From: a virus
Taxonomy: Duplodnaviria > Caudoviricetes
Reading direction: 5' to 3' (one strand)
IMG/VR virus record: IMGVR_UViG_3300016263_001265
Coordinates: 1-64,000 of that record
Length of the DNA stretch: 64,000 nucleotides
In this document: piece after piece, positions 1 through 64,000 of the stretch
How the letters are laid out: each line of letters opens with the position of its first letter
How positions within the stretch are numbered: position 1 is the first letter of the stretch
Made by a program: the position numbers and the translations under genes
Notes under the pieces: model-generated
The model's input: only the letters and a program-made list of their open reading frames with translations
Database searches by the model: none
Told to the model about the DNA's origin: nothing

Positions 1-217
1 AGCGGCTCGATCATCTCCGACAGGAGATAGTGGACTTCCGCGTCCTCTGGGAGCATCCCTGCGCGCTCCTTGACGAGCGCATCGTGATTGAACAGTTCAC
101 TCATGATCCGAATACCCCCTTGACGATGTTGGCTCCAAGCCAGATGATCGAGCCAATCCACAGAAGATTGACCGCAACGATCACAACGATAACCGTCAGT
201 CCCTTGATGATGTCCAC

Positions 218-658
218 CTATTCACCCTCCTTCAAGTATTCTGCGCAGACCGCGCAGCCCTTTGCGCAGAACAGGTTGCCAAGAGCAACCTGCGCCGCGT
301 GGAACGCACCCTCGCACTCGCTTGGGCTTTCGTGGCACTCAAACGGAACGCCGTGCCCCTCCGCGCTGCGCGTGTCGCAGTCGGAGAGGAAGTCGCTGTG
401 CGCTTGCTTGCCGCGCTGCTCCCACAGCAGCGTGTACCACCCATAGCAGACCTCCGCGAGCGAGAAGTCGGTGTTGCCCTCGATTGCGTCCTCCATACAG
501 GAGTAGACGCTGTACCGAAGACCGCTATCGCCGCGCACGAAGATCAGATTCTTCACCTCTTCGTTGAGCCACGCCTCGACCGAAAGATCGGCTCGCGGCT
601 GCTCCTCGTGGACTGGAATCCAAGTCGCCATGATCAGACCTCCGTGTTGATGATCCAC
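218..658 (-). CDS. hypothetical Cys/His-rich protein
   Basis: ORF overlapping the next upstream ORF in a leftward operon. Confidence 0.6.
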   Translation of the reverse strand: MDHQHGGLIMATWIPVHEEQPRADLSVEAWLNEEVKNLIFVRGDSGLRYSVYSCMEDAIEGNTDFSLAEVCYGWYTLLWEQRGKQAHSDFLSDCDTRSAEGHGVPFECHESPSECEGAFHAAQVALGNLFCAKGCAVCAEYLKEGE

Positions 659-876
659 TCTTCACCATCGCTGCCGTCTTCCAAGATTTCAACGATAGAT
701 GTCGCGGTGGTGTTGGCTTCCACAAAGTCCCAGTCGCCGATGCCCTGCTCGGACACATCGTTGGCGACTGACGCAAGAAGTTCTTTGCCCTCAAGGCCAT
801 CGAGTTCATCGTCCTCGTACGCCACCTCTGCGATAAAGTCGTCTACCTTCTGAATGAACACCCTGTATCGCTTCAT
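634..876 (-). CDS. small acidic hypothetical protein
   Basis: ORF with AGGAGG SD at about 884-890. Confidence 0.7.
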   Translation of the reverse strand: MKRYRVFIQKVDDFIAEVAYEDDELDGLEGKELLASVANDVSEQGIGDWDFVEANTTATSIVEILEDGSDGEEWIINTEV

Positions 877-1082
877 CCGAATAGCCCTCCTATGAATCCA
901 ACAATCGACTCAAACGCGAGTCTAATGATTGTGATGGCAAATAGCAATCCGATTTGCCACGGCGCAATGTCTTCATCCATCACATACCTACGAACATGAT
1001 CAGACCCATGAGCCACGAGTATCGTCGTCGCACCCTTCGCGACCTCACATAGCGGTATGACCCCATGCGACCTCCTTCTCAA
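873..1082 (-). CDS. small hypothetical protein with C-terminal hydrophobic helix; start uncertain
   Basis: ORF track; stop overlaps the start of the downstream gene. Confidence 0.45.
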   Translation of the reverse strand: MRRRSHGVIPLCEVAKGATTILVAHGSDHVRRYVMDEDIAPWQIGLLFAITIIRLAFESIVGFIGGLFG

Positions 1083-1108
1083 CGGCAGGGACTTCCTGCG
1101 CTCCGAGC

Positions 1109-1138
1109 ATTGTAAGCGTGTGGTGGGGACTTGGTCAA
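1109..1138 (-). promoter_or_regulatory. sigma70-like promoter TTGACC-N18-TACAAT, leftward
   Basis: Plus strand attgta 1109-1114 and ggtcaa 1133-1138; followed by a short leader hairpin (1085-1100). Confidence 0.7.
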
Positions 1139-1401
1139 CTTGGCCTAGGGCGGGTTAGGGCGAGGACTTGACAGGGGTTGTTATTAGTGGTAGCCGAGCT
1201 CCCGCAGGAGCGAGGGTCGAACCACCGGTTAGTTAGGCTGTTCAGGTTAGTTAGGTTATTCGAGTTAGTTATATTATTAGTTCGGCCCCAGAGGACTGCG
1301 GCCCTCTGGGATAGAACCAGAAGCACCTACTTGACTCGCTGGTATCGGCTGCCTTACAATGGTCGGGCAGGGGCTTCCCTGTGAGTAGTAAGGAGGTCAT
1401 C

Positions 1402-2220
1402 ATGCCTAACTGGTGTGTGAACCAAGTGGACATACAGGGCGACGAGGCAGAGGTCGCACGATTGGTGGCGTTCGTCAAGGGCGACGACGAGAAGGACAAC
1501 GGAAACGATTTCTCGTTTGCCAAGATTGTTCCACCACCGAGGAGTGAAATCTATGGCGCGACAGATACGCAAAACGATTTCCAATGTGGTTGTAAGAAAG
1601 AGTGGATTACCACAAAGGAAGCCGTCGGCGAGCCGATGACCGAAGGGTTTGTGCCGCAGGAAGGCTACTGGGCGGTCAATGGCGTGAAGGTCGGAACCAA
1701 GATTCTTGCCAACGGCACGATTGAGGACAATGTTGCGATGATGTTCGGTGGCTCGGCGGTCTGCCCGATTCACGACCAGCCGCAGATTTCATCGCACCCA
1801 GATTGGTGGTACAACTGGAACTGCGCCAACTGGGGAACGAAGTGGAGCGCGGGAGATGTGTGGCACGACCGCTCTGACGACAGCAACGCTGTTGTTGAGG
1901 GAAAGACCTCGTACGGATTTGATACGGCGTGGTCTCCCGCGGAGCCTGTTGTTCTTGCTCTTTCGGCTCTCTTTCCGACGCTCCACATTACGCACCGATA
2001 CTGCGAAGGCGGTATGGGATACGCAGGTGAGGCGATGTATTTCGGTGGCGACGAGGTGTCGCGGCAGGAATACAACAGCGAGGGCGACAACCTCCCTGAC
2101 GAGGCGTGGCTGACCGATGAAAATGGCGAGCGTTCATACGAGCGGGACTACGACAAAGTGCCGATGACTCCGTTTGAGCGATTCTGCGATGAGCATTTCG
2201 GCGGAGTAGTTGGAGGCTGA
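1402..2220 (+). CDS. DUF1281/YubB-like ferredoxin-fold protein
   Basis: MPNWCxN N-terminus, WGTKW and FDTAWSP motifs; AAGGAGG SD before ATG 1402. Confidence 0.75.
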   Translation: MPNWCVNQVDIQGDEAEVARLVAFVKGDDEKDNGNDFSFAKIVPPPRSEIYGATDTQNDFQCGCKKEWITTKEAVGEPMTEGFVPQEGYWAVNGVKVGTKILANGTIEDNVAMMFGGSAVCPIHDQPQISSHPDWWYNWNCANWGTKWSAGDVWHDRSDDSNAVVEGKTSYGFDTAWSPAEPVVLALSALFPTLHITHRYCEGGMGYAGEAMYFGGDEVSRQEYNSEGDNLPDEAWLTDENGERSYERDYDKVPMTPFERFCDEHFGGVVGG

Positions 2221-2257
2221 TGTCATAGGGTAAAGGGACGCTACTCCCCTCTACCTG

Positions 2258-2291
2258 AATAATCCCCGTCGCGTTTGCGACGGGGATTATT
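2258..2291. terminator. bidirectional intrinsic terminator
   Basis: aataatccccgtcgc-gttt-gcgacggggattatt. Confidence 0.75.
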
Positions 2292-2410
2292 TATTATGTT
2301 CGCCCCCTCATGGCCGCCGCCATGAGGGATAGAACGCTTGACAGGTTGCTATGAGCCGTGAGATGATTCGGTTGTCGGGGCTTCCCGATGGGTAGCAAGA
2401 AGGAGGCAGT

Positions 2411-2965
2411 ATGCCGCTCAACTGGTATGTGGGGAACATCAAGAACGCGGACGATGTTTGTTGGATCACCGCAACACGCGACAGCGTGATGAACGGGCGT
2501 GTTCGCGGCGAGGAGTATCTCAATCCGATCACCGATCACTTCATCTGGGCGACGATGACGATCGGTCTGAACGAGATCACCGAGGAGAACATTGACGAGT
2601 GGGAGAAGCGACTCGCACTCGCCTATCAAATCGGTTGGTTGGACAAGATGGTCGTTTGGAACGGCAACGAGCCAGACGCAGACGGCAAGAACGCGCATTG
2701 CTTTGAGGCTCGCCCTCTCACTCGCGCAGACTTGGAGCGACACATCGGGCTTTCCACGAACGCCTCGTACGAGTCGGCGAGCGAGTGGCGCAAGCGCGTC
2801 GTTGAGCGACTGACGAAGGAAGGTCTGCGCGAGGCGAAGTACGACGAGAAGCGCAACGAGGAACTTGACGCGATCTGGCAGAAGGAGAGCATTGAGTTGC
2901 GCGACCGAATCCGACGCGGCGAGATCACGAAAGAACAAGCAGCAAAAGAGCCTGTGCCAGCGTAA
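2411..2965 (+). CDS. hypothetical protein
   Basis: ORF with SD and own promoter. Confidence 0.8.
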   Translation: MPLNWYVGNIKNADDVCWITATRDSVMNGRVRGEEYLNPITDHFIWATMTIGLNEITEENIDEWEKRLALAYQIGWLDKMVVWNGNEPDADGKNAHCFEARPLTRADLERHIGLSTNASYESASEWRKRVVERLTKEGLREAKYDEKRNEELDAIWQKESIELRDRIRRGEITKEQAAKEPVPA

Positions 2966-2986
2966 GTCTGGAAAGCAAATCGGAAT

Positions 2987-3016
2987 AAACAACCCGCCCT
3001 TCGGGGCGGGTTGTTT
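2987..3016. terminator. intrinsic terminator, UUCG loop
   Basis: aaacaacccgccc-ttcg-gggcgggttgttt. Confidence 0.8.
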
Positions 3017-3132
3017 ATTTTGTTCAGCCCCAAGAGACGGCGGTCTCTTGGGATAGAACCACTTGACAGGCTGCTAGGTTTGATGAGACAATCTGGTTGC
3101 CCCGACTTGGGGTGAGTAGAAAGGAGTGGCAA

Positions 3133-3582
3133 ATGGGGTACGACATCTTCTCGTTGCTGCCAGACCGAAAGGCAGCAGAGGCTCACGCAAAGAAGCACCG
3201 CTCAATGTGGATAAACGAGGACGGCTCGTATGATGAGAAGGCTCCTGAAACGCTGTATTTCAGGCTGAACATCTGGGGTATGCCGATGCTACGCGAGTTC
3301 CACGACTCCATCGGATTTGATTCAGTAAACGAAAACCTGATGGACAACAGCGGAAATGTAATCAAGGACTATGAGTGCCGAGAACTCGCGGAGAAAATCG
3401 CAGGGACGAGCGATGAGGCGATTCTGGAAATCATGACCGAGATTATCAGGGCAAATCCCTATAGCAGCGACAAGAGCAAGATTGACCCATCAGAGGAAGC
3501 GGGCTATTGGCTTGAGATTGTGAGGGAGTGGCAAGACTTCCTGTTTGGGTGCGCCGACCTGAAAGGCTGTGAAGTCCTATGA
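3133..3582 (+). CDS. hypothetical protein
   Basis: AAGGAG SD before ATG 3133. Confidence 0.75.
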   Translation: MGYDIFSLLPDRKAAEAHAKKHRSMWINEDGSYDEKAPETLYFRLNIWGMPMLREFHDSIGFDSVNENLMDNSGNVIKDYECRELAEKIAGTSDEAILEIMTEIIRANPYSSDKSKIDPSEEAGYWLEIVREWQDFLFGCADLKGCEVL

Positions 3583-3755
3583 AGAAGTGGGGCGTTCACT
3601 TGGAGATCGTCGGACATAAGTGGATTGAGGTAGAGGCAGATACCGCCGAACAGGCAAGAGAGATCGGTCTAGACATCGGAGTCAAAACGGACATCGGCGA
3701 GTTTACGGACAACACGGAAGTCGTCGTCGCCGATGTGGTGCTAGACGATGAGTAA
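3579..3755 (+). CDS. 58-aa DpnD/PcfM-like protein (not in ORF track)
   Basis: MKKWGVHLEIVGHKWIEVEADTAEQAREIG...; ATGA overlap with the upstream gene. Confidence 0.65.
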   Translation: MKKWGVHLEIVGHKWIEVEADTAEQAREIGLDIGVKTDIGEFTDNTEVVVADVVLDDE

Positions 3756-3945
3756 TCTGTTTCCGACCTCGCAACGGCAGTCCTGCGACTGCCCGACCGA
3801 CAGGCGCGACGCGCATTGGCTTTGGTCGGACTGCGAAGTCGCTGGGCACGAAGAGGGTTGTTATGTGGTCATGTGTAAGTCATGTGATCTCTGGTCGAGC
3901 GACTGCGACGAAGATTGGAAGCCGATCCCAGAAGATTGGAAATAG
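3748..3945 (+). CDS. small Cys-rich protein
   Basis: CxC and CxxC motifs, overlapping start. Confidence 0.55.
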   Translation: MSNLFPTSQRQSCDCPTDRRDAHWLWSDCEVAGHEEGCYVVMCKSCDLWSSDCDEDWKPIPEDWK

Positions 3946-4064
3946 TCGTTATTAGGTTATAGCCCGGAGAGCTGCGGCTCTTCGGGATAGAACCACTTGA
4001 CGGGTTGCTAGGTTTCTGCTTATGATGTGGTCAGCCCGATTGGGTGAAGTAGCAAGGAGGCGGT

Positions 4065-4277
4065 ATGGGCAAGGAATACAAGGTCATAGACTTCACATTT
4101 ACGGACGGGGGGTCGGTGTGCCTTCTCACGCCAGCGACACGGGACGCTCGGCGATGGCTGGCAGAGAACATCGGCGACGGCGCGATGTATCTGGGAGACT
4201 CGCTTGCGATTGAGCGTCGCTATGTTCAGGAGATTCTTGATGGTATTCGCGGCGACGGGTACGAGGTGGCTGTGTGA
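4065..4277 (+). CDS. hypothetical protein
   Basis: SD plus promoter. Confidence 0.75.
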   Translation: MGKEYKVIDFTFTDGGSVCLLTPATRDARRWLAENIGDGAMYLGDSLAIERRYVQEILDGIRGDGYEVAV

Positions 4278-4522
4278 GCGACCACTTTGAGATTCCCGTT
4301 GGAGACCCGCAGAACATCATCTTTACCTGCGACTGCGGCAAAGATGGTGAATACTGCTCCGACAATAACGCGAGCGGACATGCCGAGTGGTATTGCGCCG
4401 ACTGCGAAAACGATCGTTCGTTCAGGTACGGCTGTGCGATGTTCGTTGCCGAGGGTTGCGGCTGCGTTCCAGGCGGCGAGGACTGCGCCTGCGGTTGTGG
4501 CGGTACGGGGGTGATCAAATGA
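4274..4522 (+). CDS. Cys-rich microprotein
   Basis: About 11 Cys; GTGA and ATGA overlaps with neighbours. Confidence 0.6.
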   Translation: MSDHFEIPVGDPQNIIFTCDCGKDGEYCSDNNASGHAEWYCADCENDRSFRYGCAMFVAEGCGCVPGGEDCACGCGGTGVIK

Positions 4523-4845
4523 GCAGAAACGACGCTGCGTTCTTTACATACGATCACGGATCTATGCTCGTATGGCAGACGGAGGACAAGATGGTTCGCG
4601 TCTACAAAAACGGAGAAATGCGTATTCACTATGGCGACCGCGTTCTGCGATACACGGAAGACTTGGACGAAAACGGGTTTGATACCGATGAGAAACTTTC
4701 GCAGGCGACCAACGACGGGCTTCTTGATTGGTGGGAGAATCCGTGGTTTGAGGTTGTGTGGTCGGACAACGAAGACGGCGAGATCTTCCACGGATACGAA
4801 GAGGCTGTTGATTACGCAAAGAGGGTTCGCTCAGGCGACCTGTAA
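4519..4845 (+). CDS. hypothetical protein
   Basis: ATGA-coupled start at 4519. Confidence 0.7.
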   Translation: MSRNDAAFFTYDHGSMLVWQTEDKMVRVYKNGEMRIHYGDRVLRYTEDLDENGFDTDEKLSQATNDGLLDWWENPWFEVVWSDNEDGEIFHGYEEAVDYAKRVRSGDL

Positions 4846-4970
4846 TCTCGCTTATTATTGTTAGACCCCAAAGGGCGGCGGCCCTTTGGGCTAGAACTTG
4901 ACACAATCTTGGCGGGTATGAGACAATCTGCCTAGCGGCACTTGCCGTTGAGTAGTAAAGGAGGACGGAA

Positions 4971-5933
4971 ATGGCACACGAAATAGAAACGATGGCATAC
5001 AACAAGGAGCGCGGTATGCCGTGGCATGGACTCGGCGTTGCGAACGCTGGTCTCACCACGAGCGCGGAGATGATCGTCGCGGCTGGTCTTGATTGGAAGG
5101 TCAAGCAGCAGCCGATCTTCACCGACTACAACGGCGCGACCATCGCGATCAACGGCAAGCGCGCAAATGTGCGCGACACCGACGGCGCGGTTCTCGGTGT
5201 GGTGGGCGACCGCTACACACCGATCCAGAACGACGAGGTGATGTCGTTTGCGGACGCGCTGCTTGACGAAGGTGCGCGCTACGAGGCGGCGGGGTCGCTG
5301 CGTGGTGGGCAGATCGTCTTCACCGCGTTGGAGATCCCAGAGAAGATCGCGATCAAGGGCGACAACGGCGGCACGACGACCTACCTCGTCGTTGCCAACG
5401 GGCACAACGGGCTGTTTCCGCTCAAAGCGATGATCACCCCGATCCGCGTTGTTTGTATGAACACGCTGAACGCTGCTCTTGGCGGCGCGAAGATGTCGTT
5501 CACGCTCCGACACACGGCTCGCCTAGACGAGAAGGTGAAGGAGGCGAAGCGCGCTCTCGGCATCGCCTCAAAGGTGGTTGATGAGTTCTCGGAAGTCGCC
5601 TCTCGCATGGTTGCCGAGAAGGTGGAGCGAGATGAAGTCTTCCGCGTGATCACCACACTCTTCCCGCTCTCCCAGAAGGAGCGCGAAGACAAGGAAGTGC
5701 TTTCGGATCGCGCAAAGGCGACTCTCGCGATTCTCAACAACGCCGAGAACCTTGATGGTCTTCGGGATACGAAGTGGGGTTTGTATAACGCCATCGCGGA
5801 GTATCTTGATCACGGCGTTTCGTATCGCGGCGGCGTGCGCTCAACGGCAAACGACGCTCGCGCTTCTAGCGTGATGTTGGATACAGGCTTCGCTGCGAAG
5901 ACGAAGCGCGAGGCGATCGCGATTCTCGCGTAG
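4971..5933 (+). CDS. DUF932/DUF945-family phage/plasmid protein
   Basis: MAH...PWHGLG N-terminus, YTPIQN, GSLRGG, RVVCMNTL, HT and KWGLYNAIAEYLDH motifs. Confidence 0.85.
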   Translation: MAHEIETMAYNKERGMPWHGLGVANAGLTTSAEMIVAAGLDWKVKQQPIFTDYNGATIAINGKRANVRDTDGAVLGVVGDRYTPIQNDEVMSFADALLDEGARYEAAGSLRGGQIVFTALEIPEKIAIKGDNGGTTTYLVVANGHNGLFPLKAMITPIRVVCMNTLNAALGGAKMSFTLRHTARLDEKVKEAKRALGIASKVVDEFSEVASRMVAEKVERDEVFRVITTLFPLSQKEREDKEVLSDRAKATLAILNNAENLDGLRDTKWGLYNAIAEYLDHGVSYRGGVRSTANDARASSVMLDTGFAAKTKREAIAILA

Positions 5934-5952
5934 TCTCTGGTATCGCGTAAAT

Positions 5953-5982
5953 AAATAAGCCGCCCTTCGGGGCGGCTTATTT
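5953..5982. terminator. intrinsic terminator, identical to the copy at 6597-6626
   Basis: aaataagccgccc-ttcg-gggcggcttattt. Confidence 0.8.
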
Positions 5983-6096
5983 ATTATGTTCGGCCCCAAG
6001 GGGCCGCCGCCCCTTGGGATAGAACGCTTGACACGCTGCCAACCGAGGTAATACAATGATGAGGCTCCGCTTGGAGTAGAGTAGCAAGGAGGCGAA

Positions 6097-6588
6097 ATGA
6101 GTTGGAAGCGGTACAAGGTTGAGGTCGTAAGGCACGAGATTGCCGAGGCAAAGCCGTTCAGGATTGAGCGACCTACGGCGGCGGTGGATTTGTTCAGAGA
6201 GGACGCGAGCCGTCTGATGACTGAATCGCTTTGGGTGATGACGCTAGACGGACGCAACGGACTGATGGGCATTGAGCAGGTCTACTCTGGGACGGCAACA
6301 GGCACGAGCGTCCGAGTCGGTGAGTTGTTTAGGTACGCAGTCTCCTCTGGTGGTTGCGCCATCGTGTTGGTTCACAACCACCCAAGCGGAGACGCAACGC
6401 CGAGCGACGAGGACATTAGGCTTACGAGCGAAGTAATCGCAGCGTCCAAACTATTGGACATTGAGGTTCTTGACCATCTCGTTCTTGGCACAGGCGGCGT
6501 GTTTACGAGCATTAGGTCGCAGCGCACAAGTCTCTGGGACAGCAACAGCATAGTTGATGTGATTGAGGCTGTCGGCGCAACAAACTGA
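6097..6588 (+). CDS. RadC-like JAB-domain protein
   Basis: HNHPSGDATPSDEDIRLT and VLDHLVLG motifs. Confidence 0.9.
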   Translation: MSWKRYKVEVVRHEIAEAKPFRIERPTAAVDLFREDASRLMTESLWVMTLDGRNGLMGIEQVYSGTATGTSVRVGELFRYAVSSGGCAIVLVHNHPSGDATPSDEDIRLTSEVIAASKLLDIEVLDHLVLGTGGVFTSIRSQRTSLWDSNSIVDVIEAVGATN

Positions 6589-6596
6589 AACGAAGT

Positions 6597-6626
6597 AAAT
6601 AAGCCGCCCTTCGGGGCGGCTTATTT
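6597..6626. terminator. intrinsic terminator
   Basis: Same sequence as 5953-5982. Confidence 0.8.
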
Positions 6627-6742
6627 ATTATGTTCGCTCGCAAAGGGCGGCGGCCCTTTGCGGTAGAACGCTTGACGAGTCTGGGGAGATGGATTTACAA
6701 TGTGGACACCCTGCTTGGGGTGCTGTGAAAAAGGAGGCGACA

Positions 6743-7006
6743 ATGGGATTCCTGCGAGCGTCAATGACGATGTGTGGCAACGGCGATTGCTACTACGACC
6801 AATGCGAGTGCGAAACGCACGACCACCCGATGGTTCAGGAGTGCGATGGCGAAACGCATTTGAGTCTTGATAAGCGTTGTCCGTTTGAGGGCAAGGACAG
6901 GCGGGTCAAGTTTGGTTGGAACGGCTATGAACTCGCCTATGACGAGGTGATTTCGCTCTGCGACGACTGCTGGGACGCTGCGATGTCCGTTGCGAGTGAA
7001 TACTAA
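6743..7006 (+). CDS. Cys-rich hypothetical protein
   Basis: AAGGAGG SD before ATG 6743. Confidence 0.7.
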   Translation: MGFLRASMTMCGNGDCYYDQCECETHDHPMVQECDGETHLSLDKRCPFEGKDRRVKFGWNGYELAYDEVISLCDDCWDAAMSVASEY

Positions 7007-7199
7007 TGGACGCGCAGGGCGCGTTCTATTTGATGTTCGGTTCGCTGCTTCTCTGGGCGTACTTCCTCACGAGGAGGTAGTCCCTATTATTATGGGGTGG
7101 CGCAAGCAGCCGCCGCTGCTTGCGATAGAACGCTTGACGAGTCGGGTATACCTGTGGGAGAATACGCTTGTCGGAGAACCGACAGAAGGAGGCAAGACA

Positions 7200-7469
7200 A
7201 TGGACGCTACACCAATCGCGTGGCAGTACGAGGCTTCTGTTCATTGCGTAAAGTGCGCCGAGGGCAAGTGGGGTGCTGCGCTAAACGACGAAGGAACACT
7301 TGATAGCGAAGGCAACAATCTTCACCCCGTCTTTGACTGGGACGATGTGAATCTGTGCGGTGAGTCTTGCGGGACTTGCCTTGACTGGGCGATTGAGCCA
7401 GTACCGCACGAGCCAGCCAGTTGTCTGCTAGGATACGACTGCCGACTGCCACAGGCGGCGGCACTATGA
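7200..7469 (+). CDS. Cys-rich hypothetical protein
   Basis: SD before ATG 7200; CxxC motifs. Confidence 0.7.
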   Translation: MDATPIAWQYEASVHCVKCAEGKWGAALNDEGTLDSEGNNLHPVFDWDDVNLCGESCGTCLDWAIEPVPHEPASCLLGYDCRLPQAAAL

Positions 7470-7660
7470 CTACGGATAGGTAGAAGAGCCTCCACCTATC
7501 CATCACGAGCGGAGCAGTTGCGTCGCAGCCAACTGCTCCGCTTCTTATTGTTCAAGCCCAAAGAGCCGCAGCTCTTTGGGATAGAACGCTTGACGGGCGG
7601 CTCACAATGGGATTACAATGGGCGCAGCCCACTTGGGCGGGTAGCAGTAAGGAGGCTCAA

Positions 7661-7999
7661 ATGTTCTGGAAGGCTCTGGCAGTTTCGCTCACGAACGGCG
7701 ACTTTATCCGCGAAGGCGACGATTGGATTGTTGACCCAAAGCACAATGCGCGCCTTGACGGATTCGCCGAAAAGTTCTCTCAAATCTACAACGACACGCT
7801 GAACGGCTGGCATCACCCAGACGATTCTCTGGAAACCGAGCAGGACGGCGTGTACGACAAGTATGGAGTCGTAATCGTACATTGGCGCAACGACGGATTC
7901 ATTGACTTCGTTGCGTTTGACTCCGAAGATGGAGCGAAGCGCGAGTGGAGCGACATCGCCGATGTGTACGACCTAATGCCAAACGGCAAGACTTTCTGA
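7661..7999 (+). CDS. hypothetical protein
   Basis: SD before ATG 7661. Confidence 0.75.
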   Translation: MFWKALAVSLTNGDFIREGDDWIVDPKHNARLDGFAEKFSQIYNDTLNGWHHPDDSLETEQDGVYDKYGVVIVHWRNDGFIDFVAFDSEDGAKREWSDIADVYDLMPNGKTF

Positions 8000-8118
8000 A
8001 CATAATAAGTTCGGCTCCAAGAGGCGGCGGCCTCTTGGACTAGAACCCTTGACGGCTGGGTTCTGGTCGTTATAGAATCGGGTAGTGCCAAATGGCACAG
8101 GCATAGAAGGAGGCAGAA

Positions 8119-8409
8119 ATGGGAAAGGCAATCAAACTCGCAGAGGCAGCGGAGATGATTCGCAACAGCAACGGCGCAATCTTCGGGGTGGACTTCGTGA
8201 AGCGCACGACGGGCGAGGTTCGCAAGATGACGGCGCGGCTCGGAGTGAAGAAGCACCTGAAAGGCGGCGAGGCGGCGTATGACGCGGCGGCGAAGAATCT
8301 CATCTTCGTCTACGACATCGCGGCGAAGGGATACCGCACCATCGCGCTTGACGCAATCAAGGCGGTGCGATTCGGCGGCGAGCAGTATGAAGTTGAGGAG
8401 GCACGATGA
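8119..8409 (+). CDS. SH3-fold DUF2693/WYL-like protein
   Basis: FGVDFVKRTTGEVRKM...VYDIAAKGYRTI pattern. Confidence 0.6.
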   Translation: MGKAIKLAEAAEMIRNSNGAIFGVDFVKRTTGEVRKMTARLGVKKHLKGGEAAYDAAAKNLIFVYDIAAKGYRTIALDAIKAVRFGGEQYEVEEAR

Positions 8410-8642
8410 ACGGCGTTGCGAGCGTTGAGCCAGCGGTCTGGTATCAAATCCACACAAACGGAGCGACGACGACCTTCGCCCGATACTATCGGCAGGACGA
8501 TGGGCTTTATCGCTTCCAGAAACTCGCAGCCGACCACACGGCGGAGCCAACAGGATTCGCGGAAATCTTTGGCGACGAAGTGATGGAATCGCTTGGCGAG
8601 GTTTCGCTTCGTATGACTCGCGCAATCGTAAGCAAAGAATAA
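8406..8642 (+). CDS. hypothetical protein
   Basis: ATGA-coupled. Confidence 0.65.
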   Translation: MNGVASVEPAVWYQIHTNGATTTFARYYRQDDGLYRFQKLAADHTAEPTGFAEIFGDEVMESLGEVSLRMTRAIVSKE

Positions 8643-8765
8643 CGCTCATTATAGTTCAGCCCCAAGTGGCCGCCGCCACTTGGGATAGAACCACTTGACG
8701 GCTGGCTGAATAGTATGCGACAATCCGATAGACGGCGACTGCCGTTGTAGTAGCAAGGAGGCAAG

Positions 8766-9071
8766 ATGGCTGCGAACTTCGCAAAGACCGAGGAGTACCT
8801 TGAAAACGCAAAGGGTATCGCGTGGGATACCTGCCACAAGATTTATGTCCTGATGGACGACGAGCAGATGGCGCAGATGAAAGAATACGGGTATGACCCG
8901 CTTATCCCTGCAAGCGAACTCACGCCGAGCGAGATGCTTCACCAAGTTCGGTATTGGTACGCACAATCCTGCGGCTTGCGGTTCGTTCAAGCGGTTTACA
9001 CAAACCACAATAATCCGAACGACGGATTCGTTGCCCTGATTGAGCAGGGAGATGATTACGAGGAGGAGTAG
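8766..9071 (+). CDS. hypothetical protein
   Basis: SD plus promoter. Confidence 0.75.
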   Translation: MAANFAKTEEYLENAKGIAWDTCHKIYVLMDDEQMAQMKEYGYDPLIPASELTPSEMLHQVRYWYAQSCGLRFVQAVYTNHNNPNDGFVALIEQGDDYEEE

Positions 9072-9195
9072 GTAGTCCTCAAATAATAAGGGCGGGGAAA
9101 CCCGCCCTTATTATTGTTATAGCCCAACAAGCGGCGGCTTGTTGGGATGGAACCAAAGATGGGGGCTTGACAAGCGGCTTGGGATGCCTGATACT

Positions 9196-9428
9196 CCCTT
9201 TGTCGGGAGCGATCCTAGGAGCAGCAAACGACAGGGTGAGACTCGTGGACGAGCGAGCAGGTCAGCCGCAGCCCTAAATGCGGGATGACGAGAGGCAAAG
9301 GACGATGACCGCTAGGTGCCAATGGATCGGCGGAGCGGTAGGAAAAGGAGCCGAGGGAAGTGATTAGCCCTCGGTGAATAATCCGAAAGAAGCCCCTTGG
9401 AGCCGACGGGTTCCGAGGGGCTTCTTAT
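9196..9428 (+). ncRNA. candidate structured sRNA 1
   Basis: Promoter at 9167 and terminator at about 9389-9428; no convincing ORF; several helices. Confidence 0.55.
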
Positions 9429-9504
9429 TAGGTTCAGCTCCAAGCAGCCGCCGCTGCTTGGAATAGAACGCTTGACTTTCGCATTTGTCCGTGGGACAAT
9501 CGTT

Positions 9505-9748
9505 CCACGAGCCGCTCTGGTGCCGCTGTGAAGGTGGCGGGCTTATGGGGCTGCGGCTGGTTGGTAGTTGCAGACAAACTACTCGCGACGATAAGGACGA
9601 GCGGGGTGGGTGAATAACCAACACCTATGCCGCTTGCAAGAGGTAGCCGAGAGGTAGAGCCTCTCTCCGCAAGGGGATAAGCGTCAAGGCGGCGATACGC
9701 CGATGAGGGTCTGGTTGGTGTGGTGCCAGCCAGACCCTCATCATTTTG
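9505..9748 (+). ncRNA. candidate structured sRNA 2
   Basis: Promoter at 9472 and terminator at about 9703-9748; no long ORF; nested helices. Confidence 0.55.
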
Positions 9749-9856
9749 TTCGTCCTCAAAGGGCGGCGGCCCTTTGAGATAGAACGCTTGACGAGTTGCC
9801 AAGTGTTCGCGTAGTATTCAGGTGCGGGGACTTCCCGCGAAGCATAGGAGGCTCAG

Positions 9857-10177
9857 ATGGCAGACGGATACAACGGCTGGACGAACTGGGAAACTTGGGT
9901 GACGAATCTCTGGATTCAGGAGGGGCTGCTTGACCTCTTTGAGGCTGGCGAGCAGGCGCGCTACTTCGCCGAGCAGGACGAGGACACAGCCGCCTACGAG
10001 ATGGGCAAGTGGATTCGCGAGCAGGTTGAGGAGATTATCGGGGAGCAGCCCGCGGGACTTGTCGCGGACTTTGTCGGCGGCGCGCTCGGCTCGGTTGATT
10101 GGACGGAAATCGGCGAACACTTCACCGACGAAGCAATCCAGAACGAGCGCGAACAAACAGAGAACGCGGACGAATAG
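9857..10177 (+). CDS. conserved phage hypothetical protein (YNGWTNWETW motif)
   Basis: Motif recurrent in phage accessory proteins; SD plus promoter. Confidence 0.75.
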   Translation: MADGYNGWTNWETWVTNLWIQEGLLDLFEAGEQARYFAEQDEDTAAYEMGKWIREQVEEIIGEQPAGLVADFVGGALGSVDWTEIGEHFTDEAIQNEREQTENADE

Positions 10178-10297
10178 CGGCATAATAAAGTAAGACTCCA
10201 AGCACCCGCCGGTGCTTGGAATGGAACCCTTGTGCGTTCGTGGAAGTTCGTGTAGTATTGCCTAGCGGCGGTTGCCGTGAGTAGTAAGGAGGCTGAG

Positions 10298-10558
10298 ATG
10301 GCAGAGTATAAGGTTCGCGGGTGCGCCGTTCTGAGCAGCGGGAAGGTCTGGTCGGATACGATTCTGGTCAAGGGCAATGTGAGCCGCGACAATGCGCTCG
10401 GCAAGGCGCGCCGTATGTTGGAACTATGGAAGGGCGCGGACAATGTTCGCCGAACCGCATTCTGGTTCGCTGATGACCCTGATAGCGTTGCCGAAGGCGA
10501 GAGCAGCGCGCGCCTTATGCTCCGCGAGGCTGAGGCAAGGGGCGAGATTACCGCCTAG
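10298..10558 (+). CDS. hypothetical protein
   Basis: SD before ATG 10298. Confidence 0.7.
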   Translation: MAEYKVRGCAVLSSGKVWSDTILVKGNVSRDNALGKARRMLELWKGADNVRRTAFWFADDPDSVAEGESSARLMLREAEARGEITA

Positions 10559-10687
10559 CCTATCGGCTGCTTCATTAGTTCGGCTTGGAGCAGCCGCGGC
10601 TGCTCCAACTAGAACCTATTGACGGAATCCAAGACATCGCATAGTATTCGTTGTGCGGGGACTTCCCGCCAATAGCAGGGGGCTCAA

Positions 10688-10921
10688 ATGGCAGGAGAAA
10701 GATACACAAACGGCATTATGGAAGGTATGCTTTCTGGGCGCGTAAACTATGCGCTTGACGCAAGCCTAGACGCAAAGGGCGAGAAGCGAGAAGCCTACCT
10801 CAAGGCGGCGCAATACGCGCAAGCCGCTCTGTTCGCCTACGAGGTAAACGGAGATTCGGATGAGGTACGCCAACTCACGACACTTTCGTTTGATTGGATG
10901 GATAAAGCAAACGAAATCTAG
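10688..10921 (+). CDS. hypothetical helical protein
   Basis: SD plus promoter. Confidence 0.7.
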   Translation: MAGERYTNGIMEGMLSGRVNYALDASLDAKGEKREAYLKAAQYAQAALFAYEVNGDSDEVRQLTTLSFDWMDKANEI

Positions 10922-11045
10922 GGCATAAATAGTTCGGCTCCTATTGGCCGCCGCCAATAGGATTAGAACGCTTGACGGCTCGCGCTGTGTTGGCGTAGTA
11001 TTCAGGGGCGGGGACTTCCCGCGAGTAGTAAAAGGGGGCAAAAAA

Positions 11046-11474
11046 ATGGGGAAGGCAATCAAGTTTGCGGTGGGGCAGTTTCTAGACGGAACGCCAACAC
11101 CCGCGCTGTTCAATTGGATTGAGATCGTGGACTTCAACGATGACGGCAACACGCTCAAAGAGCTTTACCGAGTCGGCGAGTGGTACATGACCGAGGTCGC
11201 CGCTTCTGGTAAGTACGGTGCTACGAGTGTCGTGCTCTGGTGCGATGAGGAAGGGCTTTATCATCAGCCCGTCATTCGCAATCAGGCGGCAACTTCGCTG
11301 CGAAACGAAATCCTCGGCGGTCGCTTTGACGCTCTGTTTGGGAACTGCGTACTCACCGCAGAGGACGAGGACGGCAAGACGCTTGCGCTCACCGATGAGC
11401 AGGTTTCGGAAATCAAGACGCTGCTAGAACTTGGCGGGTATCCAATCATCACGGACAACTCAACCAAGAACTAG
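11046..11474 (+). CDS. DUF3846-like protein
   Basis: LWCDEEGL...N..AT...LFGNCVLT motif. Confidence 0.7.
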   Translation: MGKAIKFAVGQFLDGTPTPALFNWIEIVDFNDDGNTLKELYRVGEWYMTEVAASGKYGATSVVLWCDEEGLYHQPVIRNQAATSLRNEILGGRFDALFGNCVLTAEDEDGKTLALTDEQVSEIKTLLELGGYPIITDNSTKN

Positions 11475-11639
11475 GCGCGAAAGAGTCATAAACAGACAAG
11501 CGGGGCGATTGCCCCGCTTGTTTGTTTGTTCAGCTCCAATCTGCCGCGGCAGATTGGAATAGAACCCCTTGACGAATCCGAATCGGCGTGCCTACAATGG
11601 GCGTAGCCCGATTGGGCTGGCTGCGAATAAAGGGGGGCT

Positions 11640-11780
11640 ATGGTGGACGAGTTTCTTGAGTGCAAGTGCGTATGCGGTTGCGAGGCATACGCGGGCGAAT
11701 ACTCCTGGTGTGTGGACTGCCTGGAAGGTACGCACCAGAACAACAACAAACTAGACGATGGCGAACTAGGCAAAGAGTAG
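11640..11780 (+). CDS. 46-aa Cys-rich microprotein (not in ORF track)
   Basis: MVDEFLECKCVCGCEAYAGEYSWCVDC...; SD upstream. Confidence 0.55.
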   Translation: MVDEFLECKCVCGCEAYAGEYSWCVDCLEGTHQNNNKLDDGELGKE

Positions 11781-11794
11781 AAGGAGATAGAGAG

Positions 11795-11998
11795 ATGTGC
11801 GATTGGTGCAACGAGGTAATCGCTCCAGACGCTCCGAGGTGGATGGACGAACACGCGGGACTCTACTACCACGACTACTGCGGCGCGGAACTCCGAGCGG
11901 AGTTGCGAGCCGAGGCAGCCGCGCTGCTAGGCGACCGCGAGGCGTACGCCTACGAGGACGATTGGGACGGCTCTCAGTTTCTCTGGGATAGGAGATAA
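11795..11998 (+). CDS. small Zn-finger-like protein
   Basis: CDWC...HDYC motif; AAGGAG SD. Confidence 0.6.
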   Translation: MCDWCNEVIAPDAPRWMDEHAGLYYHDYCGAELRAELRAEAAALLGDREAYAYEDDWDGSQFLWDRR

Positions 11999-12193
11999 CA
12001 CAAGCACCGATGGCGGCGGGGAAACCCGCCGCCATTATCGTTATGCTGCAAGCGTCCGCCGACGCTTGCAATCGAACGTTAGTTATGTTGTTAGTTAGAT
12101 CAGGGAGTTGCGAGATCGAACTAGATTCGATGGAGAGATGAGATTGAACCACCCCGCCCGCCGCGCGTCCGCGGCGAGCGGGGTGTTCGTCTA

Positions 12194-12439
12194 CTAGATT
12201 TCGTTTACTTCGAGGTCGTCCATCCTCGGGAATTTGTCGTACGCTTCATTGTACGCTTCCTCCCACGCTTTCTCGGCGCAGCCATCGCAATTGAGAATCG
12301 CGTCCATGCGCTCATCCCATTGCTCTGTCGTTTCATCCTTTGGCTCTTTGTGCTCGTCGCACAGCATTGAATCGTAATCTTGGTCGACCTCAATAGTGTC
12401 CTCTATTGTCGCAACCACCTTGAACCTACGGCTCGGCAT
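12194..12439 (-). CDS. hypothetical protein, unit 1
   Basis: SD and repeat module upstream. Confidence 0.75.
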   Translation of the reverse strand: MPSRRFKVVATIEDTIEVDQDYDSMLCDEHKEPKDETTEQWDERMDAILNCDGCAEKAWEEAYNEAYDKFPRMDDLEVNEI

Positions 12440-12675
12440 TATCAGCCTCCTGTTTTACGATTCACACTATCAACGATAGTGCGTCGGCGTCCCGATGGAT
12501 AGATAGTGCCAAGAGCGATTAGTCAGTTTAGGTTCGTGCGATGCGAGCGGAGCGAGCAATTGAACGTTAGTTAGGGTTAGTTAGTTATCTTATGGGCTGC
12601 CGAGCTCGAACAAAGTGAGGGAGACGAGGGATACCACCGCCCCCCACCGCGCGTCCGCGGTGGGGGGCGGGGTGC

Positions 12676-12978
12676 CTATGCCTTCGACTGAGCCTTCTCA
12701 ATCGCCTTCATAGCAGAAGCCTGACGCTTCTGGAGTTCCTTGACGTTTGCTTCATAGTAGGCAAGAGCCTTGTTGGCAACATCAAGCGCGGCGTTCAGTT
12801 TCTTGACGACGCTCTTGCTGGGCTTCTCTGCTCTTGCGACTATCGCAATCTGCTCTTGCGTGAAGTCAACGGCGTCCATAGCCGCAGCACGCTGCTCAAT
12901 AGAGCGCGCGAGGAGTTTCGTGATGACCCCAAGCGACTCTGTTGCTGTGCGCTTCGCGCGCTTTACTTTCTCTCCCAT
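12676..12978 (-). CDS. coiled-coil hypothetical protein, unit 2
   Basis: SD and module. Confidence 0.8.
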   Translation of the reverse strand: MGEKVKRAKRTATESLGVITKLLARSIEQRAAAMDAVDFTQEQIAIVARAEKPSKSVVKKLNAALDVANKALAYYEANVKELQKRQASAMKAIEKAQSKA

Positions 12979-13206
12979 AAAGCCTCCTGTGCTATGACTT
13001 GATTATGCGGCGCGTCCGCCGCTACAAGAAGAATACGCGGTTTGTAAAGTTTAGTCAGGTTAGGTCGTAAGCCGCGGAGCGGCGAGTCGAACCTGGTTAT
13101 GTAGTTAGTTAGTTATCTTATGGAGTTGCGAGATCGAACAAAGTGAGATAGAGACGAGAGACCTAACCACCCGAGCCGCAGGACCTCGCGGCTCGGGTGG
13201 GTTGGA

Positions 13207-13473
13207 CTATCGGTTCGTGGAAGCTTCAACCGTGAATCCGTCAATCGCTCGGCGCAAGTACGATTGATGGCGTGATGTCGTCACGCTGTAGCGCTGATTG
13301 TTTAGATTCCAATGCGTGCCGTCAGTCTGACCAATCCACTGATTGTACGAATACACCACATAGATTTCTCCCTGCCACTCGCCACGCATACTCCCTGTGT
13401 GCGAAGAGAAATCATCTAGGCGCGAAATCGCCGCGATGACCTCTTTACGATTTAGCCGCTTACGCTTTCCCAT
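13207..13473 (-). CDS. conserved phage hypothetical protein (YSVTTSRHQS motif), unit 3
   Basis: Motif; SD before ATG 13473. Confidence 0.75.
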   Translation of the reverse strand: MGKRKRLNRKEVIAAISRLDDFSSHTGSMRGEWQGEIYVVYSYNQWIGQTDGTHWNLNNQRYSVTTSRHQSYLRRAIDGFTVEASTNR

Positions 13474-13695
13474 TACTTTCCCTCCTACTACTAGCGCGGG
13501 AAGTCCCCGCTCATCCATAATCGCGGTATCGCTTAGATAGTTTAGGTTCAGTCGTAGCGAGCGGAGCGAGCCGTGGAACGTTATGGTTATCCAGTTAGTT
13601 ATCTTAGGGATCTGCGGGATAGAACGAAGTTCTATAGAGAGGAGGAATCTACCAACCCCCCACCGCAGCGCGTCCGCTGCGATGAGGGGTTGGAT

Positions 13696-13944
13696 TTACT
13701 GAGCGATTGCTTCCCGCTCTGCCGTGAGTTGGTCCCACGCTTCCAAGAGAGCGTCCTTCGCTTTCATGTGAGCGGTGTACTCCTGGTCCCAATGGTCCAG
13801 AAGCGTATCGTACATCTTGTCATCGCCACACTTGATTTCTCTGCCGTTCAGTTTCTTCCAATGATTCTCATAAGAAGAAAGATTGGCGTATGCCGCCCTC
13901 TCCGAGAGAAAAGTAAGTGCGAACATTTTATAGAACTCGTCCAT
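13696..13944 (-). CDS. helical hypothetical protein, unit 4; paralog of 15140-15397
   Basis: Shared pattern MDxxYxxFALxxLxERxA...Y.xLxDxWD. Confidence 0.8.
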   Translation of the reverse strand: MDEFYKMFALTFLSERAAYANLSSYENHWKKLNGREIKCGDDKMYDTLLDHWDQEYTAHMKAKDALLEAWDQLTAEREAIAQ

Positions 13945-14196
13945 ACTGCCCCCTGTACTAAACGATTCACGCCATCAACGATAGCGTGTCGGCGTCCCGA
14001 TACAAGAAGAATAGGTGGCTCGAAGAGTTTAGTCAGGTTGCCGCGTTAGGCGCGGAGCGCCGAGTCGAACTTAGTTAGTGGTTATTATTAAGTTAGTTAT
14101 CCTGCGAAGTTTCGGGATAGAACGAAGTTCTATAGAGAGCATCGAACTAACCACCACCGCCAACCGCGCGTCCGCGGCTGACGGTGGTGGGGATTC

Positions 14197-14418
14197 TCAG
14201 TATCCTCGGCGCGTCCGAATCTTTTCCTTTACATGCTCAACGACGCGGTCCTCTTCACTATTCCAGAAACAATCCGCGCAGATTGCCTCGGGAAGTATGG
14301 TGTCGTAACCATAGTAGTCTTCCCAGGAATCTTGGATTTCATCCTCGCTTCCAGTGGCATCACACCAACTGCAAGTGAGGACTTTCTCCTCTTGCTCTAT
14401 CTTTTCCTCTAAGGTCAC
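14197..14418 (-). CDS. CxxC-CxxC microprotein, unit 5
   Basis: CSWC and CADC. Confidence 0.7.
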   Translation of the reverse strand: MTLEEKIEQEEKVLTCSWCDATGSEDEIQDSWEDYYGYDTILPEAICADCFWNSEEDRVVEHVKEKIRTRRGY

Positions 14419-14655
14419 TTTACACCCCCAGAACTAAACGATTCACGCAACCAACGGTAGCGCGTCGGCGTCCCGATGAATAAAGAATAGGCATTCTGAG
14501 AAGTTTAGTCAGGTTCATTCGATAGCCGCGGAGCGGCGAGTCGAACTTAGTTAGGCAGTTAGTTATCTTATGGGACTGCGAGCTCGAACGTAGTTCGAGA
14601 GAGAAGAGCGATCGACCACCCCCCGCCGCGCGTCCGCGACGAGGGGTGAGTCGAA

Positions 14656-14907
14656 TCAGATCGGAAGATCCATCAAGATCCTTGTGCGCTGATCGTCGGT
14701 GAGCATTCTCCAGATGTCAAGTTCCTTCATCTTGTCGTGAAGGTTCATGCGATCGCCGTACACGCCACCGAGCATGCCAACGATACACTCTGGATTGTCT
14801 TCATCCGTGATCTCCGTCAGGAAGTATTCTGGAATACCCTGATCGAATCCGTAGATGAACTTTCGCTCTTCGCCCTTGACGATTGCTTTAAGTCTGTACT
14901 GGCTCAT
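14656..14907 (-). CDS. hypothetical protein, unit 6
   Basis: SD and module. Confidence 0.75.
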   Translation of the reverse strand: MSQYRLKAIVKGEERKFIYGFDQGIPEYFLTEITDEDNPECIVGMLGGVYGDRMNLHDKMKELDIWRMLTDDQRTRILMDLPI

Positions 14908-15139
14908 ACCTACCTCCTATAACTACTACTACAACTATACGGCGCGTCCGCCGTGCTAATACGATCCCAGATTCGCTGGGTCAGTTTAGGGTCGTGCGTT
15001 GGACGCGGAGCGGCCTGTCGAACTTAGGTTAGGGTTAGTTAGTTATATTGTGGAGTTGCGGGATAGAACGAAGTTCTATAGAGAGCAGAGATCTACCAAC
15101 CCCCCACCGCAGCGCGTCCGCTGCGATGGGGGGTTGGAT

Positions 15140-15397
15140 TTACTGAGCGGAGAGAACCGTGAAGGTTCCCTCTGCTTTCATCTTTCGATATTCCTTGGTG
15201 AGGACTTTCTCTACGTCCTTGAGTTCAGTGTGCGCCGCGTCCCACTCGTCGACGAGTGAAGCGTATACGGCGTCCGTAGCGTACCGTGGCTCTGGCTTGC
15301 CCTGCGCAGCAGCGATTGTTTCCCACTGCTGAACATTGCGCCACGCTTCTCGCTCCGCAAGCCACGCAAGAGCGAATAGTCTGTACAAACTATCCAT
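15140..15397 (-). CDS. helical hypothetical protein, unit 7
   Basis: Paralog of unit 4. Confidence 0.8.
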   Translation of the reverse strand: MDSLYRLFALAWLAEREAWRNVQQWETIAAAQGKPEPRYATDAVYASLVDEWDAAHTELKDVEKVLTKEYRKMKAEGTFTVLSAQ

Positions 15398-15630
15398 ACT
15401 GCCTCCTGTTATCTTGACTCACGCTATCAACGATAGCGTGTCGGCGTCCCGATGAATACAGAGTAGGGAGTACGAGAGGTTTAGTAAGGTTACTGCGTAA
15501 GGCGCGGAGCGCCGAGTCGAACTTAGTTATCCAGTTAGTTATATTAGGGGCTGCCGAGATCGAACAAAGTTCGATAGAGAGAGACGACCTAACTCCCCCA
15601 GCCGCGCGTCCGCGACTGGGGGAGTAGGCT

Positions 15631-15933
15631 TCAGATTGACCAGCCGTCAGCGGGCATCTCTTCGATGATCCACTGATCGGCTTCGTTGCGCTCACGCACG
15701 CGATAGCCGATTGGCTTCAACGCATCGTTCAGCGTTGTGCGCATTCCGTCACTAGCGAACTCGTCAAGGTATCCCCTAGGGTTTGCCTTGCGGCGATAAT
15801 CCAACGCCTTGACGATTCTATCCGATACCCTATCGGTAATCTCGTTCAGCGCGGCATCATTCTCCGCCCCCGTCTTCCTATCATCGTGGCGGTATACAAC
15901 CAACCACTCGATAGGATTGTAGTGCTTACTCAT
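15631..15933 (-). CDS. hypothetical protein, unit 8
   Basis: SD and module. Confidence 0.75.
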   Translation of the reverse strand: MSKHYNPIEWLVVYRHDDRKTGAENDAALNEITDRVSDRIVKALDYRRKANPRGYLDEFASDGMRTTLNDALKPIGYRVRERNEADQWIIEEMPADGWSI

Positions 15934-16208
15934 AACTACCTCCTATAACTACTACTACTATTGCGCGGTGCGTCCACCGCCTATCCATAATCAGGGATAG
16001 GATAGTTCATTCATTGTGGTGGCGATAGGCGCGGAGCGCCGTCTAGAACGTTAGTTAGGGTTAGTTAGTTATCTTATGGAGTTGCGAGATCGAACAAAGT
16101 TCGATAGAGATCAACGCACTAACCCACCCCCCACTCGCCGCTTGCTGCGAGTGGGGGGTGGAGCGAGCGCCCTAGCAGTGAGCGCTCGCTGTGTTGCTCC
16201 CGAGTGTG

Positions 16209-16454
16209 CTAATCGGCGTTCGCCATAGCACGATTCAGATCAGCCTGAGCACGCTCAAACTCATCCTCACGATGCCATAGCACCCGATTCGCTGTCTGCA
16301 CATCGCGGTGCGAGAGCGGCGAGTTCCCCAGGTATGGGGCTCGCTGCTGTGCAACGCGGTGCTTCGCAGCGACAAAATCACACTGCGCAGCAATCAAGCG
16401 ACCGAGAGTTTCGTCTCGGCGCTTTTTTGCTGCCGCCAGATTCCTGTCGGACAT
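16209..16454 (-). CDS. hypothetical protein, unit 9
   Basis: SD before ATG 16454. Confidence 0.65.
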   Translation of the reverse strand: MSDRNLAAAKKRRDETLGRLIAAQCDFVAAKHRVAQQRAPYLGNSPLSHRDVQTANRVLWHREDEFERAQADLNRAMANAD

Positions 16455-16698
16455 AAGCACCTACCTTTCTGTCGCCACGCCTGCTATTGCGTTGCCTCGG
16501 CGACAAGAAAAGAATACGAAGACTCGCAGGGTAGTTTAGGTTGCTGCGATGGGCGCGGAGCGGCCAATCGAACGTTAGTTAGGGAGTTAGTTATATTACG
16601 GGCTGCCGAGATCGAACTCATCCGTATGGAGAGAAGGGATCGACCTACCCCCCACCGCGTTTCCGCGATGGGGGGTAGTGGAAGCGATTGGCTACTGG

Positions 16699-16956
16699 CT
16701 AGACCTTGTGCTCGTCCATCTCCGAGTCTAGGAATTTGTATTCCTTGATCTCCGTGTCGTTTGCCGGTTCGGCATTGTCGACCGTCGCATCTCCCTCGTT
16801 GGCGTAATCCGTCGCCCAACCATTAGCAACAAGATTCTCAGCAATCTCTTTTGCTTGCTCGAGATTCTTTGCCATGATCGGTAGCGGGTACTCTACAAGG
16901 ACCGATACCGTCACCATGAACGGCATCATCTCCGGTTGCTTCTTTTTCTTTCCCAT
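16699..16956 (-). CDS. DpnD/PcfM-like protein, unit 10
   Basis: PIMAKNLEQAKEIA pattern. Confidence 0.7.
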   Translation of the reverse strand: MGKKKKQPEMMPFMVTVSVLVEYPLPIMAKNLEQAKEIAENLVANGWATDYANEGDATVDNAEPANDTEIKEYKFLDSEMDEHKV

Positions 16957-17201
16957 GACAGACCTCCTGCTTTACGGTACACATAGGCGGCGCTTCCAAC
17001 CGCACATCCATAATCGCGGTTGCGTGCTTATTGTTTAGGTTGTCCCGTTAGGCGCGGAGCGCCGACTCGAACTTAGTTAGTTATTGGGTTAGTTATATTA
17101 GGGACACGCGAGATCGAACGAAGTGAGAGGGGCGAGGGATCGACCACCCCGCCCACCGCGCGTTCGCGGTGAGCGGGGTGTGGTGCGTGAGCAGCTATCG
17201 A

Positions 17202-17456
17202 CTAGCCGCGGCGAAGGAACGTCGGGAAATCGAGCCAAACGCCAGCATCCTCGAGACGCTTGATAGCAGCGTCGCCGCGGACGTTGATACTCGCAGCGTC
17301 GGCGTATCCGCCGCTGTGAATGTTTAGCACGAGCTCGCCGTTTACCCGCCCGAGCTCATACGTGAGCAACGCGGGGAAACCTCCGCCATCATTGATTTCA
17401 TAGTGGAGCGACACGACGCCGTGTCGCACGTTCCACCCTGCTAGTGCTCCTACCAT
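17202..17456 (-). CDS. hypothetical protein, unit 11
   Basis: SD and module. Confidence 0.75.
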   Translation of the reverse strand: MVGALAGWNVRHGVVSLHYEINDGGGFPALLTYELGRVNGELVLNIHSGGYADAASINVRGDAAIKRLEDAGVWLDFPTFLRRG

Positions 17457-17697
17457 TACCTACCTCCTTACTACTACGGAGCGGTTGCCCCGTGAATCCA
17501 TACTGCCCTACGCGAAAGATAGTTAAAGTCATACCGATAGGCGCGGAGCGCCGTCTCGAACGTTAGTCGGTTAGTTAGTTTATGGACCTGCGGCATCGAA
17601 CCTTGTTCAATAGAGAGAGACGACCTAACTCCCCTCCCCACCGCCGTGGCGGAGGGGAGGGGAGGGGAGTGGGGGTGTCGCATCCACCCCCACTCGA

Positions 17698-17922
17698 TTA
17701 AGCCTCGTCTACGCTGTTGAGGAACACTTCCACGCTGTGTGGATGCGCTTCCTCGCAAGATACTGCCTGCACGTCATTCGACTGATCATCCATATATGAT
17801 GGATGAGACTCAGCGATGCTGACGGCAAGATCCTTCGCAGCGTCTTCATCTTTCGCGATCACTGGGATTATTCCCTCGATCACGCGAGAAACGCTTACTA
17901 GGTACCTGCGCTTCCCCTGCAT
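17698..17922 (-). CDS. DpnD/PcfM-like protein, unit 12
   Basis: PVIAKDEDAAKDLA pattern. Confidence 0.7.
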   Translation of the reverse strand: MQGKRRYLVSVSRVIEGIIPVIAKDEDAAKDLAVSIAESHPSYMDDQSNDVQAVSCEEAHPHSVEVFLNSVDEA

Positions 17923-18206
17923 ACCTTCACCCCCTCTCTACTATTCCCCGGATTAACGTATCCGCCCTCCGAATGCGGACTCCGATGAATGGGCGTATCG
18001 CATTCCGCCCATAGGAGAATGATCGCACGCTCGTTGCGTCAGTTTATGTGGTGCCGATGGGCGCGGAGCGCCCCGTCGAACGTTAGTTAGTCGGTTAGTT
18101 ATATTACGGGGTCGCGGCATCGAACGGATGTGAGGGGTGGAGGAACCTAACCACCCCGCCCACCGCGCGTTCGCGGTGAGCGGGGTGTGTGTTGCGTTCA
18201 GCTCGA

Positions 18207-18491
18207 CTATCGGGTGAGTGTCGCTGCTCGTCGGTTGATCCGATTCTTGAGCGAGTCTGGCAGGAGGCCCCAGACCATATCGGTCTTGAGAATCGACACA
18301 GCCTTCACGCCGTCATAATAGGATACCGCACCATCACGATGCTCACGAAGGAACATCATCAGCAGACCACTCACGCCAACAGTGCAATGATACTCGGTCA
18401 CATCATTGCCGTTGTTGCAGCGTATCCTGACGATTTCATCAGGGAGCATATCCACCACTAGCCTACAACCATCACCGGGAACGTGCCACAT
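18207..18491 (-). CDS. hypothetical protein, unit 13
   Basis: GGAGG SD before MWHVP. Confidence 0.65.
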   Translation of the reverse strand: MWHVPGDGCRLVVDMLPDEIVRIRCNNGNDVTEYHCTVGVSGLLMMFLREHRDGAVSYYDGVKAVSILKTDMVWGLLPDSLKNRINRRAATLTR

Positions 18492-18712
18492 ACCGTTGAC
18501 CTCCATACTATTGCGGAGCGGTTGCCCCACGCAAGAAGAATACGAATACGCGCGAGATAGTTCAGGTGATAGCGATAGGCGCGGAGCGCCGTCTCGAACG
18601 TTAGTTAGTTAGTTAGTTATATTATGTGTATGTGGGATCGAACAGAGATGTAGAGGGAGAAGAGATCGACCACCCCGCCCACCGCCGAAGCGGTGAGCGG
18701 GGTGGGGACTGA

Positions 18713-18988
18713 CTAGACGGCGATGTGGCGCTTGCCGCACTCGCATCCGCCGCGGTCGTTGCGGTTGCGAAGCACCGCATCGAGAATCGGGAAGACCACG
18801 CGCTCTAGCGTTGCGCGGAATACCCGATAGACCGAATCGCCTGCGAGCAGACCGACGAGGATGTCCATAGCGTTGATCATACGGATCGAATCGCCATCGA
18901 ATCCAAGAACGCCGTGCTGCCACGCGAGAAGATTCGCCGCCACGATGACGGTGAAGATTGCCCGAAGTGCCTTGCCGATTGTGTCCAC
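18713..18988 (-). CDS. small membrane protein with C-terminal CxCxxxH, unit 14
   Basis: Two hydrophobic helices; SD. Confidence 0.7.
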   Translation of the reverse strand: MDTIGKALRAIFTVIVAANLLAWQHGVLGFDGDSIRMINAMDILVGLLAGDSVYRVFRATLERVVFPILDAVLRNRNDRGGCECGKRHIAV

Positions 18989-19221
18989 GATTGCCTCCTA
19001 TCTACTTCTCGGGGAAGTCCCCCGTACAAGAACAATACGGGGAACGCGCAGCGTGTCTTGGGTCGACCGATAGCCCCGGAGGGGCGAGTCTAACCCCTCG
19101 CGTGCGCCCTTTGGCCCCCCACCCCTACCTGCGCTAAGGGGGTCGGGGGATTTTTTATATATACGTGGAATGGGGGTTCGATAATCGCTCTCAGGGAGCC
19201 TTCCAGAAGCCCCGGAAATGC

Positions 19222-19413
19222 CTATTTGCGGCCCGTAGAGCCCTGCTGATTAGACTTCCGCATCATGAGCTCCCAGGCGATCCTGCAGACCGCCATCCAG
19301 TCGCCGTCCACGAACGCGCGATGAATTGCAGCGAGGATGAAGCCGTCGGCGGCAAGTCTGGCCTCAGCCTCCTCGTGGGAGAGAACCGCGTAGTCCCGCC
19401 AGGACTCGCTCAT
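19222..19413 (-). CDS. hypothetical protein
   Basis: ATGA-coupled to the upstream gene. Confidence 0.55.
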   Translation of the reverse strand: MSESWRDYAVLSHEEAEARLAADGFILAAIHRAFVDGDWMAVCRIAWELMMRKSNQQGSTGRK

Positions 19414-19709
19414 TCTGTCCTCTTCTTGACGAGGTTTGCAATCGCTTCTGCAATCGTTTCTCCAGCCGCGTATCCGACAGTCACCCAATCGCCCTTTGGC
19501 TTCTCGATGTTGTCGAGATACTCAAGCGAGTTTAAGTAGTTTTCCTCTTCTGGGTCCCACACCTGCGAAGATGCAGACCACACGTTTGCCTCCTTGAGAA
19601 ACTCCAGCATGTGGAGACGCTCCCCTTCCGGTAGCATGGAAGACAGCTTGTTCAGCTGCTCAGAGATCCCGTCGGCAAGTTTCTGTAGATCCTTATTCGG
19701 GTCGCTCAT
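19410..19709 (-). CDS. hypothetical protein
   Basis: ORF track; SD. Confidence 0.7.
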   Translation of the reverse strand: MSDPNKDLQKLADGISEQLNKLSSMLPEGERLHMLEFLKEANVWSASSQVWDPEEENYLNSLEYLDNIEKPKGDWVTVGYAAGETIAEAIANLVKKRTE

Positions 19710-20499
19710 GTTCCACTCCCTTCACATAATGCGCTGCGAGCTTTGAGAAATCGCACTCATAGCCGAACGATCCGTAGTGTACGGTTCGCGCGTCAATGAG
19801 TGCGTGCACGTCAACGCCAGCTGCTCGCATGTCCTGGCAGAATCCGTAGTCCTCGCCCCACTGCTCTTGCGTCTCTGGATTTGTCCAGAAGCGGAAGAAC
19901 TCGCCGAGCGTATCTCCGGTGATGGTGTTGTGATAGAAGCGCGACGGATACGCGGCAACGAATTTTTCCAGAGCAGACCTGGAGATGATCATTGCGCCGG
20001 TACCGATATGACCGACCTTGAGCGTCATGTCTGGTTCCGGCTGGGCCTCGCTGTCGATCGGCAGGAAATTCACACCGCCGATGTACGCCGGAAGATTGCG
20101 CGCTGGCACCTCTGGGTACTTCCTCATGACCTCGACGGCAAGTTCGAAATTCGCTGTCCGCTTCGCGCACGGCAATCCGACGATGTCTTTCCCGGTTGCA
20201 ATCGCACGCAAGACATCCTTTCCGGAAAACTCGATGTCGGAGTCCACCATGAACAGGTGGCTGTATCCGCTTTCCAGGAACTGCTTGCAGACGATGTTTC
20301 TTGCGTCTGGCAAAACCGACGAGCCGTGGATGATCTTCCACTTGAACGGAATCTCCATCTTCGAGCAGTCGCGCTGGAGCTCCATGAGCCCCATGGCGTT
20401 TCTCGGGTGGATCTCGTGTGCAACAGGCCCACCGGCATAGACAGAGATCTTCGGTCGCTGCTGTGCCTTGTTCTTTTCCTGCTTTGCTTTCTTACCCAT
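19693..20499 (-). CDS. GT-A fold (GT2-like) glycosyltransferase
   Basis: ARN...FL, LFMVDSDI (DxD) and GEDYGFC motifs. Confidence 0.75.
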   Translation of the reverse strand: MGKKAKQEKNKAQQRPKISVYAGGPVAHEIHPRNAMGLMELQRDCSKMEIPFKWKIIHGSSVLPDARNIVCKQFLESGYSHLFMVDSDIEFSGKDVLRAIATGKDIVGLPCAKRTANFELAVEVMRKYPEVPARNLPAYIGGVNFLPIDSEAQPEPDMTLKVGHIGTGAMIISRSALEKFVAAYPSRFYHNTITGDTLGEFFRFWTNPETQEQWGEDYGFCQDMRAAGVDVHALIDARTVHYGSFGYECDFSKLAAHYVKGVEHERPE

Positions 20500-20707
20500 G
20501 ATGCTCCTTCTTCGCGGCATCGATCATCTTTCTGACCGCCTCAATCGGGCTTTGTGATGCGCCCCTGACGATTCGGTGCTGCGAACCGGAATAGTTTACC
20601 GCAGTCGCAATCCACAGGAGCAGACCGCGAGACATGCCGTCAAATATCCATGAGTCGGGAAGTTCGTTGTCTACAGAGTTCCATAGTTCGTCGAGCGGGT
20701 GTTTCAC
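20492..20707 (-). CDS. hypothetical protein
   Basis: GTGA-coupled. Confidence 0.55.
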   Translation of the reverse strand: MKHPLDELWNSVDNELPDSWIFDGMSRGLLLWIATAVNYSGSQHRIVRGASQSPIEAVRKMIDAAKKEHHG

Positions 20708-21363
20708 TTTTCCCCCTTTGTGATGATCTGGTTTGGCTCGTATGTCCATGCGTCCTGGTCGCCGAGCGGACTGAAGCGCTCACCCTCTGCCGAGTATTCG
20801 ACCGTGCTGACCTTGAAGTCCGGTGTCTTCTTGTTCTTGAATACCAGCGCCTCGTCGTCCCACAGGATGCGGTTGTTCGGCTGGGCCGCGAACTGTCCGT
20901 TCTCCAGTCGGATGAAATTGTACGACTTGTGTTCCGACGGAAGTCTCGAGTAGCCCGTGTCTAGCTCGTTTGGGTCGCCCTCGACAAGGTCGACAGTGAA
21001 CATGTATGTGCCGTCGTGCCACGAGCCCTTGGTGTCGCGGAACTTGCACCCCATCCCCTTGAGGAACGACTTCTCTATGACAGAGATCGCGTTCGTTCCG
21101 ACATCCCAGAGTTGCAGTGTTCCGAGCGGAAGGTCTGGGCTTGGGGTTCTAGGGCTCGTGGTGAATGCGCTGATCGGCAACTTGTCGTACAGCGCGCCGT
21201 ATTCCGGCAGAAATGCTTCGATGTAGAGTGCGCGGTGCCTCAGCGCCTTGACAGAAACCCAGTAGCACGGGGTGAACTCGCCGTGACCATCCTGCAGGTC
21301 GCGCAGGTACTCCTTGCGGACATAGCAGGAAATCGGCGGAAGGTTGGCAAGCGGCTGCGGCAT
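20704..21363 (-). CDS. conserved phage hypothetical protein
   Basis: Long ORF, coupled start and stop. Confidence 0.8.
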   Translation of the reverse strand: MPQPLANLPPISCYVRKEYLRDLQDGHGEFTPCYWVSVKALRHRALYIEAFLPEYGALYDKLPISAFTTSPRTPSPDLPLGTLQLWDVGTNAISVIEKSFLKGMGCKFRDTKGSWHDGTYMFTVDLVEGDPNELDTGYSRLPSEHKSYNFIRLENGQFAAQPNNRILWDDEALVFKNKKTPDFKVSTVEYSAEGERFSPLGDQDAWTYEPNQIITKGEK

Positions 21364-21527
21364 CGTGCCCTCCGATCAGGAAAGCGCCCTGGCGATGCCA
21401 GCGGCGATTGCGACGATAGCGACGAGAAGGATCACCGTCGCGTAGACACCAGAGCCGTGCTGATTCAGTTCGCTTGGCTTTCCGGTGTAGACGAATTTAG
21501 ATCCAGAAACCTGCTTGATCTTCTTCT

Positions 21528-21992
21528 TCATGCGTCCTCCCTATTGATGCTGCGTTCGATAGAGAACCCCTTCGGATATCTCATCCTCAGCTTCCGCTCG
21601 TTGATCTGGGCAACCTCCCCAAGGTCGATCCCGGTGACCGTGGCAATCTCGGAGATGTACCAGAGGATATCGCCGAGTTCCATGGTGAGGTAGGCGCGAT
21701 CAAGTTCGTGCCCGTGCCCGACCCACTTCTTCAGGTGGTCGATCAGTTCTCCAGACTCGCCAGCCAGCCCCATGCAGGCGATGGCGGCGCGGCCTTTCGG
21801 TCCGGGGATTTCGACGTTCCCACGCGCCGTGACTGCCGCACCCGCCTGGTACGAACTGAAACTGAGCGGGACGTTCCCGCGGGTTTCGACACTGTGGTCG
21901 CAGCAGTTGCCCTCAGAGCACCCGACACACGCACAGTTGCATGCTTGTCCCAGAATCATCGTCGTTCCTCCGCTATCGCAATTCAGGCACAC
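21528..21992 (-). CDS. MazG-like nucleotide pyrophosphohydrolase; start uncertain
   Basis: GLAGESGELIDHLKK...ELGDILWY motif. Confidence 0.85.
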   Translation of the reverse strand: MCLNCDSGGTTMILGQACNCACVGCSEGNCCDHSVETRGNVPLSFSSYQAGAAVTARGNVEIPGPKGRAAIACMGLAGESGELIDHLKKWVGHGHELDRAYLTMELGDILWYISEIATVTGIDLGEVAQINERKLRMRYPKGFSIERSINREDA

Positions 21993-21995
21993 GGA

Positions 21996-22154
21996 TCAAC
22001 CCTTGAAGTGGGCGACGATCATGTAGCCCAGGGTGATCCCGACCACCCCAAGGACGCCGGGGATGTTCGGCGGCGCTGGGACATACGCCCCAACAAGAGA
22101 GAAAAGCGCGCCAACCGCGGCACCGGTGACCAATGGAAGAATGTACTCGCCCAT
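21996..22154 (-). CDS. XapX/DUF1427-like small membrane protein (not in ORF track)
   Basis: MGEYILPLVTGAAVGALFSLVGAYVPAPPNIPGVLGVVGITLGY. Confidence 0.7.
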   Translation of the reverse strand: MGEYILPLVTGAAVGALFSLVGAYVPAPPNIPGVLGVVGITLGYMIVAHFKG

Positions 22155-22332
22155 GTGAACTCCTTACTTGTCTGCCAGCCAGCACAACTCGCAATCGGTT
22201 GTGTCTGGAAGGTAGTATTCCTTGCACTCGTGTTCCTTGAGTGCGTTGTCGAAGCAGTCATCGCAATGGAACGTGAACTGCTGATCTTTCGAGAACTTCG
22301 GATCGTGCTGTGCGCAGGGATCGAAATCTACC

Positions 22333-22677
22333 TCACCCACACTCGCACTCCTTCTGCATGATGGCAAACACCGGCATGCCAGGCTGGATATACGCACCCT
22401 CGACGTTGAAGGAGATGTACTCGTCTGCATCGGAGAAGAACCGCTCTTCGTCCTCGAGTTCGACAGTCCGTGCGCCGTTTGCTGCGTGCTCGTCCATCAT
22501 CTCACGCGCAAGCCGTTCCACCATCTTGTTCCTGTCGTAGATCGCCACGGTCTTCGGGCCGTCGCTGCCGTGGAAGATCGTCCCGTGTCCGATCAGGCAG
22601 TCGTCCCACCCGTCGGCATACAGCACGTCGTCGATCCTCTCTATTGCTGGTCTCACGATGGTTGTCTGTTCGTCCAT
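22333..22677 (-). CDS. conserved phage hypothetical protein
   Basis: ADGWDDCLIG...AIYD...ADEYISFNVEGAY; GGAGG SD. Confidence 0.7.
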   Translation of the reverse strand: MDEQTTIVRPAIERIDDVLYADGWDDCLIGHGTIFHGSDGPKTVAIYDRNKMVERLAREMMDEHAANGARTVELEDEERFFSDADEYISFNVEGAYIQPGMPVFAIMQKECECG

Positions 22678-22811
22678 CTCTTGAATCCTCCATACTCCGT
22701 GCGGCACACCGTAGGTGTTGTACCCGACGATGTGCATCCTGCCGTTTGGCAGTATAGCCCCGTAGAGCCTGATGTGCAAACCACGTACCGTGGCGCACAC
22801 ACCCAACCGTT

Positions 22812-23108
22812 TCATCTTTTCCTGATCTTTTCCAGCGACCTCGGGTCGATAGGGGTGCTGACGTACCATGCGTCGAGCACCCATCGGGTCCAGAGATCTG
22901 GGTAGTACCCTGGGGCGTACCTGCTGGCAATCAGTTGCCTGTAGCGGCGGTCGGGTAGCAGGCGTATGTGGTTCACAGCAGAACTAGCCGCTACCTCAAT
23001 TTTTCCGCAAAAAATTTTCCCTTCTTTCACATCGTAACGAAGCAAAGAAAAAGGAACGACTTGGACAGTATCTTCTTTGATGGCGATAACCATGCGATTC
23101 TGTTTCAT
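22812..23108 (-). CDS. hypothetical protein
   Basis: ORF track. Confidence 0.5.
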   Translation of the reverse strand: MKQNRMVIAIKEDTVQVVPFSLLRYDVKEGKIFCGKIEVAASSAVNHIRLLPDRRYRQLIASRYAPGYYPDLWTRWVLDAWYVSTPIDPRSLEKIRKR

Positions 23109-23301
23109 CTTGAGCCGCGCGCGAGGATCACGTGTTCCCGTACCCAAGAGCCAGATGAAAACTCTTGGGTACGGGTCTCCGAAGGAGAGGCGACATTGTT
23201 ATCTATTGACGATTCTGAACCAGAGGGTCCAGAGAGCCAACGACAACGTAGAGCCGACGACGACGGCTGCGACGTAACTGAAGAACGTACCGATATCCAT
23301 G

Positions 23302-23676
23302 TTAGAACGGGATGTCGGAGAAGTCTGGCTCTTCAGCCTCGGCCTTCGATCCGCCAGAACCCTTGCCTTTTGCCAGGAGATCGAACGTCTGCGCCGTGAT
23401 CTGGATCGACGCCTTGTTCTCTCCGCTTCTTGTCGTGAATGTCTTGACGCTCGGGCTTCCAGCAACGCACACAAGGTCGCCCTTGTCGAGAAGGCGAACC
23501 GCCAACTCGGCCTGCTTCTCCCACACCGATACGTCGTACCAATTCGTGGTCTCCTCGCCTGCGCGCTTGTTCTTGACGGCGACGCTGAACGAGCTGACCT
23601 GCTTGCCGTTCTTGGTTGATCGCAGCTCTGGCTTTGCGCCGAGTCGACCGGTGATTTCCAATCTCTCCTTAGCCAT
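23302..23676 (-). CDS. ssb: single-stranded DNA-binding protein
   Basis: GRLGAKPELR...FSVAV...WYDVSVW...KGDLVCVAG and acidic DIPF tail. Confidence 0.92.
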   Translation of the reverse strand: MAKERLEITGRLGAKPELRSTKNGKQVSSFSVAVKNKRAGEETTNWYDVSVWEKQAELAVRLLDKGDLVCVAGSPSVKTFTTRSGENKASIQITAQTFDLLAKGKGSGGSKAEAEEPDFSDIPF

Positions 23677-24054
23677 TTACAACTCCTGACTGAGAACCAG
23701 GACGATGTGTTCGTTCTTGTTCCCAAACTCTAGTTCCCACACACGTGGTATGAACCAGCGGTCGTTCACTTGAAGCCCCGTCGCGACCGCATCGAGCGTG
23801 AGCTTCAGCAAATTGTCCGCGTCCATCGGGCGATTGAGATGCGCCCAGATGTCGATGACGATTCGCTTCTTATCCACCGGAATAAAGTCCGGCCTCTTGA
23901 TTATAGCAGACCTCGTGACCAGCGCAACCATCTCTTTCCACGCCTTTGCTTCTCGCGTCATGTAGATGATCCTTCCGGCAACTCGGTATGCCCTGTTCCA
24001 CGAAGGTGGCCTTCCCTGCAACACAACAACGAGCGGGTCAGTCCAGCCTTCCAA
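23677..24054 (-). CDS. RusA-like Holliday junction resolvase; start uncertain
   Basis: PPSWN...DADNLLKLTLDA...ND motif. Confidence 0.75.
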   Translation of the reverse strand: MEGWTDPLVVVLQGRPPSWNRAYRVAGRIIYMTREAKAWKEMVALVTRSAIIKRPDFIPVDKKRIVIDIWAHLNRPMDADNLLKLTLDAVATGLQVNDRWFIPRVWELEFGNKNEHIVLVLSQEL

Positions 24055-24673
24055 GCCTGATACGCTGGTCTTCCCCTCCCACTTTGACAGCGCGACAGGT
24101 TTGCTGTAGGCGGGAGACGAGAGCCCCATATCCAAGGGCGTCGAGCTCGTCGAGTCCGCGGTTCGTCGTGGCGATCGTCGAGAGGCAGGCACTGTATCGG
24201 CTTTCGACAAGGACGTAGAGCCGTTCGGCAGCCCAGTCTGTTGCCTTCTCCTTCCCCAAGTCATCCAAGACGACGACGGATGCGCGCGTCACGCAGAAGT
24301 CAAACAGGTCGATGACTTCGCTGTCATTATACTTCATCGACTGGCGAATCTTATCCAAAAAGATCGGCACGTTGATGAACCTGATGTTTGTCGTCCCCGC
24401 GGCAATCTTCTCTCTGATCGCCCCGACGGCGAGGTGGGTCTTTCCCGTGCCTGGCGGTCCGACGAAAAGCAGGCCTCTCTCGCCAAGCGGAGCCCGTGCC
24501 CACTCCTCGGCAGCCTTGAGGGCCGTATTAGAGCCATTCTGAGCCTTGAAATTCTCCAGGGTGCTGTCTAGGTACCTTTTTGGAATTCCTGCGCTCTGGA
24601 GCGCTCTGGGGAGGTCCTGCGGGGCCTTCGAGGTGTTCATCACCTCGTCTAGGTAGACCACGTCCTGGCTCAT
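24038..24673 (-). CDS. DnaC/IstB-like ATPase (helicase loader)
   Basis: GPPGTGKTHLA Walker A, LDDLGKE Walker B, TTN. Confidence 0.9.
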   Translation of the reverse strand: MSQDVVYLDEVMNTSKAPQDLPRALQSAGIPKRYLDSTLENFKAQNGSNTALKAAEEWARAPLGERGLLFVGPPGTGKTHLAVGAIREKIAAGTTNIRFINVPIFLDKIRQSMKYNDSEVIDLFDFCVTRASVVVLDDLGKEKATDWAAERLYVLVESRYSACLSTIATTNRGLDELDALGYGALVSRLQQTCRAVKVGGEDQRIRLGRLD

Positions 24674-24767
24674 CGGTCATCCTTCCAGCCAGTAAACGCG
24701 GCAACCAGGAACATGATCGCCAGCAGGGCCATGAACAAGATCCCAGCCTTTGTCGTCGCTTCCATGC

Positions 24768-25439
24768 CTACTCCTCCAAATGGGCGTCTCGGACACTTGC
24801 CGAAATCGCAACCCTTTTGTTGTTTCCGTTTTTCGACATTGCTGTCAGGTACGCAATCGGATCTCCCTTCAAATCTCGTAGCGCAGCCTCGCAGACCGCC
24901 GCCATCAGCGCGGGGATTCCGCCAGGATATTCGCGCATCAACTTTGCGATTCTGGAATAGTCGTTTTTCTGCGGCACGATTCCATGCATCTGACCCATGA
25001 ACTCGACCATCCTGCCCTGCTTGTTGCTGCTCGACACGATGTACTCGAGCCACTCTTTCATGCTTCTCGATGGAATCTCTTTTTCCCCAGTGACTCGCGC
25101 CATCCTGCTTCTCGCCGAAAGCGCCATCGCCTCTCTTGCCGCCTTCAGACCGTCGTCTGGCTCCTGCCACTCGTCCCAATCGTGGACAACAAGACCGTCG
25201 AGAAGTCCGACCCTGCGAAACTGGATGATGAATTTTGCGTTCTGCGTTCCGATCATCGCTTCGATGTGCTGATCAGACTCGAACACTCCGTTGGTTTCGG
25301 ATGCAGCGCACAGAAGAACGATCCACGCCCACCGCGCATTGTTGTCCGAGAGCCTCCACAGTTTCTTGTGTCGTGGAAGATCGCTGTAGCAGCGCCAGTA
25401 AACTCGGTGAGCTTCCAGCTCGTCAATCGGGATAATCAT
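24768..25439 (-). CDS. putative replication initiator
   Basis: Upstream of the DnaC-like gene; VHDWDEWQ motif after an HTH-like region. Confidence 0.55.
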   Translation of the reverse strand: MIIPIDELEAHRVYWRCYSDLPRHKKLWRLSDNNARWAWIVLLCAASETNGVFESDQHIEAMIGTQNAKFIIQFRRVGLLDGLVVHDWDEWQEPDDGLKAAREAMALSARSRMARVTGEKEIPSRSMKEWLEYIVSSSNKQGRMVEFMGQMHGIVPQKNDYSRIAKLMREYPGGIPALMAAVCEAALRDLKGDPIAYLTAMSKNGNNKRVAISASVRDAHLEE

Positions 25440-25448
25440 CGTCTCTCC

Positions 25449-26318
25449 TTATTCCCAATCTGGCCAAAGATTTTTCTTCAGCGACGGAACAAGTCCGTAC
25501 AGCTCCTTCCTGTTCTCGGTGATCGGCTGTGGGTGGCTTTCCCACTTGTTGCACAAAGACTTGAATTCGCATGTTGCGTGGGCAAACGCTGTCGGATTCG
25601 GATACACTGCGCCCTTCTCTATCGCATCCAGAAACGCGCGAGCGCCGATGTACATCTTGTCGATGTCGTCCTGCGTTCTCGTAGTGACTCGCCTGTCGAC
25701 GTTCACGCCCTTGGCGGAGTTGCTGATGATGTTGAACGTCACGCTAGGGTTGTGCTCGAAATTTTCCCGTACCGCGTTCACATACGCTGTCGCCTGGATG
25801 TCCCCATGCTCGCGTTCCTTTTCCCATCGACGCTGCGCCGTCTTGTGCTCGACAACGTTGAAGTCCTTGTTCAACATGTCTAGGTTTGTCTTGAGAAGAA
25901 TCGGAAGCTTCCCAAGCTTTGAATGCTTGATGTCGGACATCAACGTGTGCTCGACATACTTTGCCTCCCAGTTGTCGCCCTCAAGTATTGCCGCCCGAAG
26001 CATCTCCTCGCCGCCAAATCCTTCGCTGAGAAGGTCGCGCTCTTTTTCGGAGGACCAATCGACCTTCTCGGACTCAAGCGCCCAGACCTTTCTGTAATGG
26101 TTGTATACCGCAGAAAGATCTCCTGTTTTCTTGTGCCCAGTTATCGGGTCGTACCATCTCTGAAGCCCGGCGTGAACCGATGTGCCCACGGCAAAGTACG
26201 CCGTGGTCCTGTCGGTCCACATGCCAAGTCGGTACTTGTACCACCAGCGCAACGGGCAGGAGAGAAACTCTCGCAGCTCGCTTACACTGATGTGCTCTGG
26301 GTGTCGCTCCTCAATCAT
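25449..26318 (-). CDS. PD-(D/E)XK (RecB/Cas4-like) exonuclease
   Basis: SVS.L.EF..CP, GT.VH, D...EHKT, Q...Y and C.FK.LC motifs. Confidence 0.85.
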   Translation of the reverse strand: MIEERHPEHISVSELREFLSCPLRWWYKYRLGMWTDRTTAYFAVGTSVHAGLQRWYDPITGHKKTGDLSAVYNHYRKVWALESEKVDWSSEKERDLLSEGFGGEEMLRAAILEGDNWEAKYVEHTLMSDIKHSKLGKLPILLKTNLDMLNKDFNVVEHKTAQRRWEKEREHGDIQATAYVNAVRENFEHNPSVTFNIISNSAKGVNVDRRVTTRTQDDIDKMYIGARAFLDAIEKGAVYPNPTAFAHATCEFKSLCNKWESHPQPITENRKELYGLVPSLKKNLWPDWE

Positions 26319-26917
26319 CCAAGAATCTCCGCTCGGCGGCTCTTGAACTTCTTGACAAGCATCTCCCTTGAGACCTCGTCAATTTCAATACCGTCTGCGG
26401 ACGAGTTGTTTACGCGCTGGCCGATGGCGTTCAACTGCTCGATGGTCTTTGCCGCGTCAAACTCTGCGACAAACTTCTCGATGTGCGGGGGAAGGACGAC
26501 ATCGTCAAACACCTCCGCTGCGGCCCTGGCAATGGACTTTGATGCTCCGCCCTTTGCCTTGATCTCGTCATCCGACGCGATGCGCTTTGACGGAAGCCCG
26601 GCCATGACCAGCGCACGGCCGACTGCCGATGTCTCGCAGTTCTCAATCTCAGATCCGCGAGTGTACGGCGTGCTGCCTGGAATCTGCATCGCACTGTGAC
26701 CGATGCCAGCAGGGCGATCGTCCATGAACCCAAGCTCGTCGTTTGCGCCGCTATCGCCCTTGACTCCGCGATATGCACGCGCCTCGATTACAACGCGCTT
26801 TTCTGTGTGCTCGACAATGCGCGTTTCAATGCGCGCATTGGGGTACGCCTCGTACCATGCGCGGATTCTCTCCGCGACATCAACGTAATCCTTCAGAACG
26901 CTCTTATCGAATGCCAT
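26315..26917 (-). CDS. putative single-strand annealing protein (Rad52/Sak-like)
   Basis: YVDVAERI...ENCETSAVGRAL; adjacent to the exonuclease. Confidence 0.65.
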   Translation of the reverse strand: MAFDKSVLKDYVDVAERIRAWYEAYPNARIETRIVEHTEKRVVIEARAYRGVKGDSGANDELGFMDDRPAGIGHSAMQIPGSTPYTRGSEIENCETSAVGRALVMAGLPSKRIASDDEIKAKGGASKSIARAAAEVFDDVVLPPHIEKFVAEFDAAKTIEQLNAIGQRVNNSSADGIEIDEVSREMLVKKFKSRRAEILG

Positions 26918-26918
26918 C

Positions 26919-27185
26919 TCAGCCCTCCTTGCTCATATACTGATCGAGATCCTCGAACAGCTTCTTCTCTTCAATGCCGAGAAACTCTGCAATGCGCTGT
27001 CGCATTGGCTTGCTTATCGGCGCCTGTCCGTACTGTACCTGATTCAGGTAACCATAGGAAACCCCAAGGTGCCGCGCCAGAAACCTTCTTTTGATTCCAG
27101 TCTCTTCTAGGAGTCTCCAAACCTGAGCAGTCTTTTTCCTTTGGATCAAGCGCTGCTCTGCAAAATTAGGACCTGTCTGCTTCAT
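26919..27185 (-). CDS. Xre-type HTH regulator
   Basis: LARHLGVSYGYLNQVQYG...RIAEFLG. Confidence 0.8.
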   Translation of the reverse strand: MKQTGPNFAEQRLIQRKKTAQVWRLLEETGIKRRFLARHLGVSYGYLNQVQYGQAPISKPMRQRIAEFLGIEEKKLFEDLDQYMSKEG

Positions 27186-27189
27186 GAAT

Positions 27190-27432
27190 TCACTCCGCCC
27201 TATTGCTTTCTGTCGCTCCGACCAGCCACTCCTGGAGAGCATAGTTTATGCCCTCGTTGTACGCAACGTGGTCAGAGGGCTCTAGCATCGGCTCCATTGC
27301 CGCGGCGGCGTTCGCCGCCTCAAATCCGATAACCTCTCTAGGCTTGTCCAGAGATTCCGTCTTCTGAAGAATGCTGCTCAACTGCAGCTTGAATCTCCAA
27401 CTCCCCAGTTGCGTCATTTCCAGTTCCGTCAT
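27190..27432 (-). CDS. hypothetical protein
   Basis: ORF track; SD. Confidence 0.55.
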   Translation of the reverse strand: MTELEMTQLGSWRFKLQLSSILQKTESLDKPREVIGFEAANAAAAMEPMLEPSDHVAYNEGINYALQEWLVGATESNRAE

Positions 27433-27814
27433 CTTCCTGTTTCCCCTTTCCGTGGAAAGAGCATTCCTCCAATATGCAAGAGGACTTTGCTGCCCCCGGC
27501 TTGTCGACGGTCTCTTCAAAGCTCATCATCCTGCCACCGCGCTTGCAGTGCTCGTTGGAGCAAAACAAGCCACCTGTGACCAGTTCGTAGAGCTTCCCGC
27601 CACAAGCGTAGCAGGACCGCCACCAGATACCAACTTCGGCCATATACCCTCCTTTCGGATATGACCTTACTTGATTATATCACCCTTTGTCAAGGGCCTA
27701 TCCGGCAGGCAGGCAATGTGAAATTTCTGGTTGCCCTTTTTCACAATAGGGCCAAGGCCCCTGCCGATGATCCCGGCAGACCTTGCCATGCAGACCCTGC
27801 TGTCGCAGAGAATC

Positions 27815-28129
27815 CTAGGAAATCTCTTTGCTTCGATCATACCCAAAACCCTCCAGATACTCGTACAGGGCCTCTCGCCATCTCCTGGACGATTCGGTCT
27901 TAATCCTGTGGTGCCACCCACAAAGTGTTACAAGATTCCACATCTCCGATGGGCCGCGTTTTCCCATCCCCGAATTGAAGACATGGTCTAGCTCCAAGTC
28001 TATTCTTCCGCCCGGGCCAAACTGACTTCCACATTCGTCGTGCATCCCAAGCCTCGGACCAACGCACCCGCGGTCCCTTAGCAAAACGCTTTTCCTTATG
28101 GCTGGAGTAACCGGATCTTTGTGAGCCAT
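27815..28129 (-). CDS. HNH endonuclease
   Basis: LRDRGC...ELDHV...NLVTLCGWHHRIKT. Confidence 0.85.
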   Translation of the reverse strand: MAHKDPVTPAIRKSVLLRDRGCVGPRLGMHDECGSQFGPGGRIDLELDHVFNSGMGKRGPSEMWNLVTLCGWHHRIKTESSRRWREALYEYLEGFGYDRSKEIS

Positions 28130-28261
28130 TATTTTCTTTTTCGCCCATTCTTCTTCTTCTCAAGGTCTCGCTCTTCAAGCATAGACTTGGTGGCTGGAAT
28201 CTCTCCGTTTTTTCTCATCACCTTGCAGGGAATGCAAAAGCATGGCTGCTGGTGATAAAGC

Positions 28262-30442
28262 TCACGACTTGCCATTTCTTTCTTTCGCCTCGACAGATCT
28301 CATTACCTTGTTTGACCATGCCTTCCCCGGGTCTCCGCCCCAGAGTGCCCAGGCGATTCTGCCAGCAGAGGGGAATCCCTTTTGGCCTGGTGCCCATCCC
28401 TCTCCGCGCTTGTCAACCTCGTGCCTGGCAAGGTAAGAGCGCATCTTTCTAACTCTGGCAATCGTCATCTTGTTGCCGATGAGCATTCGTGCGGTCTGCT
28501 GGCCAGGGCCAATTCCTCCGCGGCCAAACTCTCTTCTCCAATCAAGGCCACGACGCGCTTCTGACTTGACCCCAGATGGCACGTTCAGGTTTATTCCGTC
28601 TGCGTTTTGCTTTTCAACATTTGCAATATTTTTTGCATTCGGATAGGAGGCGGCATATGCCTTTGCGATCTCTTTGTCCTCGTCATAGAAGGCTACGATT
28701 TCGTATCCGTTTCTTGCCGCCTTCTGGGCCTCGTATCGCTTGAACTGCAGCGTTGCATCTGAAGGGAACGTGTTTGGAATGACCTCTTCTACCCTGATTC
28801 CGCAATCCTCCATCATGCCCTTGACCGCTTCGTTGTCGATCTTTGACTTCGTGATCGCAATGACGTGAACACCGGCTTCGATGTACATGTCAATTTCATC
28901 TATGACCTCAGAGGGGCAGTTTTCGCTTGCCACGTCGTCTGACTCGATAATGATCGCGGACTTCTTTCCCGATTGCTGTCTTGCATTCATATCTGGATTT
29001 GGCCTTTCTTCAAGCTGGTCTTTTCCTTGTGCACCCGGGCCGCCCCTCTCGTTGCCGCCAGGGCCTGGCTCGCCACCAACAGGCTCTGGGTTGCTCGGGT
29101 CTCCAACCTTGCCCTTGAGGTACAGCTCGTAATACCTCAAAGGCATGTAGCCCAACGGGCTTGGCATCCAGATCTCGTTGCCCAAATCGCCAACGGAATC
29201 CTGTCCGCGCTCCTTGAGCGCGTCATTGAGCCTGAGCCACGGCAGGCCAGCAAGCGCTGCCTTGTAGTAGTCCGCAACCGCCTGTGCCGACTCCCTGCCG
29301 ACATCCGTGTATACAAACCTAAGGTTTTTGTCGTACAACCAGACGATCTCGCGGGTAATGTAATCCGCGATCAGCTCGCATAGCGGTGCGATACCGTTGT
29401 CGGCAGTGAATGCCGCGCCGTACTCGGATGTGCTCTTGTTAACGTCAAAGTTCAAGCCGATGTCTTGCGGCTGCACGCCAAACACGGCACAGATCTTCCT
29501 CGCGAGGTAGATCTGCCATTCCATGAACTGCATGTCGCGGTTTGACTGGGCCATTGGAATCCACTTAACGCCCTTACCACCACCAGTAATGGCCGTCTGG
29601 CTCTTTCCGGCAATTTCGCCTTCCCAATATGACTTGAATGCGTCGACCTGGTCTGGCCTCACGCCCTCGCCCAAATCGATAATTCCAGGAGGCGTTGCCT
29701 GCTCGACAATGTTGTTGTTGTATTTCGCGGCCCTAAGATCCGCCTCAATTGTCTCCGCAAGGACTTCCAGCGGTGAGAGCCCAAGCGGGGAATACGTTAC
29801 CTTGTTGGCAACAATGACAACCATCTCTTCGTTCTTGTATTCGGCAACGACCTTGCCGGTGTCGTCGTATTCGTAGTACCTTGGCTTCTTGATGTTTGAG
29901 CCGTCCCAATTTGGATCAAAAGCAATCCTTGATCCGTCTTTTGGCCAAAGGTTTTTGATCGGGTCCGAAGACTTTCCGGCTCGCGCCCCGACCGTCAGCT
30001 CCTTTTCAATGCATCCCTGATCAAGAACAAGAATGTCTTCGACAATCGGCTCAATGAAAGATCTCCACGAATCCATTCTTGTATTTGGATCTCTTAAGAG
30101 CGTTTTAATCTTCTCTACAGCAACTGCGTTTGGCGTATTTTCTCCGTCAACCGTGACAATGTCCCACCTGGCCCTGCTGATCTGCTGTCTTCTAAGATTG
30201 ATGGCGGCACGAATCCAGGGGTTGTTTCGCGACCACTTTCGCAGCATGTTGACAGATCGTTTCTGCACTGCGCTTTGACCGGCACCTCGCGCGTACGGCT
30301 GCGCGTCATAATTAGGAATAAGAATTGCGTCTTTTATGGCCTCAACATCTGCTGCGGCTTGCGTTTCTGTTTGGGTGCGCTTAATGCGCTCCCACGGCAT
30401 CATTACCACGTAATCTGCTCCTTCGGCTTTCTTGTTCGCCAA
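28262..30442 (-). CDS. portal protein with C-terminal HAD-like and head-associated domains
   Basis: GLSPLE, PPGII, NRDMQFME...ICAVFGVQP, NDAL.ERG portal motifs, then about 250 extra aa. Confidence 0.88.
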   Translation of the reverse strand: MANKKAEGADYVVMMPWERIKRTQTETQAAADVEAIKDAILIPNYDAQPYARGAGQSAVQKRSVNMLRKWSRNNPWIRAAINLRRQQISRARWDIVTVDGENTPNAVAVEKIKTLLRDPNTRMDSWRSFIEPIVEDILVLDQGCIEKELTVGARAGKSSDPIKNLWPKDGSRIAFDPNWDGSNIKKPRYYEYDDTGKVVAEYKNEEMVVIVANKVTYSPLGLSPLEVLAETIEADLRAAKYNNNIVEQATPPGIIDLGEGVRPDQVDAFKSYWEGEIAGKSQTAITGGGKGVKWIPMAQSNRDMQFMEWQIYLARKICAVFGVQPQDIGLNFDVNKSTSEYGAAFTADNGIAPLCELIADYITREIVWLYDKNLRFVYTDVGRESAQAVADYYKAALAGLPWLRLNDALKERGQDSVGDLGNEIWMPSPLGYMPLRYYELYLKGKVGDPSNPEPVGGEPGPGGNERGGPGAQGKDQLEERPNPDMNARQQSGKKSAIIIESDDVASENCPSEVIDEIDMYIEAGVHVIAITKSKIDNEAVKGMMEDCGIRVEEVIPNTFPSDATLQFKRYEAQKAARNGYEIVAFYDEDKEIAKAYAASYPNAKNIANVEKQNADGINLNVPSGVKSEARRGLDWRREFGRGGIGPGQQTARMLIGNKMTIARVRKMRSYLARHEVDKRGEGWAPGQKGFPSAGRIAWALWGGDPGKAWSNKVMRSVEAKERNGKS

Positions 30443-30642
30443 GATCTAATTGCACTAGTAATTGCTGTCTGATCAAGGTCTTTGTTTACAATCTGTCTAG
30501 CCTCTGTGTAATTGAATGGTATCATACGAACCCCGTCTACCATTCCTATTCCGCGAAAAGATGGGAGCCTAGACCACCACTTTGGCACGACGTATCTCCC
30601 GTCTTCAAATTGCATTTCTACGCTTTCGCTGATATCAAGCAT
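30403..30642 (-). CDS. hypothetical protein
   Basis: ORF track. Confidence 0.55.
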   Translation of the reverse strand: MLDISESVEMQFEDGRYVVPKWWSRLPSFRGIGMVDGVRMIPFNYTEARQIVNKDLDQTAITSAIRSWRTRKPKEQITW

Positions 30643-31174
30643 TTTCCTCTTCGTCCTCGGACATCATTTCCGACAGTGCATCTGGAGATATGTCGAGCCT
30701 CGCAATATCTTCCGGATCAAGGGGGTTTTCTTCCCTGAACTTTTTCCAAAAACCATCATAAACCTTATCATCCTCATCTGCCACCCTGACCAATTCTTCT
30801 TCAACATGCCTTTGATACTTGATCTGCTGGGGCACGCTTCTCTTGAGCCTTGCGAGAAGCTTGTGGCAGTCGGCACACACTGCGTACCGCTTTTGGCCCT
30901 TTGCCCTGGGGACCATTGGCTCCGGTATCAGGTCAATCTCCATGTGGTCAGAGCCGACCATGATCGTGCACAGCGCGCACCTTGGGTGGGCCCTATGTAT
31001 CTCCTCATACCTTTTCATGATCGGGGTGAGGGTTTTCTGTATCTTCCTCATGGCAAGGACGACCTCAATGAGGCCGCTTTCGGCCTCGTTTAGCTCCTTG
31101 CACAGGCGGCACTTGACTGCCGTTTTTTCACACATGCTGACAGTATACACATATCCATGCATCTTGTCTAACAT
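30635..31174 (-). CDS. Zn-binding hypothetical protein
   Basis: CRLC, CALC and CADC motifs. Confidence 0.6.
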   Translation of the reverse strand: MLDKMHGYVYTVSMCEKTAVKCRLCKELNEAESGLIEVVLAMRKIQKTLTPIMKRYEEIHRAHPRCALCTIMVGSDHMEIDLIPEPMVPRAKGQKRYAVCADCHKLLARLKRSVPQQIKYQRHVEEELVRVADEDDKVYDGFWKKFREENPLDPEDIARLDISPDALSEMMSEDEEENA

Positions 31175-31334
31175 TTGGTGTATTATTATGCGTAGGAATC
31201 AATAGCCTTGAAATTTGAAGCTATTAGGGGGATTATTCAGTGGTGCTTATACGGGACTATCTACTGACACAGTCGTCTACCAGCCTGCCTGGTAGGCCTG
31301 TCCAAATAGCAACCAATCACGGTAGCCGGGGGAT

Positions 31335-33395
31335 ATGATTTTGGACTTCAAGATTTACACCAACGCCCTTAAGGCATACGAGTCAGAAGAGGGTGAAAAG
31401 TTCGTTTCGGGAACCACATCATCAACCATTAGGGATCTCCATGGAGACGAGATGTCTCTTGATGCCCTTAAGAGCATGGCGGACACCGCAAGACAGAACA
31501 TGACGGTGTTTCTAAATCACAACTACAATGTTCCAGAGGATCTTTTTGGCTCAGCTACAAGCGCAGATATTGTTAAGCGATACGACCAAGAAAGTGGCCA
31601 GGAAGTATATGACCTCGATCTCAACATCCGCGTTGTTGGCGAGGATGAAAACCCAGAGGCAATGCGAGCGTATCGCGCAATAAAGAGAGGCGTAAAGCTT
31701 GGATTGTCCATTGGCGCAAGAGTTGAGAAGGCAAAGAGAAAGGCCGCAGAAGATGGCAAACCTGAATCAATCTTGATTGAGAAAGTGAGGCTTCTCGAAG
31801 CCAGCGTTGTTGGCATTCCAGCCAATCAGAGATCCTATCTGCAAAATGCCGTCAAGAGCCTGAAGTCTGCAACGGAAATTGACAGCGATGTCTTCGTTGA
31901 CGAGCCGTCAGACGAGAAGGCCGCGAAGTACAGTGTTGGCGACATGGTTCGCTGGGGGTCAAGCGGCGGCGATGCCACCGGCAAGATCACAAAGATAGTT
32001 TCAAACGGCAAACTTGATGTGCCAGGCTCTTCATTTACAATAAACGGAACACCAGATGACCCGGCCGTCTTGATCCGCGTCTACAGAGACGGAAAGCCAA
32101 CAGAAACTCTTGTTGGCCACAAGATGTCAACTCTTAGAAGCGCCAAGGACGCTGTTGAGGTAATCGACTCGGTAAAGGCTGTTGAGGTTGAGGGTGAAAC
32201 TTCCCCCGAGAAGGCGCCGCTTGTCGGTGCGCTTTACAACCTTCTTGCCGAGGCCACTGCATTCTATCTTAAGGCTCACGGCGCCCATTGGAATGTTATT
32301 GGCGATGACTTCGCCACCTATCATGATCTTTTTGGTGAAATCTATGAGGATGTGCACGGGTCTCTTGATCCGATTGCAGAAAGCCTCAGAAAGCTCAACT
32401 CTCCGGCGCCCGCTGAGTTGAAGGATCTTGCCAGAATGACAGTTTCCAGCGAAATTGCCGAGGATTATGAGGCCGAGAGCCTTGCCGCGGCACTTTATGC
32501 TGCAAACGAGTCCCTTATTGAGGTGATTATGGTTGCCTTCAAGGCTGCCACCGATCAAAACCAGCAAGGGATTGCAAACTTCCTGGCAGAGCGTCAGGAC
32601 ATGCACCAGAAGTGGTCATGGCAGCTTCGCTCCTCGCTTGCCGAGGAATCCGAAGAGGAAACCGACGGAGTGTCGGGTGAACAGTCCGATGAAAATAGCG
32701 ACGAGCAGGAGAAAAATATGGACAACGATTTGGAGAAGAAGACTCGCGTCACCGTCACGGTAAGCACCGACGGCGACGAGAAGCAGCCAGCGGCAGTCGC
32801 CGCGCAGCCAGAAGCAGCTGACCAGGATGTCACAGAGGACAAAGAAGAGGTCAAGGCTTCTGCTGAGCCGGGTGACGGCGAGGCGGCAGAAACTGTTGAA
32901 GAGGAAGTCGCGGCAGAGGAGACCGAGAAGGATCCATCTGTCGAGGCCCTTGAGGCGCTTGGCGCCACGCTTGTCGAAGCCGAGAAGTCGGCCGACGGCG
33001 AAAATGAATCGTCCGCACAGCCAGAAGTGGCCGAGGCGGAAGTTGTTGCCGGGGCGGCCGAAGAGGTCGTTGCGGCGGCGGAGAATGTCGAGGCTGACGA
33101 GGCCCCGTCGATAGACGAGGTTAAGTCAATCGCAAAGTCCGCTCTCGATGCAGCCAATGCTGCCCACGAGGAGGTCGCTGCCCTTTCGGCAAAGGTGACC
33201 GAACTTGCTGAGGCCAAGGCCAAGGTCGAAGAGGATCTTTCGAAGGCGCTGGACCTTATTGAGCGCATTAGCGCACTTGGGGTTGGCCGAAAGTCTTATG
33301 ACCGTCCGCAGGAAGTTCGTGTGAAGTCACCGGAGCTTGCTCCGTGGCTGAGCCCATATGTACAGCGCGTTCTTGAAGCGCGCGATGAGGAGTAA
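31335..33395 (+). CDS. HK97-type prohead protease fused to Tudor-like, Dps/ferritin and acidic scaffold domains
   Basis: D.HGD...FLNH...GLSIG...LLEASVVGIPAN; VGDMVRW; HWNV.G..F...H..F.E.Y...D.IAE; acidic tail. Confidence 0.88.
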   Translation: MILDFKIYTNALKAYESEEGEKFVSGTTSSTIRDLHGDEMSLDALKSMADTARQNMTVFLNHNYNVPEDLFGSATSADIVKRYDQESGQEVYDLDLNIRVVGEDENPEAMRAYRAIKRGVKLGLSIGARVEKAKRKAAEDGKPESILIEKVRLLEASVVGIPANQRSYLQNAVKSLKSATEIDSDVFVDEPSDEKAAKYSVGDMVRWGSSGGDATGKITKIVSNGKLDVPGSSFTINGTPDDPAVLIRVYRDGKPTETLVGHKMSTLRSAKDAVEVIDSVKAVEVEGETSPEKAPLVGALYNLLAEATAFYLKAHGAHWNVIGDDFATYHDLFGEIYEDVHGSLDPIAESLRKLNSPAPAELKDLARMTVSSEIAEDYEAESLAAALYAANESLIEVIMVAFKAATDQNQQGIANFLAERQDMHQKWSWQLRSSLAEESEEETDGVSGEQSDENSDEQEKNMDNDLEKKTRVTVTVSTDGDEKQPAAVAAQPEAADQDVTEDKEEVKASAEPGDGEAAETVEEEVAAEETEKDPSVEALEALGATLVEAEKSADGENESSAQPEVAEAEVVAGAAEEVVAAAENVEADEAPSIDEVKSIAKSALDAANAAHEEVAALSAKVTELAEAKAKVEEDLSKALDLIERISALGVGRKSYDRPQEVRVKSPELAPWLSPYVQRVLEARDEE

Positions 33396-33398
33396 AAA

Positions 33399-34634
33399 AT
33401 GTCTGAAGTAAGAGAGAAGCTTCAGGACGTTGCTAAGGGACTTGATTCCCTTAATGACGCCCCGATTGGCAGAGAAATCGATACGGAGAAGAAGTCATCG
33501 TTCGATCCCGCCGAGGCCTTCGCCGTTCAGCGCGAGCTTCGCAAGAAGTTCTCAAAGCTGTCGACGATCGAGCTCAACGAGATGCTCGATGTTCAGGCCT
33601 CGACCCAGGCTGGCAAGCAGGCTGACTCAGCCGTGCTCAATCAGCTTGCGATGTCGAACCCACAGATTGCAAAGGCCCTTGATAGCTCGGCCGGTACGGC
33701 GCTTATCCGCCAGGACCTCGAGCCAATCCTTTACAGCCTGTTTGTAAAGAAGTTCCCGTTCTTTGAGCGCATCCGCAAGGAGCCTGCAAACGGCCTCGTG
33801 CATGCGTTCAACCAGCAGACCGCCTACGGCGACGCAGTCTTCCAGACGGAGACCGGCACCGTGACGGACGATACCGCGACCTACAGCCGCCAGACGACCA
33901 ATGTGGCCGTTCTTGCGACCCGCCGTGGTATCACGCTCAAGAATCAGTTTGCGCTTGGCCAGGGCGGCTCGCCGTTCAATGGCCTTTCGCAGGAGCTTGG
34001 CAGCGGCGTGACCGCCATTGCGCACAAGCTTCAGAAGACCCTGTTCCAGGGCAACGCAACCGTCACGGCGAGCGCCGGATCCAACACCGAGCTTGGTGCT
34101 TATGACGCCAACTCGTTTGATGGTCTCCGCAAGCTCCTCGGGACGGCCGCCTCGGCTGGCAACGAGATCGTTGGCAAGGGTACGGCTTCGTACCTCTCGA
34201 CGATCAACACGGCCGTCGCTGGTGTTCTGGACAACGGTGGCGCTCCGTCGGCCATCGTCTGCACCCCAACCGACTACGCTGGCCTTGTAAACGAGCTTAC
34301 AAACCTCGTCCGCTACAATGCCCCGTCGCAGGTTGACCAGGCTGCAGGCGCAACCTTCGGTTCGGTTGTAACGGCTGCGGGTTCACTCCCGATTCTTGCC
34401 GTTCCAGGCGATGCCATTGGTCAGTACGCAATCTCCAGCACGGACTACCGCGATCTTTACATCGTGGACGAATCCGGATGGTCGATGCCATACCTCGGAT
34501 CTGACTCGATCACGACGCTCGAGATTCCGATTGGTGTCAACGGTGCCCTTACGCGCCTCTACATCATGTATGTGATGTTCGGGTTTGCCAACAAGGCCCC
34601 GCAGTTCCAGGCGAAGGTTCGCGTCACGGTCTAA
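33399..34634 (+). CDS. major capsid protein
   Basis: Follows the protease, 411 aa, followed by a hairpin terminator. Confidence 0.85.
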   Translation: MSEVREKLQDVAKGLDSLNDAPIGREIDTEKKSSFDPAEAFAVQRELRKKFSKLSTIELNEMLDVQASTQAGKQADSAVLNQLAMSNPQIAKALDSSAGTALIRQDLEPILYSLFVKKFPFFERIRKEPANGLVHAFNQQTAYGDAVFQTETGTVTDDTATYSRQTTNVAVLATRRGITLKNQFALGQGGSPFNGLSQELGSGVTAIAHKLQKTLFQGNATVTASAGSNTELGAYDANSFDGLRKLLGTAASAGNEIVGKGTASYLSTINTAVAGVLDNGGAPSAIVCTPTDYAGLVNELTNLVRYNAPSQVDQAAGATFGSVVTAAGSLPILAVPGDAIGQYAISSTDYRDLYIVDESGWSMPYLGSDSITTLEIPIGVNGALTRLYIMYVMFGFANKAPQFQAKVRVTV

Positions 34635-34647
34635 TCTAGTTTGCTGA

Positions 34648-34675
34648 ATGGGCCCCAGGGAGACCTGGGGCCCAT
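34648..34675 (+). terminator. hairpin after the capsid gene
   Basis: atgggccccagg-gaga-cctggggcccat. Confidence 0.65.
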
Positions 34676-34695
34676 AAGGCAAGAGGGAGCATAAA

Positions 34696-35013
34696 ATGTT
34701 TGACGATAAGAAGGAAGCTCCTGCAGTAGATTCCTCGGCAGTTGCCAAGAAGGCCGTAAACGCGGCCAAGGCGGCGGTTGCCGACGACCAGATTGTCAAG
34801 GTTCGCACCCACGATGGTCTTTCTTCAATTGTTTTCGGTGACGGGACAATGGCAAGATTCCATCTTGGAGTTGCCAACATCAAGGCAAAGTATCTCGTTC
34901 AGGCGGTTGCCCAGGGCTGCACAGTTGAATCTGACGCACCGGCGGCAAAGCCAGAAGCGCTCAGCGCGGCACAAAAGGCCGAGCTGGAAAAGGTCTTTGG
35001 GAAGTCTGAGTAA
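34696..35013 (+). CDS. virion-associated hypothetical protein
   Basis: Position after the capsid gene; SD. Confidence 0.7.
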   Translation: MFDDKKEAPAVDSSAVAKKAVNAAKAAVADDQIVKVRTHDGLSSIVFGDGTMARFHLGVANIKAKYLVQAVAQGCTVESDAPAAKPEALSAAQKAELEKVFGKSE

Positions 35014-35092
35014 TCAATTTCAGTAGCTTGTGATGGGGCTCGCAGGACCTATTTTAGGTGATTTGCGGGCCCCATTGCTTTAGGATGTGAGC

Positions 35093-36007
35093 ATGACAAG
35101 AATTACAATCAACATCACGGATCCGACATCTGCGGCTGCGACTTACACGCACATACAGGTTGGCAGGGCGTCGAGCGAGGATGACGCCAATTCTCAGTCT
35201 GGAAGCTTTGTAAATCTTGGGTCTGTTGCGACCCTGAACCAGTATGTTGGCGTATACCAGCACATAGACTCTGGATCTCCGGTCGGATACTGGTACGTGT
35301 ACAGGCTCTGGTCATCTAGCTCTGCTGGCTCATGGTCTTCCGCATTTCAGGGCAAAGAGCTTGGGTATATTACCGTGTCGGAGCTAAGAGACTACGAGAT
35401 CGGCGCGCTTTCAATGCCTGACGGGACCGAGTCAACCGACAACAGGCTTGAAAGACTCATATCCGTTGCATCTTCAATGGTTGACAGTTACTGCGGTTTC
35501 TCCTTCCAGTATATGGAGTCAACAGAGCAGCACAGCTGGGATCAAAACACAAGAAGGGTATATCCCTACAATAGTCCGATCATCTCAGTAGAATCCCTTG
35601 AGGTTTTTGTCAGCAACCAGCAAAAGGCCACCTTCAGCACAAATGACCTTTTTGTAAACACATCCCAGAACTACGTTGAAGTCACCAGCCTTGCCAACGT
35701 CACGTATTCTCTTTTCCCGGCAATAGTCGCACTTGGGCTCATCCAGCCGGTTGCAAAATTGACGTATAGACACGGGTTCAAGGTAACTCCACACGAAATA
35801 AAAGACGCAACCGCCCTCATCGCCATAGACCTTGCGGCAAGAGACTCGCTGTACCAAAGTGGCATGGGCCTGCTGACCAAGCTGACGGTAGGGGATACAA
35901 CGATGGAGCGCCTGCCGCAGGTTGCTGCCGGTAGGTACTCTGCCCTATCCGTTCCGCCAACCGCGGCCGCAATCCTTGATCAATACATCTCGGTGTCCCT
36001 GAGATGA
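35093..36007 (+). CDS. head-tail adaptor with N-terminal beta-rich extension
   Basis: YITVSEL...LISVASSMVDSYCG...P..IKDAT pattern. Confidence 0.75.
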   Translation: MTRITINITDPTSAAATYTHIQVGRASSEDDANSQSGSFVNLGSVATLNQYVGVYQHIDSGSPVGYWYVYRLWSSSSAGSWSSAFQGKELGYITVSELRDYEIGALSMPDGTESTDNRLERLISVASSMVDSYCGFSFQYMESTEQHSWDQNTRRVYPYNSPIISVESLEVFVSNQQKATFSTNDLFVNTSQNYVEVTSLANVTYSLFPAIVALGLIQPVAKLTYRHGFKVTPHEIKDATALIAIDLAARDSLYQSGMGLLTKLTVGDTTMERLPQVAAGRYSALSVPPTAAAILDQYISVSLR

Positions 36008-36339
36008 TTCCTGGAGCTATGGCAAAGGTCACCCTTAAAAGAAAGGGCCTGTCAAGCCAGGCGGCAGACGGAACGCCCATCACAACAGAAGAGATCATTT
36101 GGATCAAGAATTGTCACTATCAATCCCTGAGGGAAGACGGAAGCAGGGAGCGAGCAACGCCAACCGGACCGGCATCAAAGCAACTGTATCGATTTTGGAC
36201 CCCGTACCTCACCGGAAGAGAGAGGCCAAAGGTAGACGACAGGATGGAAACGGAAGGCCTCGAATTCCGCGTCATTGCGCTGGACTTCGAGGCCATCCGA
36301 CACCATCTTCTTATCAGAGCGGAACGAATCGAGCGTTAG
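36004..36339 (+). CDS. head closure protein
   Basis: Size, position, beta-rich sequence. Confidence 0.65.
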   Translation: MIPGAMAKVTLKRKGLSSQAADGTPITTEEIIWIKNCHYQSLREDGSRERATPTGPASKQLYRFWTPYLTGRERPKVDDRMETEGLEFRVIALDFEAIRHHLLIRAERIER

Positions 36340-37541
36340 CTAGTCCTGCATCTCAGGACCTTTAGGTCGTCCCATCCGTCTTTGCTTACAACAAGGGTAA
36401 GAATTCCCGCTGGGGCTTCAACGCCAGCCACCTCCTTGAACCACTGGGACCCACCATCAAGGCTTGGGGACTGGATGTGGGTCCTTGCACCGTGCGTTGC
36501 AACTGCAAGGTTGTGGTAGTGACCAGTAAGCAGCAGCGTCGCGTCTGAAACTGGCTGCATTCCAAGCGCCTGCCTTGCCCACCATCCCTCAATCTTCCCG
36601 ACGGCATTTCCGCCGCCCCGTTTTGCCTGATGCCCGTGGGCAAGCGCAACAATCGTACCGTAAACGTCAAGCGTGACGGTAAGATCATTTTTGGGAATTA
36701 TGAACTTGACGTGGCCATACGCCTCTTGGTTTGCATCAAGTATCTCGGCAACCTGCTCAAATACGGCAACGTCGTCGTTGTCACCAAAAGAGGTAAACGC
36801 CTTGCCGCCTTTCCTGTTTTCACCATGATTTCCAGGAACGCAGGCAACAAGAATTTCAGGGGCAAATCGCGACCACTGGGTAATCGCCTTTGTGATAAGC
36901 CTTCTTGCAACCGTTACCTGCTCTCTCCTGTCAAGGTCGGCCTGGAAGGCCTGCATGTCGTAGTGGCCATCGCAGTTCTCAATGATGTCACCGAGACCAA
37001 CAACCACCAGCTTGGAGAGCGGCGTACCAGACTTTCTAAGATCTTTCCACCTGGACTCGACCTCGTTGATGCCAGCAAGGAATCTCTCGACAATCTTCTT
37101 GCTACCGCCGCCTTCACCCTTTCCGAGCTGGAGGTCGGATATCGTAACCACGAGCGCAGAGCCGCCATCTTCTACAGACGGCCTTGAGAACTTGTGCTTT
37201 TTTATCTCGTCTATGATTTCTTTTACTTCTGCGCCTGACTCTGCCGTCTTTCTTACAACCTTTCCCTTCCACTGCCTATTGAGAACGCCAAGCGTGTCTC
37301 CCCAAACATTGAAAAGAACTGGCTCAACAACTTCAAACTTTTCTGGGTCAAGACCCCAGACCTTGAGTACGGTGCTCCAGTCTGGCGCATTTTCTGCTGG
37401 CATACCAGTGGTTGTGACAGTGCCTTCGTTTCCGTTCCACGTAACCCCTGGCTCCCAGCCCTCTGGGTGCTGTCTCTTTGGCCTTCTTTCAGCCTGCAGT
37501 TCTGTTTGTATTGCTTTTATCTCGTCTATCGGACTAGACAT
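36336..37541 (-). CDS. calcineurin-like metallophosphoesterase
   Basis: SDLQLGK, GLGDIIE, PGNHGE, AHGH and TGHYH motifs. Confidence 0.85.
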   Translation of the reverse strand: MSSPIDEIKAIQTELQAERRPKRQHPEGWEPGVTWNGNEGTVTTTGMPAENAPDWSTVLKVWGLDPEKFEVVEPVLFNVWGDTLGVLNRQWKGKVVRKTAESGAEVKEIIDEIKKHKFSRPSVEDGGSALVVTISDLQLGKGEGGGSKKIVERFLAGINEVESRWKDLRKSGTPLSKLVVVGLGDIIENCDGHYDMQAFQADLDRREQVTVARRLITKAITQWSRFAPEILVACVPGNHGENRKGGKAFTSFGDNDDVAVFEQVAEILDANQEAYGHVKFIIPKNDLTVTLDVYGTIVALAHGHQAKRGGGNAVGKIEGWWARQALGMQPVSDATLLLTGHYHNLAVATHGARTHIQSPSLDGGSQWFKEVAGVEAPAGILTLVVSKDGWDDLKVLRCRTS

Positions 37542-37780
37542 TATTCACACCTACATTCTTTCCTGCGATGACGGCCAAGCGTATGGGGCCTAGCGTCATG
37601 GCCGTTTTTGAGCAGCCACCTAGATATGGCAACAAGCTCTATTGTTGAATCTCCAAACGCACGTGTAAGAGCCTCCTTTTCATCGCCGCCGAGCGACTCG
37701 AAGATTAGCCCTACGCTGCATTGGGGCCCCTTCTTCTTGGGGCTCCTCCTCATTTCGTCCAAGATCTGATCTACGGACAT
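37541..37780 (-). CDS. small HTH-like protein
   Basis: Coupled to the phosphoesterase; basic. Confidence 0.6.
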   Translation of the reverse strand: MSVDQILDEMRRSPKKKGPQCSVGLIFESLGGDEKEALTRAFGDSTIELVAISRWLLKNGHDARPHTLGRHRRKECRCE

Positions 37781-37880
37781 GCTTTCTCCTTGTCTTTTCG
37801 GCAGGAAGATTCCTGCAGATGGATACTATCACGTATGCGTATACTTGTCCACATAGATACAAAAATGTGGTGGATATATA

Positions 37881-37912
37881 AGAGGCCCTGGCGGGGCGAC
37901 GCCAGGGCCTCT
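37881..37912. terminator. 13-bp perfect hairpin
   Basis: agaggccctggcg-gggcga-cgccagggcctct, downstream of the histone-like gene. Confidence 0.6.
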
Positions 37913-37937
37913 TGTGGTGGGGGCGCGGGACCCCCTG

Positions 37938-38087
37938 CTACCTACCGAAGATTCTGCTCAAGATTCCGCCGCTCTTAGCAGCCGCACTCTTCTTCTTTTC
38001 CGCCTTTTTCGTAGCTTTTGGGGCCGACTTCTTCTTTCCAGCAGCCTTCTTGCTAACCGGCTTCTTTGGAGCTTTCTTACCAGACAT
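37938..38087 (-). CDS. 49-aa Lys/Ala-rich histone-H1-like peptide (not in ORF track)
   Basis: MSGKKAPKKPVSKKAAGKKKSAPKATKKAEKKKSAAAKSGGILSRIFGR. Confidence 0.75.
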   Translation of the reverse strand: MSGKKAPKKPVSKKAAGKKKSAPKATKKAEKKKSAAAKSGGILSRIFGR

Positions 38088-38142
38088 TTCAGTGCCCTTT
38101 CACTTTATTACTACCAAGCGGTAGCAAGGCAAGTATACCAGA

Positions 38143-38526
38143 TTACTTCTTGTCTTCAACTTCGTCTGGGTCGTAGGCTTCGTTTGCCAGGCTCCCAGCC
38201 AGCTCGTCAGCAATGCCGTCACCGTCGGTATCAATGGCTGAACCGGCGATATGGGCAGTAGAGGCCTTTTCGGCGGCTACAGCCTTGGCCTTCCCAACCC
38301 CGAACTTGCCATCCTCTGGGTTCAGGGCGCGGACAATAACCTGCAGGCACGCGGCCAGACCGGCTGAAATGACCGTCCTGAAGTCCCCGCCACTGATGTC
38401 GAGAAGGGGAATGCCGAGACCCAAGGCAACCGCGATTGACGTTGCAATGAATGCGCGAGCTGCTTCCAGAAGCATTTCGTCAATACCGGTGTTGTCCTTA
38501 ATCCAAATTAGTGCGCTCTTAATCAT
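38143..38526 (-). CDS. putative holin
   Basis: Two TM helices, next to the peptidase. Confidence 0.65.
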   Translation of the reverse strand: MIKSALIWIKDNTGIDEMLLEAARAFIATSIAVALGLGIPLLDISGGDFRTVISAGLAACLQVIVRALNPEDGKFGVGKAKAVAAEKASTAHIAGSAIDTDGDGIADELAGSLANEAYDPDEVEDKK

Positions 38527-38539
38527 TTAATATCTCCTA

Positions 38540-39163
38540 TCACTTCTTCTCGATAATAATGACGTGCTTGAATGGCGGAGCGTTGTGCTCGCCCGACACG
38601 CGCTTTGAGTCGGCAATTGCCTTGAGCTGAGCCTCGGTCACATTGACCGCAAACTGCTCCTTGCCCTTGCCAGACCTTGTTGGGCAGGCCCACATCCAGC
38701 CCTCTACGGGGTCCCAAGCAGCCGCGGTCATATGACCATAGCCACTGGTAATGTGAGTCTTGTCTTTCTTTGCCCAATACTTGGCCCAACCGGCGTGCCA
38801 GGCGCTAACCTCAACCTCTTTCGGGTAGCCAATCGGCTGCTGGACCCACACAATCAGGGCGGCGCCCTTCTTGCAGCTGTTCACAACATCAGTCCAGTCC
38901 TTTGCCCATCTGGCGTTTGCGCCGAGCACTTTGGCGGTTTTCATAAGGTCGCCAAGTGAAGAGCCGTTGTCGGACACGCCCTGCTTGTCCTTATGCCCGG
39001 TTGCCTTCTCTTTGGCGGCAATACCATCGGCAGCAGAGTAGTCCTTGCCAGGGGCGTATTGGAACACCCACGAAACTGCGGCAGCCGTGCTGGACGGACC
39101 ACAGTCGTCTAGAATTCCGCCCTTTTCCTCATGATCAAGCTGAGACTTTACCTTGAACTTCAT
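38540..39163 (-). CDS. C39-like cysteine peptidase, putative endolysin
   Basis: Q...CGPSS.A, GH and (C)P motifs; next to the holin. Confidence 0.65.
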   Translation of the reverse strand: MKFKVKSQLDHEEKGGILDDCGPSSTAAAVSWVFQYAPGKDYSAADGIAAKEKATGHKDKQGVSDNGSSLGDLMKTAKVLGANARWAKDWTDVVNSCKKGAALIVWVQQPIGYPKEVEVSAWHAGWAKYWAKKDKTHITSGYGHMTAAAWDPVEGWMWACPTRSGKGKEQFAVNVTEAQLKAIADSKRVSGEHNAPPFKHVIIIEKK

Positions 39164-39221
39164 GAAAACCCCCTAACTAGAACCTCATTTGAGGCACTGT
39201 CATTTTACCAGCGGGTGGGGG

Positions 39222-42200
39222 CTATTTCCTGTTTTCCAGTTCTGCGATCTTTGATTCGGCCAAAGAAAGTCTTGCCCTTGCGTCCTTTAGCGAGGATATC
39301 AGCGCATATGCAATCTGATAGATGTCTATTCCGGCAATCGTATCTTTTGTTTTTGGCGTCATGGCAGAAGGAAGAACGGACGCAATCTCTTGCGCGATTA
39401 CGCCTATGGATACTCCCTCCTTTGAGGGGGTAAAGTACCCTTCTGACCTTACCTTTTCCAGATCCCACTCAAATGAGTATATGTTTATCTTGTCTATTGC
39501 CGAAGGGTCGATTTGATACAAAGATATGTTTTTCTTATAGTCTGCGTCAGAAAACGAGTTGCTTGTGCTCAATGTGCCCCTAATCAGCAGGCCGCCGGTT
39601 TCATTCAAGACCATGTTTTTTGTCAGCGATGACCCGTTCCACTCGCCAAATGTTACCGACTCTCCGCTCGGAACAGCAAAGTCACCCTCTGCACCAGAGG
39701 CGGAAACATACAGTGCTGGCGCCCCACTTGGGTTCAAGTTGACGTTTTGCATAACCGCATCAACGGCTGTTAGCGTACCTCCGTTGCTTACGTCAAAGTT
39801 GCCTCCTATTGACAAGGAACCGCCTGTAATCGTAATGTCAGATGCGGAAACCGCCCCAGCAGTGTCTACGGTGAATGCATCGTTGATGTTGATTGATCCG
39901 CCAGTAATAGAGCCACCTGTAACGTCAATATTTGCCGCCGTGACTGCACCTGAATTTGAAACCTGAAAATCACCGCTTCCAAAATTTATTCCGCCACCGG
40001 TTATTGTAATGTCACTCGCGGTTACCCTTCCGTCAAAGTCCACAGTGAAATTAGGGGAAGATATTGCAAGGTCGTCAACCTTGATTTCTACCGTTCCTGT
40101 GATTTGCGTCAAAGGAACAGAGCCGCTTGAGTTGCTTGTAAACCTGATGACTCTGCCGTTTGACACCGTACCGTTCGTGTCGGACTGCGGGGTGATGTCG
40201 CCAGCGGATAGATTAAACAGCCTTATAGTTCTTCCAGTTGTTGCCGATGCATACGGAGATATCGAGGTGAGTGAGACGGGCGTTGCCGCAGATGTCGCGT
40301 GCGTGTAGTTTATTGTCCTGTAGTTGTTGAACGAGCCACCGCTGGCAGATCCTGGCGTGACAAATGCGGCTGTCAGTCCTGATACAACCAGAGTCTTTCC
40401 GTTGTCAACTTTTGCCCCAGACAAAACCTGCGTATCAGACACTGGAACTAGTGCCACGGGCGAACCACCAGTTCCAGCAGATATTGGAAGTGTATAGGTT
40501 ACAGAACAGTAGTTTGTCGCGTACGCCGCAGTCGTTGTGGCAATGTTTATGTTTGAACCGGCAGCAAGATACACATAGAAGTTTTTCCCAGTGTCGGCAA
40601 TCCCAGACGCCGCTGTCAATGCAACGTTTGGCGTGTTTAGCGAGTATGTGAATGTGCTTGGATTGTTTCCAGAAGGAACGGTTGCAATAAACGATCCGCT
40701 GTACGGGACGGGCAGGCCGGTGATTTTCACCGTGTCGCCGCTCAATATACCATGCGCCATTGCCGTTGTTATTGTAACCACGTTGCTCGTGACTTGATAT
40801 GATATTATGCTTGCTCCGGTTCCAACAACCTTTTTCCCTCCGTTGTAGTCACTGGCGGCACCAGAAATAGAAACGTAGTCTCCGTTTTTAAATGCAACGG
40901 GGGTAGATGTAGAAAATATACCGTATCTTACCGGCGGAGTAGAGTCGTATACAGCGATTGCAAACGTGGCGACTGTATCTGATGGGGTATATGCCCATAC
41001 ACCTGGATCGTCTGATGTTGCTGTTGTCAGGGTTTTTGTTGCAAGTGCAATTGTTGCGTTTGTTCCGGAAGTGTTTGTTCCATGTTTGGAAAAACCAAGA
41101 AGTGAGTATCCTGCAGGTGGCGTTACCGAGGTGACGTTTACGTCGTCAATTGCAAGCCCGGTGAGGATGACTGCGTTCTGCGTTGATCCAGGAACAGTTA
41201 CAAGACCGGGATCAACAGTATTGCCAGTGTTGACATACGTAGAAAGAGCAATCGTTCTTCCGGAACCGCTAGACCTAAAGACCTGGGTTCTTGCGACTGT
41301 TGCGGTGCTTGTCCCGGTGACTACAAGGGTTGGAACCGTTACGCCCGATTGAACAGTGTAAGAAAACAGAGAAACAGAAGGATCTGATCCACCTGTATTT
41401 GATCCAACCTTTACCCACCCAACGCTTGTCGTTGCGTGCTGTGTTCCAGTGCTTTCGTCAGATGCAACCGCGCAAACAATGAGGTCTCCAACCTTGAGAT
41501 CTGCTGCCGCTGGAGGCGTAACCTGCACAGATGTCGTACCAGTTGCCTGAGTTGTCAAACCGGAAACCACGCTTATTGACGGAGGAACAGAAGAAATATT
41601 GAAAGCTTGCGTCCTTATGATTGGAGAGTCTGTCCTTGTTGCGGTAAAAACCCCGTCATACGGAGACCCAAGGCCAGAAACCACTATCGTCTCGTTTGCC
41701 GATATTCCGTGATACCTTGAAGTTCTTATCGTGGCAACGTTTGATACTCGGGAATAGTCTTCGACCGCAGATCCAAAGTCATGCGCTGTCCTGGTGCCAT
41801 TTATTCCGGCAGTTCCTGTTGCAAGGATTTCAACGGAGTCTCCAGAGACAACCGAATGGGGAGTCGTAGAAACAAGAGTTGCGTACGTGTCTTGTCCTTG
41901 CGTCGGGACAAGGTCTGTGCCGAGGGCAGTCGGTACTCCCTGCGCCTTGAGCGCAGTGGCGTTCAATATGCTTCCTATGGACGTGGCTGTCGTGTTGGCG
42001 TCTGTGTCTGCACCCGTTATTGTTACCGAGTTTCCAGAGTCAAAGGCGTGCCAGTTGAGCGTTCTTACCGACACGGCTGATCCCCACTTGGTTTTGTGGG
42101 TAACGTCTTCGTCGGTGTGCTCAGCCGGAACGTCGGTCAGATTCATCGACGTATCTATTCCAGTTATCGTCACAAGCTGACCAGGAGATATTGCGTGTTC

Positions 42201-45200
42201 CTGGTTAAGCGATATTGCTCCTGTGGTACCGTTTTTTGCCTTTCTTGAGGTTGGAACGCTTAGTTCAGATATCGTTCTCGCCCCGTCAAATCCAGTCCCG
42301 GCTCCAGCGATGTTGATGGTAAGCCCTGTCTCTGTAACACCATGTTCTCTTAGCGTCCAAACAGTCGCGTTGCTTCCGGATCTGTACTTGTAATAAAGGG
42401 TTCTTGTTCCAAGCGTTTCACCCCACCTGTTGTCTATGGTAATTTTCCCAGCCTTGAGTACCGATGCGTCTATTCCCGCAGCAGAAATAAGTCCCGTTGT
42501 GATAGAGCCAACAACAACGTCTGAGGTGTTGATTGCGTTTTCCCAGGTCGTTCCCCCAACGGCAACCTTCCGCAGGCCAGGCGGCGTTCCGCCAAGGTGA
42601 TACACGATCATTCCCTCTGGATATCTTGCCCTTAGCGCAGCACTGTTTGCTATGTCTGGCAAATCGCTTCCAGATATGATTTGAAGCGGTCTGAGGCTTG
42701 ATTCAAGTTTATCAATTGTTATAGATCCGTCTCCAATGTCAATTTGCGTTGCGTTGGGGGTTGTTGGATTTGTCGGATCTGAGTATTTACTGAATGTTCC
42801 ATCTGTTGATATGGCCCTTACCCTATATCGATACTGAAGAGCCGTTATCAAGCCAGTGTCGTTTGCATACGTTGCATTTGTGTTTTGAATTGTTCTAAAG
42901 TCGTTGAAGTTGTAGTAGGCATATCCGTCTACGTCTACGCTGTCTATTGTTCCGCTTTCCAGGCAAACGTATTCAAAGCTGTTTGTGTACGTTTGTGAAA
43001 CTACCCACTGGCCGTTTAAGGATAAAATGCTTTCGTCTTCTGAGTCTATCTCTATTCTAACTGTGTCATTTGCAACCATTCCGTGTGGAGTCTCTGTTTC
43101 AACCGTAACAGTTGATCCCGAGCGAGAAACGGTAGCTATTTCCTTGAATATTGCGTCTTGCCTTTGAAGCTCAAACGAAGAAAGGTTTTTGTTTATTTCA
43201 ACATCTTGATCAAATCTCCAGGAAAGAGATATCATTTTTTCGTTTGCGGAAACGGTCACATCCGTTGGTGTGTCCGGAACTGGCGGAACTGGATTTACAT
43301 CGTCAAGCTCTTTTATCTTTTCGCTCAGGCGTATAAACGCGCTTCTCTGAAGGCGGATGTCGCCGCCGACCGTGATCGTATAGACGACATCCATTCCCAT
43401 CATTCTCGCCTGCACCGACTTGACAATAAGCGGCTTGGCAACGCCAACAAGCGTCCACAGGAAAGGTATTACCTGGCCAACTTCAGGTACAGGGTAGGTT
43501 GAGCCAGATGCGCTTGATGGGCGCATCTCAAAGGTATACGATTCGATCGGCAAGCCGTTTTCTTTCCAGAAACCTTCTGCGGCAAGTTCTGCATCCTCAA
43601 GGGTTTCTACCCTTTCGTCGGTGATTGCCGCCTCAACTATCTTCCCGTTTGTTGCCCATATTCCTGGAACAAAGTCGTAGTCGACATACTGTACTGGATT
43701 TCCGCTGCCGTCTGTCAGCGCGACCTTGTTTCCGTTTTCGTCTTTTGTCCTGAAAACGGCGTACAGATGAAGCCTGTTTACCGATGCGCCAGACTCTACC
43801 GGGCTGCTTGGAACTTCCATCTCGTAAACTGGGACAGCGTATGAAACAGAGTCCTCAAAGTCGCCATATGCCATTTGGCCAGTAATTTCTATTGCACTCC
43901 AGTCGGTAAACGATGCAGATCCGTGTTGCTGGGTCGTGCATGTCCCCCTCAGGCCAAATGAAACAGCATTGGCAGGAACTTCAACAATCTTCCAGATTCT
44001 TTCCCAAGAATGAACCGATTCTCCAGTGAGGTTTCCTATATGAGTTGAACTTATCTCTGCCCCGGCAGAGTTGTACCAATCAACATATGCGCCCCATCTA
44101 TTTTGATGATCTGATACATGCCCCCTGACGGAAACAAAATACTTTTTCCCAACAGATGTAGGGACTCTTTTGTCTGTTGATGTCTCTATTGACGTGTTGG
44201 ACGTGCTTGATAGAACCGTGTATCCGTGGCCGTATGGGCCGCTTGTTGACGATTGCAACGAAAACCCAGAGGCGGTTGTCCACCCGTCGATGTTTCCATC
44301 GTACATCCCGTTGAACACAAGCTCTTTCGGAGTCTTTGCTCGATAGTGCAGTTTGCAAGAGTAGTTACCAGACCCGTCTAGCTGCCCCCTGTCTACCCAG
44401 TATTCTGCACCTGTTTTTTCTGATATGTAGTCAAGAACGTTCCTAACAGTTCTTCCTCCGTACTGCTCGGCATTTGCAGTATCGCTCTCTGGAAGATACG
44501 GGCTAAATCGATACTGCGTGTCTACTGCCTCAACTGCTGACGTAACGTCTAGCCCTATCTGGGAAAGCCAGGTTTTTTCAAAAAGACCGCCAAACACGGA
44601 AACCGGATATAGCCAACTTCTGATGTTGTCTTTTCCAACGCCAAGCCTGTAGTAGCCGCTGTCAAACCAGTTTCCGGAAAGAGTTTGCGTGCTGGCTGGA
44701 GTTGAGGCTGGCGAGGTCAGTTTGTACATTTCGCCGTCCGCGTATCCACGGGGTGATCCGTAGTAGATATCCTCTGGTGATTGCGTGGTCGAGTACGAGG
44801 ATATATATGCTGCGCCGCCAGACGATAGAATTGCGTTTGTTATTGAGGCGGCACCGTCTTCACCGTTGTTTTTGTATGTGATCCTGTTTTGCGCTGGAAC
44901 GCTGTTGATAACCACATAATCTTCAATCGCAACGGAAAATCCTGGAGTCTGAGGAATGCTAACAACAATCGGGTCTCCAACCGAAAGGCCGTGAGAAGAC
45001 TCTGTTTGAATTGTTACTATGTTTGAAGATCTTGATGCCGATGTTATCTTGATCGAAGAAAGAAGCGCCCTCGACTCTCTTGCCAGATAACTTTCGCTTG
45101 AAGACCCACTTCCGGCAGTTTTTACTATATAAATCCTGTGCCTATTTGCGTTTCCTGCGGTTTTCCACTTTACCTTGATGCTTTGAGTTGAGGTCCCGGC

Positions 45201-45878
45201 CGAAAGCGTAATTGTATACGGCTTTGTAACTGGACCAATTTGTGGCGCCTGACCGTCTCTTCCTGGGATTGTTGTTGACAGCGCTTGCGCCCTGATCTCA
45301 TATGTTCCGTCCGTAAGAGAGCCGCCAGTAGACTGCGATGTCGCCGAGAGACCGTCAACCTGGCCAACAACAGCAGGAAGGGCGCCAGCGAGGGTGTATG
45401 TCGTCTCTGTGCTGCCGGTGATGATATCAATGTCTCTCGAGTCTCTTGGCGCGTAATAGTCGGCAACAATGTGCTCTTCAAGCATCGCAGTGTTGTCGGC
45501 GCATTCAATATTCTGAGTTACCGTTCCACCTTCTCTTGATGTTGAAACCCTGGTGACCACGCCAGAAAACAAGACGGTGTCTGGAGATGTTGAGGTATCA
45601 AATATGATGACTTCTGTCTTGTTTGGGATTTCAATGACAAAAGACTCGTCAAGTATTGCCGCATTAAGCTTGTCTGCAAACGTCGCCCCAGAGTAGTCGT
45701 ATACCGTCCCTTGGTATGCTGGCAATATTGTCCACAGCTTTATCGTGGCTGTTGCGCTTGTTCCCTCGCTATTGCTTTCCCAGCTCAGGTTTTCGTAGTC
45801 GACGCGCGGGCTGATGTCATAGAAAGCCTGGGTCTGCCCCTCGTACTTAAGCCGAGCAAATATCTTTACCGTTGCCAT
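39222..45878 (-). CDS. giant minor tail / tail-tip / fibre protein with C-terminal S74-type chaperone
   Basis: Directly after the TMP; FN3- and CBM-like segments, repeated HG..GD.V.I modules, SD...KKNI...GVIAQE end. Confidence 0.85.
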   Translation of the reverse strand: MATVKIFARLKYEGQTQAFYDISPRVDYENLSWESNSEGTSATATIKLWTILPAYQGTVYDYSGATFADKLNAAILDESFVIEIPNKTEVIIFDTSTSPDTVLFSGVVTRVSTSREGGTVTQNIECADNTAMLEEHIVADYYAPRDSRDIDIITGSTETTYTLAGALPAVVGQVDGLSATSQSTGGSLTDGTYEIRAQALSTTIPGRDGQAPQIGPVTKPYTITLSAGTSTQSIKVKWKTAGNANRHRIYIVKTAGSGSSSESYLARESRALLSSIKITSASRSSNIVTIQTESSHGLSVGDPIVVSIPQTPGFSVAIEDYVVINSVPAQNRITYKNNGEDGAASITNAILSSGGAAYISSYSTTQSPEDIYYGSPRGYADGEMYKLTSPASTPASTQTLSGNWFDSGYYRLGVGKDNIRSWLYPVSVFGGLFEKTWLSQIGLDVTSAVEAVDTQYRFSPYLPESDTANAEQYGGRTVRNVLDYISEKTGAEYWVDRGQLDGSGNYSCKLHYRAKTPKELVFNGMYDGNIDGWTTASGFSLQSSTSGPYGHGYTVLSSTSNTSIETSTDKRVPTSVGKKYFVSVRGHVSDHQNRWGAYVDWYNSAGAEISSTHIGNLTGESVHSWERIWKIVEVPANAVSFGLRGTCTTQQHGSASFTDWSAIEITGQMAYGDFEDSVSYAVPVYEMEVPSSPVESGASVNRLHLYAVFRTKDENGNKVALTDGSGNPVQYVDYDFVPGIWATNGKIVEAAITDERVETLEDAELAAEGFWKENGLPIESYTFEMRPSSASGSTYPVPEVGQVIPFLWTLVGVAKPLIVKSVQARMMGMDVVYTITVGGDIRLQRSAFIRLSEKIKELDDVNPVPPVPDTPTDVTVSANEKMISLSWRFDQDVEINKNLSSFELQRQDAIFKEIATVSRSGSTVTVETETPHGMVANDTVRIEIDSEDESILSLNGQWVVSQTYTNSFEYVCLESGTIDSVDVDGYAYYNFNDFRTIQNTNATYANDTGLITALQYRYRVRAISTDGTFSKYSDPTNPTTPNATQIDIGDGSITIDKLESSLRPLQIISGSDLPDIANSAALRARYPEGMIVYHLGGTPPGLRKVAVGGTTWENAINTSDVVVGSITTGLISAAGIDASVLKAGKITIDNRWGETLGTRTLYYKYRSGSNATVWTLREHGVTETGLTINIAGAGTGFDGARTISELSVPTSRKAKNGTTGAISLNQEHAISPGQLVTITGIDTSMNLTDVPAEHTDEDVTHKTKWGSAVSVRTLNWHAFDSGNSVTITGADTDANTTATSIGSILNATALKAQGVPTALGTDLVPTQGQDTYATLVSTTPHSVVSGDSVEILATGTAGINGTRTAHDFGSAVEDYSRVSNVATIRTSRYHGISANETIVVSGLGSPYDGVFTATRTDSPIIRTQAFNISSVPPSISVVSGLTTQATGTTSVQVTPPAAADLKVGDLIVCAVASDESTGTQHATTSVGWVKVGSNTGGSDPSVSLFSYTVQSGVTVPTLVVTGTSTATVARTQVFRSSGSGRTIALSTYVNTGNTVDPGLVTVPGSTQNAVILTGLAIDDVNVTSVTPPAGYSLLGFSKHGTNTSGTNATIALATKTLTTATSDDPGVWAYTPSDTVATFAIAVYDSTPPVRYGIFSTSTPVAFKNGDYVSISGAASDYNGGKKVVGTGASIISYQVTSNVVTITTAMAHGILSGDTVKITGLPVPYSGSFIATVPSGNNPSTFTYSLNTPNVALTAASGIADTGKNFYVYLAAGSNINIATTTAAYATNYCSVTYTLPISAGTGGSPVALVPVSDTQVLSGAKVDNGKTLVVSGLTAAFVTPGSASGGSFNNYRTINYTHATSAATPVSLTSISPYASATTGRTIRLFNLSAGDITPQSDTNGTVSNGRVIRFTSNSSGSVPLTQITGTVEIKVDDLAISSPNFTVDFDGRVTASDITITGGGINFGSGDFQVSNSGAVTAANIDVTGGSITGGSININDAFTVDTAGAVSASDITITGGSLSIGGNFDVSNGGTLTAVDAVMQNVNLNPSGAPALYVSASGAEGDFAVPSGESVTFGEWNGSSLTKNMVLNETGGLLIRGTLSTSNSFSDADYKKNISLYQIDPSAIDKINIYSFEWDLEKVRSEGYFTPSKEGVSIGVIAQEIASVLPSAMTPKTKDTIAGIDIYQIAYALISSLKDARARLSLAESKIAELENRK

Positions 45879-48800
45879 TTATATCCTTCCGACGCCAGAT
45901 GACCTGAGAAGTGATCGCTGCGCCCTCGAGACTTCTTCGGCAAGCTTCCTTATGTCCTGATCGTTTCTGACCGTTGGATTGTTGATTATAACACTTGCGT
46001 TGACCGAACCGCCAGAACCGCCAGCAGCGCCTATGCCGTGTATGGGGCGTATTCTCCTCGGGAACACCCTGGCGACGCCGCCAGGAACCACTTGCAACGT
46101 TTCCCTTCCGGCTTCCCCGACAGTAAACATCCCTGGGCCCATGATTGTACCGCCGCTTGCAAAATTTGCTATAGGATCATCTTTGCCAAGAATTTTGGTC
46201 AAAGACTTCAGGCTCAAAAGTCCAGCGGCAAATCTTTGCTCAATTGACTGCGCGTTTGCTCCTGTTTTTGTAGAATCAACGTATATTTGCCTCATCGGCG
46301 CACCAAACGCAAACCTGCCCAATGCGTTTGACATAATGCGACCAAACGTCATTGCAAAGGATATGCCCTTTTGTATTGGTCCGGCCGCCGCCTTGTCTTG
46401 AAGGGCTTTCCAGAGCCCCATGAATCTCAGCCTTACTGCATGAAGCGCAAGCTTCTGCGTGCTCTCCGTCATTGAGGCGGTTTCCTGGGCAACCTGGTTT
46501 GTTATGGTCATCCCGTGCCCCTGCCAGTTGTCGTATGGCCTTCCGCCAAGAGAGTCTGGTGAATTATTGGAGAAACCGGTTGTATCTGTTTCCACGTCGC
46601 CCGTGTCTCTCGGGTCGTTGAGTGACTTTATTGCACGCTTCAGTCTCTTTATCTGGGCTATGAATTTATCGACAACCTTCTTTAGCTTATCAATGATTGG
46701 GTCCCATGTTCCAACAAAATTATCACCAAATTCTGCCGCGTCTTGAACAAGATTTGCGTCCAGGTCTCCAACAATGGCAAACGACTCGCTGTAGAGCGCT
46801 TGTATCTTTGCAATTGCCTCATCGCCAGTAATTTTTCCGGCCTCAAGCTGAGCAAGTATGTCTTCCATTCCCTCTTGGAACTTAAGTCTGACAGATTCAA
46901 ATTTTTGCTCAAGGTCTGTGACGGCGTTTTTGTACGGAGTCGATGTCAACGCCTCGTCGAGGGCAATCTTCTTCCTTTCTAGGGCCGCCTCCCTCACGGC
47001 CGCGGTCTTTGCCTCTTCTGCTTCACGCATTCTTGCCGCCGCCTCTAGCGGGTCGACGCTTGCGTCGTACTGAGCAAGCCTTGCCAGCTCAACGTTCCTT
47101 GTTGCCTCTCTGATCCTCTTTTCAATTTCAAGAAGCCTGTTCTTTTTCTCTTGTGCTTCAATTTCATCTCGCAAAGCTTTTACGTTTGTCGTAACTCCGT
47201 CGTACACAACTTCGAACGTCGAGTCAAGCGTGTCCCTCGCTTTTTCAAGGTCTTTTTGAAGTCTTTCGTCAAAAAGCATCATGATTCTGTTTGATAGCCT
47301 TCCAGAAAGCTTTTGTATTGTTGACCTAAGCTTGTCTACTGCAGCTTGAAGCTTGCTAACCTTTTTCTGAGCCGCCTCCGCAGCAGCACCGGCGTTGTAT
47401 AGGTTGTACGGAAGGTTGTCAAGCTTGATTCCAAATTCTTTTGCAAGCACAGAAACAAACTCTTGCAGCTGCTCTAGGCTTGTAAACTTTGGCGCCTGCG
47501 CAAGCCTTATAGCGAGTTCTGCCATAGCCGCCTTGCCAGCATTTGAGTATGCAGTCCAGTCCCCAGCACCCTTTGCAACCGCCTGATTTTGCCTTGTCAT
47601 TTCGTCGGTAATAAGATTCAAGACCTTAAGCGTGTCTGCAAATTCTTTCTTTCCTATTGGAAGTCTTGCGGATACTGATTGGAGCATTTCAGATGTGCTT
47701 GGCAGTGTGTTTCCAGTGCCCTTCATGGCGCCAACAATTTCGTCAATTCTTATGTCATAGTTTTGAAGAAGGCCGTTAATCTCCTCAACGGTAAGCTTCG
47801 TGTCGGCAAATGCGTCCCTGAGAGCTATGGCCCTTTGGACCTCTGGACTGTCTACGATTCCGCCCTCTGCCTGCTGGGCCGCAACGTCTGGCATTCCAAG
47901 TGAGTCTGCAACACTTGTTCCGATGCCAGCTGTAACATTTGACGCAAGCACTGAGCCAAGGATCGGAAGAAGAAGTGCGCCGACACCGCCGGTAAGCCCT
48001 ATCATTCCTGCGATTCCAGCGCCGATGGCGGCACCGCCAAGTGTTCCAAGAAGGTCAAACCCGCTTTCAACCGCCACCCTTCCGGTGTCCTCTCCAGACG
48101 ATATTCTCCCGGCCGCGCTTGCAAGGGTGAGTCCGCTTGCAACAAGACCGCTTGTTCCTATCTTCTTCAACGCCCCAGCGCCAAAGTTAAGTGCTGTCTT
48201 TCCTCCAGTGATTGCCAATGTCCCAAGTCCCTTAATTCCAGTAAGCCCTGCGGACTTGCCCTTTGTAAGCGCGGCAAGAGCAAGGGCCGGAAGCCCAAGG
48301 CTTGTAATTTTTCCGAGCAACGAAGAGCCAGCTGTAACGGCGCCTGCCTTTGCTGCCTGCGCAAATGTTTTTACAGAGCTTGCAAACGCCGACACAGCAG
48401 TCTGGAATCTGCCAAATGTGCTTACCGGGCCAAGCGCGCTTGTCTGTATTGGGGACCTGACAGTAAATCTATTTGCGGCAAAGTCAAGAGCGCTAGTAAA
48501 TGGCCTTGCAACGGCCTGCCTTATTCTTTGCCCAATTGGCGCCATCGCCCCCTGCTCGCCCCAGTTGCCAACACCTGGGAATACTTTAGACATCGTTGCG
48601 CTTCTTGCCGAGAGAATTCCTCTGTATGCTGAGTCAAATGCTCCGATAGATAATGTTATAACTTTGTTAAAAGCCGCAGTAAAACCAGAAGTAAATTTGC
48701 CGGAAATAAGATTTTTTATCTTTGGGATTGTATCCTGAACAACCCATGGCCACGTAAACAATTTGTACATCGCCTTGATGTATACGTCGATGGCCTTGTC

Positions 48801-51800
48801 TACGATTCTTAAACCTGATGCCTTAAGTCTTGACCCCATGTCAGCAACTGATGCACTCATTCTCTTAATTGCCGACGGTATATTTTCAATATTTTCTGCA
48901 AGATAAATAAGTGGCTTGTGCAGCCTGACCATGGCTTCGGCATACCTTTCCGCAGCCATAATCATCCTTTCAATCATGGTCAACTTTGCTATGCCCCTGA
49001 TCGGACTTTGATCTGGAAGTCTAAGACCAAGGCTTTCTGCTGCGGCTGGGAGCAGTCCGGCTATCTTGGGTCCCGGAAGGAGTTTTTGGGCATTGATTGC
49101 CCCGGCTCCAAGCTGAAGATTCCCAGGGCCGAGAAGAAGCTGACGTGTCTGAGGAACTATGCTCGACAGCCCGCCAAACCTGAACCTCTTGTAATAGTCT
49201 CCAATTCTGCCCATTGGGCCGCCTACAAGGGCCATAATCGCCTCTCTCAGGCTCATTACCCTTCTCTGGAGTATTTCATCGGCCGTTGCAGAGAAATTTC
49301 CGGCATTAAGGCCAGCCCTTAAGGCAACCGACCTTCCAACCGTTGTTCCGCCACGGGCGCTCCTTGCTGTATATCCAAGAACGTCTCTTGCCCCAGCAAG
49401 CCCCCTGTTTTGAATGGCCTGGGCCAAAACAGACCTGAATGCGCCAGATGCCCTTGCGGCTCCGCCGGACGGCAGCGCACCCCTTGCCTCCATTGCCGCA
49501 AATCTTCTTGCAGAGAGCATCCCTGCCTCTGCGCTGCTTGGACCAATTCCAGCAAGCCTGGCGACAGCTCCTCCGCGCATATAGATACTGTTGTAAAGAT
49601 TTCTTAGCGCATTATCCAGGCCGCCCATGATCCCAAGTTTTCCAGGAACAACCTGACCAGACCTTGGATCTATTGCAGACTGTGTTCCAAGAATCATTTG
49701 GTTTATTGGTACAACCATCTTTTTTAGGAGAACGTAAGAAGTTGCAAGTCCAAGGGATTCGCTCAATCCTGGCATTGAGGTAAATGCCCTCATAATTAGC
49801 TCTACAACGTGAAGCATCTTTTCTAGCAGCGGGGTGGCAACTTTTAGGAATGTGAGGAATGTTGCACCAAACGCCCCAGAGGCAATAGTGGCAATTCTTT
49901 GAAGAAGCGGTCCAATCGTCGACTTCATCGTGTTGACCGCCATAATCATGCTGCCAAACATGCTTGTCATTTCATTTGTTTTTGACTCTCCAAGCATTGT
50001 GTTGATTGCTGAAATTCCAACAACTATTCCAGAAATCATTAGAAGCATTGGGTTTAGCCCGGCAGCCATTGAGAGAGCTTTTACGGCAATGATTACGCCA
50101 ACAATTGACTGGGCTAGATCTGTTCTCATTATGTCGGCAAGTATTGCAATGCCGTCGCCAAACCTTTCGATGGCGCTCATTCCCTCTCCGCCGTCGTTCA
50201 GCGAGCTGAAAAGACCATTGAAGGCATTGAAAACTCCATTGGCTGAGTTTGTGGCAATCGAGGTAAGGTCATTGAGTGTTTTGGTTGCCGGTGGAATTAA
50301 CTTTGCAAATCCATCGGCAAACTGAGTAACAAGTCTTTGTGCGTATGTTGATTGAAAGAAAAGACCAAGGTCAATAACCGCATCTCTAGTTGCCTCGAAT
50401 ATTGGCCTTGTCACCCTGGCAACAAAGTATTGGCTTACGTCTGCAAGCGTCGAGAGACCGCCCTCAAATGTCTTTGAGAGCTTCTTCATTCCTCCGCCAT
50501 AGTTCTGCGAAAGGCCGTCAATAATTGCGTCAGCCGCGCCCCTTCCGATTTTTCCGCCAGAAGTCAGGTCTCGAATGGCCTCAATCGGGTCTTCTGATAT
50601 CCTTGTGAATATCGCCGCAATCTCTGAGCTACTTGATTTTGCAAGCCTTACCTGATTTCTTGTTGCCTTGTCTGTTACTTTTGTCGTTGCCGTGACCAGC
50701 GCAGCCTGCCCCTCAACAGTTTGAACATACGCCTTATCTATTGTTTTCCCGTTGTATTCAAGAGTAATGTCTCCAGTTTTAACAAAGTCTTGCAAAAGTG
50801 CCCTGGAAAGGATTTCGTATCCAGCAATACCGGCATTTGCAAGCTGCATCATGTCGTTTTGGTATACTCGACCGGCTGATCGCATCTGACCAAGCGCGTA
50901 TGTGATTCTTCTGATCTTGTCGTCTTCGCCACCGAGGGCCGCGACGGCGTCTCCTATTGATTGCAAGTTTGGAAGAATTTCTTTTGTCTCAAATCCAAAC
51001 GCGCGCATTTTTCTTGCGGCTTCGACAAGTTCAGGGAACCTAAACGGAGTGATGTTGGCGAATCTTTGAATAGATTCAACCATGTACGTTGCTTCCTGAG
51101 TTGCCTTGCCGACATCAACAGTTTCGCCCTGCTTTTTCATTTCATTTTCAAAGAGGGTCTGGAACGCAACTGTTGAAGTTTCAAGTGTTGCATTGAACTT
51201 TATGATTCCGTCTTTGAAGTGCGCAAGAACTGCGCCAAGCGCCTGGGAAATTTCTCTTGTTATCTCTTGAGAGAAACCGAACTGAATTTGCTGCTTAAGA
51301 TTGCCAAGTATCCCCATTGTGTCGTTTGCAAACTTGGTAACACCATCAGTTCCGATTTGCGGTCCCGGTATGACCATGCCGCCAAATCCACCCATACCAA
51401 AACCACCGGCACCGCGAAGCGGGCCGCCAACCCCTCCTCCGCCACCGCCGCCAAACCCACCAGTTCTGACCGCGTATCCCGGGGGCCTCTGAGATCCGCC
51501 CCTGTCAAATGTAACGGCTCGCTGCGCTGCCGCAGACCTGATTGGAGCAGTTGTGGCCCTGAACGCCGACCTTGCCTCTCGCAAAATTTCGGTTTGTATT
51601 GATGCAAGCTGTCTTGGGAACATCTGTGCCATTCTTGTGATTGCGGCGGCCCTGGCTCTTCCCTGCATCTGCAAAGCCATTTGTGGACCGAGAGAGAGAT
51701 TCCCCTCTGCATCAGACGCATATCCAGTCGCTGGCCTTCCAGCCCGTACCGCCCTCTGGGCTCGTGAGATTGCCCTTGATTCAAGCCCTTTGAAAATCTC

Positions 51801-54800
51801 TGATTGAATCCTGTCCAGCTCTGAGCCAATTGTGGTTCTTTGTCCTCCCCGAACAATACCTGGAAGAATTTTCCCAAGAATTGCCCCAGACTTTATCTGA
51901 TCTACACTGGCAGAAAGGGCCTTTTTCCTTGCCGCGTCGTAATCTGCTGCAGCCTTTTGATACTGAGCTTGCTCTGAGTCGACAAATCTGAATGGTCGGC
52001 CAGTCTTTGTTGCAGCGTTATAAAGCCTTGCCCCGATAGATCTGCCTGCGCCACCCTGCATTTTTCCGGCAATGCCGCCCTTGATGCCTGATGCGGTATC
52101 AAGTATTTCTTGTACTTTCTGGAGCGCAATAACAATCTTTTGAAGATTCCCAATGTTTGGAGATCTGATTTTTCCAATTTGATCCAACATGGTCCCAACC
52201 GGGCCAAGGTCGATATTCGGTATTCTCCCACCAACGGCATGGCCAGCAACCGACTCAACGGCCCCAACGGCAGCCTCTGTAACGGTTTTTGCCGCACCTT
52301 TCGATGCAAATGCTGGAGTGACAATCTTTCTTGGTGCTCTTGTCGGAAGAATTCCAGCGGCTCGGTTTGGAAGCGGGCTTTGATCACCAAAATCAATTCT
52401 TCTTTCGAGTGGTATTTTCCCGGTTGCGTATCTTGCCGCAGCATTTGCTTGCCAATCTGCTCTTGCTTTTATTTGACTTCGTACGTTTGCCCGGAAGGCC
52501 TTCCTCTGGGCTGCGGCCGCCTTGGCGGCCTCAAACTGGCCCCTAAGGCTCGACATGTTTTCTGGAGAAAGATCAATTCCGGCTCTTTTCCCAATCTCAC
52601 GAAGAGTTTCTTCGCTTCCGAATTTCTTTAAGAATCCTTTTCTTAAGACTTTTTCGCTTGGCGGCTTTGCCCTTCTCATTTGGGATGCAAGCCATTCGGC
52701 AGCCGTCATTCCGCTCTTGCCAGACCTGATGGTCTCGCTCTTCATGACATCGTCTATTGCTGACTTAATCGCCTCTTTTTGCTTCGGCGTTAGGCTTGGC
52801 CCTCCGGCCTGCTTCCCTCCGTGAATTGCCTTATACAAATCGAAGGCGCCAGTCTGAGCAAGCGGAACTCCGGTTGATGGGTCAAATCGCATCCCACTTG
52901 CGCGAACAGCATTTACCATTGAAAGCATGGCTTTTCCTGCGTCGCCAAGTTTTGCCGCAGCTGCAGTTGCCTCTACATCAATTCCCTGCTTTTTCCCGCG
53001 GACTTTTGGTTGCATGACAAGCTGATCTGCAGAAGAGATCAGTCCCTGCTTGACAAGGTATTTTTCTAGGCCGCTAATTCCCGTCGGCGGCTTGCCCTGG
53101 CCCGGGGCGGCAAACCTGTCCCCCTTTGCGCCAACAACAAACGGCCTTCCCTTTTCGTCGACGGGAACTCCTTGCTCGTTTACACCGGCGGCAGTACTGA
53201 GCTTCCCGGATGCCCTTGTCGCCCTGGATGACTTTTCTTTTGCCGAAGCGGCTTTTGCCTCTTGCCTTGCAAGCTTTGCCTGATCCCTCAGCCTTCCCAT
53301 TTCTTCTGCGACCTGCTCTTTTGTGAGCGGTCTTTCTACCAGCTTTGAGGTTGCGCTTTCTGGCGTTGCCTTAAGCTGGCGAACACCTTCTTTTGTCAGG
53401 TCGTCAAACCAGGACTGAATGAGCTTTTTTGAGTAGCTTTCGTTGGGGAATATGTTTTTGAAAATGTCTTGAAGGGTTCCTTCTCCCTTAAGCCCAATAG
53501 ACCTGAAGTCAAGACTTCCTCCTTTTCCAATGCCAAGACTTGCAAGAAGAGAGTCGATTCTTCTTGGGTCTACAGCTTCCCTGTCAATTCTTGAGCCGAG
53601 TTGCTGCCTTAGGAACCCAAAAAGCTCCATCCTGGCAGCGCGACCGACGGCGTCCTCTCCGCTAACGGCAAACAAGCGCTTCAATATCTTTTCTGGATTC
53701 ATTTTTGCCGCAGCTTCTGCTTGAATAAGATCTTCTTGAATTTGCTGATTCGTTTTTCCCTGGGCCCTCATCACGCTTTGCATTGTTCCGTTTGTAGAAG
53801 ATGGGCTAAGGCCCATCTCCCTTAGCTGATCGTACGTTATGATTCCCTTAGCGCTAAACACCCGATTGGCAACGCCCTCAAAACGTTCCATCTTGCCCAG
53901 GTACTTTAGGTCAATTGACGTGTAAAGTAGCTTGCCGCTTGCATCTTTATACGGCACTTTTCCACCGCCGATAACCTTCATTACCTCCTTATATCTTTGA
54001 GTTATTCCAAGAAGTTCTTCAACGGCAAGTCTTCCCTCCGGGGTAATTCTTCCAAGACTGTCAAAAAGCTTTCCTGAAAGATGCAAATTTGCAATTTCTG
54101 CGTTTTTTGACGCTATGTGATTAGCAATACCGGCTCGAATGTTTGACATTGTGGTGTCGTCGGAAAACACCGAGCTCCTGAATATCGGCATATGTCTGCC
54201 CTGGAGGGGAAGATCCGATTTATCCCTAACTTCTGCTTGTATTTGCGCAAACTTTAGAATTGCAGCTTCAGTTTCAGATAGCGCTCCGGCATATCCTGTT
54301 GTCTTTCTTGCCCCATACGATGTCGCAAGCTCTTGAAGTATTTTTCTAGACGAAGAGATTTCTGGATCAAGAGCTTTTACAGTGTCTTTTACTTTTTGCC
54401 TGTACTCTTCTTGCCTCTCTTGCGGACTCTTTCCCCTAAAAATTTCACTGGGGCGCAAAATAATCTTTGCTTTTCCCATGCCAAGCTTTGGCAGCCTGGC
54501 GGCAAGTCCCTTTCCGCCCTTCTTGTCTACAAGTCCAGGGACAAGCCTCCTAATGGACGGCGGCATTCCACGCAAATGTTGATACATTTCAACAAGCGCA
54601 TATTCGCTGTCAAGAGCGGCGACATACGCCCTCTCGTCATCTTTTCTTCCCTTGCGGGTTGTGCCCTGCAAATCTTTCCCAAGTCTGATTGCAAGCTTTT
54701 TTCTTTCTTCCGTTATTGCACTAATTGTGCTAACGATAAAGGCTTTTGTTAGTCCGCCCTTAGGGATTCTTGAGCCATATTTTGTTTGCGATATTTCATC

Positions 54801-56303
54801 ATGCATAGCCTCCAGCAAATTTTTTAGTTGTGATTCTAGTTCTTTTGTCTTTTCAATCTTGGCCGACCTTACCGCCCTTCTTTCGCCTCGCCTTGCTTCG
54901 GCCATTTTTTCTTGGCCTAGTTTTATTTCTGCTTGGGTTTCTATTGTTTCTCTTGAGCGATGAAGCTCCTTAAGGATTTTGACAACATCCCTTGCCTGTG
55001 ACGATCCAGAGATCGCCATCTCTGCAGCCCGGAAATACCTTTTAAGTTGCTCTGCGGCTTTTGGATCAACAAGTATTTGATCGCCGCTAATAACTCTTTT
55101 TATTTGTATAGCTGATGCATTTACAAAAACCCATGATTTCGCTTTTGCATCCCAACGGTAAAGCTCCGGTCCGTCTTTTGTAGTATCGACAAAGTACCCC
55201 TTGTTTCCTGTTGGCGGAGGGGCTTTAGAAACATCACCAGATTGATACTTTCCGTCTTTTACCGCTTTTAGTGCAAGCTTGAGTCTTGTTTCCTGATCTT
55301 GCATTGCGCCAGGGTTTTTTGACGCATATGCAAGAAACGCCTGGACTATCTTGTCTGATGATGAGCCGGTCAAGGAAACTTTTTCTCCGGCAAGTTTTCC
55401 AGTAGCAAGAATTTCTGCTATTTTTTGAAAATCTGATGCCGTGCTTTTTATTACATTTCTATCCGCTACGTTTCCGCTAAAGGTTATCTGGCCTGTTTTT
55501 GGATTTATCTTCAAAGAACCTTTTGTTCCAGGGTAAACAATTGAAGCCATCAATACTGAAATAGCTAGCTCTGGGTCTTTTTCAAATATGTTTCCTATCT
55601 GGGCCGCAAGCCCAGTTCTTTTTCCTCCAGAACCAAATCCAAGAACGCTAAAGGCTTTTCCAAGCTCGGTGACCCCTCTTCCTTCCGAATACTCAGAAAG
55701 AATTCCCTCCACTATTGCGTCTAGTGGACCGCCGAAACCCCTAATGCGAACCGCAGCCGGAACCTTTTTACCATCAAGTTCGTAAACTTTTTGAGACTCT
55801 TTTGACTGCCAAAATTCCCTGTCAAGCTTTGCAAATGGTCCCTGACGCATTGCTCTCGCGGCCGCAGAAACAAATCTTCTTTGAAGCCTTGCCTTGGCTC
55901 TATCTGCAACAGATACTTTTGCTCTTGTTCTTGCTCCTTGAACTCGAGATGCCTCTGCGGAAACTCGAAAAGCTGATGTAACCCCTGCATTCTTAATGCT
56001 TTCAAAAAGCTTTGGGTCTTTTGATCTTATTTTTGTAAGAACTTCTAATACTTTCTTTCGCCCGGATGGCGTGTTTGGAATATCTTTTGGCACACCATAG
56101 CTATCTAGAGGAACACCAACTGATTTAAGAAATTTAGTTATTCTCGGCCAGTCTGGCTCGGTATCAAATCCCTCGGCAAATTGAAAATCAACCGAACCAG
56201 CCCTTGTTACGCTTCCGGGAACAAGCTTATTCCAGACAAGGCCTTGAATGATATCTAGCGAATCATCTGTATCTAGAATAAAATCGTCTTTTTCTTTTGC
56301 CAT
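45879..56303 (-). CDS. tape measure protein with about 1650-aa N-terminal extension
   Basis: FA..TPF..PEL...A....AFG...RITYALGQM tape-measure motif; position after the chaperones. Confidence 0.85.
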   Translation of the reverse strand: MAKEKDDFILDTDDSLDIIQGLVWNKLVPGSVTRAGSVDFQFAEGFDTEPDWPRITKFLKSVGVPLDSYGVPKDIPNTPSGRKKVLEVLTKIRSKDPKLFESIKNAGVTSAFRVSAEASRVQGARTRAKVSVADRAKARLQRRFVSAAARAMRQGPFAKLDREFWQSKESQKVYELDGKKVPAAVRIRGFGGPLDAIVEGILSEYSEGRGVTELGKAFSVLGFGSGGKRTGLAAQIGNIFEKDPELAISVLMASIVYPGTKGSLKINPKTGQITFSGNVADRNVIKSTASDFQKIAEILATGKLAGEKVSLTGSSSDKIVQAFLAYASKNPGAMQDQETRLKLALKAVKDGKYQSGDVSKAPPPTGNKGYFVDTTKDGPELYRWDAKAKSWVFVNASAIQIKRVISGDQILVDPKAAEQLKRYFRAAEMAISGSSQARDVVKILKELHRSRETIETQAEIKLGQEKMAEARRGERRAVRSAKIEKTKELESQLKNLLEAMHDEISQTKYGSRIPKGGLTKAFIVSTISAITEERKKLAIRLGKDLQGTTRKGRKDDERAYVAALDSEYALVEMYQHLRGMPPSIRRLVPGLVDKKGGKGLAARLPKLGMGKAKIILRPSEIFRGKSPQERQEEYRQKVKDTVKALDPEISSSRKILQELATSYGARKTTGYAGALSETEAAILKFAQIQAEVRDKSDLPLQGRHMPIFRSSVFSDDTTMSNIRAGIANHIASKNAEIANLHLSGKLFDSLGRITPEGRLAVEELLGITQRYKEVMKVIGGGKVPYKDASGKLLYTSIDLKYLGKMERFEGVANRVFSAKGIITYDQLREMGLSPSSTNGTMQSVMRAQGKTNQQIQEDLIQAEAAAKMNPEKILKRLFAVSGEDAVGRAARMELFGFLRQQLGSRIDREAVDPRRIDSLLASLGIGKGGSLDFRSIGLKGEGTLQDIFKNIFPNESYSKKLIQSWFDDLTKEGVRQLKATPESATSKLVERPLTKEQVAEEMGRLRDQAKLARQEAKAASAKEKSSRATRASGKLSTAAGVNEQGVPVDEKGRPFVVGAKGDRFAAPGQGKPPTGISGLEKYLVKQGLISSADQLVMQPKVRGKKQGIDVEATAAAAKLGDAGKAMLSMVNAVRASGMRFDPSTGVPLAQTGAFDLYKAIHGGKQAGGPSLTPKQKEAIKSAIDDVMKSETIRSGKSGMTAAEWLASQMRRAKPPSEKVLRKGFLKKFGSEETLREIGKRAGIDLSPENMSSLRGQFEAAKAAAAQRKAFRANVRSQIKARADWQANAAARYATGKIPLERRIDFGDQSPLPNRAAGILPTRAPRKIVTPAFASKGAAKTVTEAAVGAVESVAGHAVGGRIPNIDLGPVGTMLDQIGKIRSPNIGNLQKIVIALQKVQEILDTASGIKGGIAGKMQGGAGRSIGARLYNAATKTGRPFRFVDSEQAQYQKAAADYDAARKKALSASVDQIKSGAILGKILPGIVRGGQRTTIGSELDRIQSEIFKGLESRAISRAQRAVRAGRPATGYASDAEGNLSLGPQMALQMQGRARAAAITRMAQMFPRQLASIQTEILREARSAFRATTAPIRSAAAQRAVTFDRGGSQRPPGYAVRTGGFGGGGGGGVGGPLRGAGGFGMGGFGGMVIPGPQIGTDGVTKFANDTMGILGNLKQQIQFGFSQEITREISQALGAVLAHFKDGIIKFNATLETSTVAFQTLFENEMKKQGETVDVGKATQEATYMVESIQRFANITPFRFPELVEAARKMRAFGFETKEILPNLQSIGDAVAALGGEDDKIRRITYALGQMRSAGRVYQNDMMQLANAGIAGYEILSRALLQDFVKTGDITLEYNGKTIDKAYVQTVEGQAALVTATTKVTDKATRNQVRLAKSSSSEIAAIFTRISEDPIEAIRDLTSGGKIGRGAADAIIDGLSQNYGGGMKKLSKTFEGGLSTLADVSQYFVARVTRPIFEATRDAVIDLGLFFQSTYAQRLVTQFADGFAKLIPPATKTLNDLTSIATNSANGVFNAFNGLFSSLNDGGEGMSAIERFGDGIAILADIMRTDLAQSIVGVIIAVKALSMAAGLNPMLLMISGIVVGISAINTMLGESKTNEMTSMFGSMIMAVNTMKSTIGPLLQRIATIASGAFGATFLTFLKVATPLLEKMLHVVELIMRAFTSMPGLSESLGLATSYVLLKKMVVPINQMILGTQSAIDPRSGQVVPGKLGIMGGLDNALRNLYNSIYMRGGAVARLAGIGPSSAEAGMLSARRFAAMEARGALPSGGAARASGAFRSVLAQAIQNRGLAGARDVLGYTARSARGGTTVGRSVALRAGLNAGNFSATADEILQRRVMSLREAIMALVGGPMGRIGDYYKRFRFGGLSSIVPQTRQLLLGPGNLQLGAGAINAQKLLPGPKIAGLLPAAAESLGLRLPDQSPIRGIAKLTMIERMIMAAERYAEAMVRLHKPLIYLAENIENIPSAIKRMSASVADMGSRLKASGLRIVDKAIDVYIKAMYKLFTWPWVVQDTIPKIKNLISGKFTSGFTAAFNKVITLSIGAFDSAYRGILSARSATMSKVFPGVGNWGEQGAMAPIGQRIRQAVARPFTSALDFAANRFTVRSPIQTSALGPVSTFGRFQTAVSAFASSVKTFAQAAKAGAVTAGSSLLGKITSLGLPALALAALTKGKSAGLTGIKGLGTLAITGGKTALNFGAGALKKIGTSGLVASGLTLASAAGRISSGEDTGRVAVESGFDLLGTLGGAAIGAGIAGMIGLTGGVGALLLPILGSVLASNVTAGIGTSVADSLGMPDVAAQQAEGGIVDSPEVQRAIALRDAFADTKLTVEEINGLLQNYDIRIDEIVGAMKGTGNTLPSTSEMLQSVSARLPIGKKEFADTLKVLNLITDEMTRQNQAVAKGAGDWTAYSNAGKAAMAELAIRLAQAPKFTSLEQLQEFVSVLAKEFGIKLDNLPYNLYNAGAAAEAAQKKVSKLQAAVDKLRSTIQKLSGRLSNRIMMLFDERLQKDLEKARDTLDSTFEVVYDGVTTNVKALRDEIEAQEKKNRLLEIEKRIREATRNVELARLAQYDASVDPLEAAARMREAEEAKTAAVREAALERKKIALDEALTSTPYKNAVTDLEQKFESVRLKFQEGMEDILAQLEAGKITGDEAIAKIQALYSESFAIVGDLDANLVQDAAEFGDNFVGTWDPIIDKLKKVVDKFIAQIKRLKRAIKSLNDPRDTGDVETDTTGFSNNSPDSLGGRPYDNWQGHGMTITNQVAQETASMTESTQKLALHAVRLRFMGLWKALQDKAAAGPIQKGISFAMTFGRIMSNALGRFAFGAPMRQIYVDSTKTGANAQSIEQRFAAGLLSLKSLTKILGKDDPIANFASGGTIMGPGMFTVGEAGRETLQVVPGGVARVFPRRIRPIHGIGAAGGSGGSVNASVIINNPTVRNDQDIRKLAEEVSRAQRSLLRSSGVGRI

Positions 56304-56645
56304 TTATCTTGCCTGTTTTTCTGCGCGCTTCCTCAGCGCCTCGATTCTTTCATTAACCAGCTGTTGCTTTGCTTCCGGTGAGCCAAATTGCATAACAAGT
56401 GCCTCAATGGAAGACTGCTTATCCGGCGCGTCAAGCATCTTTTTGCCACTGCCGGTTTTAGATACGGCGGAAGACGCTTTCATCTTCTTGTCGCGGCTTT
56501 CCATGTACCTGCCAAAAGATGCAATTTGGGGAAGGGTCATACGCATAAAATCGTCTGGTGTGTATCCAAACGCATCTGCGTACGACCCCATAATGACCCC
56601 CCAATCGATGTCTGACCAGCTTACGCCGGATTTGCTGCTTTTCCC
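56304..56645 (-). CDS. tail assembly chaperone T segment, reached by -1 frameshift
   Basis: The -1 frame is open from GGGAAAA (56639-56645) into ORF 56304-56591. Confidence 0.8.
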   Translation of the reverse strand, partial: GKSSKSGVSWSDIDWGVIMGSYADAFGYTPDDFMRMTLPQIASFGRYMESRDKKMKASSAVSKTGSGKKMLDAPDKQSSIEALVMQFGSPEAKQQLVNERIEALRKRAEKQAR

Positions 56646-56920
56646 ACCTGCTCGCCCTCCTCAGGCTCTTCCGGCAGGAGTCCGCTGTCTCTAAGAACCT
56701 TGGTTACCGTCTCCTGCATCGTTCTGATGTCGAAGCGATCACCAACTTCTCTTTCGGTGATTTCCGGTTCATTTCTCTTGATTGCAAGCCAAAGCACATA
56801 TCTAAGGACGTTGAACTTATTGAAGTCAATCTTGTCAATCGCCCCGTATTTGTCCTCAAGATCCGCCAGGTCATTGAGGTTTAGTGCCTTCTTCGGGCTG
56901 ATTTCTACCAGGTTTGCCAT
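56621..56920 (-). CDS. tail assembly chaperone G
   Basis: Between the tail tube and TMP genes; slippery heptamer near its end. Confidence 0.8.
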   Translation of the reverse strand: MANLVEISPKKALNLNDLADLEDKYGAIDKIDFNKFNVLRYVLWLAIKRNEPEITEREVGDRFDIRTMQETVTKVLRDSGLLPEEPEEGEQVGKAANPA

Positions 56921-57001
56921 ATCTCCCTATCTCCTATACTTCCAATCACGGCAAGTCGCCGCGTGGATATCATAGCGCAACCAGCGCTAGATAATTTATA
57001 A

Positions 57002-57040
57002 AACAGAAAACCCCCGAGAACAAGTCTCGGGGGTTCTGTT
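57002..57040 (-). terminator. intrinsic terminator after the tail tube gene
   Basis: cccccgaga/tctcggggg stem with a U tract on the minus strand. Confidence 0.8.
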
Positions 57041-57062
57041 GGGCTTATGCCCTGAGCTTAGA

Positions 57063-57614
57063 TTAGCTCTCGATCTCCACGCGGACGATCTGGTCGCCAG
57101 CCGTGAGGGTCGTGTCAACAATGGCATTGAAGTCAATGTCCATCGTCGAAATGTCTTCTCGCATGAACGGGAAGTTCAGAGCCGTTGAGAATGCCTTGAA
57201 GAGGTGAACGACCACCTTCTTGTCAGGATCATCCGTGCGGCTGTGGACAAACTTCACATACATCGCGGACGGCTTGTCGTCGTACTCCGCCGTGAAGACG
57301 TTGTGCGTCGCCGTCAGGTTTCCTGCCGTGTTGCTCACCGTGCTCTTGGCAACGGTGAAGAAGCGGGCAAGGTTCTCGAAGTTGAGCTCGACCGAGCGGG
57401 CGGCTGCGGTGACGTTGCCACCGTAGTATCCGCGAGCGATCACGAAGTTCGACTGGCCGCGGAATTCCGCTTCCTGGAACTCGATGTTGAGCTCAACGTC
57501 ACCACCGACTTCGCCGATGGTGTAAATGGTCGTGTAGGTCGTCGAAAGCGCGGCTGGGTCCGCACCAGCGACCCACGGGGCGACCGAAAGGGTACCCGAT
57601 CCAAGAGTCAGCAT
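57063..57614 (-). CDS. major tail (tube) protein
   Basis: Size, position, own terminator, different codon style. Confidence 0.8.
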   Translation of the reverse strand: MLTLGSGTLSVAPWVAGADPAALSTTYTTIYTIGEVGGDVELNIEFQEAEFRGQSNFVIARGYYGGNVTAAARSVELNFENLARFFTVAKSTVSNTAGNLTATHNVFTAEYDDKPSAMYVKFVHSRTDDPDKKVVVHLFKAFSTALNFPFMREDISTMDIDFNAIVDTTLTAGDQIVRVEIES

Positions 57615-57626
57615 GCTAGTTACTCC

Positions 57627-58022
57627 TCAAACTACTATCAACTTGTATCGAAGGCGCCTTCGATACTCCAATGTCGCCTCGTCGTACTCATCTTGCTCGG
57701 CGATCTTTTTAACAAGATGAATCTTTATGCCCGATCCCGCGAAGTTCTTTGTGTTGATCAGAGCGTCAACACGGTTTGAGATCTCGCTCAGTTGCGGGGC
57801 CCCAGCGGTAGAAACCACCAGCACTTCCACTTCCGGTCGATTTATCCCAAATGCCGCATCTGACGTTCCGCTCTCGACAGAGATCTTTATCGCTGGCAAG
57901 GCAGTCCGGACTGTTGCGGTGATCGGGTATATCTTCTTGTCGTTGGCAGTCCCGCTGAGCGAGGTTTGCAAGGTTGCATCCCCGCCAAGCTTGCTGAACA
58001 GCGACTCATATATTCCCTTCAC
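57627..58022 (-). CDS. tail terminator / completion protein
   Basis: L.GD.TL...IYP...P.I pattern. Confidence 0.7.
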   Translation of the reverse strand: MKGIYESLFSKLGGDATLQTSLSGTANDKKIYPITATVRTALPAIKISVESGTSDAAFGINRPEVEVLVVSTAGAPQLSEISNRVDALINTKNFAGSGIKIHLVKKIAEQDEYDEATLEYRRRLRYKLIVV

Positions 58023-58076
58023 AAAGAAGATAGTACGCTATCTGACTCTCGCCGCAAGGGTGGGCCGTTCTACGCC

Positions 58077-58526
58077 CTATTCTTCAACGTCGTCCCAGCC
58101 CATCGGTACGGCCTTTGGATGAAGCGGCTTCGGGCTAAACGGTCTTAACGGACAATCGGTAATCCTGCAAAATCTGTCGCCAAGAGTGCAACCAGCGCAC
58201 ATGCGGTTTATGACCATCTGCCTTGCCCTTGCCTCTTTTTCCGCCTCTGGCATCGAGACCCTGAAATAGCCTCTATTGCTTTGCTGGTAGTCGAGTGAAA
58301 TTCCAACCTTTTCCATTGCCTTGGGTGGAATAGACCTTGCGCCAGTAAGCCATTGGCTAACAGATGATTTGCTGTATCCGAGCTTTGCGGACCAGTGCTC
58401 CACAAATCCCTTGACCGTCATCCCGGAGCACTCTTTTTCGGTGAGCATCTGAAACTCTCGCAGCGGACCCTCTTTCGAGAGGTGTCTCCAAAATTCGGTT
58501 TCCTTTAGTACCAGTCCGCCCATCAA
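58077..58526 (-). CDS. HTH protein with C-terminal Cys cluster
   Basis: AKLGYSKSSVSQWLTG; CAGC...C...CPL. Confidence 0.65.
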   Translation of the reverse strand: MMGGLVLKETEFWRHLSKEGPLREFQMLTEKECSGMTVKGFVEHWSAKLGYSKSSVSQWLTGARSIPPKAMEKVGISLDYQQSNRGYFRVSMPEAEKEARARQMVINRMCAGCTLGDRFCRITDCPLRPFSPKPLHPKAVPMGWDDVEE

Positions 58527-58547
58527 GCGATCCCCTTTCTTTCGGGG

Positions 58548-59000
58548 CTAACGCTGGTTGAGCCCCCTAATTGCCGGGTCGAGTCGTCCGCCGTAGTACT
58601 TGCACGTGCGGCACTCTCGATCACCGTTCTTTCTCCAATAGGTGTTTTCCCACGTGTATTCGTGTCCGTGTCGGCAATGGGTTGCCCGTAGTTTTCCTGC
58701 ATCGCCCCTCCTTGTGTTCATTCTCGGGGTAACGACCTCGAGATGCTCAAGGTTAACGCAGCCGCGATTTCTACACAAGTGGTCAATTTGCAACCCTTTC
58801 ACAATAGGGCCGTGCACGTTTTCGTAGTGCCACTTGTGAGCATTGATCTTCTTGCCGTGCTGGTCCTTGAACGCCCCGTATCCTGACGGGTCCTTTGCTC
58901 CAACCCAGTTCCAGCATCCGTTTTCGGCCTTCGAGACGTGACGAAGAAACCGCGTCAGCGGCTCGGTTCTTGGTCTCCCGCGCTTGGTTTCTTTTTCCAT
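58548..59000 (-). CDS. HNH homing-type endonuclease
   Basis: CWNWVG...GYG...DHLCRNRGCVNLEHLE...THCRHGH. Confidence 0.88.
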   Translation of the reverse strand: MEKETKRGRPRTEPLTRFLRHVSKAENGCWNWVGAKDPSGYGAFKDQHGKKINAHKWHYENVHGPIVKGLQIDHLCRNRGCVNLEHLEVVTPRMNTRRGDAGKLRATHCRHGHEYTWENTYWRKNGDRECRTCKYYGGRLDPAIRGLNQR

Positions 59001-59028
59001 GCAGGGAGTATAGCATAACGTTTATCGG

Positions 59029-59238
59029 CTATTCGCTCTTGGAGATCCTCAACGGCATTGTGACAGCCCACGCAATTGTAAGAACAAGAAGCGTACCGCC
59101 AACGAAGTTTCTGGTGTCTCCGTCTGGAAGGACAATCCAGCCGATAAGAAGGCCAAAAATCGTCCACGATTGGGCAATAAGATCGTTTGCAATTGCCCCA
59201 AGAGTTTCCCTGTTAATAATATCTAGAATGTTACGCAT
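59029..59238 (-). CDS. small 2-TM membrane protein
   Basis: Hydropathy. Confidence 0.6.
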
Positions 59239-60436
59239 TGTTTGATCTCCCCCGTAGCGTTCTTGACGCAGCGGACGCAGCCGCTACGGCTGACTGCGCC
59301 ACTTGGGTGATAATCACCGCAGCAACAATTGTTGGCCGAGCCTCTTCTCTCTCGGCCTCCGTGACATCTGATCCAAGCTTTGCGACGGCCGCAAGTGCCT
59401 CTCCTGGGGCTCCGACAATGTCTGACGCAACATCAAACACTGCTTCAACCGCAGCTCCAACAGCCTCTGCAACCGCCTCTACGGCAGCCGACACAACGGG
59501 CTGTTCTGGCTCAGGAGAAGGAACGCTACTGGGATCAGGAGAAGGGGTGATATCCGGCGAAACACTTGGCGCCACGGTTCCTTCGGGCGTCGGCTCGGGT
59601 GAGGAAGTCGGGTCTGGTGTTGGTTCATTTGTCACCTCTGGGCTTGGAGTCGGCTCTTCAGTCGGCTCTGGACTTGGGGTTGGCTCTGGGGATGGCTCTA
59701 CAGAAGGCTCTGGCGTGGGCGTAGGAGCCACGCTAGGGCTCGGCGTTGGCGGCTCTGGTGTAGGAGAAGGGGTTGGCTCAATTGAAGGCTCTGGAGTGGG
59801 CTCTGGGGTAGGCGTTGGTTCTGGCGTCGGCTCTGGGGTCGGCTCTGGGGTCGGGGTTGGCTCAACGGTCGGCTCTGGGGTCGGGCTGGGCGGCGGTGGG
59901 GTTGGGGTCCACTCTGGGGCTGGCGGGTTTGGGTCAAGCGTGGCTTCGACGTTTGTCCACAGCAGATAAAAACCGTTGTTGTAAAACTGCGCCTCTGGGT
60001 CGCCGCAGCATCGGCCCGCTCGAAGTCGATATTCGGAAACCGGAAGGTCGTTGATGATGATGTAAGAAGCCAGGGAGTATCCGCCGGTGTGCTCCGTGTA
60101 TGCGTCGTCGTTGGCGGCAATCAGGTTTCCCTGGTTGTCATACAGCCACAACATTGAGTCAACGATGTTGCCGCACCATCCGCTGGTGGTGCCTTCGCAC
60201 AGATCAGTCCAGATTTCAAGAGTTCCTGGCTCGTTGAGCGTGATCCAGTAATCCTGTGTTTCTGTGACAACGTACGGAGTCGGTTCTGGGGTTGGTTCTG
60301 GCGTAGGCGACGGCTCTTCTGTTGGCACGGGGTCGCCCTCAACGCCAAGCGCAGCACTTGGCGTTATTGCATAAACAGAAAGTGTCAGAACGATCAAAAA
60401 CCAGGTGATAAGAAGAACTTGGATATCTTTGCGCAT
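59231..60436 (-). CDS. membrane or secreted protein with PPC-like domain and PEPT-repeat stalk
   Basis: N-terminal [17 protein letters not shown] motif, (PTPE)n. Confidence 0.75.
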
Positions 60437-60654
60437 TACTTCCCCTGTACGGAGAACCAGGCGATCAGGGATCCAATTCCGGTGACGCCAAGCAGGCCGA
60501 CAATAAACTTGGCAAGCCTGTACGCACCGCGTGTTTCCGCCATCTCAACGCGCATGGCAGAAATCTCTTCTTCGATCTTATCGAGCCGATCGATGATTTG
60601 CTGGATGTTGTTTGCAGTCATACACCATCCTTGTGTGCTAAATGATTTCAGCAC
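60436..60654 (-). CDS. coiled-coil plus TM protein
   Basis: Coiled coil then a hydrophobic C-terminus. Confidence 0.6.
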
Positions 60655-60724
60655 AACTATATGTGGTGTAATCTACTTGCGCAATACTTTTTTGCTCTGC
60701 GTTATTATTCTGCTGTTGACTGTA

Positions 60725-61393
60725 CTATGGTTTCACCCAGATATTGACATACGACTTCAGAACCGGGGCAACTCCGTTATCCAAAAAGAATGCATTCACA
60801 TATCTGTCTTTTCCAAAATAACGTTCGCAGTCATCAACGGCAATCATGCATCCAGAGCGAAGATTCTCATAGACGCAAGCTAATTCAGACAAATGATGAA
60901 GTGGCGCCCTATAGTCTCCGGTGGCATCGTAACTATCAAGAAAAAGGAGATCTATGTCCTTGAGATTTGATAGTCCCCTTAGTCCGGTTATGGAGTCAGA
61001 CTCAATAACCTCTACGTTTTTAACCATTGCCCTGCACGCTGATACCGAGTCTTTTGATATGTCAAAAGAGCGGGCGGTCCCGCCGACCCTCCCTATGATC
61101 CAGTCCCAAATAATTGTTGACTGACCATCATCTATCCATGCGCCAGGTCTTCTCACGCATCCTGTTTCTACTATGTGCACAGGTCGGTCAAGAGATAAAA
61201 GTCTTTTCCCAATGTATGAAAAAGCCTTCCACCTTGGACCCCAACTAAGCTTTGGGCTAAGCCAGTCCTTGAATTCAGAGTAGTTACTTGAATTTGAAGT
61301 CAAACTGAATTCCCTCAATTTCTTCCTCAAGCCGAGAAATGATGGGACCCCAATATGTCTTGTAGACATGCTCCACATCGTATTCCGACGCAA
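60725..61393 (-). CDS. class I SAM-dependent methyltransferase; start uncertain
   Basis: IVETG, SFDI, LLFLDS and IAVDD motifs. Confidence 0.75.
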   Translation of the reverse strand: MRRNTMWSMSTRHIGVPSFLGLRKKLREFSLTSNSSNYSEFKDWLSPKLSWGPRWKAFSYIGKRLLSLDRPVHIVETGCVRRPGAWIDDGQSTIIWDWIIGRVGGTARSFDISKDSVSACRAMVKNVEVIESDSITGLRGLSNLKDIDLLFLDSYDATGDYRAPLHHLSELACVYENLRSGCMIAVDDCERYFGKDRYVNAFFLDNGVAPVLKSYVNIWVKP

Positions 61394-62489
61394 ACCTTAC
61401 GGCTTTGCTGCGCTTATCTTTGGAGTCGCCAGAAGAAGACTTTAGTTTGTACGATTCTTCTAGCGCCTGCGTAATCTCATCTACATCCGGAACGCCCCAC
61501 CATCCCTGCTGAAATTCGTCCCATTCCTTTCGGGCGCTCACCATCCACCCTGGTCCAACAAGTTCTGTTTGGGCGGTGAAATCAGTCACAATGACTGGGG
61601 CCCCGCATGCCTGCGCCTCAATGGTTGGAACCCCAAAGCCCTCCCCTCGAGACGTTGAAAGGAACACATCTGTCTCAGAATACGCCTCTGCCATATAGGA
61701 CTGCGGCATGCCCTGACGGTAGGAAAACTGATCAACAAATACCACCCTCTCGTCTGGTGCCCCAACCATCTGCAGGTACCTTGGAATATTTACACCCTCT
61801 GTGAGGCCATAGATTTCAGTATGTATATACAAATATGCGTCGTCGTGATTTTCTGCAAATTGCGACCAGGCGGAGATCATCTCTGGGAAGCACTTCCGAA
61901 TTGGGGCAAGCCCTTTGTTGGCCGCTACAATCGTTGTCAAATGCGCATCTTTTGGAATGCCAAGATTTTTCCTAAACTCAGATTGTGTTGGCTTGTATGT
62001 CTTGGTGTCAACCGCGTGCGGCGAGTACATCACCATTGACTCTGGCATCCCAGCCTCAAGCATCTTTTCTTTTCCAAACTTAGACATGGCAATTGGCCAC
62101 TTTGGCTTACCTTCCATAGAGAAAAATCTAGCGACGCCGGGCGTCACATTGGCGTGATCAATAGGGGTCCACGCTGCAATAGGTATTTCTGACCACGCAA
62201 CATTTTGTAGCGGCCATACGTCGTATAGCATGATACCAATGCCTTTTCCTTCTGGCTTTCTGGTCATCCACCAAGCCATTTGGAGCGGAGCCAAATCCTC
62301 ACTTGCCGGACCAACCCCGTGCGGCATGACTTTTATGCCATTGTAGTCAATGCTATCCCCGCCAAGACCATAGTTTGAGGCAATTGCAACAGGGTGGCCA
62401 TCACGAAGAAGGCGTTGAGTGATAAGGTCGGTCTGAACGCCGTATCCACCAGGGACCCACGGCGCATTTGAATACCATGAAATTCTCAA
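61284..62489 (-). CDS. GT-B (GT4-like) glycosyltransferase
   Basis: TSRGEGFGVPTIEAQACGAPVI motif. Confidence 0.88.
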   Translation of the reverse strand: MRISWYSNAPWVPGGYGVQTDLITQRLLRDGHPVAIASNYGLGGDSIDYNGIKVMPHGVGPASEDLAPLQMAWWMTRKPEGKGIGIMLYDVWPLQNVAWSEIPIAAWTPIDHANVTPGVARFFSMEGKPKWPIAMSKFGKEKMLEAGMPESMVMYSPHAVDTKTYKPTQSEFRKNLGIPKDAHLTTIVAANKGLAPIRKCFPEMISAWSQFAENHDDAYLYIHTEIYGLTEGVNIPRYLQMVGAPDERVVFVDQFSYRQGMPQSYMAEAYSETDVFLSTSRGEGFGVPTIEAQACGAPVIVTDFTAQTELVGPGWMVSARKEWDEFQQGWWGVPDVDEITQALEESYKLKSSSGDSKDKRSKAVRFASEYDVEHVYKTYWGPIISRLEEEIEGIQFDFKFK

Positions 62490-62510
62490 CTTATCCTCCT
62501 TACGAAATTT

Positions 62511-62744
62511 CTACTTTAGGATGGCAGAAATCTCTTCATCCGTCAAACCGACTGCCTTAAGCTTTGAAATCGCAGAAGCCTTAAGCGCTGCAGCTTCGGC
62601 AGCCGCAGCCTCGGCAGCAATACGATTTGCTTCGTCTTGTGCAGCAAGCGCCAAGGAGTCCGCAATTTCCTGCTCAGTCATTGGACGGGTTACCTGCTCT
62701 CCAGTTGCGCAGTTTACCTCAACAACAACATACTCTTCGCTCAT
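62511..62744 (-). CDS. small tail-fibre-associated hypothetical protein
   Basis: EVNCATGEQVTRPMT.QEI pattern. Confidence 0.65.
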   Translation of the reverse strand: MSEEYVVVEVNCATGEQVTRPMTEQEIADSLALAAQDEANRIAAEAAAAEAAALKASAISKLKAVGLTDEEISAILK

Positions 62745-62757
62745 ATTAACCTCCTTT

Positions 62758-63558
62758 CTATTTTAGCCCGTAGGCGTATGCCGCCCAGCGTCTAATTGTA
62801 TTCGATGATCCCCATTGAAACGAGATTGATGTAATCTCCGCCGATGCAGTGGTGCTATTTACGCCTATGGTTCCCGTTGAATAAAACATTGTGTTAAAAC
62901 TTGGGCTCCCTGTCATTGCGCACGACTTCAGTGTGAATGGTTTTTCTGCCTTTGCTTGGTTTGCATAGTCAAAAATTGTTAACTCTGCCCACGCGACTTG
63001 GTTTGTCTCGCTGCTTGCGGTAAACAAAAGCGGGTTGTTGTCGTCTACAGTAGCCGCGGTTGCAAGAGCTGTTGATGATGCAGTATTTCCCAATCGCTGG
63101 AATGAAAACAATCCGTTGTTTGCAGTTCCCCACGTAAGACCGTTGATGGACGTAATATATACGGATTCGCTTGTACTTCCAACCTGGCAATACAGGATAA
63201 ACTTCACCGCTTGAAATATCTGCGGGATTGAAGTAAAGCTTAATATTGGCTGTACCGTTCCGCCAGATGTTGAAACAGAAGAACCTAGGTAAAACATATT
63301 TGGGTAGTGATCTGCCGCCCATCCTACGCCAGCCGTCTTAGTGCTGTCGGCCTCGAGCAAGAATCCCGGACGGTTCTCAATTGGTATGGCTACCGATGTT
63401 GACCCAGTTGAACCAATAATTTGACCAGCACTGGTTACACCAAATGTCTGAGCAGCTATTTTTGTGTCAATATCTGTGGCAAGGTTTTGCGTATCTGTTG
63501 CAATGTTTACTGCATCAGATGACAGCGGATACCGTATTCCGTTTGTCGTTGTTGCCAT
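62758..63558 (-). CDS. putative tail fibre / virion protein
   Basis: TTNGIRYP...D.QNLA.DID N-terminus, Ser/Thr-rich. Confidence 0.65.
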   Translation of the reverse strand: MATTTNGIRYPLSSDAVNIATDTQNLATDIDTKIAAQTFGVTSAGQIIGSTGSTSVAIPIENRPGFLLEADSTKTAGVGWAADHYPNMFYLGSSVSTSGGTVQPILSFTSIPQIFQAVKFILYCQVGSTSESVYITSINGLTWGTANNGLFSFQRLGNTASSTALATAATVDDNNPLLFTASSETNQVAWAELTIFDYANQAKAEKPFTLKSCAMTGSPSFNTMFYSTGTIGVNSTTASAEITSISFQWGSSNTIRRWAAYAYGLK

Positions 63559-63559
63559 C

Positions 63560-64000
63560 TTACTTCACCCCGTACAACTTAAATATGCCGCTTGCAAAAG
63601 TAACACCTGTTGTGGTTATGCTTGAGATTGCCGTATTGCCTTCTGCATACCTTACAGAGCTCAGCGACAATACACTTGCCAGGTCTCCACCAACAAAAAA
63701 TGCTGCTGTTGATCCGGCGGTGCCGTGGGCAATTCCGGTAGTTGCGGTTCCGGGAGAATACCACAAAGATCTGGTCATATAGAGATAAGCGCCATCGTTA
63801 AAACTTGTTGCGGCAATTGTTCCGGCAACCCCACTATTGTACGTGACGATAGATGTGCCGCTTGTTGTGACGCTTGCCGCAGTCCATGTTCCGTTAATGC
63901 CAAGTGCCGTTCCGCTATATCCAGCAATGACAAATGTATCGCCAGTCATCAGGCCTGGTCTTTGCGTTGTGGAAAGATTAATTGTCACGGTTCCATTTGT
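63560..64000 (-). CDS. C-terminal part of a virion fibre-like protein (truncated by the window)
   Basis: Frame open to the window edge; ends FKLYGVK, like YAYGLK of the next gene. Confidence 0.6.
   Translation of the reverse strand, partial: TNGTVTINLSTTQRPGLMTGDTFVIAGYSGTALGINGTWTAASVTTSGTSIVTYNSGVAGTIAATSFNDGAYLYMTRSLWYSPGTATTGIAHGTAGSTAAFFVGGDLASVLSLSSVRYAEGNTAISSITTTGVTFASGIFKLYGVK

Follow-up and report, generated by a model that had tools for sequence, protein, structure and literature searches.

The early region of a freshwater siphophage contains 19 copies of a 38-bp palindrome whose arms are under a strand-symmetric constraint that acts at the level of DNA, unlike that on an ordinary RNA hairpin. 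The copies bracket 18 early-gene cassettes (n + 1 elements for n cassettes), and this array (1280–12077, + strand) was delineated by a hairpin scan, by promoter positions, and by a covariance model. The window that we analyzed is a stretch of 64,000 nucleotides from a complete genome of 84,616 bp.

The array and its promoters

A previous reading of the sequence alone (the sequence-only reading) had reported 19 copies with a fixed geometry, and this was confirmed. The hairpin scan of the whole 84,616-bp genome found 19 copies, all on the + strand and all within 1280–12077, and every copy fits a layout of 4+3+10+4+10+3+4. The pattern GTTM-N30-GAAC has 17 matches on the + strand of the array, as compared to 3.6 expected (for the whole window, both strands). 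A covariance model of the element returned the identical 19 sites and no further site (E <= 0.1). As had been described, the 3' outer word GAAC is unchanged in all 19 copies, the 5' outer word is GTTC in 13 copies, GTTA in four, GGGG in one, and GTAA in one, and just two copies have a mismatch in the arms (A-C at 1280 and G-T at 3956). The element had not been recognized as a described family, and Rfam has no match to it at the gathering score. In E-value mode, there were only sub-threshold matches and none was centered on an element; most of them end in terminator hairpins just upstream of elements 3, 6, 7, 12, and 19.

A sigma70-type promoter (TTGAC(A/G), a spacer of 17–18 nt, and a TAnAAT-like box) lies behind 18 of the 19 elements. 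There are 17 promoter-like sites on the + strand, each directly behind an element, versus 4.5 expected (both strands). The claim that the element lies mostly 0–4 nt upstream of the -35 box holds for 16 copies, which have 0–3 nt before TTGAC, but not for the two copies with 13 nt (1280 and 9116) or for the last copy, which has no promoter. Across the family, the gap is 0–5 nt in 78 copies (64 of them at 2–3 nt) and 12–14 nt in nine, and these two classes are about one helical turn apart. Together, these parts form a module of ~130 bp that runs from an AT-rich tract through the strict palindrome, the sigma70-type promoter, and a leader hairpin to a Shine-Dalgarno sequence.

Element 1 (1280–1317) has the loop TGCG, the A-C mismatch, and TTGACT 13 nt on; it has no + strand gene or promoter-like site upstream, and on the - strand it is 8 nt upstream of a TAACTAAC module. 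Elements 2 (2298–2335; loop CGCC, TTGACA 2 nt on) and 3 (3022–3059; loop GGCG, TTGACA 3 nt on) each have a terminator hairpin upstream. Element 4 (3956–3993; outer word GTTA, loop TGCG, TTGACG 3 nt on) has the only G-T pair of the family. Element 5 (4860–4897; outer word GTTA, loop GGCG, TTGACA 0 nt on) precedes the DUF932 cassette, and element 6 (5988–6025; loop CGCC, TTGACA 2 nt on) precedes the RadC cassette. Elements 7 (6632–6669; loop GGCG), 8 (7094–7131; loop CGCC, degenerate 5' outer word GGGG), 9 (7550–7587; loop CGCA), and 10 (8009–8046; loop GGCG) all have TTGACG 2 nt on, and element 11 (8654–8691; loop CGCC) has it 3 nt on. Non-coding cassettes 1 and 2 are preceded by element 12 (9116–9153; outer word GTTA, loop GGCG, TTGACA 13 nt on) and element 13 (9432–9469; loop CGCC, TTGACT 2 nt on), respectively. 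Then come element 14 (9748–9785; loop GGCG, TTGACG 2 nt on), element 15 (10190–10227; degenerate outer word GTAA, loop CGCC, weak -35 box TTGTGC 2 nt on), and element 16 (10578–10615; loop CGCG, TTGACG 3 nt on), in which the stem base is swapped (TTGGA/TCCAA). Elements 17 (10932–10969; loop CGCC, TTGACG 2 nt on) and 18 (11528–11565; loop CGCG, TTGACG 3 nt on) are followed by the promoter-less element 19 (12040–12077; outer word GTTA, loop CGCC), which adjoins the first TAACTAAC module of a convergent - strand array.

The arms are constrained as DNA

Among 93 copies from six genomes, the arms form 930 pairs, of which 928 are of the Watson-Crick type and a single one is G-T. In terminator hairpins from the same intergenic regions (n = 47), 41 of 467 pairs (8.8%) are G-U (p = 3e-19 versus the element). 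Because G-T pairs are nearly absent from the element, we conclude that the constraint on it is strand-symmetric and acts on DNA. Covariation is strong: the inner helix is 99.8% paired and all 10 of its pairs have changed on both sides, with 133 doubly changed cells, as compared to 33.6 in shuffles. Between copies with a near-identical upstream flank, we found 24 two-sided differences in the arms and no one-sided differences, and none of the 93 copies is a chimeric hairpin. For two genomes that are 96% identical, the arms have diverged by 0.6% versus 3.4–6.2% for the flanks, and among close relatives the arms are 7–10 times more conserved than the flanks.

The stems had been described as freely covarying, with selection on shape and not on sequence. 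Complementarity is indeed kept, and the description suits the middle of the stem, but arm positions 1–5 (YCCAA, the stem base), the stem top (GC, with C at position 10), the loop (N-GC-N), and the outer words are conserved in sequence, and free variation is limited to ~4 pairs per stem. Along the element, conserved words (GTTC, YCCAA, GC-N-GC-N-GC, TTGGR, and GAAC) repeat every 8–9 bp. The three-base spacers on its 5' and 3' sides lack symmetry. Copies that adjoin a -35 box are the ones that best retain the sequence-specific parts (GTTC/GAAC, YCCAA, and the loop). The last copies, which lack a promoter, deviate most in sequence and have model scores among the lowest, but their arms are still perfect. 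The loop consensus differs by lineage and is specific to each: in the window's lineage, the two loop orientations are equally frequent, and in lineage G001, 8 of 14 copies have the loop TCCG and none has the reverse form. Flipped loops show that intrastrand events do occur in the palindrome. Occurrences of the word TAGAAC cluster in the two cassette arrays.

A strong terminator-type hairpin lies ahead of 10 of the 19 elements, which agrees with the claim that separate terminators often precede them. The terminator scan selects these separate upstream hairpins, and the only element that it lists is the one at 10190 (on the - strand). The absence of a U tract was also correctly noted, as there is none on either strand: past the hairpin, the + strand continues with nTAGAAC and TTGAC, and the - strand with a mix of A and T. 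The element therefore does not qualify as an intrinsic (rho-independent) terminator, in which a U tract would follow a G+C-rich hairpin.

Relatives and cassette order

Five related freshwater phages carry the same family, with 12–16 copies each. In each genome, the copies are confined to one block of ~10 kb on a single strand. Although the genes of the six genomes are just 66–82% identical (as DNA) in most aligned stretches, geometry and pairing are kept. The order of the cassettes is permuted among the six genomes and in lake metagenomes. The proposed link to cassette shuffling is borne out by this permutation and by the breakpoints, which map to the two edges of the element: between genomes, they occur in the conserved sequences to the left or right of the hairpin, with no single fixed position, and not inside it. 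Joints from lake metagenomes (8000->8651, 8691->9499, and 8691->11000) lie at these edges as well. In the first of these, element 10 and its cassette (8001–8650) are missing from the lake contigs; in the other two, the last base of element 11 (8691) is joined to the promoters of two other cassettes. Another joint (2960->3578) is away from any element. The cargo of the cassettes is of the host-takeover or anti-defence type (DUF932, RadC, Api92-like, and DUF3846).

The sequence-only reading named the PeSL (promoter-early stem-loop) cassettes of T4-type myoviruses (Arbiol et al. 2010, PMC2839356; Comeau et al. 2014, PMC4122927) as the nearest known concept, with a different architecture, and a comparison of layouts upholds both statements. 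Both systems join a near-consensus sigma70 early promoter, an AT-rich tract, and a stem-loop in one intergenic module, and in both, the neighboring genes are small early ones, mostly orphans, in a plastic region. In both, cassettes are gained, lost, and reordered between relatives by crossovers within the module, with no need for a dedicated recombinase. However, the PeSL stem-loop is short, varies in position (for the most part inside the -35/-10 spacer or on top of the -10 box), and is interpreted as an RNA terminator, whereas the element is a rigid 38 bp and lies wholly upstream of -35 in all promoter-linked copies (by 0–5 or 12–14 nt), with strict Watson-Crick arms, conserved outer words and loop, and often a separate terminator ahead. 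Also, its phage is a siphovirus.

What the palindrome may do

Our preferred reading, which we hold tentatively and at somewhat less than an even chance, is of a DNA palindrome linked to promoters: it would need the capacity to adopt a hairpin or cruciform, and its conserved edges would provide homology for recombination. The earlier idea of a cruciform or hairpin switch is compatible with the strand-symmetric constraint. The element would be the structured half of the boundary module between autonomous early cassettes: a cis-acting site that would fold right upstream of each early promoter. Supercoiling, a single factor that binds hairpins or junctions, or the two in combination might read the folded form; all of the early promoters would then be under joint control, and each cassette would be insulated from its neighbors. 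The conserved edges are the AT tract with GTTC on the left and ...GGRnTAGAAC with TTGAC on the right, and the phage's general recombination system could use them as short homologies to excise, reinsert, or swap cassettes without a dedicated recombinase. A lambda-Exo/RecE-like exonuclease is encoded at 25449–26318, and the genome has no tyrosine recombinase, serine recombinase, or Y1 transposase.

If this DNA-level reading is true, then the element would be among the cleanest natural cases of selected intrastrand complementarity of duplex DNA beside bacterial promoters, and the strength of the case lies in its 93 copies and in the different behavior of terminator hairpins from the same intergenic regions, which serve as an internal control. 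It would also be a tractable system for studying whether hairpin or cruciform DNA controls transcription or insulates genes in vivo. The PeSL principle of standardized boundary modules, by which small early genes are reordered and exchanged without a recombinase, would apply not only to T4-type myoviruses but also to an abundant clade of uncultured freshwater siphophages, and this may help explain the shuffling of their anti-defence-type cargo.

Some observations fit less well with a folded DNA site. We found no binding factor or candidate regulator: none of the early proteins has a recognizable DNA-binding domain. A G+C-rich center, as in this palindrome, slows the extrusion of a cruciform from duplex DNA. 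The distance to -35 varies by 0–5 nt, more loosely than a stereospecific contact with RNA polymerase would suggest, and the last copy keeps its pairing in all six genomes without a promoter. The one-orientation TCCG of G001 would be a UNCG-type tetraloop in RNA, which hints at a strand-specific role. Finally, frequent conversion from arm to arm or from copy to copy could add to the perfect pairing.

A narrower idea, which we consider quite unlikely, is a supercoiling-gated switch: if the 38 bp were extruded as a cruciform, perhaps stabilized by a factor that binds the junction and recognizes GTTC/GAAC, the left AT-rich tract would come to lie next to -35. In the 0–3 nt class, this invariant tract would land at about -38 to -47, which is the proximal UP-element subsite; in the 12–14 nt class, it would reach the distal subsite, a further helical turn upstream. 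Depending on the topology of the incoming phage DNA, all 18 early promoters could then be boosted or silenced together, and if so, promoter control would be structural and sequence-independent and the cassettes would become position-independent. Supercoiling-dependent DNA hairpins whose form matters beyond sequence are known from the early region of phage N4, where a hairpin with a stem of 5–7 bp and a 3-nt loop is itself the promoter for the virion RNA polymerase. In contrast, the element has a 10-bp stem and a 4-nt loop and lies upstream of ordinary sigma70-type promoters, and its phage has no recognizable virion RNA polymerase: the giant ORF (3,474 amino acids) encodes a tape measure (PF20155), does not match any solved structure, and lacks a DxDGD motif.

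It is possible, but rather doubtful, that the hairpin acts as RNA, in transcripts that run on from the preceding cassette and perhaps in antisense transcripts too, as an attenuator or U-tract-less terminator, a 3'-end stabilizer, or an RNase III-type processing site. The element is stable as RNA (-17 to -25 kcal/mol), it lies at the 3' end of every cassette (the promoter-less last copy included), and its arms move with the upstream gene at most non-syntenic junctions. Also, PeSL stem-loops without an obvious U tract lowered reporter expression like a strong terminator (PMC2839356). The single orientation of the G001 loop favors an RNA role, but the balanced orientations in the window's lineage do not, and neither do the lack of a U tract, the terminators that already precede 10 copies, the scarcity of G-T pairs as compared to true terminators a few bases upstream, or the absence of a + strand gene or promoter-like site ahead of element 1. 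Processing hairpins of the RNase III type are known from the early mRNAs of T7 and SP82 and, like the element, are internal-loop hairpins repeated between early genes. However, those sites lie inside transcripts downstream of promoters and have a helix of ~20 bp that tolerates non-canonical pairs, while the element is strictly Watson-Crick, upstream of each promoter, and shorter; its 17–18 pair-equivalents, with a 4-bp lower stem, are short for RNase III. An unlikely alternative at the DNA level is a plain duplex operator, in which a dimeric or tetrameric regulator (such as an early shut-off repressor) would read the conserved words on double-stranded DNA, and complementarity at uncontacted positions in mid-arm would be a by-product of intrastrand template-switch correction. 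The regular spacing of the words, the lineage-specific loops (as expected from co-evolution with a factor), the concentration of TAGAAC in the two arrays, and the loop flips are consistent with this. But conversion alone does not predict arms that are 7–10 times more conserved than their flanks, and the lack of one-sided differences and chimeras, the asymmetric spacers, and the missing regulator also argue against an operator.

We think it very unlikely that the element is a dedicated site, similar to an integron attC, at which a recombinase recognizes the folded hairpin and moves cassettes. Like attC sites, the elements conserve structure over sequence, have conserved words at the base of an imperfect palindrome, and number one per cassette and n + 1 per array, and the cassettes are permuted between relatives. 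However, structure-specific recombination, as suggested in the sequence-only reading, is unsupported because the complete genome encodes no tyrosine recombinase, serine recombinase, or Y1 transposase and because the crossovers map to the conserved sequences that flank the hairpin. In particular, PF00589 is absent (control genomes were positive), so there is no adjacent integrase (IntI). Furthermore, the stems lack extrahelical bases, each cassette bears its own promoter, most copies lack the GTTRRRY core (GTTC followed by G misfits the RRR positions), and the joint at 2960->3578 is away from the elements. Enterobacterial REP/BIME sequences resemble the element in form, as intergenic, imperfect palindromes of 35–40 bp with a conserved head, and roles in gyrase binding, insulation, and mRNA stability have been proposed for them. 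They differ in their chromosomal location, their link to RAYT transposases, their mismatched stems, and their lack of a tie to promoters. Most improbable of all is a selfish or neutral repeat that has no function itself and spreads with the promoter module. The whole module is indeed repeated and spreads by recombination. Against this reading, phages are known to pay a price for palindromes (PMC11707656), 93 copies of this one have kept their geometry and pairing, and their arms have diverged little between close relatives.

Copies and surroundings of the 38-bp element

A hairpin scan of the whole genome (a complete record of 84,616 bp with direct terminal repeats) found exactly 19 copies of the 38-bp palindrome, all on the + strand and all within 1280-12077. 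A covariance model trained on 47 copies recovered the same 19 places and nothing beyond them, which confirms the 4+3+10+4+10+3+4 layout that the sequence-only reading had assigned to each copy. Even a simple pattern gave 17 + strand matches inside this block, versus 3.6 expected across both strands of the whole window.

The sequence-only reading had also described the stems as freely covarying. The covariation is real, but wide variation is confined to about four pairs in each stem, where every Watson-Crick pair type is used, and the remaining stem positions and the loop are conserved. Comparison of 47 copies drawn from three genomes showed no variation at G1, G19, C20, or G35-C38; YCCAA occupies arm positions 1-5, and arm position 10 is C. 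Scored against this structure, 99.8% of the inner helix is paired, and two-sided changes are seen at all 10 pairs; there were 133 doubly changed cells versus 33.6 in shuffles, and slid controls collapsed. The three-base spacers are non-complementary and asymmetric: T33 is nearly invariant, and its partner at position 6 can be G, C, A, or T. Positions 6 and 33 form G-T in 58% of copies, but this wobble is not decisive as a sign of RNA structure because C-T occurs in another 26%.

Behind each of the first 18 copies lies TTGAC(A/G) (TTGTGC in one copy), separated by 17-18 nt from a TAnAAT-like box. Downstream of that box come a short hairpin in the leader, a strong Shine-Dalgarno sequence, and the contents of the cassette, which are one to three small genes or non-coding sequence. 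Each promoter-like site is matched by a single element. Every copy is preceded by an AT-rich tract 7-10 nt long. Separate terminators do often precede the element, as had been noticed from the sequence: 10 of the 19 copies have a strong terminator-type hairpin ahead of them (-26 to -36 kcal/mol), and in these 10 the AT-rich tract is the tail of that hairpin. Because the last copy lacks a promoter and no + strand gene lies ahead of the first, the array has one more element (n+1) than it has cassettes (n; the early-gene units), with an element at either end. The canonical terminators of the block (2256-2297, 2985-3021, 5958-5987, 6600-6631, 9080-9115, and others) are bordered by an A tract and, on the opposite side, by a T tract, and several have cUUCGg or GAAA loops; these terminators look bidirectional.

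Searches with the DUF932 gene and with the portal identified a large clade of freshwater phages; the window's phage also comes from freshwater metagenomes. Five further genomes (L001, L002, G001, G002, and G003, whose portals are 74-84% identical to the window's) carry the element, with 12-16 copies on one strand in one block of about 10 kb. The last copy is promoter-less in every element-bearing genome. In G004 and G005, whose portals are 56% identical, we found no model matches and no hairpin-plus-TTGAC arrays. The element family is thus specific to one lineage. Other repeats are present in G004 (about 5.9-10.0 kb) and G005 (about 74.1-80.8 kb), namely arrays of the TGAATGATGA and GGGGGTATGGGG types (loci L403-L412), in what seem to be corresponding regions. 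Scans for the element pattern in viral, metagenome, and genome collections gave, among the matches listed, single chance hits without hairpins, and no deposited phage genome matched the block by megablast. Rfam returned nothing at the gathering score; in E-value mode there were sub-threshold hits, most of which end in the upstream terminators and none of which is centred on the element.

Across the six genomes, the gap between GAAC and TTGAC most often measures 2 nt (41 copies) or 3 nt (23 copies); it is 0 nt in 10 copies, 4-5 nt in four, and 12-14 nt in nine. The remaining six copies, the last one of each genome, have no promoter behind them. The spacing of mostly 0-4 nt noted earlier describes the main class (0-5 nt); the second class and the promoter-less copies come in addition. 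The two classes are offset by roughly one turn of the helix, with a loose spread within 0-5 nt. The promoter-less copies have lost YCCAA and often GTTC, and their model scores are among the lowest, but their arms are still perfect. This pattern points to a promoter-linked role for the sequence-specific words.

Cassette order and breakpoints

The cassette families occur in differing order across the six genomes. The first cassette is constant in every genome with a recovered block start, and the last is constant in five of six. Where synteny breaks, an element's upstream flank follows one ortholog while its promoter and leader follow a different one; the change-over falls at either edge of the hairpin, mostly within the conserved ...GGRnTAGAAC/TTGAC stretch and sometimes within the AT tract before GTTC. 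Contigs from other lakes have joints at these same edges. One (8000->8651) removes element 10 and its cassette, two (8691->9499 and 8691->11000) join the last base of element 11 to the promoters of two other cassettes, and another (6978->4868) places cassette 5 after cassette 7 via another hairpin. The exception is 2960->3578, which is not at an element. Apart from this joint, the breakpoints map to the hairpin edges, which bears out the earlier idea of a link between the element and cassette shuffling.

Selection on pairing and possible roles

In 93 copies, all but two of the 930 arm pairs (928) are Watson-Crick; the exceptions are a G-T and an A-C. For comparison, we took 47 distinct terminator hairpins from the intergenic regions that hold the element in these six genomes and counted the ten pairs nearest the loop in each: 41 of 467 pairs (8.8%) are G-U (Fisher's exact test, p = 3e-19). 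A model search that accepts G-U added no copies in the window, G002, or G003; the mismatch filter has therefore not biased the set of copies. Thus, the ordinary RNA hairpins of these phages tolerate wobble and the element does not. The constraint on pairing reads alike on both strands, which would fit a potential to form a DNA hairpin or cruciform, or a need to fold on two strands; judging from these pair counts, it does not appear to fit an ordinary terminator or stabiliser.

G002 and G003 are 96% identical over the block, and their arms differ by 0.6% (one compensated pair in 320 sites), versus 3.4-6.2% for flanks, promoter, leader, and coding DNA. In 21 pairs of copies with near-identical upstream flanks, all 24 arm pairs that differ have changed on both sides, with no one-sided change; part of the two-sided differences reflects turnover of the whole hairpin instead of stepwise substitution. 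No chimeric hairpin with mismatched arms was seen anywhere in the 93 copies. The low divergence of the arms and the two-sided differences show purifying selection on pairing. Because hairpins travel mostly with the upstream gene but for cassette 11 with the downstream gene, and because whole hairpins have turned over at some syntenic junctions, orthologous compensatory substitution can be safely claimed only for single-pair differences between close relatives.

The element is best described as a boundary module resembling the PeSLs (promoter-early stem-loop cassettes) of T4-type myoviruses (Arbiol et al. 2010, PMC2839356; Comeau et al. 2014, PMC4122927), in which the stem-loop has taken the form of a rigid DNA palindrome, strictly Watson-Crick in its pairing and set immediately before each early promoter. 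It resembles PeSLs in its promoter linkage and in the shuffling of cassettes at the module but is laid out differently, and it lacks the features that define attC sites, N4 hairpin promoters, and intrinsic terminators. The job of the folded form and the nature of its reader are inferences. A cis element that acts as DNA and depends on its fold is the most likely reading, which we favour tentatively: it would place the early promoters under shared control or insulate them, and the shuffling of cassettes would be a consequence of its conserved edges. The loop bears on this in two ways. Loop-closing positions 18 and 21 are hypervariable (28% different between G002 and G003), and the loop flips between CGCC and GGCG in 3 of 16 orthologous pairs; these positions behave like small loop inversions at inverted repeats, which shows that intrastrand DNA events do occur. 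In G001, however, the loop is mostly TCCG (N-GC-N in the other genomes), in one orientation (8 copies, 0 reversed), and as RNA this would be a UNCG-type tetraloop, which argues the opposite way. A role as an RNA hairpin is nevertheless somewhat unlikely, given a single G-T in 930 arm pairs versus 8.8% G-U in the terminators.

The G+C-rich centre of the palindrome argues against easy cruciform extrusion from duplex DNA. Recognition as a plain duplex operator is more doubtful still than an RNA role; among the cassette proteins, we recognised no DNA-binding regulator. A dedicated recombination site is very unlikely, and this part of the shuffling idea did not hold up: the breakpoints lie on both sides of the hairpin, and the genome lacks a tyrosine recombinase (PF00589), a serine recombinase (PF00239), and a Y1 transposase (PF01797). 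With a lambda-Exo/RecE-like exonuclease encoded in the genome, general recombination between short stretches of conserved homology should suffice, and the same has been proposed for PeSLs. Least probable of all is an element without function, since palindromes are costly to phages (PMC11707656) and so some benefit must exist. The array is well resolved and stands out for its internally controlled evidence for a structure selected at the level of DNA.

Cargo, a neighbouring array, and the head and tail genes

The cassettes (1402-11474) encode a DUF1281_C/Api92-like ferredoxin-like domain, DUF932, RadC, DUF7249, DUF3846, and many orphans, a cargo that resembles the anti-defence repertoire of plasmid leading regions. 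Two cassettes (9154-9431 and 9470-9747; units of 316 bp each) have no ORF but a stretch of about 230 nt that ends in a strong terminator. Their DNA is 86-94% identical among relatives, versus mostly 66-82% for most protein-coding cassettes, and neither has a match in Rfam. They probably produce small RNAs of the phage.

A second class of module, with about 15 copies on the - strand (12078-18640 and 1217-1271) and a period of about 500 bp, converges on the + strand block. Its layout is a G+C-rich hairpin after a gene, AT-rich TAACTAAC repeats, GTTCGA with a conserved CGCTCCGCG core, a leader, and a gene of 73-100 aa; about half of the copies have (A)T(A/C)GAAC-NNN-GTTC between the hairpin and the repeats. 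One copy fires leftward beside element 1, and another sits right against element 19 and is followed by no gene. This module and the 38-bp element have the words TAGAAC and GTTCGA in common. The module may be a distinct promoter class.

The phage is a siphovirus and encodes a portal, prohead protease, major capsid protein, head-tail adaptor, and terminase. A very long tape measure protein of 3474 aa (45879-56303; PF20155 near residue 1800) and a fibre of 2218 aa with an endosialidase-chaperone domain (39222-45878) imply an unusually long tail. We considered whether the 3474-aa ORF might be a virion RNA polymerase with hairpin promoters, as in N4 or P23-45, and rejected this because it is the tape measure. 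A sequence comparison of its first 1500 residues with solved structures gave no match, the ORF has no DxDGD motif, and we saw no sequence evidence that the tape measure carries a fused RNA polymerase domain, which is the arrangement in Thermus phage P23-45. Within the prohead protease ORF (31335-33395), residues 296-435 match phrog_3636, a PHROG annotated as "DNA binding protein."

Follow-up and report, generated by a model that had tools for sequence, protein, structure and literature searches.

The second of two neighboring 316-bp cassettes in this phage genome (cassette 2) very probably is a real and conserved gene for a structured RNA. The RNA belongs to a family that is absent from Rfam 15 and for which no published description was found, and it is housed in a cassette resembling the PeSL (promoter-early stem-loop) cassettes of T4-type phages. 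A novel structured RNA carried as a cassette had been proposed in a preliminary description of the DNA, and this claim is strongly supported by homologues, by covariation, and by the lack of an Rfam match. The best explanation overall, which we favor with moderate confidence, is an independent noncoding RNA gene whose folded product would act in trans as an early RNA.

The cassette and its transcript

The window, meaning the whole 64,000-nt stretch of DNA that was analyzed, covers positions 1 to 64,000 of a virus record that is 84.6 kb long and has direct terminal repeats. Its plus strand carries, from ~1.3 to 12 kb, small genes that each lie behind a 38-bp element and then TTGAC. A script located 18 of these hairpin elements (1280 to 12040), with TTGAC after each. 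They have the layout 4+3+10+4+10+3+4, that is, GTTC, 3 nt, a 10-bp arm, a 4-nt loop, a 10-bp arm, 3 nt, and GAAC. Elements begin at 9116, 9432, and 9748, and therefore the two 316-bp units reported in the preliminary description are genuine. It had also called the interiors of cassettes 1 and 2 unrelated, and indeed they share only short chance matches; R1, the covariance model of the RNA, has a single match in the genome. The features of cassette 2 are the following.

9432 to 9469, plus strand: 38-bp hairpin element opening the cassette (GTTC-AGC-10-bp arm-CGCC-10-bp arm-ATA-GAAC)
9472 to 9500, plus strand: sigma-70-like promoter found by consensus scan (TTGACT, 17-nt spacer, GACAAT with TG extension)
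9507 to 9747, plus strand: predicted primary transcript of the structured RNA gene, ~241 nt, from the promoter and terminator positions, the fold, and R1
9510 to 9558, plus strand: P1 domain, outer helix 9510-9515/9553-9558
9544 to 9612, plus strand: ORF of 22 amino acids with an ATG start, inside an insertion missing from most family members
9558 to 9562, plus strand: J1/2, UGGUU (UAGUU in other members), nearly invariant
9563 to 9583, plus strand: P2 hairpin, family-conserved pairs 9563-9567/9579-9583
9587 to 9596, plus strand: P3 5′ arm GACG (9587 to 9590), then AUAAGG; GACGAUAAG is invariant
9596 to 9637, plus strand: P3a proximal helix, 9598-9604/9630-9636 plus G9596:C9637
9606 to 9628, plus strand: P3a distal helix, 9606-9612/9622-9628, apical loop 9613 to 9621 with AACCA at 9616 to 9620
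9639 to 9664, plus strand: P3b, outer helix 9639-9644/9659-9664, inner pairs 9647-9648/9653-9654, GNRA loop GAGA at 9649 to 9652
9665 to 9676, plus strand: P3c hairpin CUCC-GCAA-GGGG, helix 9665-9668/9673-9676
9675 to 9686, plus strand: invariant GGAUAAG-CGUC-A, junction strand plus P3 3′ arm (9682 to 9685)
9688 to 9701, plus strand: P4 hairpin, 9688-9691/9698-9701, with a conserved RCGANA loop (GCGAUA at 9692 to 9697)
9702 to 9750, plus strand: P5 hairpin, 19 pairs (9702 to 9742), apical loop GUGGU (9720 to 9724), then AUUUUGUU

Transcription is predicted to start near A9507, and both RNA ends are predictions from the promoter and the terminator. In relatives, consensus promoters (TTGACA-17-TATAAT) end 5 to 6 nt before the conserved 5′ UCCG, for which the window has ACGAG. 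At the other end, the 19 pairs of P5 (9702 to 9742) are followed by ATTTTGTT; besides being an intrinsic terminator, P5 probably belongs to the RNA fold. The U tract and the GTTC of the following element overlap, as do the GTTC of the element at 9432 to 9469 and the U tract of the terminator before it. In one subgroup (L130, L156, L131, L122, L148, and L114), tandem heptamer arrays (GGTTATG or AGTTACG, ~8 to 10 copies) lie directly after the RNA terminator; these are absent from the window and look like iterons or protein-binding arrays.

The preliminary description had suggested that the equal length of the two cassettes might reflect a size constraint, and this idea is rejected. Homologues of cassette 2 measure 317, 289, 318, 317, and 318 bp and those of cassette 1 measure 314 and 317 bp. 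Two protein cassettes, one of 487 bp and then one of 437 or 440 bp, separate the two in L008 and L009, and in L098 and L159 the cassette neighbors differ again. Because the lengths of homologues vary and the two cassettes are not adjacent in L008 and L009, the match of 316 bp with 316 bp is chance.

Cassette 1 (9116 to 9431) has its own promoter (9167 to 9195) and its own terminator, is unrelated to cassette 2, and gave no match to R1. It is conserved with ~80% identity in three relatives, including L008 (positions 1759 to 2072) and L009 (1780 to 2096), and its central block, GGTGAGACTC...GGACGATGACCGCTAGGTGCCAATGGATCGGCGGAGCGG, is near-identical. A perfect 12-nt complementarity exists between 9263 to 9274 in cassette 1 (CAGCCGCAGCCC) and 9547 to 9558 in cassette 2 (GGGCUGCGGCUG). 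Only 9 nt of it are left in L008, and L009 and L088 do not have it at all; pairing between the two cassette RNAs is therefore probably chance. Several protein cassettes share a 5′-untranslated-region hairpin, GCGGGGACTTCCCGC, at 9825 to 9840, 10655 to 10670, and 11008 to 11023, positioned between the −10 box and the ribosome-binding site.

The cassette format recalls the PeSL cassettes of T4-type phages, for which cassette shuffling has been described (PMC2839356, PMC4122927). In both, a repeated stem-loop and an early promoter bracket each small early gene, the terminator and the promoter form one composite motif, and the order of cassettes differs between close relatives, which is modular shuffling. 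Here, the stem-loop lies upstream of a sigma-70-type promoter and is repeated before small genes (18 elements), and cassettes 1 and 2, adjacent in the window, are two cassettes apart in L008 and L009. There are also differences: the present phage is an unrelated ~85-kb freshwater phage, the motif is a 38-bp element with 10-bp covarying arms, and the cargo of cassette 2 is an RNA gene, not a protein gene. The resemblance is thus one of function and format. PeSL membership is not claimed because the portal is at most ~25% identical to those of named phages, the best being Bacillus phages such as B4.

Structure of the RNA

Covariation in the aligned sequences gives good support to a fold made up of P1, P2, a four-way junction (P3, P3a, P3b, and P3c) with two GNRA loops, P4, and P5. 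The alignment, A5, contains 42 rows, of which 41 are distinct cores and one is the truncated variant L129. In A5, which was fitted to the model and is hence biased toward structure, 93.6% of the cells form standard pairs compared to 30 to 45% for slid controls, and the covariation score was reached by none of 500 shuffles. The preliminary description had named a lack of covariation as one result that would speak against its proposal; covariation is present, with compensatory (two-sided) changes in 28 of 37 pairs. The same helices were obtained from a plain MAFFT alignment with RNAalifold, and the minimum-free-energy fold of the window plus strand alone reproduces the comparative structure. When compared to shuffles, the plus strand has a z score of −6.1 with the terminator and −2.3 without it, and the minus strand, at −0.2, is no better than chance. 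The conserved G-U pairs also fit the plus strand only; for instance, P3c has a U-G pair in 38 of the 42 sequences.

Good examples of covarying helices are P2, which is 100% paired with compensatory changes in four of five pairs, and P3b, which is 97% paired with compensatory changes in five of six outer pairs. Besides J1/2 and the loops of P2 and P4, the 43 invariant columns concentrate in the strands of the junction. No variation is seen in GACG-AUAAG ... GGAUAAG-CGUCA, both long strands of the four-way junction reading AUAAG, and the surrounding helices covary freely. The last G of AUAAGG varies, being A in two members. P1 is a plain 5-bp helix with a 7-nt loop in other members, and in the window subgroup it encloses two extra hairpins (9521 to 9539 and 9540 to 9552) found only there. 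In this expanded P1 (9510 to 9558), the ancestral P1 plus J1/2 region seems to have been partially duplicated in a nested manner, with GGUGCCGC..UGGCGGGCUUAUGG nested within GAGCCGC..GCGGCUGGUUGG.

The secondary structure drawn in the preliminary description stood in part. Its GCAA tetraloop hairpin is P3c (9665 to 9676), and its terminator with a U tail and one G-U pair is the hairpin at 9702 to 9742. Its three other helices failed. For gccgcttg/caaggcggc, 52.5% of cells pair in the family as a whole, which is no better than slid controls; the gccgcttg arm is the 3′ arm of P3a and pairs instead with CGAGCGG, all eight of the eight pairs covarying. The helix cgctc/gagcg is not conserved and combines the other P3a arm with a 5′ extension missing from most members. 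The third, gagagg/cctctc, is a wrong register of P3b, in which the conserved partner of GCCUCU is AGAGGU at 9639 to 9644.

Two of the hairpin loops may contact each other. The apical loop of P3a has 7 nt (CUAACCA) in most members and is closed by covarying pairs, and GUGGU is retained in the apical loop of P5 even where the stems differ considerably in sequence. Complementarity between these loops is kept across four classes through in-register double changes: AACCA:UGGUU in most members (ACCA:UGGU in the window, 9617 to 9620 with 9721 to 9724), AACUA:UAGUU in the group of L091, L107, and L095, AAUC:GAUU in the L065 group, and UGAC:GUCA in the L090 group. The pattern, seen in 3 to 4 lineages, is suggestive of a kissing interaction between the P3a and P5 loops. 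It is graded no higher because the controls are only moderate: depending on the class, shuffled P5 loops match equally well in 0.2 to 50% of trials, and some cross-class pairings are equally long. In addition, covariation cannot separate an intramolecular from an intermolecular contact; a kissing loop of the ROOL RNA, first read as tertiary, later proved to be quaternary (PMC12286853). A pseudoknot between J1/2 and the P3a loop was also considered. Here, 84% of the cells pair, yet 243 of 500 shuffles reach this value, and it is a candidate only.

Occurrence among freshwater phages

The RNA family is confined to a group of ~80-kb uncultured freshwater phages, with one copy per genome. When loci fetched via a neighboring protein were searched by BLAST, L007 and L008 showed a copy with 91% identity, and L065, L066, and L053 only a short 45-nt core. 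The loci found in this way share GACGATAAGG ... CGAGAG ... CGCAAGGGGATAAGCGTCA, with intervening segments that differ and stay complementary. More loci were added by two IMG/VR pattern scans and one JGI metagenome scan. The covariance model R1, built from 15 sequences with the window's subgroup excluded, finds the window RNA at 9517 to 9705 with 105 bits. In IMG/VR and lake metagenomes, R1 gave 63 matches with 41 distinct cores, and eight more came from a third pattern, making 71 matches. The third pattern omits the 3′ motif, and all eight added matches nonetheless carry GGGAUAAGCGUCA. The first scan used the 3′ motif only, and GACGAUAAG was present in 15 of the 15 real members whose 5′ region lay in the fetched DNA. 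Both large-collection patterns included the 5′ motif GACGATAAG, and divergent members and any cellular relatives may therefore be missed.

With R1, the genome to which the window belongs and five relatives of 78 to 85 kb that are 90 to 100% complete yielded a single copy apiece. No copy was found in five other phages of 55 to 83 kb that share the neighboring YNGWTNWE protein family, using a search that recovered the RNA in five of five known carriers. Among 185,579 prokaryote species genomes, the junction pattern occurred in four places. We take these to be chance matches, with R1 scores of 17 to 19 bits for two and no R1 match for the other two, compared to at least 93 bits for full-length members. 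The window DNA had no match among 50,697 phage records. At the gathering threshold, none of the 4227 models of Rfam 15 matched the window or 11 carrier loci, and in E-value mode only terminator-like chance matches appeared, all far below threshold. The outcome of this Infernal search, a check suggested in the preliminary description, is in line with a novel RNA, and the literature likewise yielded no description of it.

The RNA core is 58 to 66% identical to that of the window in the distant members compared, and the family spans phages whose proteins have diverged to ~30% identity. For example, the L065 core is 64% identical, whereas a nearby protein is only 29% identical. The RNA sits among small early-type genes, and its neighbors vary by phage, one gene family lying upstream in L091 and downstream in L065. 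An ORF near the RNA in L065 (positions 2938 to 3402) contains HNHPSGDSQASDED, which we take, by eye, to resemble the RadC/JAB (MPN+) metalloprotease motif. L129 is a variant with a minimal P3a that has no CUAACCA loop. Its first 17 positions, at the start of a metagenome contig, are GTTTCCCAGTCACGATA, presumably a random-amplification primer, and the 5′ end of L129 would for this reason be an artifact. The minus strand of the window carries two giant ORFs, at 45879 to 56303 (3474 amino acids) and 39222 to 45878 (2218 amino acids). The former had raised the suspicion of an N4-like phage. This was rejected; PHROGs gave a weak tape-measure-like match (residues ~1731 to 1835) and no signature of an N4-type virion RNA polymerase.

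How the RNA might act

On the reading we favor, host RNA polymerase would start at the sigma-70-like promoter directly behind the 38-bp element, make the ~241-nt RNA, and stop at the intrinsic terminator P5. The RNA would then act in trans, early in infection, as a compact folded molecule. Its invariant junction would bind a protein or a small ligand, the RNA serving as a scaffold, sponge, or decoy, and the mode of action would not be simple antisense pairing. Action in trans through binding of a protein or ligand is plausible though tentative. It is possible too, if somewhat more speculative, that this is a new class of tertiary-folded functional RNA and not an ordinary regulatory small RNA. 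Its junction could form a ligand-binding or catalytic core, or P3a-P5 kissing loops between molecules could build rings or cages, as pRNA, ROOL, and GOLLD do. If the ligand-core reading is true, the RNA might be, for example, a sponge for a host signaling molecule.

Several known RNAs share some of these traits. The phi29 pRNA is also a phage-encoded structured RNA of similar size with an early promoter. It has two complementary, covarying hairpin loops; for those of the cassette-2 RNA, which keep their complementarity in four classes, the controls are weak. The pRNA loops are AACC and GGUU, the same letters as in AACCA:UGGUU here. However, pRNA has a helix formed by its 5′ and 3′ ends and a three-way junction, whereas the cassette-2 RNA has a four-way junction and no such helix, its 5′ end being in P1 and its 3′ end in P5, unpaired with each other. 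There was no match to the pRNA model (RF00044), and a packaging role is not indicated. GOLLD, ROOL, and raiA resemble the cassette-2 RNA in being conserved, elaborate, phage-associated RNAs without an assigned function that were found by covariation, and some of the kissing loops that covary in them proved to be contacts between molecules (PMC12286853). They are 500 to 800 nt long compared to a ~165-nt core and 220 to 250 nt in total here. The cassette-2 RNA matches none of their models and has no adjoining tRNA genes, ARAGORN having found neither tRNA nor tmRNA genes in the window.

An invariant junction amid covarying helices, immediately downstream of a promoter, is likewise seen in riboswitch aptamers and in the HK022 put RNA. 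The RNA could accordingly be a cis-acting leader, either an aptamer or a put-like processive antiterminator that gates passage through P5. Such a role seems unlikely to us, even though invariant junction nucleotides with covarying helices are typical of aptamers and the RNA begins right at the promoter. In the window and in most members, a new promoter comes directly after a strong terminator, and the next gene is therefore independent of read-through. The exceptions are three subgroups (L065, L091, and L090) whose P5 lacks the U tract; L065 also has a gene with a ribosome-binding site within the next ~30 nt. In such members the RNA could be a 5′ leader, in keeping with action in cis. A riboswitch couples its aptamer to an expression platform that controls the downstream gene; here, no such platform is conserved, the terminator shares no positions with the junction helices, and the downstream genes vary between phages. 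Nor was any conserved pairing found that would compete with P5, the sole candidate being an unconserved helix from the preliminary description, and the P5 loop seemingly belongs to the fold. A base-pairing small RNA, with the single-stranded P5 loop GUGGU or UAGUUGG of J1/2 as the seed against mRNAs of the host or phage and the remainder as a scaffold, would need far fewer than the ~40 invariant positions present in the multihelix junction, and its candidate seeds have their complement in another loop of the RNA itself. We regard it as quite unlikely, despite the stand-alone transcript, whose terminator hairpin and U tail resemble those of many Hfq-type small RNAs, and despite loop sequences that are conserved over very different P5 stems.

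The compact invariant core, the GNRA loops, and the possible loop-loop clamp would also be compatible with a self-cleaving or otherwise catalytic RNA having the four-way junction as its active site. Some members have no obvious promoter before the conserved 5′ end, which therefore could arise by processing. In most members, however, the promoter sets the transcription start exactly at this end, so that cleavage is unnecessary, and no Rfam ribozyme family matches; a ribozyme is thus highly improbable. The last alternative, that there is no functional RNA and the cassette is a decayed protein cassette, a small protein gene, or a DNA-level element, is the one we give hardly any credence. It draws on the format of cassette 2, which is the same as that of the neighboring protein cassettes, and on the ORFs in the window. 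The preliminary description allowed only the 22-amino-acid ORF, which has an ATG start; with GTG or TTG starts there are longer ones, of 42 to 44 amino acids on the plus strand and 122 amino acids in the antisense direction. None of these is conserved, and no frame of cassette 2 is open family-wide. The frame of the antisense 122-amino-acid ORF has one to three stops in ~90%-identical relatives, and the gaps between L009 and the window (31, 2, 1, 1, and 5 nt) are not multiples of three. The compensatory changes and the G-U pairs that fit the plus strand only mean selection on an RNA fold, and the family spans phages with ~30%-identical proteins. The covariation and the ORF comparison thus already contradict a cassette without a functional RNA.

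Few structured RNAs are known to be encoded by phages, and for most of these no function has been assigned. The cassette-2 RNA has a ~165-nt core that is small enough for probing, crystallography, and cryo-electron microscopy, a sharply defined invariant part, and helices already mapped by over 40 natural variants. It also means that promoter-hairpin cassettes, known for small early protein genes, can carry RNA genes as well. If the junction binds a host factor or signaling molecule, this would be a new RNA-based means of host takeover or counter-defense in abundant freshwater phages.

Follow-up and report, generated by a model that had tools for sequence, protein, structure and literature searches.

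Why should a phage set out small genes in units of about 500 bp, nearly half of them non-coding DNA, and is this period the work of a ruler or a by-product of how the units are built? In the window, that is, the whole 64-kb stretch of the phage genome (G000) that was analysed, the + strand carries 14 GGA-loop hairpins between positions 12544 and 19085, and the spacings between successive GGA cores are 527, 487, 491, 476, 477, 499, 527, 524, 499, 489, 520, 518 and 495 bp (mean 502.2, sd 18.7, range 476-527 bp, a spread of about 4%), exactly the 13 values listed in a preliminary description of this DNA. The core GCGGAGCG has 13 copies on the + strand, the first at 12547 and the last at 18581, compared with an expectation of 4.35 for the whole 64-kb window, and 17 matches were reached in none of 100 shuffled sequences; the fourteenth hairpin is the variant GCCCC-GGA-GGGGC at 19073. 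Each interval holds, as described before, a single ORF of 73-100 aa, which has a strong Shine-Dalgarno site, and the ORF/non-coding lengths given then (222/254, 225/295 and, twice, 303/224 nt) were reproduced, in the same way as the large share of non-coding DNA (47%, with a coding fraction of 0.529). The picture of a repeat/spacer-like array, in which the spacers are single genes and the non-coding DNA is modular, therefore stands, with one correction of strand: the GGA cores are indeed on the + strand, but all the ORFs and the polarity of transcription are on the minus strand.

The array occupies the end of a co-oriented minus-strand gene block, which starts at about 30 kb and reaches 12 kb, and meets a + strand early-gene array convergently at about 12.0-12.1 kb. 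For stepwise transcription-driven DNA entry, one of the rulers proposed at first, the distance to a genome end would matter, and the records are circular assemblies in which genome ends are not defined. In tailed phages the packaging site is usually near the terminase genes; if this holds here, some 25 kb would separate it from the array. The same array was found in two complete relatives, G001 (14 units, mean 503, sd 19.5) and G002 (12 units, mean 531), and in two fragments (G003 and L112), with periods of 503-531 bp. We consider it probable that the genes of the array are early or accessory ones and form a hyperplastic block of 14 insulated single-gene expression cassettes. Its parts are the following (units numbered in gene direction).

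12069-19085, minus strand: the array as a whole, with 14 monocistronic cassettes in one orientation and a terminal half-module.
18670-19085, minus strand: u1; hairpin 19073-19085 (GCCCC-GGA-GGGGC on the + strand); ORF 18713-18988, 91 aa, N-terminal half hydrophobic, orthologues being the first cassette in G001 and G002; 3' GC hairpin 18670-18705.
18152-18590, minus strand: u2; hairpin 18578-18590; ORF 18207-18491, 94 aa, orthologue third in the G001 array; 3' hairpin 18152-18187.
17629-18072, minus strand: u3; hairpin 18060-18072; 150-nt leader carrying extra hairpins; ORF 17698-17922, 74 aa, paralogue of u5; 3' hairpin 17629-17664.
17145-17552, minus strand: u4; hairpin 17540-17552; ORF 17202-17456, 84 aa, orthologue second in the G001 array; 3' hairpin 17145-17180.
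17064-17144, minus strand: representative inter-cassette core, u4/u5; CT-rich tail, GTTCGATCtCG box, TAAtATAACTAAC, (TAAC)n and TAA-GTTCGA, which in gene direction directly abuts hairpin 17051-17063.
16645-17063, minus strand: u5; hairpin 17051-17063; ORF 16699-16956, 85 aa, with a weak PHROG match that has no further support; 3' hairpin 16645-16678.
16124-16564, minus strand: u6; hairpin 16552-16564 (one mismatch); ORF 16209-16454, 81 aa, orthologue unit 5 of G002; additional hairpin 16162-16190 between the ORF and the 3' GC hairpin 16124-16161.
15593-16040, minus strand: u7; hairpin 16028-16040; ORF 15631-15933, 100 aa; 3' hairpin 15593-15624.
15096-15513, minus strand: u8; hairpin 15501-15513; ORF 15140-15397, 85 aa, paralogue of u11; 3' hairpin 15096-15137.
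14617-15014, minus strand: u9; hairpin 15002-15014 (one mismatch); ORF 14656-14907, 83 aa; 3' hairpin 14617-14648.
14151-14537, minus strand: u10; hairpin 14525-14537; ORF 14197-14418, 73 aa, CxxC...CxxC; 3' hairpin 14151-14190.
13652-14061, minus strand: u11; hairpin 14049-14061; ORF 13696-13944, 82 aa; 3' hairpin 13652-13693.
13167-13570, minus strand: u12; hairpin 13558-13570 (CGAGC-GGA-GCGAG, a variant in which the + strand has tandem G.A mismatches); ORF 13207-13473, 88 aa; 3' hairpin 13167-13200.
12637-13083, minus strand: u13; hairpin 13071-13083; ORF 12676-12978, 100 aa, sharing 92% identity with the orthologue in G001; 3' hairpin 12637-12670.
12151-12556, minus strand: u14; hairpin 12544-12556 (variant CGAGC-GGA-GCGAG); ORF 12194-12439, 81 aa; 3' hairpin 12151-12184.
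12005-12150, minus strand: terminal half-module; CT tract, GTTCGAT box and TAAC repeats, an 8-9-bp hairpin (12036-12081) in place of the GGA hairpin, and a bidirectional terminator (about 12005-12035) shared with the last + strand gene.

The 14 modules can be aligned along their full length, and the consensus of 37 modules from the three genomes has its strongest blocks in GTTCgATCtCG, TAAtATAACTAAC, TAACTAA-GTTCGA, CGCTCCGCG, AtCG and AGGAGG-ATG. Read in gene direction, a template-strand hairpin (5-bp stem, GGA loop) is followed by C and a purine, a cassette-specific leader, a strong Shine-Dalgarno site, the ORF, a GC hairpin of 14-19 bp in this array, a CT-rich tail, the GTTCGAT box and the TAAC repeats. 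The 3' hairpins have GC runs of 11-19 bp, folding energies of -31 to -59 kcal/mol and CU-rich tails, with no U tract. In the mechanism that we propose, each cassette would reuse one composite regulatory module: the GC-rich stem-loop and the CT-rich tail past the stop codon would end the transcript as a putative terminator, then would come the GTTCGAT box, the AT-rich TAAC tract, a second GTTCGA box and the 13-nt hairpin, with the purine at centre+11 as the putative transcription start of a leader that carries a small hairpin and the ribosome-binding site.

The hairpin is the most constrained part of this module. On the template (+) strand of the window it has the form nnnGC-GGA-GCnnn. Read in gene direction, all 62 units compared, which come from at least 8 contigs, have a TCC loop, a C-G closing pair and C at centre+10, and 61 of them have a purine at centre+11; stem pairs 3-7 show compensatory changes (GC, CG, AT, TA). 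G.T wobble is absent from both strands of the stems, and all mismatches are purine-purine on the template strand and pyrimidine-pyrimidine on the RNA strand. Because wobble is missing and the mismatches are purine-purine on the + strand, the covariation favours a template-strand DNA hairpin over an RNA hairpin.

Such hairpins are the promoters of phage N4, in whose genome P1-P3 read, on the template strand, GTTGC-GAA-GCAAC, GAAGC-GGA-GCTTC and GCTGC-GGA-GCAGC, each followed by 4 nt and a G. The N4 determinants (-11G/A, -10G, -8G, +1C, the C:G closing pair and a sheared G..A loop; PMC4496689) are all present in 12 of the 14 array units, and the sequence GCGGAGC forms an ultra-stable DNA mini-hairpin (PMC13037366). 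The array shares with N4 and N4-like phages (PMC4496689; LUZ7, PMC9163698) the template-strand hairpin with its 5-bp stem, GGA loop, C:G closing pair, -8G and GCGGAGC core, the four spacer bases before a start (putative in the array) at a G 11 nt from the loop centre, and the location upstream of small early genes. It differs in having 14 putative promoters, each with a strong hairpin after about 400 nt, whereas N4 has 3 and LUZ7 has 9, and in a conserved GTTCGA box and TAAC repeats upstream; moreover, position -8 is C in clade II/III, a location at the genome end is not established for the array, and no gene for a vRNAP, an N4 RNAPII or a T7-like RNAP was detected with it. For the latter, six-frame searches of G000-G002 with phrog_2206 (N4 vRNAP), phrog_414 (T7-like RNAP) and phrog_2051 (N4 RNAPII) gave no match at E<=10, and at E<=1 neither PF00940 nor Sigma70_r2 matched G000. 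Nor does the 3474-aa protein look like a hairpin-reading polymerase: it behaves as a tape measure, and its parts do not track hairpin presence.

The phage's own + strand array uses other signals. A consensus scan detected in it 18 promoter-like sites and terminator-like sites with T runs, and on the minus strand between 12.2 and 19.1 kb neither a sigma-70-like nor a terminator-like site. A position weight matrix built from those 18 promoters scores them at 13.5-19.5 bits, and the modules at 0.1-6.5 bits on the coding strand and -1.3 to 7.0 on the opposite one, with a background mean of 5.1, suggesting that the modules are a transcription class other than the + array promoters. That the GGA hairpin is itself a promoter has, to judge from these comparisons, about an even chance; by analogy with N4, it would be extruded as template-strand DNA and read by a polymerase or specificity factor.

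A different reading, which we find improbable, is that the upstream minus-strand operon reads through the array and that the modules are RNA processing or stabilising sites and translational insulators, giving stable monocistronic mRNAs like the RNase III sites between T7 early genes. The array does extend a co-oriented block, U tracts are missing from its 3' hairpins, searches for a dedicated polymerase or sigma factor were negative, and the AT-rich tract closes all three coding-strand frames in three unrelated module types. Hairpins acting as RNA, however, should be at odds with the absence of G.U from the 310 stem-pair cells counted and with purine-purine mismatches (tandem G.A) on the template DNA strand, and it is a DNA promoter, that of N4, whose loop, closing pair, -8G and +1 position are copied here. 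We know of no RNA recognition or stability motif that is a UCC triloop, which also counts against a role at the RNA level.

As regards the period, we interpret it as mainly arithmetic, a module of ~240 nt plus an ORF class of 67-114 aa. That microprotein size plus a fixed module could explain everything had been named as the outcome that would dispose of a special period; it explains most of it, but ORF-size uniformity and the compensation between ORF and non-coding lengths are left unexplained. In G000 these lengths are anticorrelated (Pearson -0.70; Spearman -0.82, p=0.0006), also without the extreme units, and the unit sd of 18.7 bp compares with 34.2 expected if both lengths were independent (permutation P=0.002), so the anticorrelation suspected previously is real in this genome; it is weaker in G001 and G002 (-0.39 and -0.59). 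With one representative per family r is -0.52 (p about 0.02), and with a split based on stop codons -0.37 (p about 0.11). The cassette ORFs, with an sd of 8.2 aa in about 19 unrelated families, are less variable in size than those genes of the + array that encode fewer than 150 aa (sd 24.4, Levene p=0.03) and than N4 gp1-gp14 (sd 34.5, Levene p=0.0006).

These regularities are what would be expected if unit length itself were selected, by a real ruler or a minimum spacing, short ORFs being padded with non-coding hairpins, a possibility that we regard as unlikely, though not negligible. Each extruding hairpin promoter might need its own negatively supercoiled stretch (by our estimate a 13-bp extrusion would take about 1.2 of the roughly 2.9 superhelical turns per 500 bp at sigma -0.06), or recombination or looping between adjacent modules might be most efficient near 500 bp. 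In line with this, the anticorrelation keeps its sign in both relatives and in the one-per-family set, the short-ORF units u3 and u6 hold added hairpins, the N4 P1-P2 distance is 469 bp and physiological supercoiling extrudes N4 hairpins (PMC4496689). By contrast, LUZ7 has two strong hairpin promoters 33 nt apart (PMC9163698), lengths do not compensate consistently in orthologue pairs, the stop-codon-based split gives no significant correlation, and the units are not phased, their sd of 19 bp being close to two helical turns. Furthermore, the period is conserved in the closest clade but not beyond it: in clade II/III the same hairpin type heads units of one, two or three genes that measure 504-620, 894-1078 and 1416 bp, the more distant G004 and G005 have a quite different module in 590-1000-bp units, L120 has units of another type of 285-380 bp, and the sister + array of G000 has units of 305-1211 bp. 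The physical ruler proposed at first as the cause of the period is thus not supported, given the 894-1416-bp units with the same hairpin.

The genes themselves were described as mostly unrelated, and so they proved. BLASTP groups the 40 cassettes of the three genomes into about 20 families, profile-profile links join only 2 of 210 family pairs, and no out-of-frame or DNA-level homology between families was found. Because orthologues show dN/dS values of 0.13-0.61, the ORFs are real genes under purifying selection; they diverge quickly (pS of synonymous differences 0.25-0.81, aa identity 29-92%), in contrast to the modules, which keep an identity of 65-81%. Paralogue pairs within arrays are u3/u5 and u8/u11, and units 8/11 and 10/12 of G002. 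These pairs, the homologous modules and the fast-evolving proteins would also suit tandem duplication of one ~500-bp unit with coding parts diverged beyond recognition, where drift of starts and stops inside a fixed frame makes the anticorrelation automatic. We give this origin a low probability, since 208 of 210 family pairs lack any profile similarity, it is added hairpins, not decayed coding sequence, that make the non-coding parts of u3 and u6 longer, and the leaders common to the minus-strand and + arrays point to imported foreign cassettes.

Comparison of unit order among relatives, as had been suggested, revealed gain, loss, swap and duplication of cassettes, with breakpoints in the modules. 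G000 and G001 have 11 families in common, yet adjacent cassettes have changed places, paralogues have been gained and some cassettes have given way to others. Conservation is seen in the first and the last cassette, and the changes occur at scattered positions, with no polarity of gain. Homology blocks end 12-34 nt past the next hairpin, junctions of metagenome contigs fall within repeats at ambiguous positions, and stem variants and the +1 base are array-specific, a pattern that would fit homogenisation by recombination. Site-specific capture, with hairpins serving as recombination sites like the bottom-strand hairpins of attC, could be considered from the one-gene cassettes between conserved structured repeats, the strand-specific DNA hairpin, the GTTAGGT-like motif after some 3' hairpins and a content that varies among relatives, as in integron arrays of mostly single small genes. 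It is nevertheless close to refuted: no tyrosine recombinase (PF00589, E<=1), integrase or other site-specific recombinase was found, gain has no polarity from one end, each module has three separate short hairpins and not one long imperfect attC palindrome, and the cassettes bring their own expression signals, unlike integrons with their IntI integrase, attC architecture and common Pc promoter. On the same grounds (recombinase and polarity), the size-selective cassette acquisition proposed initially is not supported.

Other viral gene clusters resemble the array in part. The host-takeover module of Bacillus phage SPO1 and similar dense early clusters contain small genes in short operons with repeated strong promoters, RBSs and terminators, with host sigma-A promoters, variable unit sizes and, to our knowledge, no N4-type hairpins. 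In halovirus HF2 (PMC8707807), repeated intergenic sequences give promoters to many genes, but this is an archaeal virus with short AT-rich repeats, and it is not known to have a terminator-plus-hairpin module or a periodic array. The closest known architecture is the PeSL cassette of terminator, AT tract and promoter in T4-type phages (Arbiol, Comeau, Krisch et al. 2010, PMC2839356; 2014, PMC4122927). A PeSL element joins an early promoter to a G/C stem-loop and an AT-rich tract; such elements are found on either side of ORFans, whose insertion, deletion and replacement they mediate (PMC2839356). Both systems have composite intergenic repeats flanking small ORFans in hyperplastic regions, close relatives that differ by cassette insertion, deletion or replacement at the repeats, and transcriptional insulation of each cassette, predicted in our case. 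The array differs in that its promoter-like part is an N4-type GGA hairpin and not sigma-70-like, in its far greater regularity over 14 consecutive single-gene units, and in its carrier, an unrelated, uncultivated siphovirus-like freshwater phage.

In the insulated-cassette organisation that we favour, recombination could exchange single cassettes because near-identical repeats of ~130 bp flank every gene: homologous recombination between them would swap, duplicate, delete or replace cassettes and leave the neighbours undisturbed. This matches the demonstrated behaviour of PeSL cassettes, and the differences among the arrays suggest that recombination-driven cassette exchange may take place among these related phages.

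The window comprises the first 64 kb of a circularly assembled phage record of 84,616 bp (the records analyzed are circular assemblies with end overlaps of 22-123 bp). Its array contains 14 ORFs of 73-100 aa on the minus strand, each preceded by a strong Shine-Dalgarno site, and only 52.9% of the array span is coding. The plus strand has 13 matches to the motif GCGGAGCG from 12547 to 18581, where 4.35 would be expected over the entire window, and a fourteenth, variant hairpin, GCCCC-GGA-GGGGC, lies at 19073. The hairpin spacings given in the preliminary description were reproduced exactly (mean 502.2 bp, sd 18.7), and so were its pairs of ORF and non-coding lengths.

The module that separates the cassettes can be followed in gene direction. 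A GC-rich hairpin stands directly 3' of the stop codon of all 14 ORFs, with an 11-19-bp run, -31 to -59 kcal/mol and a CU-rich tail without a U tract; it corresponds to the stem-loop (terminator/attenuator) of the promoter-early stem-loop (PeSL) cassettes of T4-type phages, and is a putative terminator. It is followed by the box GTTCGATCtCG, by TAAtATAACTAAC with TAAC repeats in varying number, and by TAA-GTTCGA, the AT-rich tract TAAtATAACTAAC(TAAC)n being conserved across 37 modules. Three to four bases further on there is a 13-nt hairpin with the loop TCC, that is, GGA on the template (window plus) strand, followed on its 3' side by T-A-T/A-C and a purine. Beyond these lie the conserved block AACCT.AAAC, a leader that is specific to each cassette and in which a small hairpin is often present, AGGAGG and the ATG. 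The array ends around 12.0-12.15 kb with a half-module and a bidirectional terminator, at the meeting point with the plus-strand genes. A palindrome, GAAC-N3-GTTC, was rejected as a core part of the module, as it occurs in about half of the units of this genome and of its complete relative G001 and in none of those of a second complete relative, G002.

The AT-rich tract carries stops in all three coding-strand frames in three unrelated module types (TAACTAACTAA; TAAGTAAC...TAAGTAATAAG; ATGATGAATGA), which may constitute a translational insulator or be a mere result of AT richness. These tracts are placed as follows.

AT-rich tracts with stops in all frames
Window 12575-12600, 13100-13125 and the equivalent site of every module
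L120 (a contig of clades II/III) 13515-13545
L102 (contig of the more distant relative G005) 5950-5985

The conservation of the GGA hairpin was surveyed in 62 units, from this genome, G001, G002 and the fragments G003 and L112 (clade I) and from the contigs L113, L117 and L120 (clades II and III). A template-strand hairpin with a 3-nt purine loop centred at -11 and a covarying stem of 5-7 bp was found in every one of them. The loop, the closing C-G pair and a C ten nucleotides from the loop centre are present in 62 of 62 units and a purine at the eleventh nucleotide in 61, with compensatory changes at stem pairs 3-7. No G.T wobble was found in the stems on either strand in the 62 units, and a recurrent imperfect variant has a tandem G.A on the plus strand, its equivalent on the mRNA strand being pyrimidine-pyrimidine. 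The lack of wobbles, together with this purine-purine mismatch on the plus strand, speaks for a hairpin formed by the template strand of the DNA.

The sequence of this hairpin resembles the early promoters of phage N4, which are read by its virion RNA polymerase. In the N4 genome (EF056009) these promoters show on the template strand GTTGC-GAA-GCAAC, GAAGC-GGA-GCTTC and GCTGC-GGA-GCAGC, in each case with a G after four further bases. The determinants of recognition published in PMC4496689, namely -11G/A, -10G, -8G, +1C, a sheared G..A loop and C:G as the closing pair, correspond one-to-one with GGCGC-GGA-GCGCC plus TATC-G of the array. All of them are present in 12 of the 14 units; the exceptions named are u1, the first cassette in gene direction, with C at -8, and u12 and u14, with tandem G.A stems. 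The clade II and III hairpins also differ from N4 in having C at -8. The GCGGAGC sequence is an ultra-stable DNA mini-hairpin found at primase sites too (PMC13037366), but a primase or ssi-site reading leaves unexplained one gene-oriented hairpin before every ribosome-binding site, and was rejected.

A gene for a possible reader of these hairpins was sought in the three complete genomes. In none of them did six-frame profile searches for the N4 virion RNA polymerase, T7-like RNA polymerases and N4 RNAPII (phrog_2206, phrog_414, phrog_2051) return a match at E<=10, and in the phage described here PF00940 had no match at E<=1 and sigma-70 region 2 was not found by the same type of search. A filter for ORFs present in the three genomes and absent from the distant relatives G004 and G005 left too many candidates to be discriminating. 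A giant protein was also considered as an N4-like virion RNA polymerase.

Giant ORF
45879-56303, minus strand, tape-measure-like protein of 3474 aa, TMP_3 domain spanning residues 1731-1868

This protein was rejected as such a polymerase, as it matched TMP_3 only and had no PDB match. The hairpin-free relatives G004 and G005 conserve its core, and the hairpin-bearing G002 does not conserve its N-terminal 1000 aa; its segments do not track the presence of hairpins, which argues against a polymerase for these sites hidden in it. The N-terminal region of around 1000 aa is very basic, only 50% identical in G001 and without a homologue in G002. Tape measures usually scale at ~0.15 nm per residue, which for 3474 aa would give a tail about 0.5 micrometre long. 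Since no polymerase gene is detectable, membership in the N4-type promoters fails, and it is about an even call whether the name can be used here in the sense of a functional analogy, not of family membership.

Signals for the host polymerase were analyzed with a weight matrix derived from the sigma-70 promoters of the phage itself. These promoters belong to another cassette array, on the plus strand (window 1-12050, units of 305-1211 bp), whose transcription signals are of a different class. That array has 18-19 near-consensus sigma-70 promoters (TTGACG-17/18-TAcAAT) and canonical T-run terminators. The matrix scored 13.5-19.5 bits at these promoters versus 0.1-7.0 in the modules on either strand, no better than background, and a consensus scan found no sigma-70-like site on the minus strand between 12.2 and 19.1 kb. 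The -10-like hexamers of the module, TAAtAT upstream of the hairpin and GATTAT/TATTCT downstream, were rejected as sigma-70 promoters, as they score at background level with their -35 partners. Each promoter of the plus-strand array has a GTTC-stem-loop-GAAC element in front. A GCGGGGACTTCCCGC-type leader hairpin is common to both arrays, its minus-array copies being preceded by the -10-like hexamer GATTAT.

Features of the plus-strand array and leader hairpins of both arrays
1381-2220, plus strand, DUF1281_C
4971-5933, plus strand, DUF932
6097-6588, plus strand, RadC/JAB
10944-11474, plus strand, DUF3846
9823-9838, 10650-10665 and 11008-11023, plus-strand array, GCGGGGACTTCCCGC-type leader hairpin, then Shine-Dalgarno
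13495-13510, leader of u12, GCGGGGACTTCCCGC-type leader hairpin, then Shine-Dalgarno
~15975-15990 and ~17000-17015, minus-strand array, hairpins similar to the GCGGGGACTTCCCGC type

Leaders seem to have been shuffled between the two arrays, and the resemblance of GATTAT plus leader hairpin to the plus-array leaders means that the module may contain a weak host-polymerase promoter. We take the gene set of the plus-strand array (DUF1281_C, DUF932, RadC, DUF3846) to be typical of anti-restriction and plasmid leading regions.

The comparison with relatives shows how the cassettes change. G001 (85 kb) has 14 units with a mean of 503 bp and sd of 19.5, G002 (83 kb) has 12 units with a mean of about 531 bp, and the fragments G003 and L112 show spacings of 475-573 bp. 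Eleven cassette families are common to this phage and G001, and order and content differ among the three complete genomes, with neighbours swapped, cassettes replaced and paralogues added (u3/u5, u8/u11). The polarity of gain that the preliminary description had proposed to look for is not seen, since the first cassette is kept in all three arrays and distal ones are shared by pairs of arrays. The homology blocks stop just past the next hairpin. Modules are 65-81% identical between arrays, and each array has its own stem variants and its own +1 base, which fits a homogenisation by recombination as far as can be read from the sequences. Metagenome contigs break at modules, with junctions that skip or go back by multiples of ~510 bp (the ones going back by 514/520 have short sides of 32-39 nt inside repeats); such junctions were set aside as evidence for circles or rearrangements. 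The clade II and III contigs, retrieved through a neighbouring 275-aa gene, have kept the GTTC box and the AT-rich tract as well as a hairpin with a TCC loop, in their case on a 6-bp stem, and units with one, two and three ORFs measure 504-620, 894-1078 and 1416 bp, respectively. In G004 and G005, whose terminases are ~70% identical, the units measure 590-1000 bp and the module is of another kind, made up of repeats of ATGATGA and of GGGGTAAGGGG plus canonical terminators.

Repeated arrays in relatives
L102 (G005) 5900-11500 and G004 72100-77700, cassette array with ORFs of ~150 aa and G-quadruplex-like GGGGTAAGGGG(T) repeats
L120 16700-17460, distal end of a clade II array, short repeated units at 285-380-bp spacing, GC hairpin then TTGGAGGTTCACGATG, without the GGA hairpin

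Among known systems, PeSL is the closest architecture. In T4-type phages it sits beside ORFans and unites an early promoter with an AT-rich tract and a stem-loop of G/C pairs, and it mediates insertion, deletion and replacement, with mini-circles of 400-1400 bp (PMC2839356). The array likewise has a GC stem-loop, an AT-rich tract, ORFans and cassette differences at repeats, but the strong sigma-70-like early promoter that defines PeSL is absent from it, which makes it a variant and not a member. With N4-type promoters it shares the hairpin and the recognised bases, but a gene for the giant virion RNA polymerase or another T7-like RNA polymerase was not detected. The integron reading fails on both integrase and site: the IntI tyrosine recombinase profile PF00589 matched the control genomes and, at E<=1, nothing anywhere in this one, and attC is one long imperfect palindrome (R''/L''-L'/R' boxes) whereas the module consists of three separate short hairpins and direct boxes. 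Moreover, integron cassettes are promoterless, whereas those of the array each carry a leader and a Shine-Dalgarno site. A CRISPR-like reading was rejected because the "spacers" are conserved protein genes, and the reading of the hairpins as HUH sites was rejected alongside these. Our preferred reading of the feature is a row of single-gene expression cassettes, insulated from one another and prone to recombination, in which an N4-like hairpin occupies the promoter position.

The near-constant period can be divided into its parts. In this genome the ORFs have an sd of 25 nt and the non-coding parts of 23 nt, and the units one of 18.7, versus 34 expected if both were independent (r=-0.70, permutation P=0.002; Spearman rho -0.82, which holds without the extreme units). 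The correlation was -0.39 in G001 and -0.59 in G002, -0.52 with one representative per family (p about 0.02) and -0.37 with a split based on stop codons, immune to start-codon miscalls (p about 0.11), and no systematic length compensation was found in orthologue pairs. The sd of the cassette ORFs, 8.2 aa, compares with 24.4 for the plus-array genes below 150 aa (Levene p=0.03) and with 34.5 for N4 gp1-gp14 (p=0.0006). The simple explanation contemplated in the preliminary description, a typical microprotein size plus a fixed module, accounts for most of the period and leaves over the uniformity of the ORFs and the partial compensation, so that the 500-bp rhythm follows for the most part from how long the module and the ORFs are. 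A true constraint on unit length, to which the uniform ORF sizes of unrelated families and the partial compensation between ORF and non-coding lengths would point, is unlikely, and the multi-gene units of relatives speak against a universal ruler. We regard as a long shot the more elaborate proposal of an actively maintained cassette platform outside the N4 family (Schitoviridae), with GGA mini-hairpin promoters, a reader without detectable N4/T7 homology, hairpin-extrusion or module-recombination physics setting the ~500-bp unit, and short genes padded with structured DNA.

The proteins encoded by the cassettes form about 20 families, with profile-profile links in 2 of 210 family pairs. Of 20 cassette proteins, none could be given a function from PHROGs, except for one weak, unsupported match: u5 (16699-16956, minus strand) matched phrog_1307, "RNA polymerase inhibitor", at E=6e-4 over 37 aa, its family profile had no PDB match, and the assignment was rejected, the match being of interest solely in view of the array's apparent use of signals other than sigma-70. 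A frameshift or overprinting origin of the unrelated ORFs was discarded, as no out-of-frame homology was found between cassette families. Orthologues show dN/dS of 0.13-0.61, with synonymous sites often saturated. Being ORFans under purifying selection that adjoin an array of anti-restriction-type genes, the cassettes are candidates for host-takeover or anti-defence functions.

The rest of the genome encodes portal, protease-scaffold, capsid and terminase, a 2218-aa fibre gene after the tape measure, lambdoid-type replication and recombination genes (DnaC-like, RusA, PD-(D/E)XK nuclease) and MazG. In the prohead protease ORF (31335-33395, plus strand), aa 296-435 match phrog_3636, "DNA binding protein", with E=2e-25. 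The phage is present in freshwater metagenomes. The array had no megablast match among 50,697 phage records, the major capsid protein had none by tblastn in the phage collection, and the best terminase match there was 27% identical; from these comparisons, no cultured relative appears nameable for this phage.

The array is one of the cleanest natural plug-and-play gene organisations in a virus, with 14 unrelated small genes on one insulated expression chassis that in the relatives works as a shuffling scaffold, and its module (putative terminator, insulator, promoter and leader) could serve as a compact synthetic-biology part. Two questions are posed by it, the reader of the hairpin and the reason for the uniform cassette size. 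A promoter-like element that copies the bases recognised by the N4 virion RNA polymerase, in a genome without a recognisable single-subunit polymerase or sigma factor, would mean either that a polymerase or transcription factor of a new kind reads such hairpins, or that this DNA mini-hairpin has a second use. With the array, the PeSL idea also reaches beyond T4-type myoviruses, to a freshwater lineage that is uncultivated and unrelated to them.
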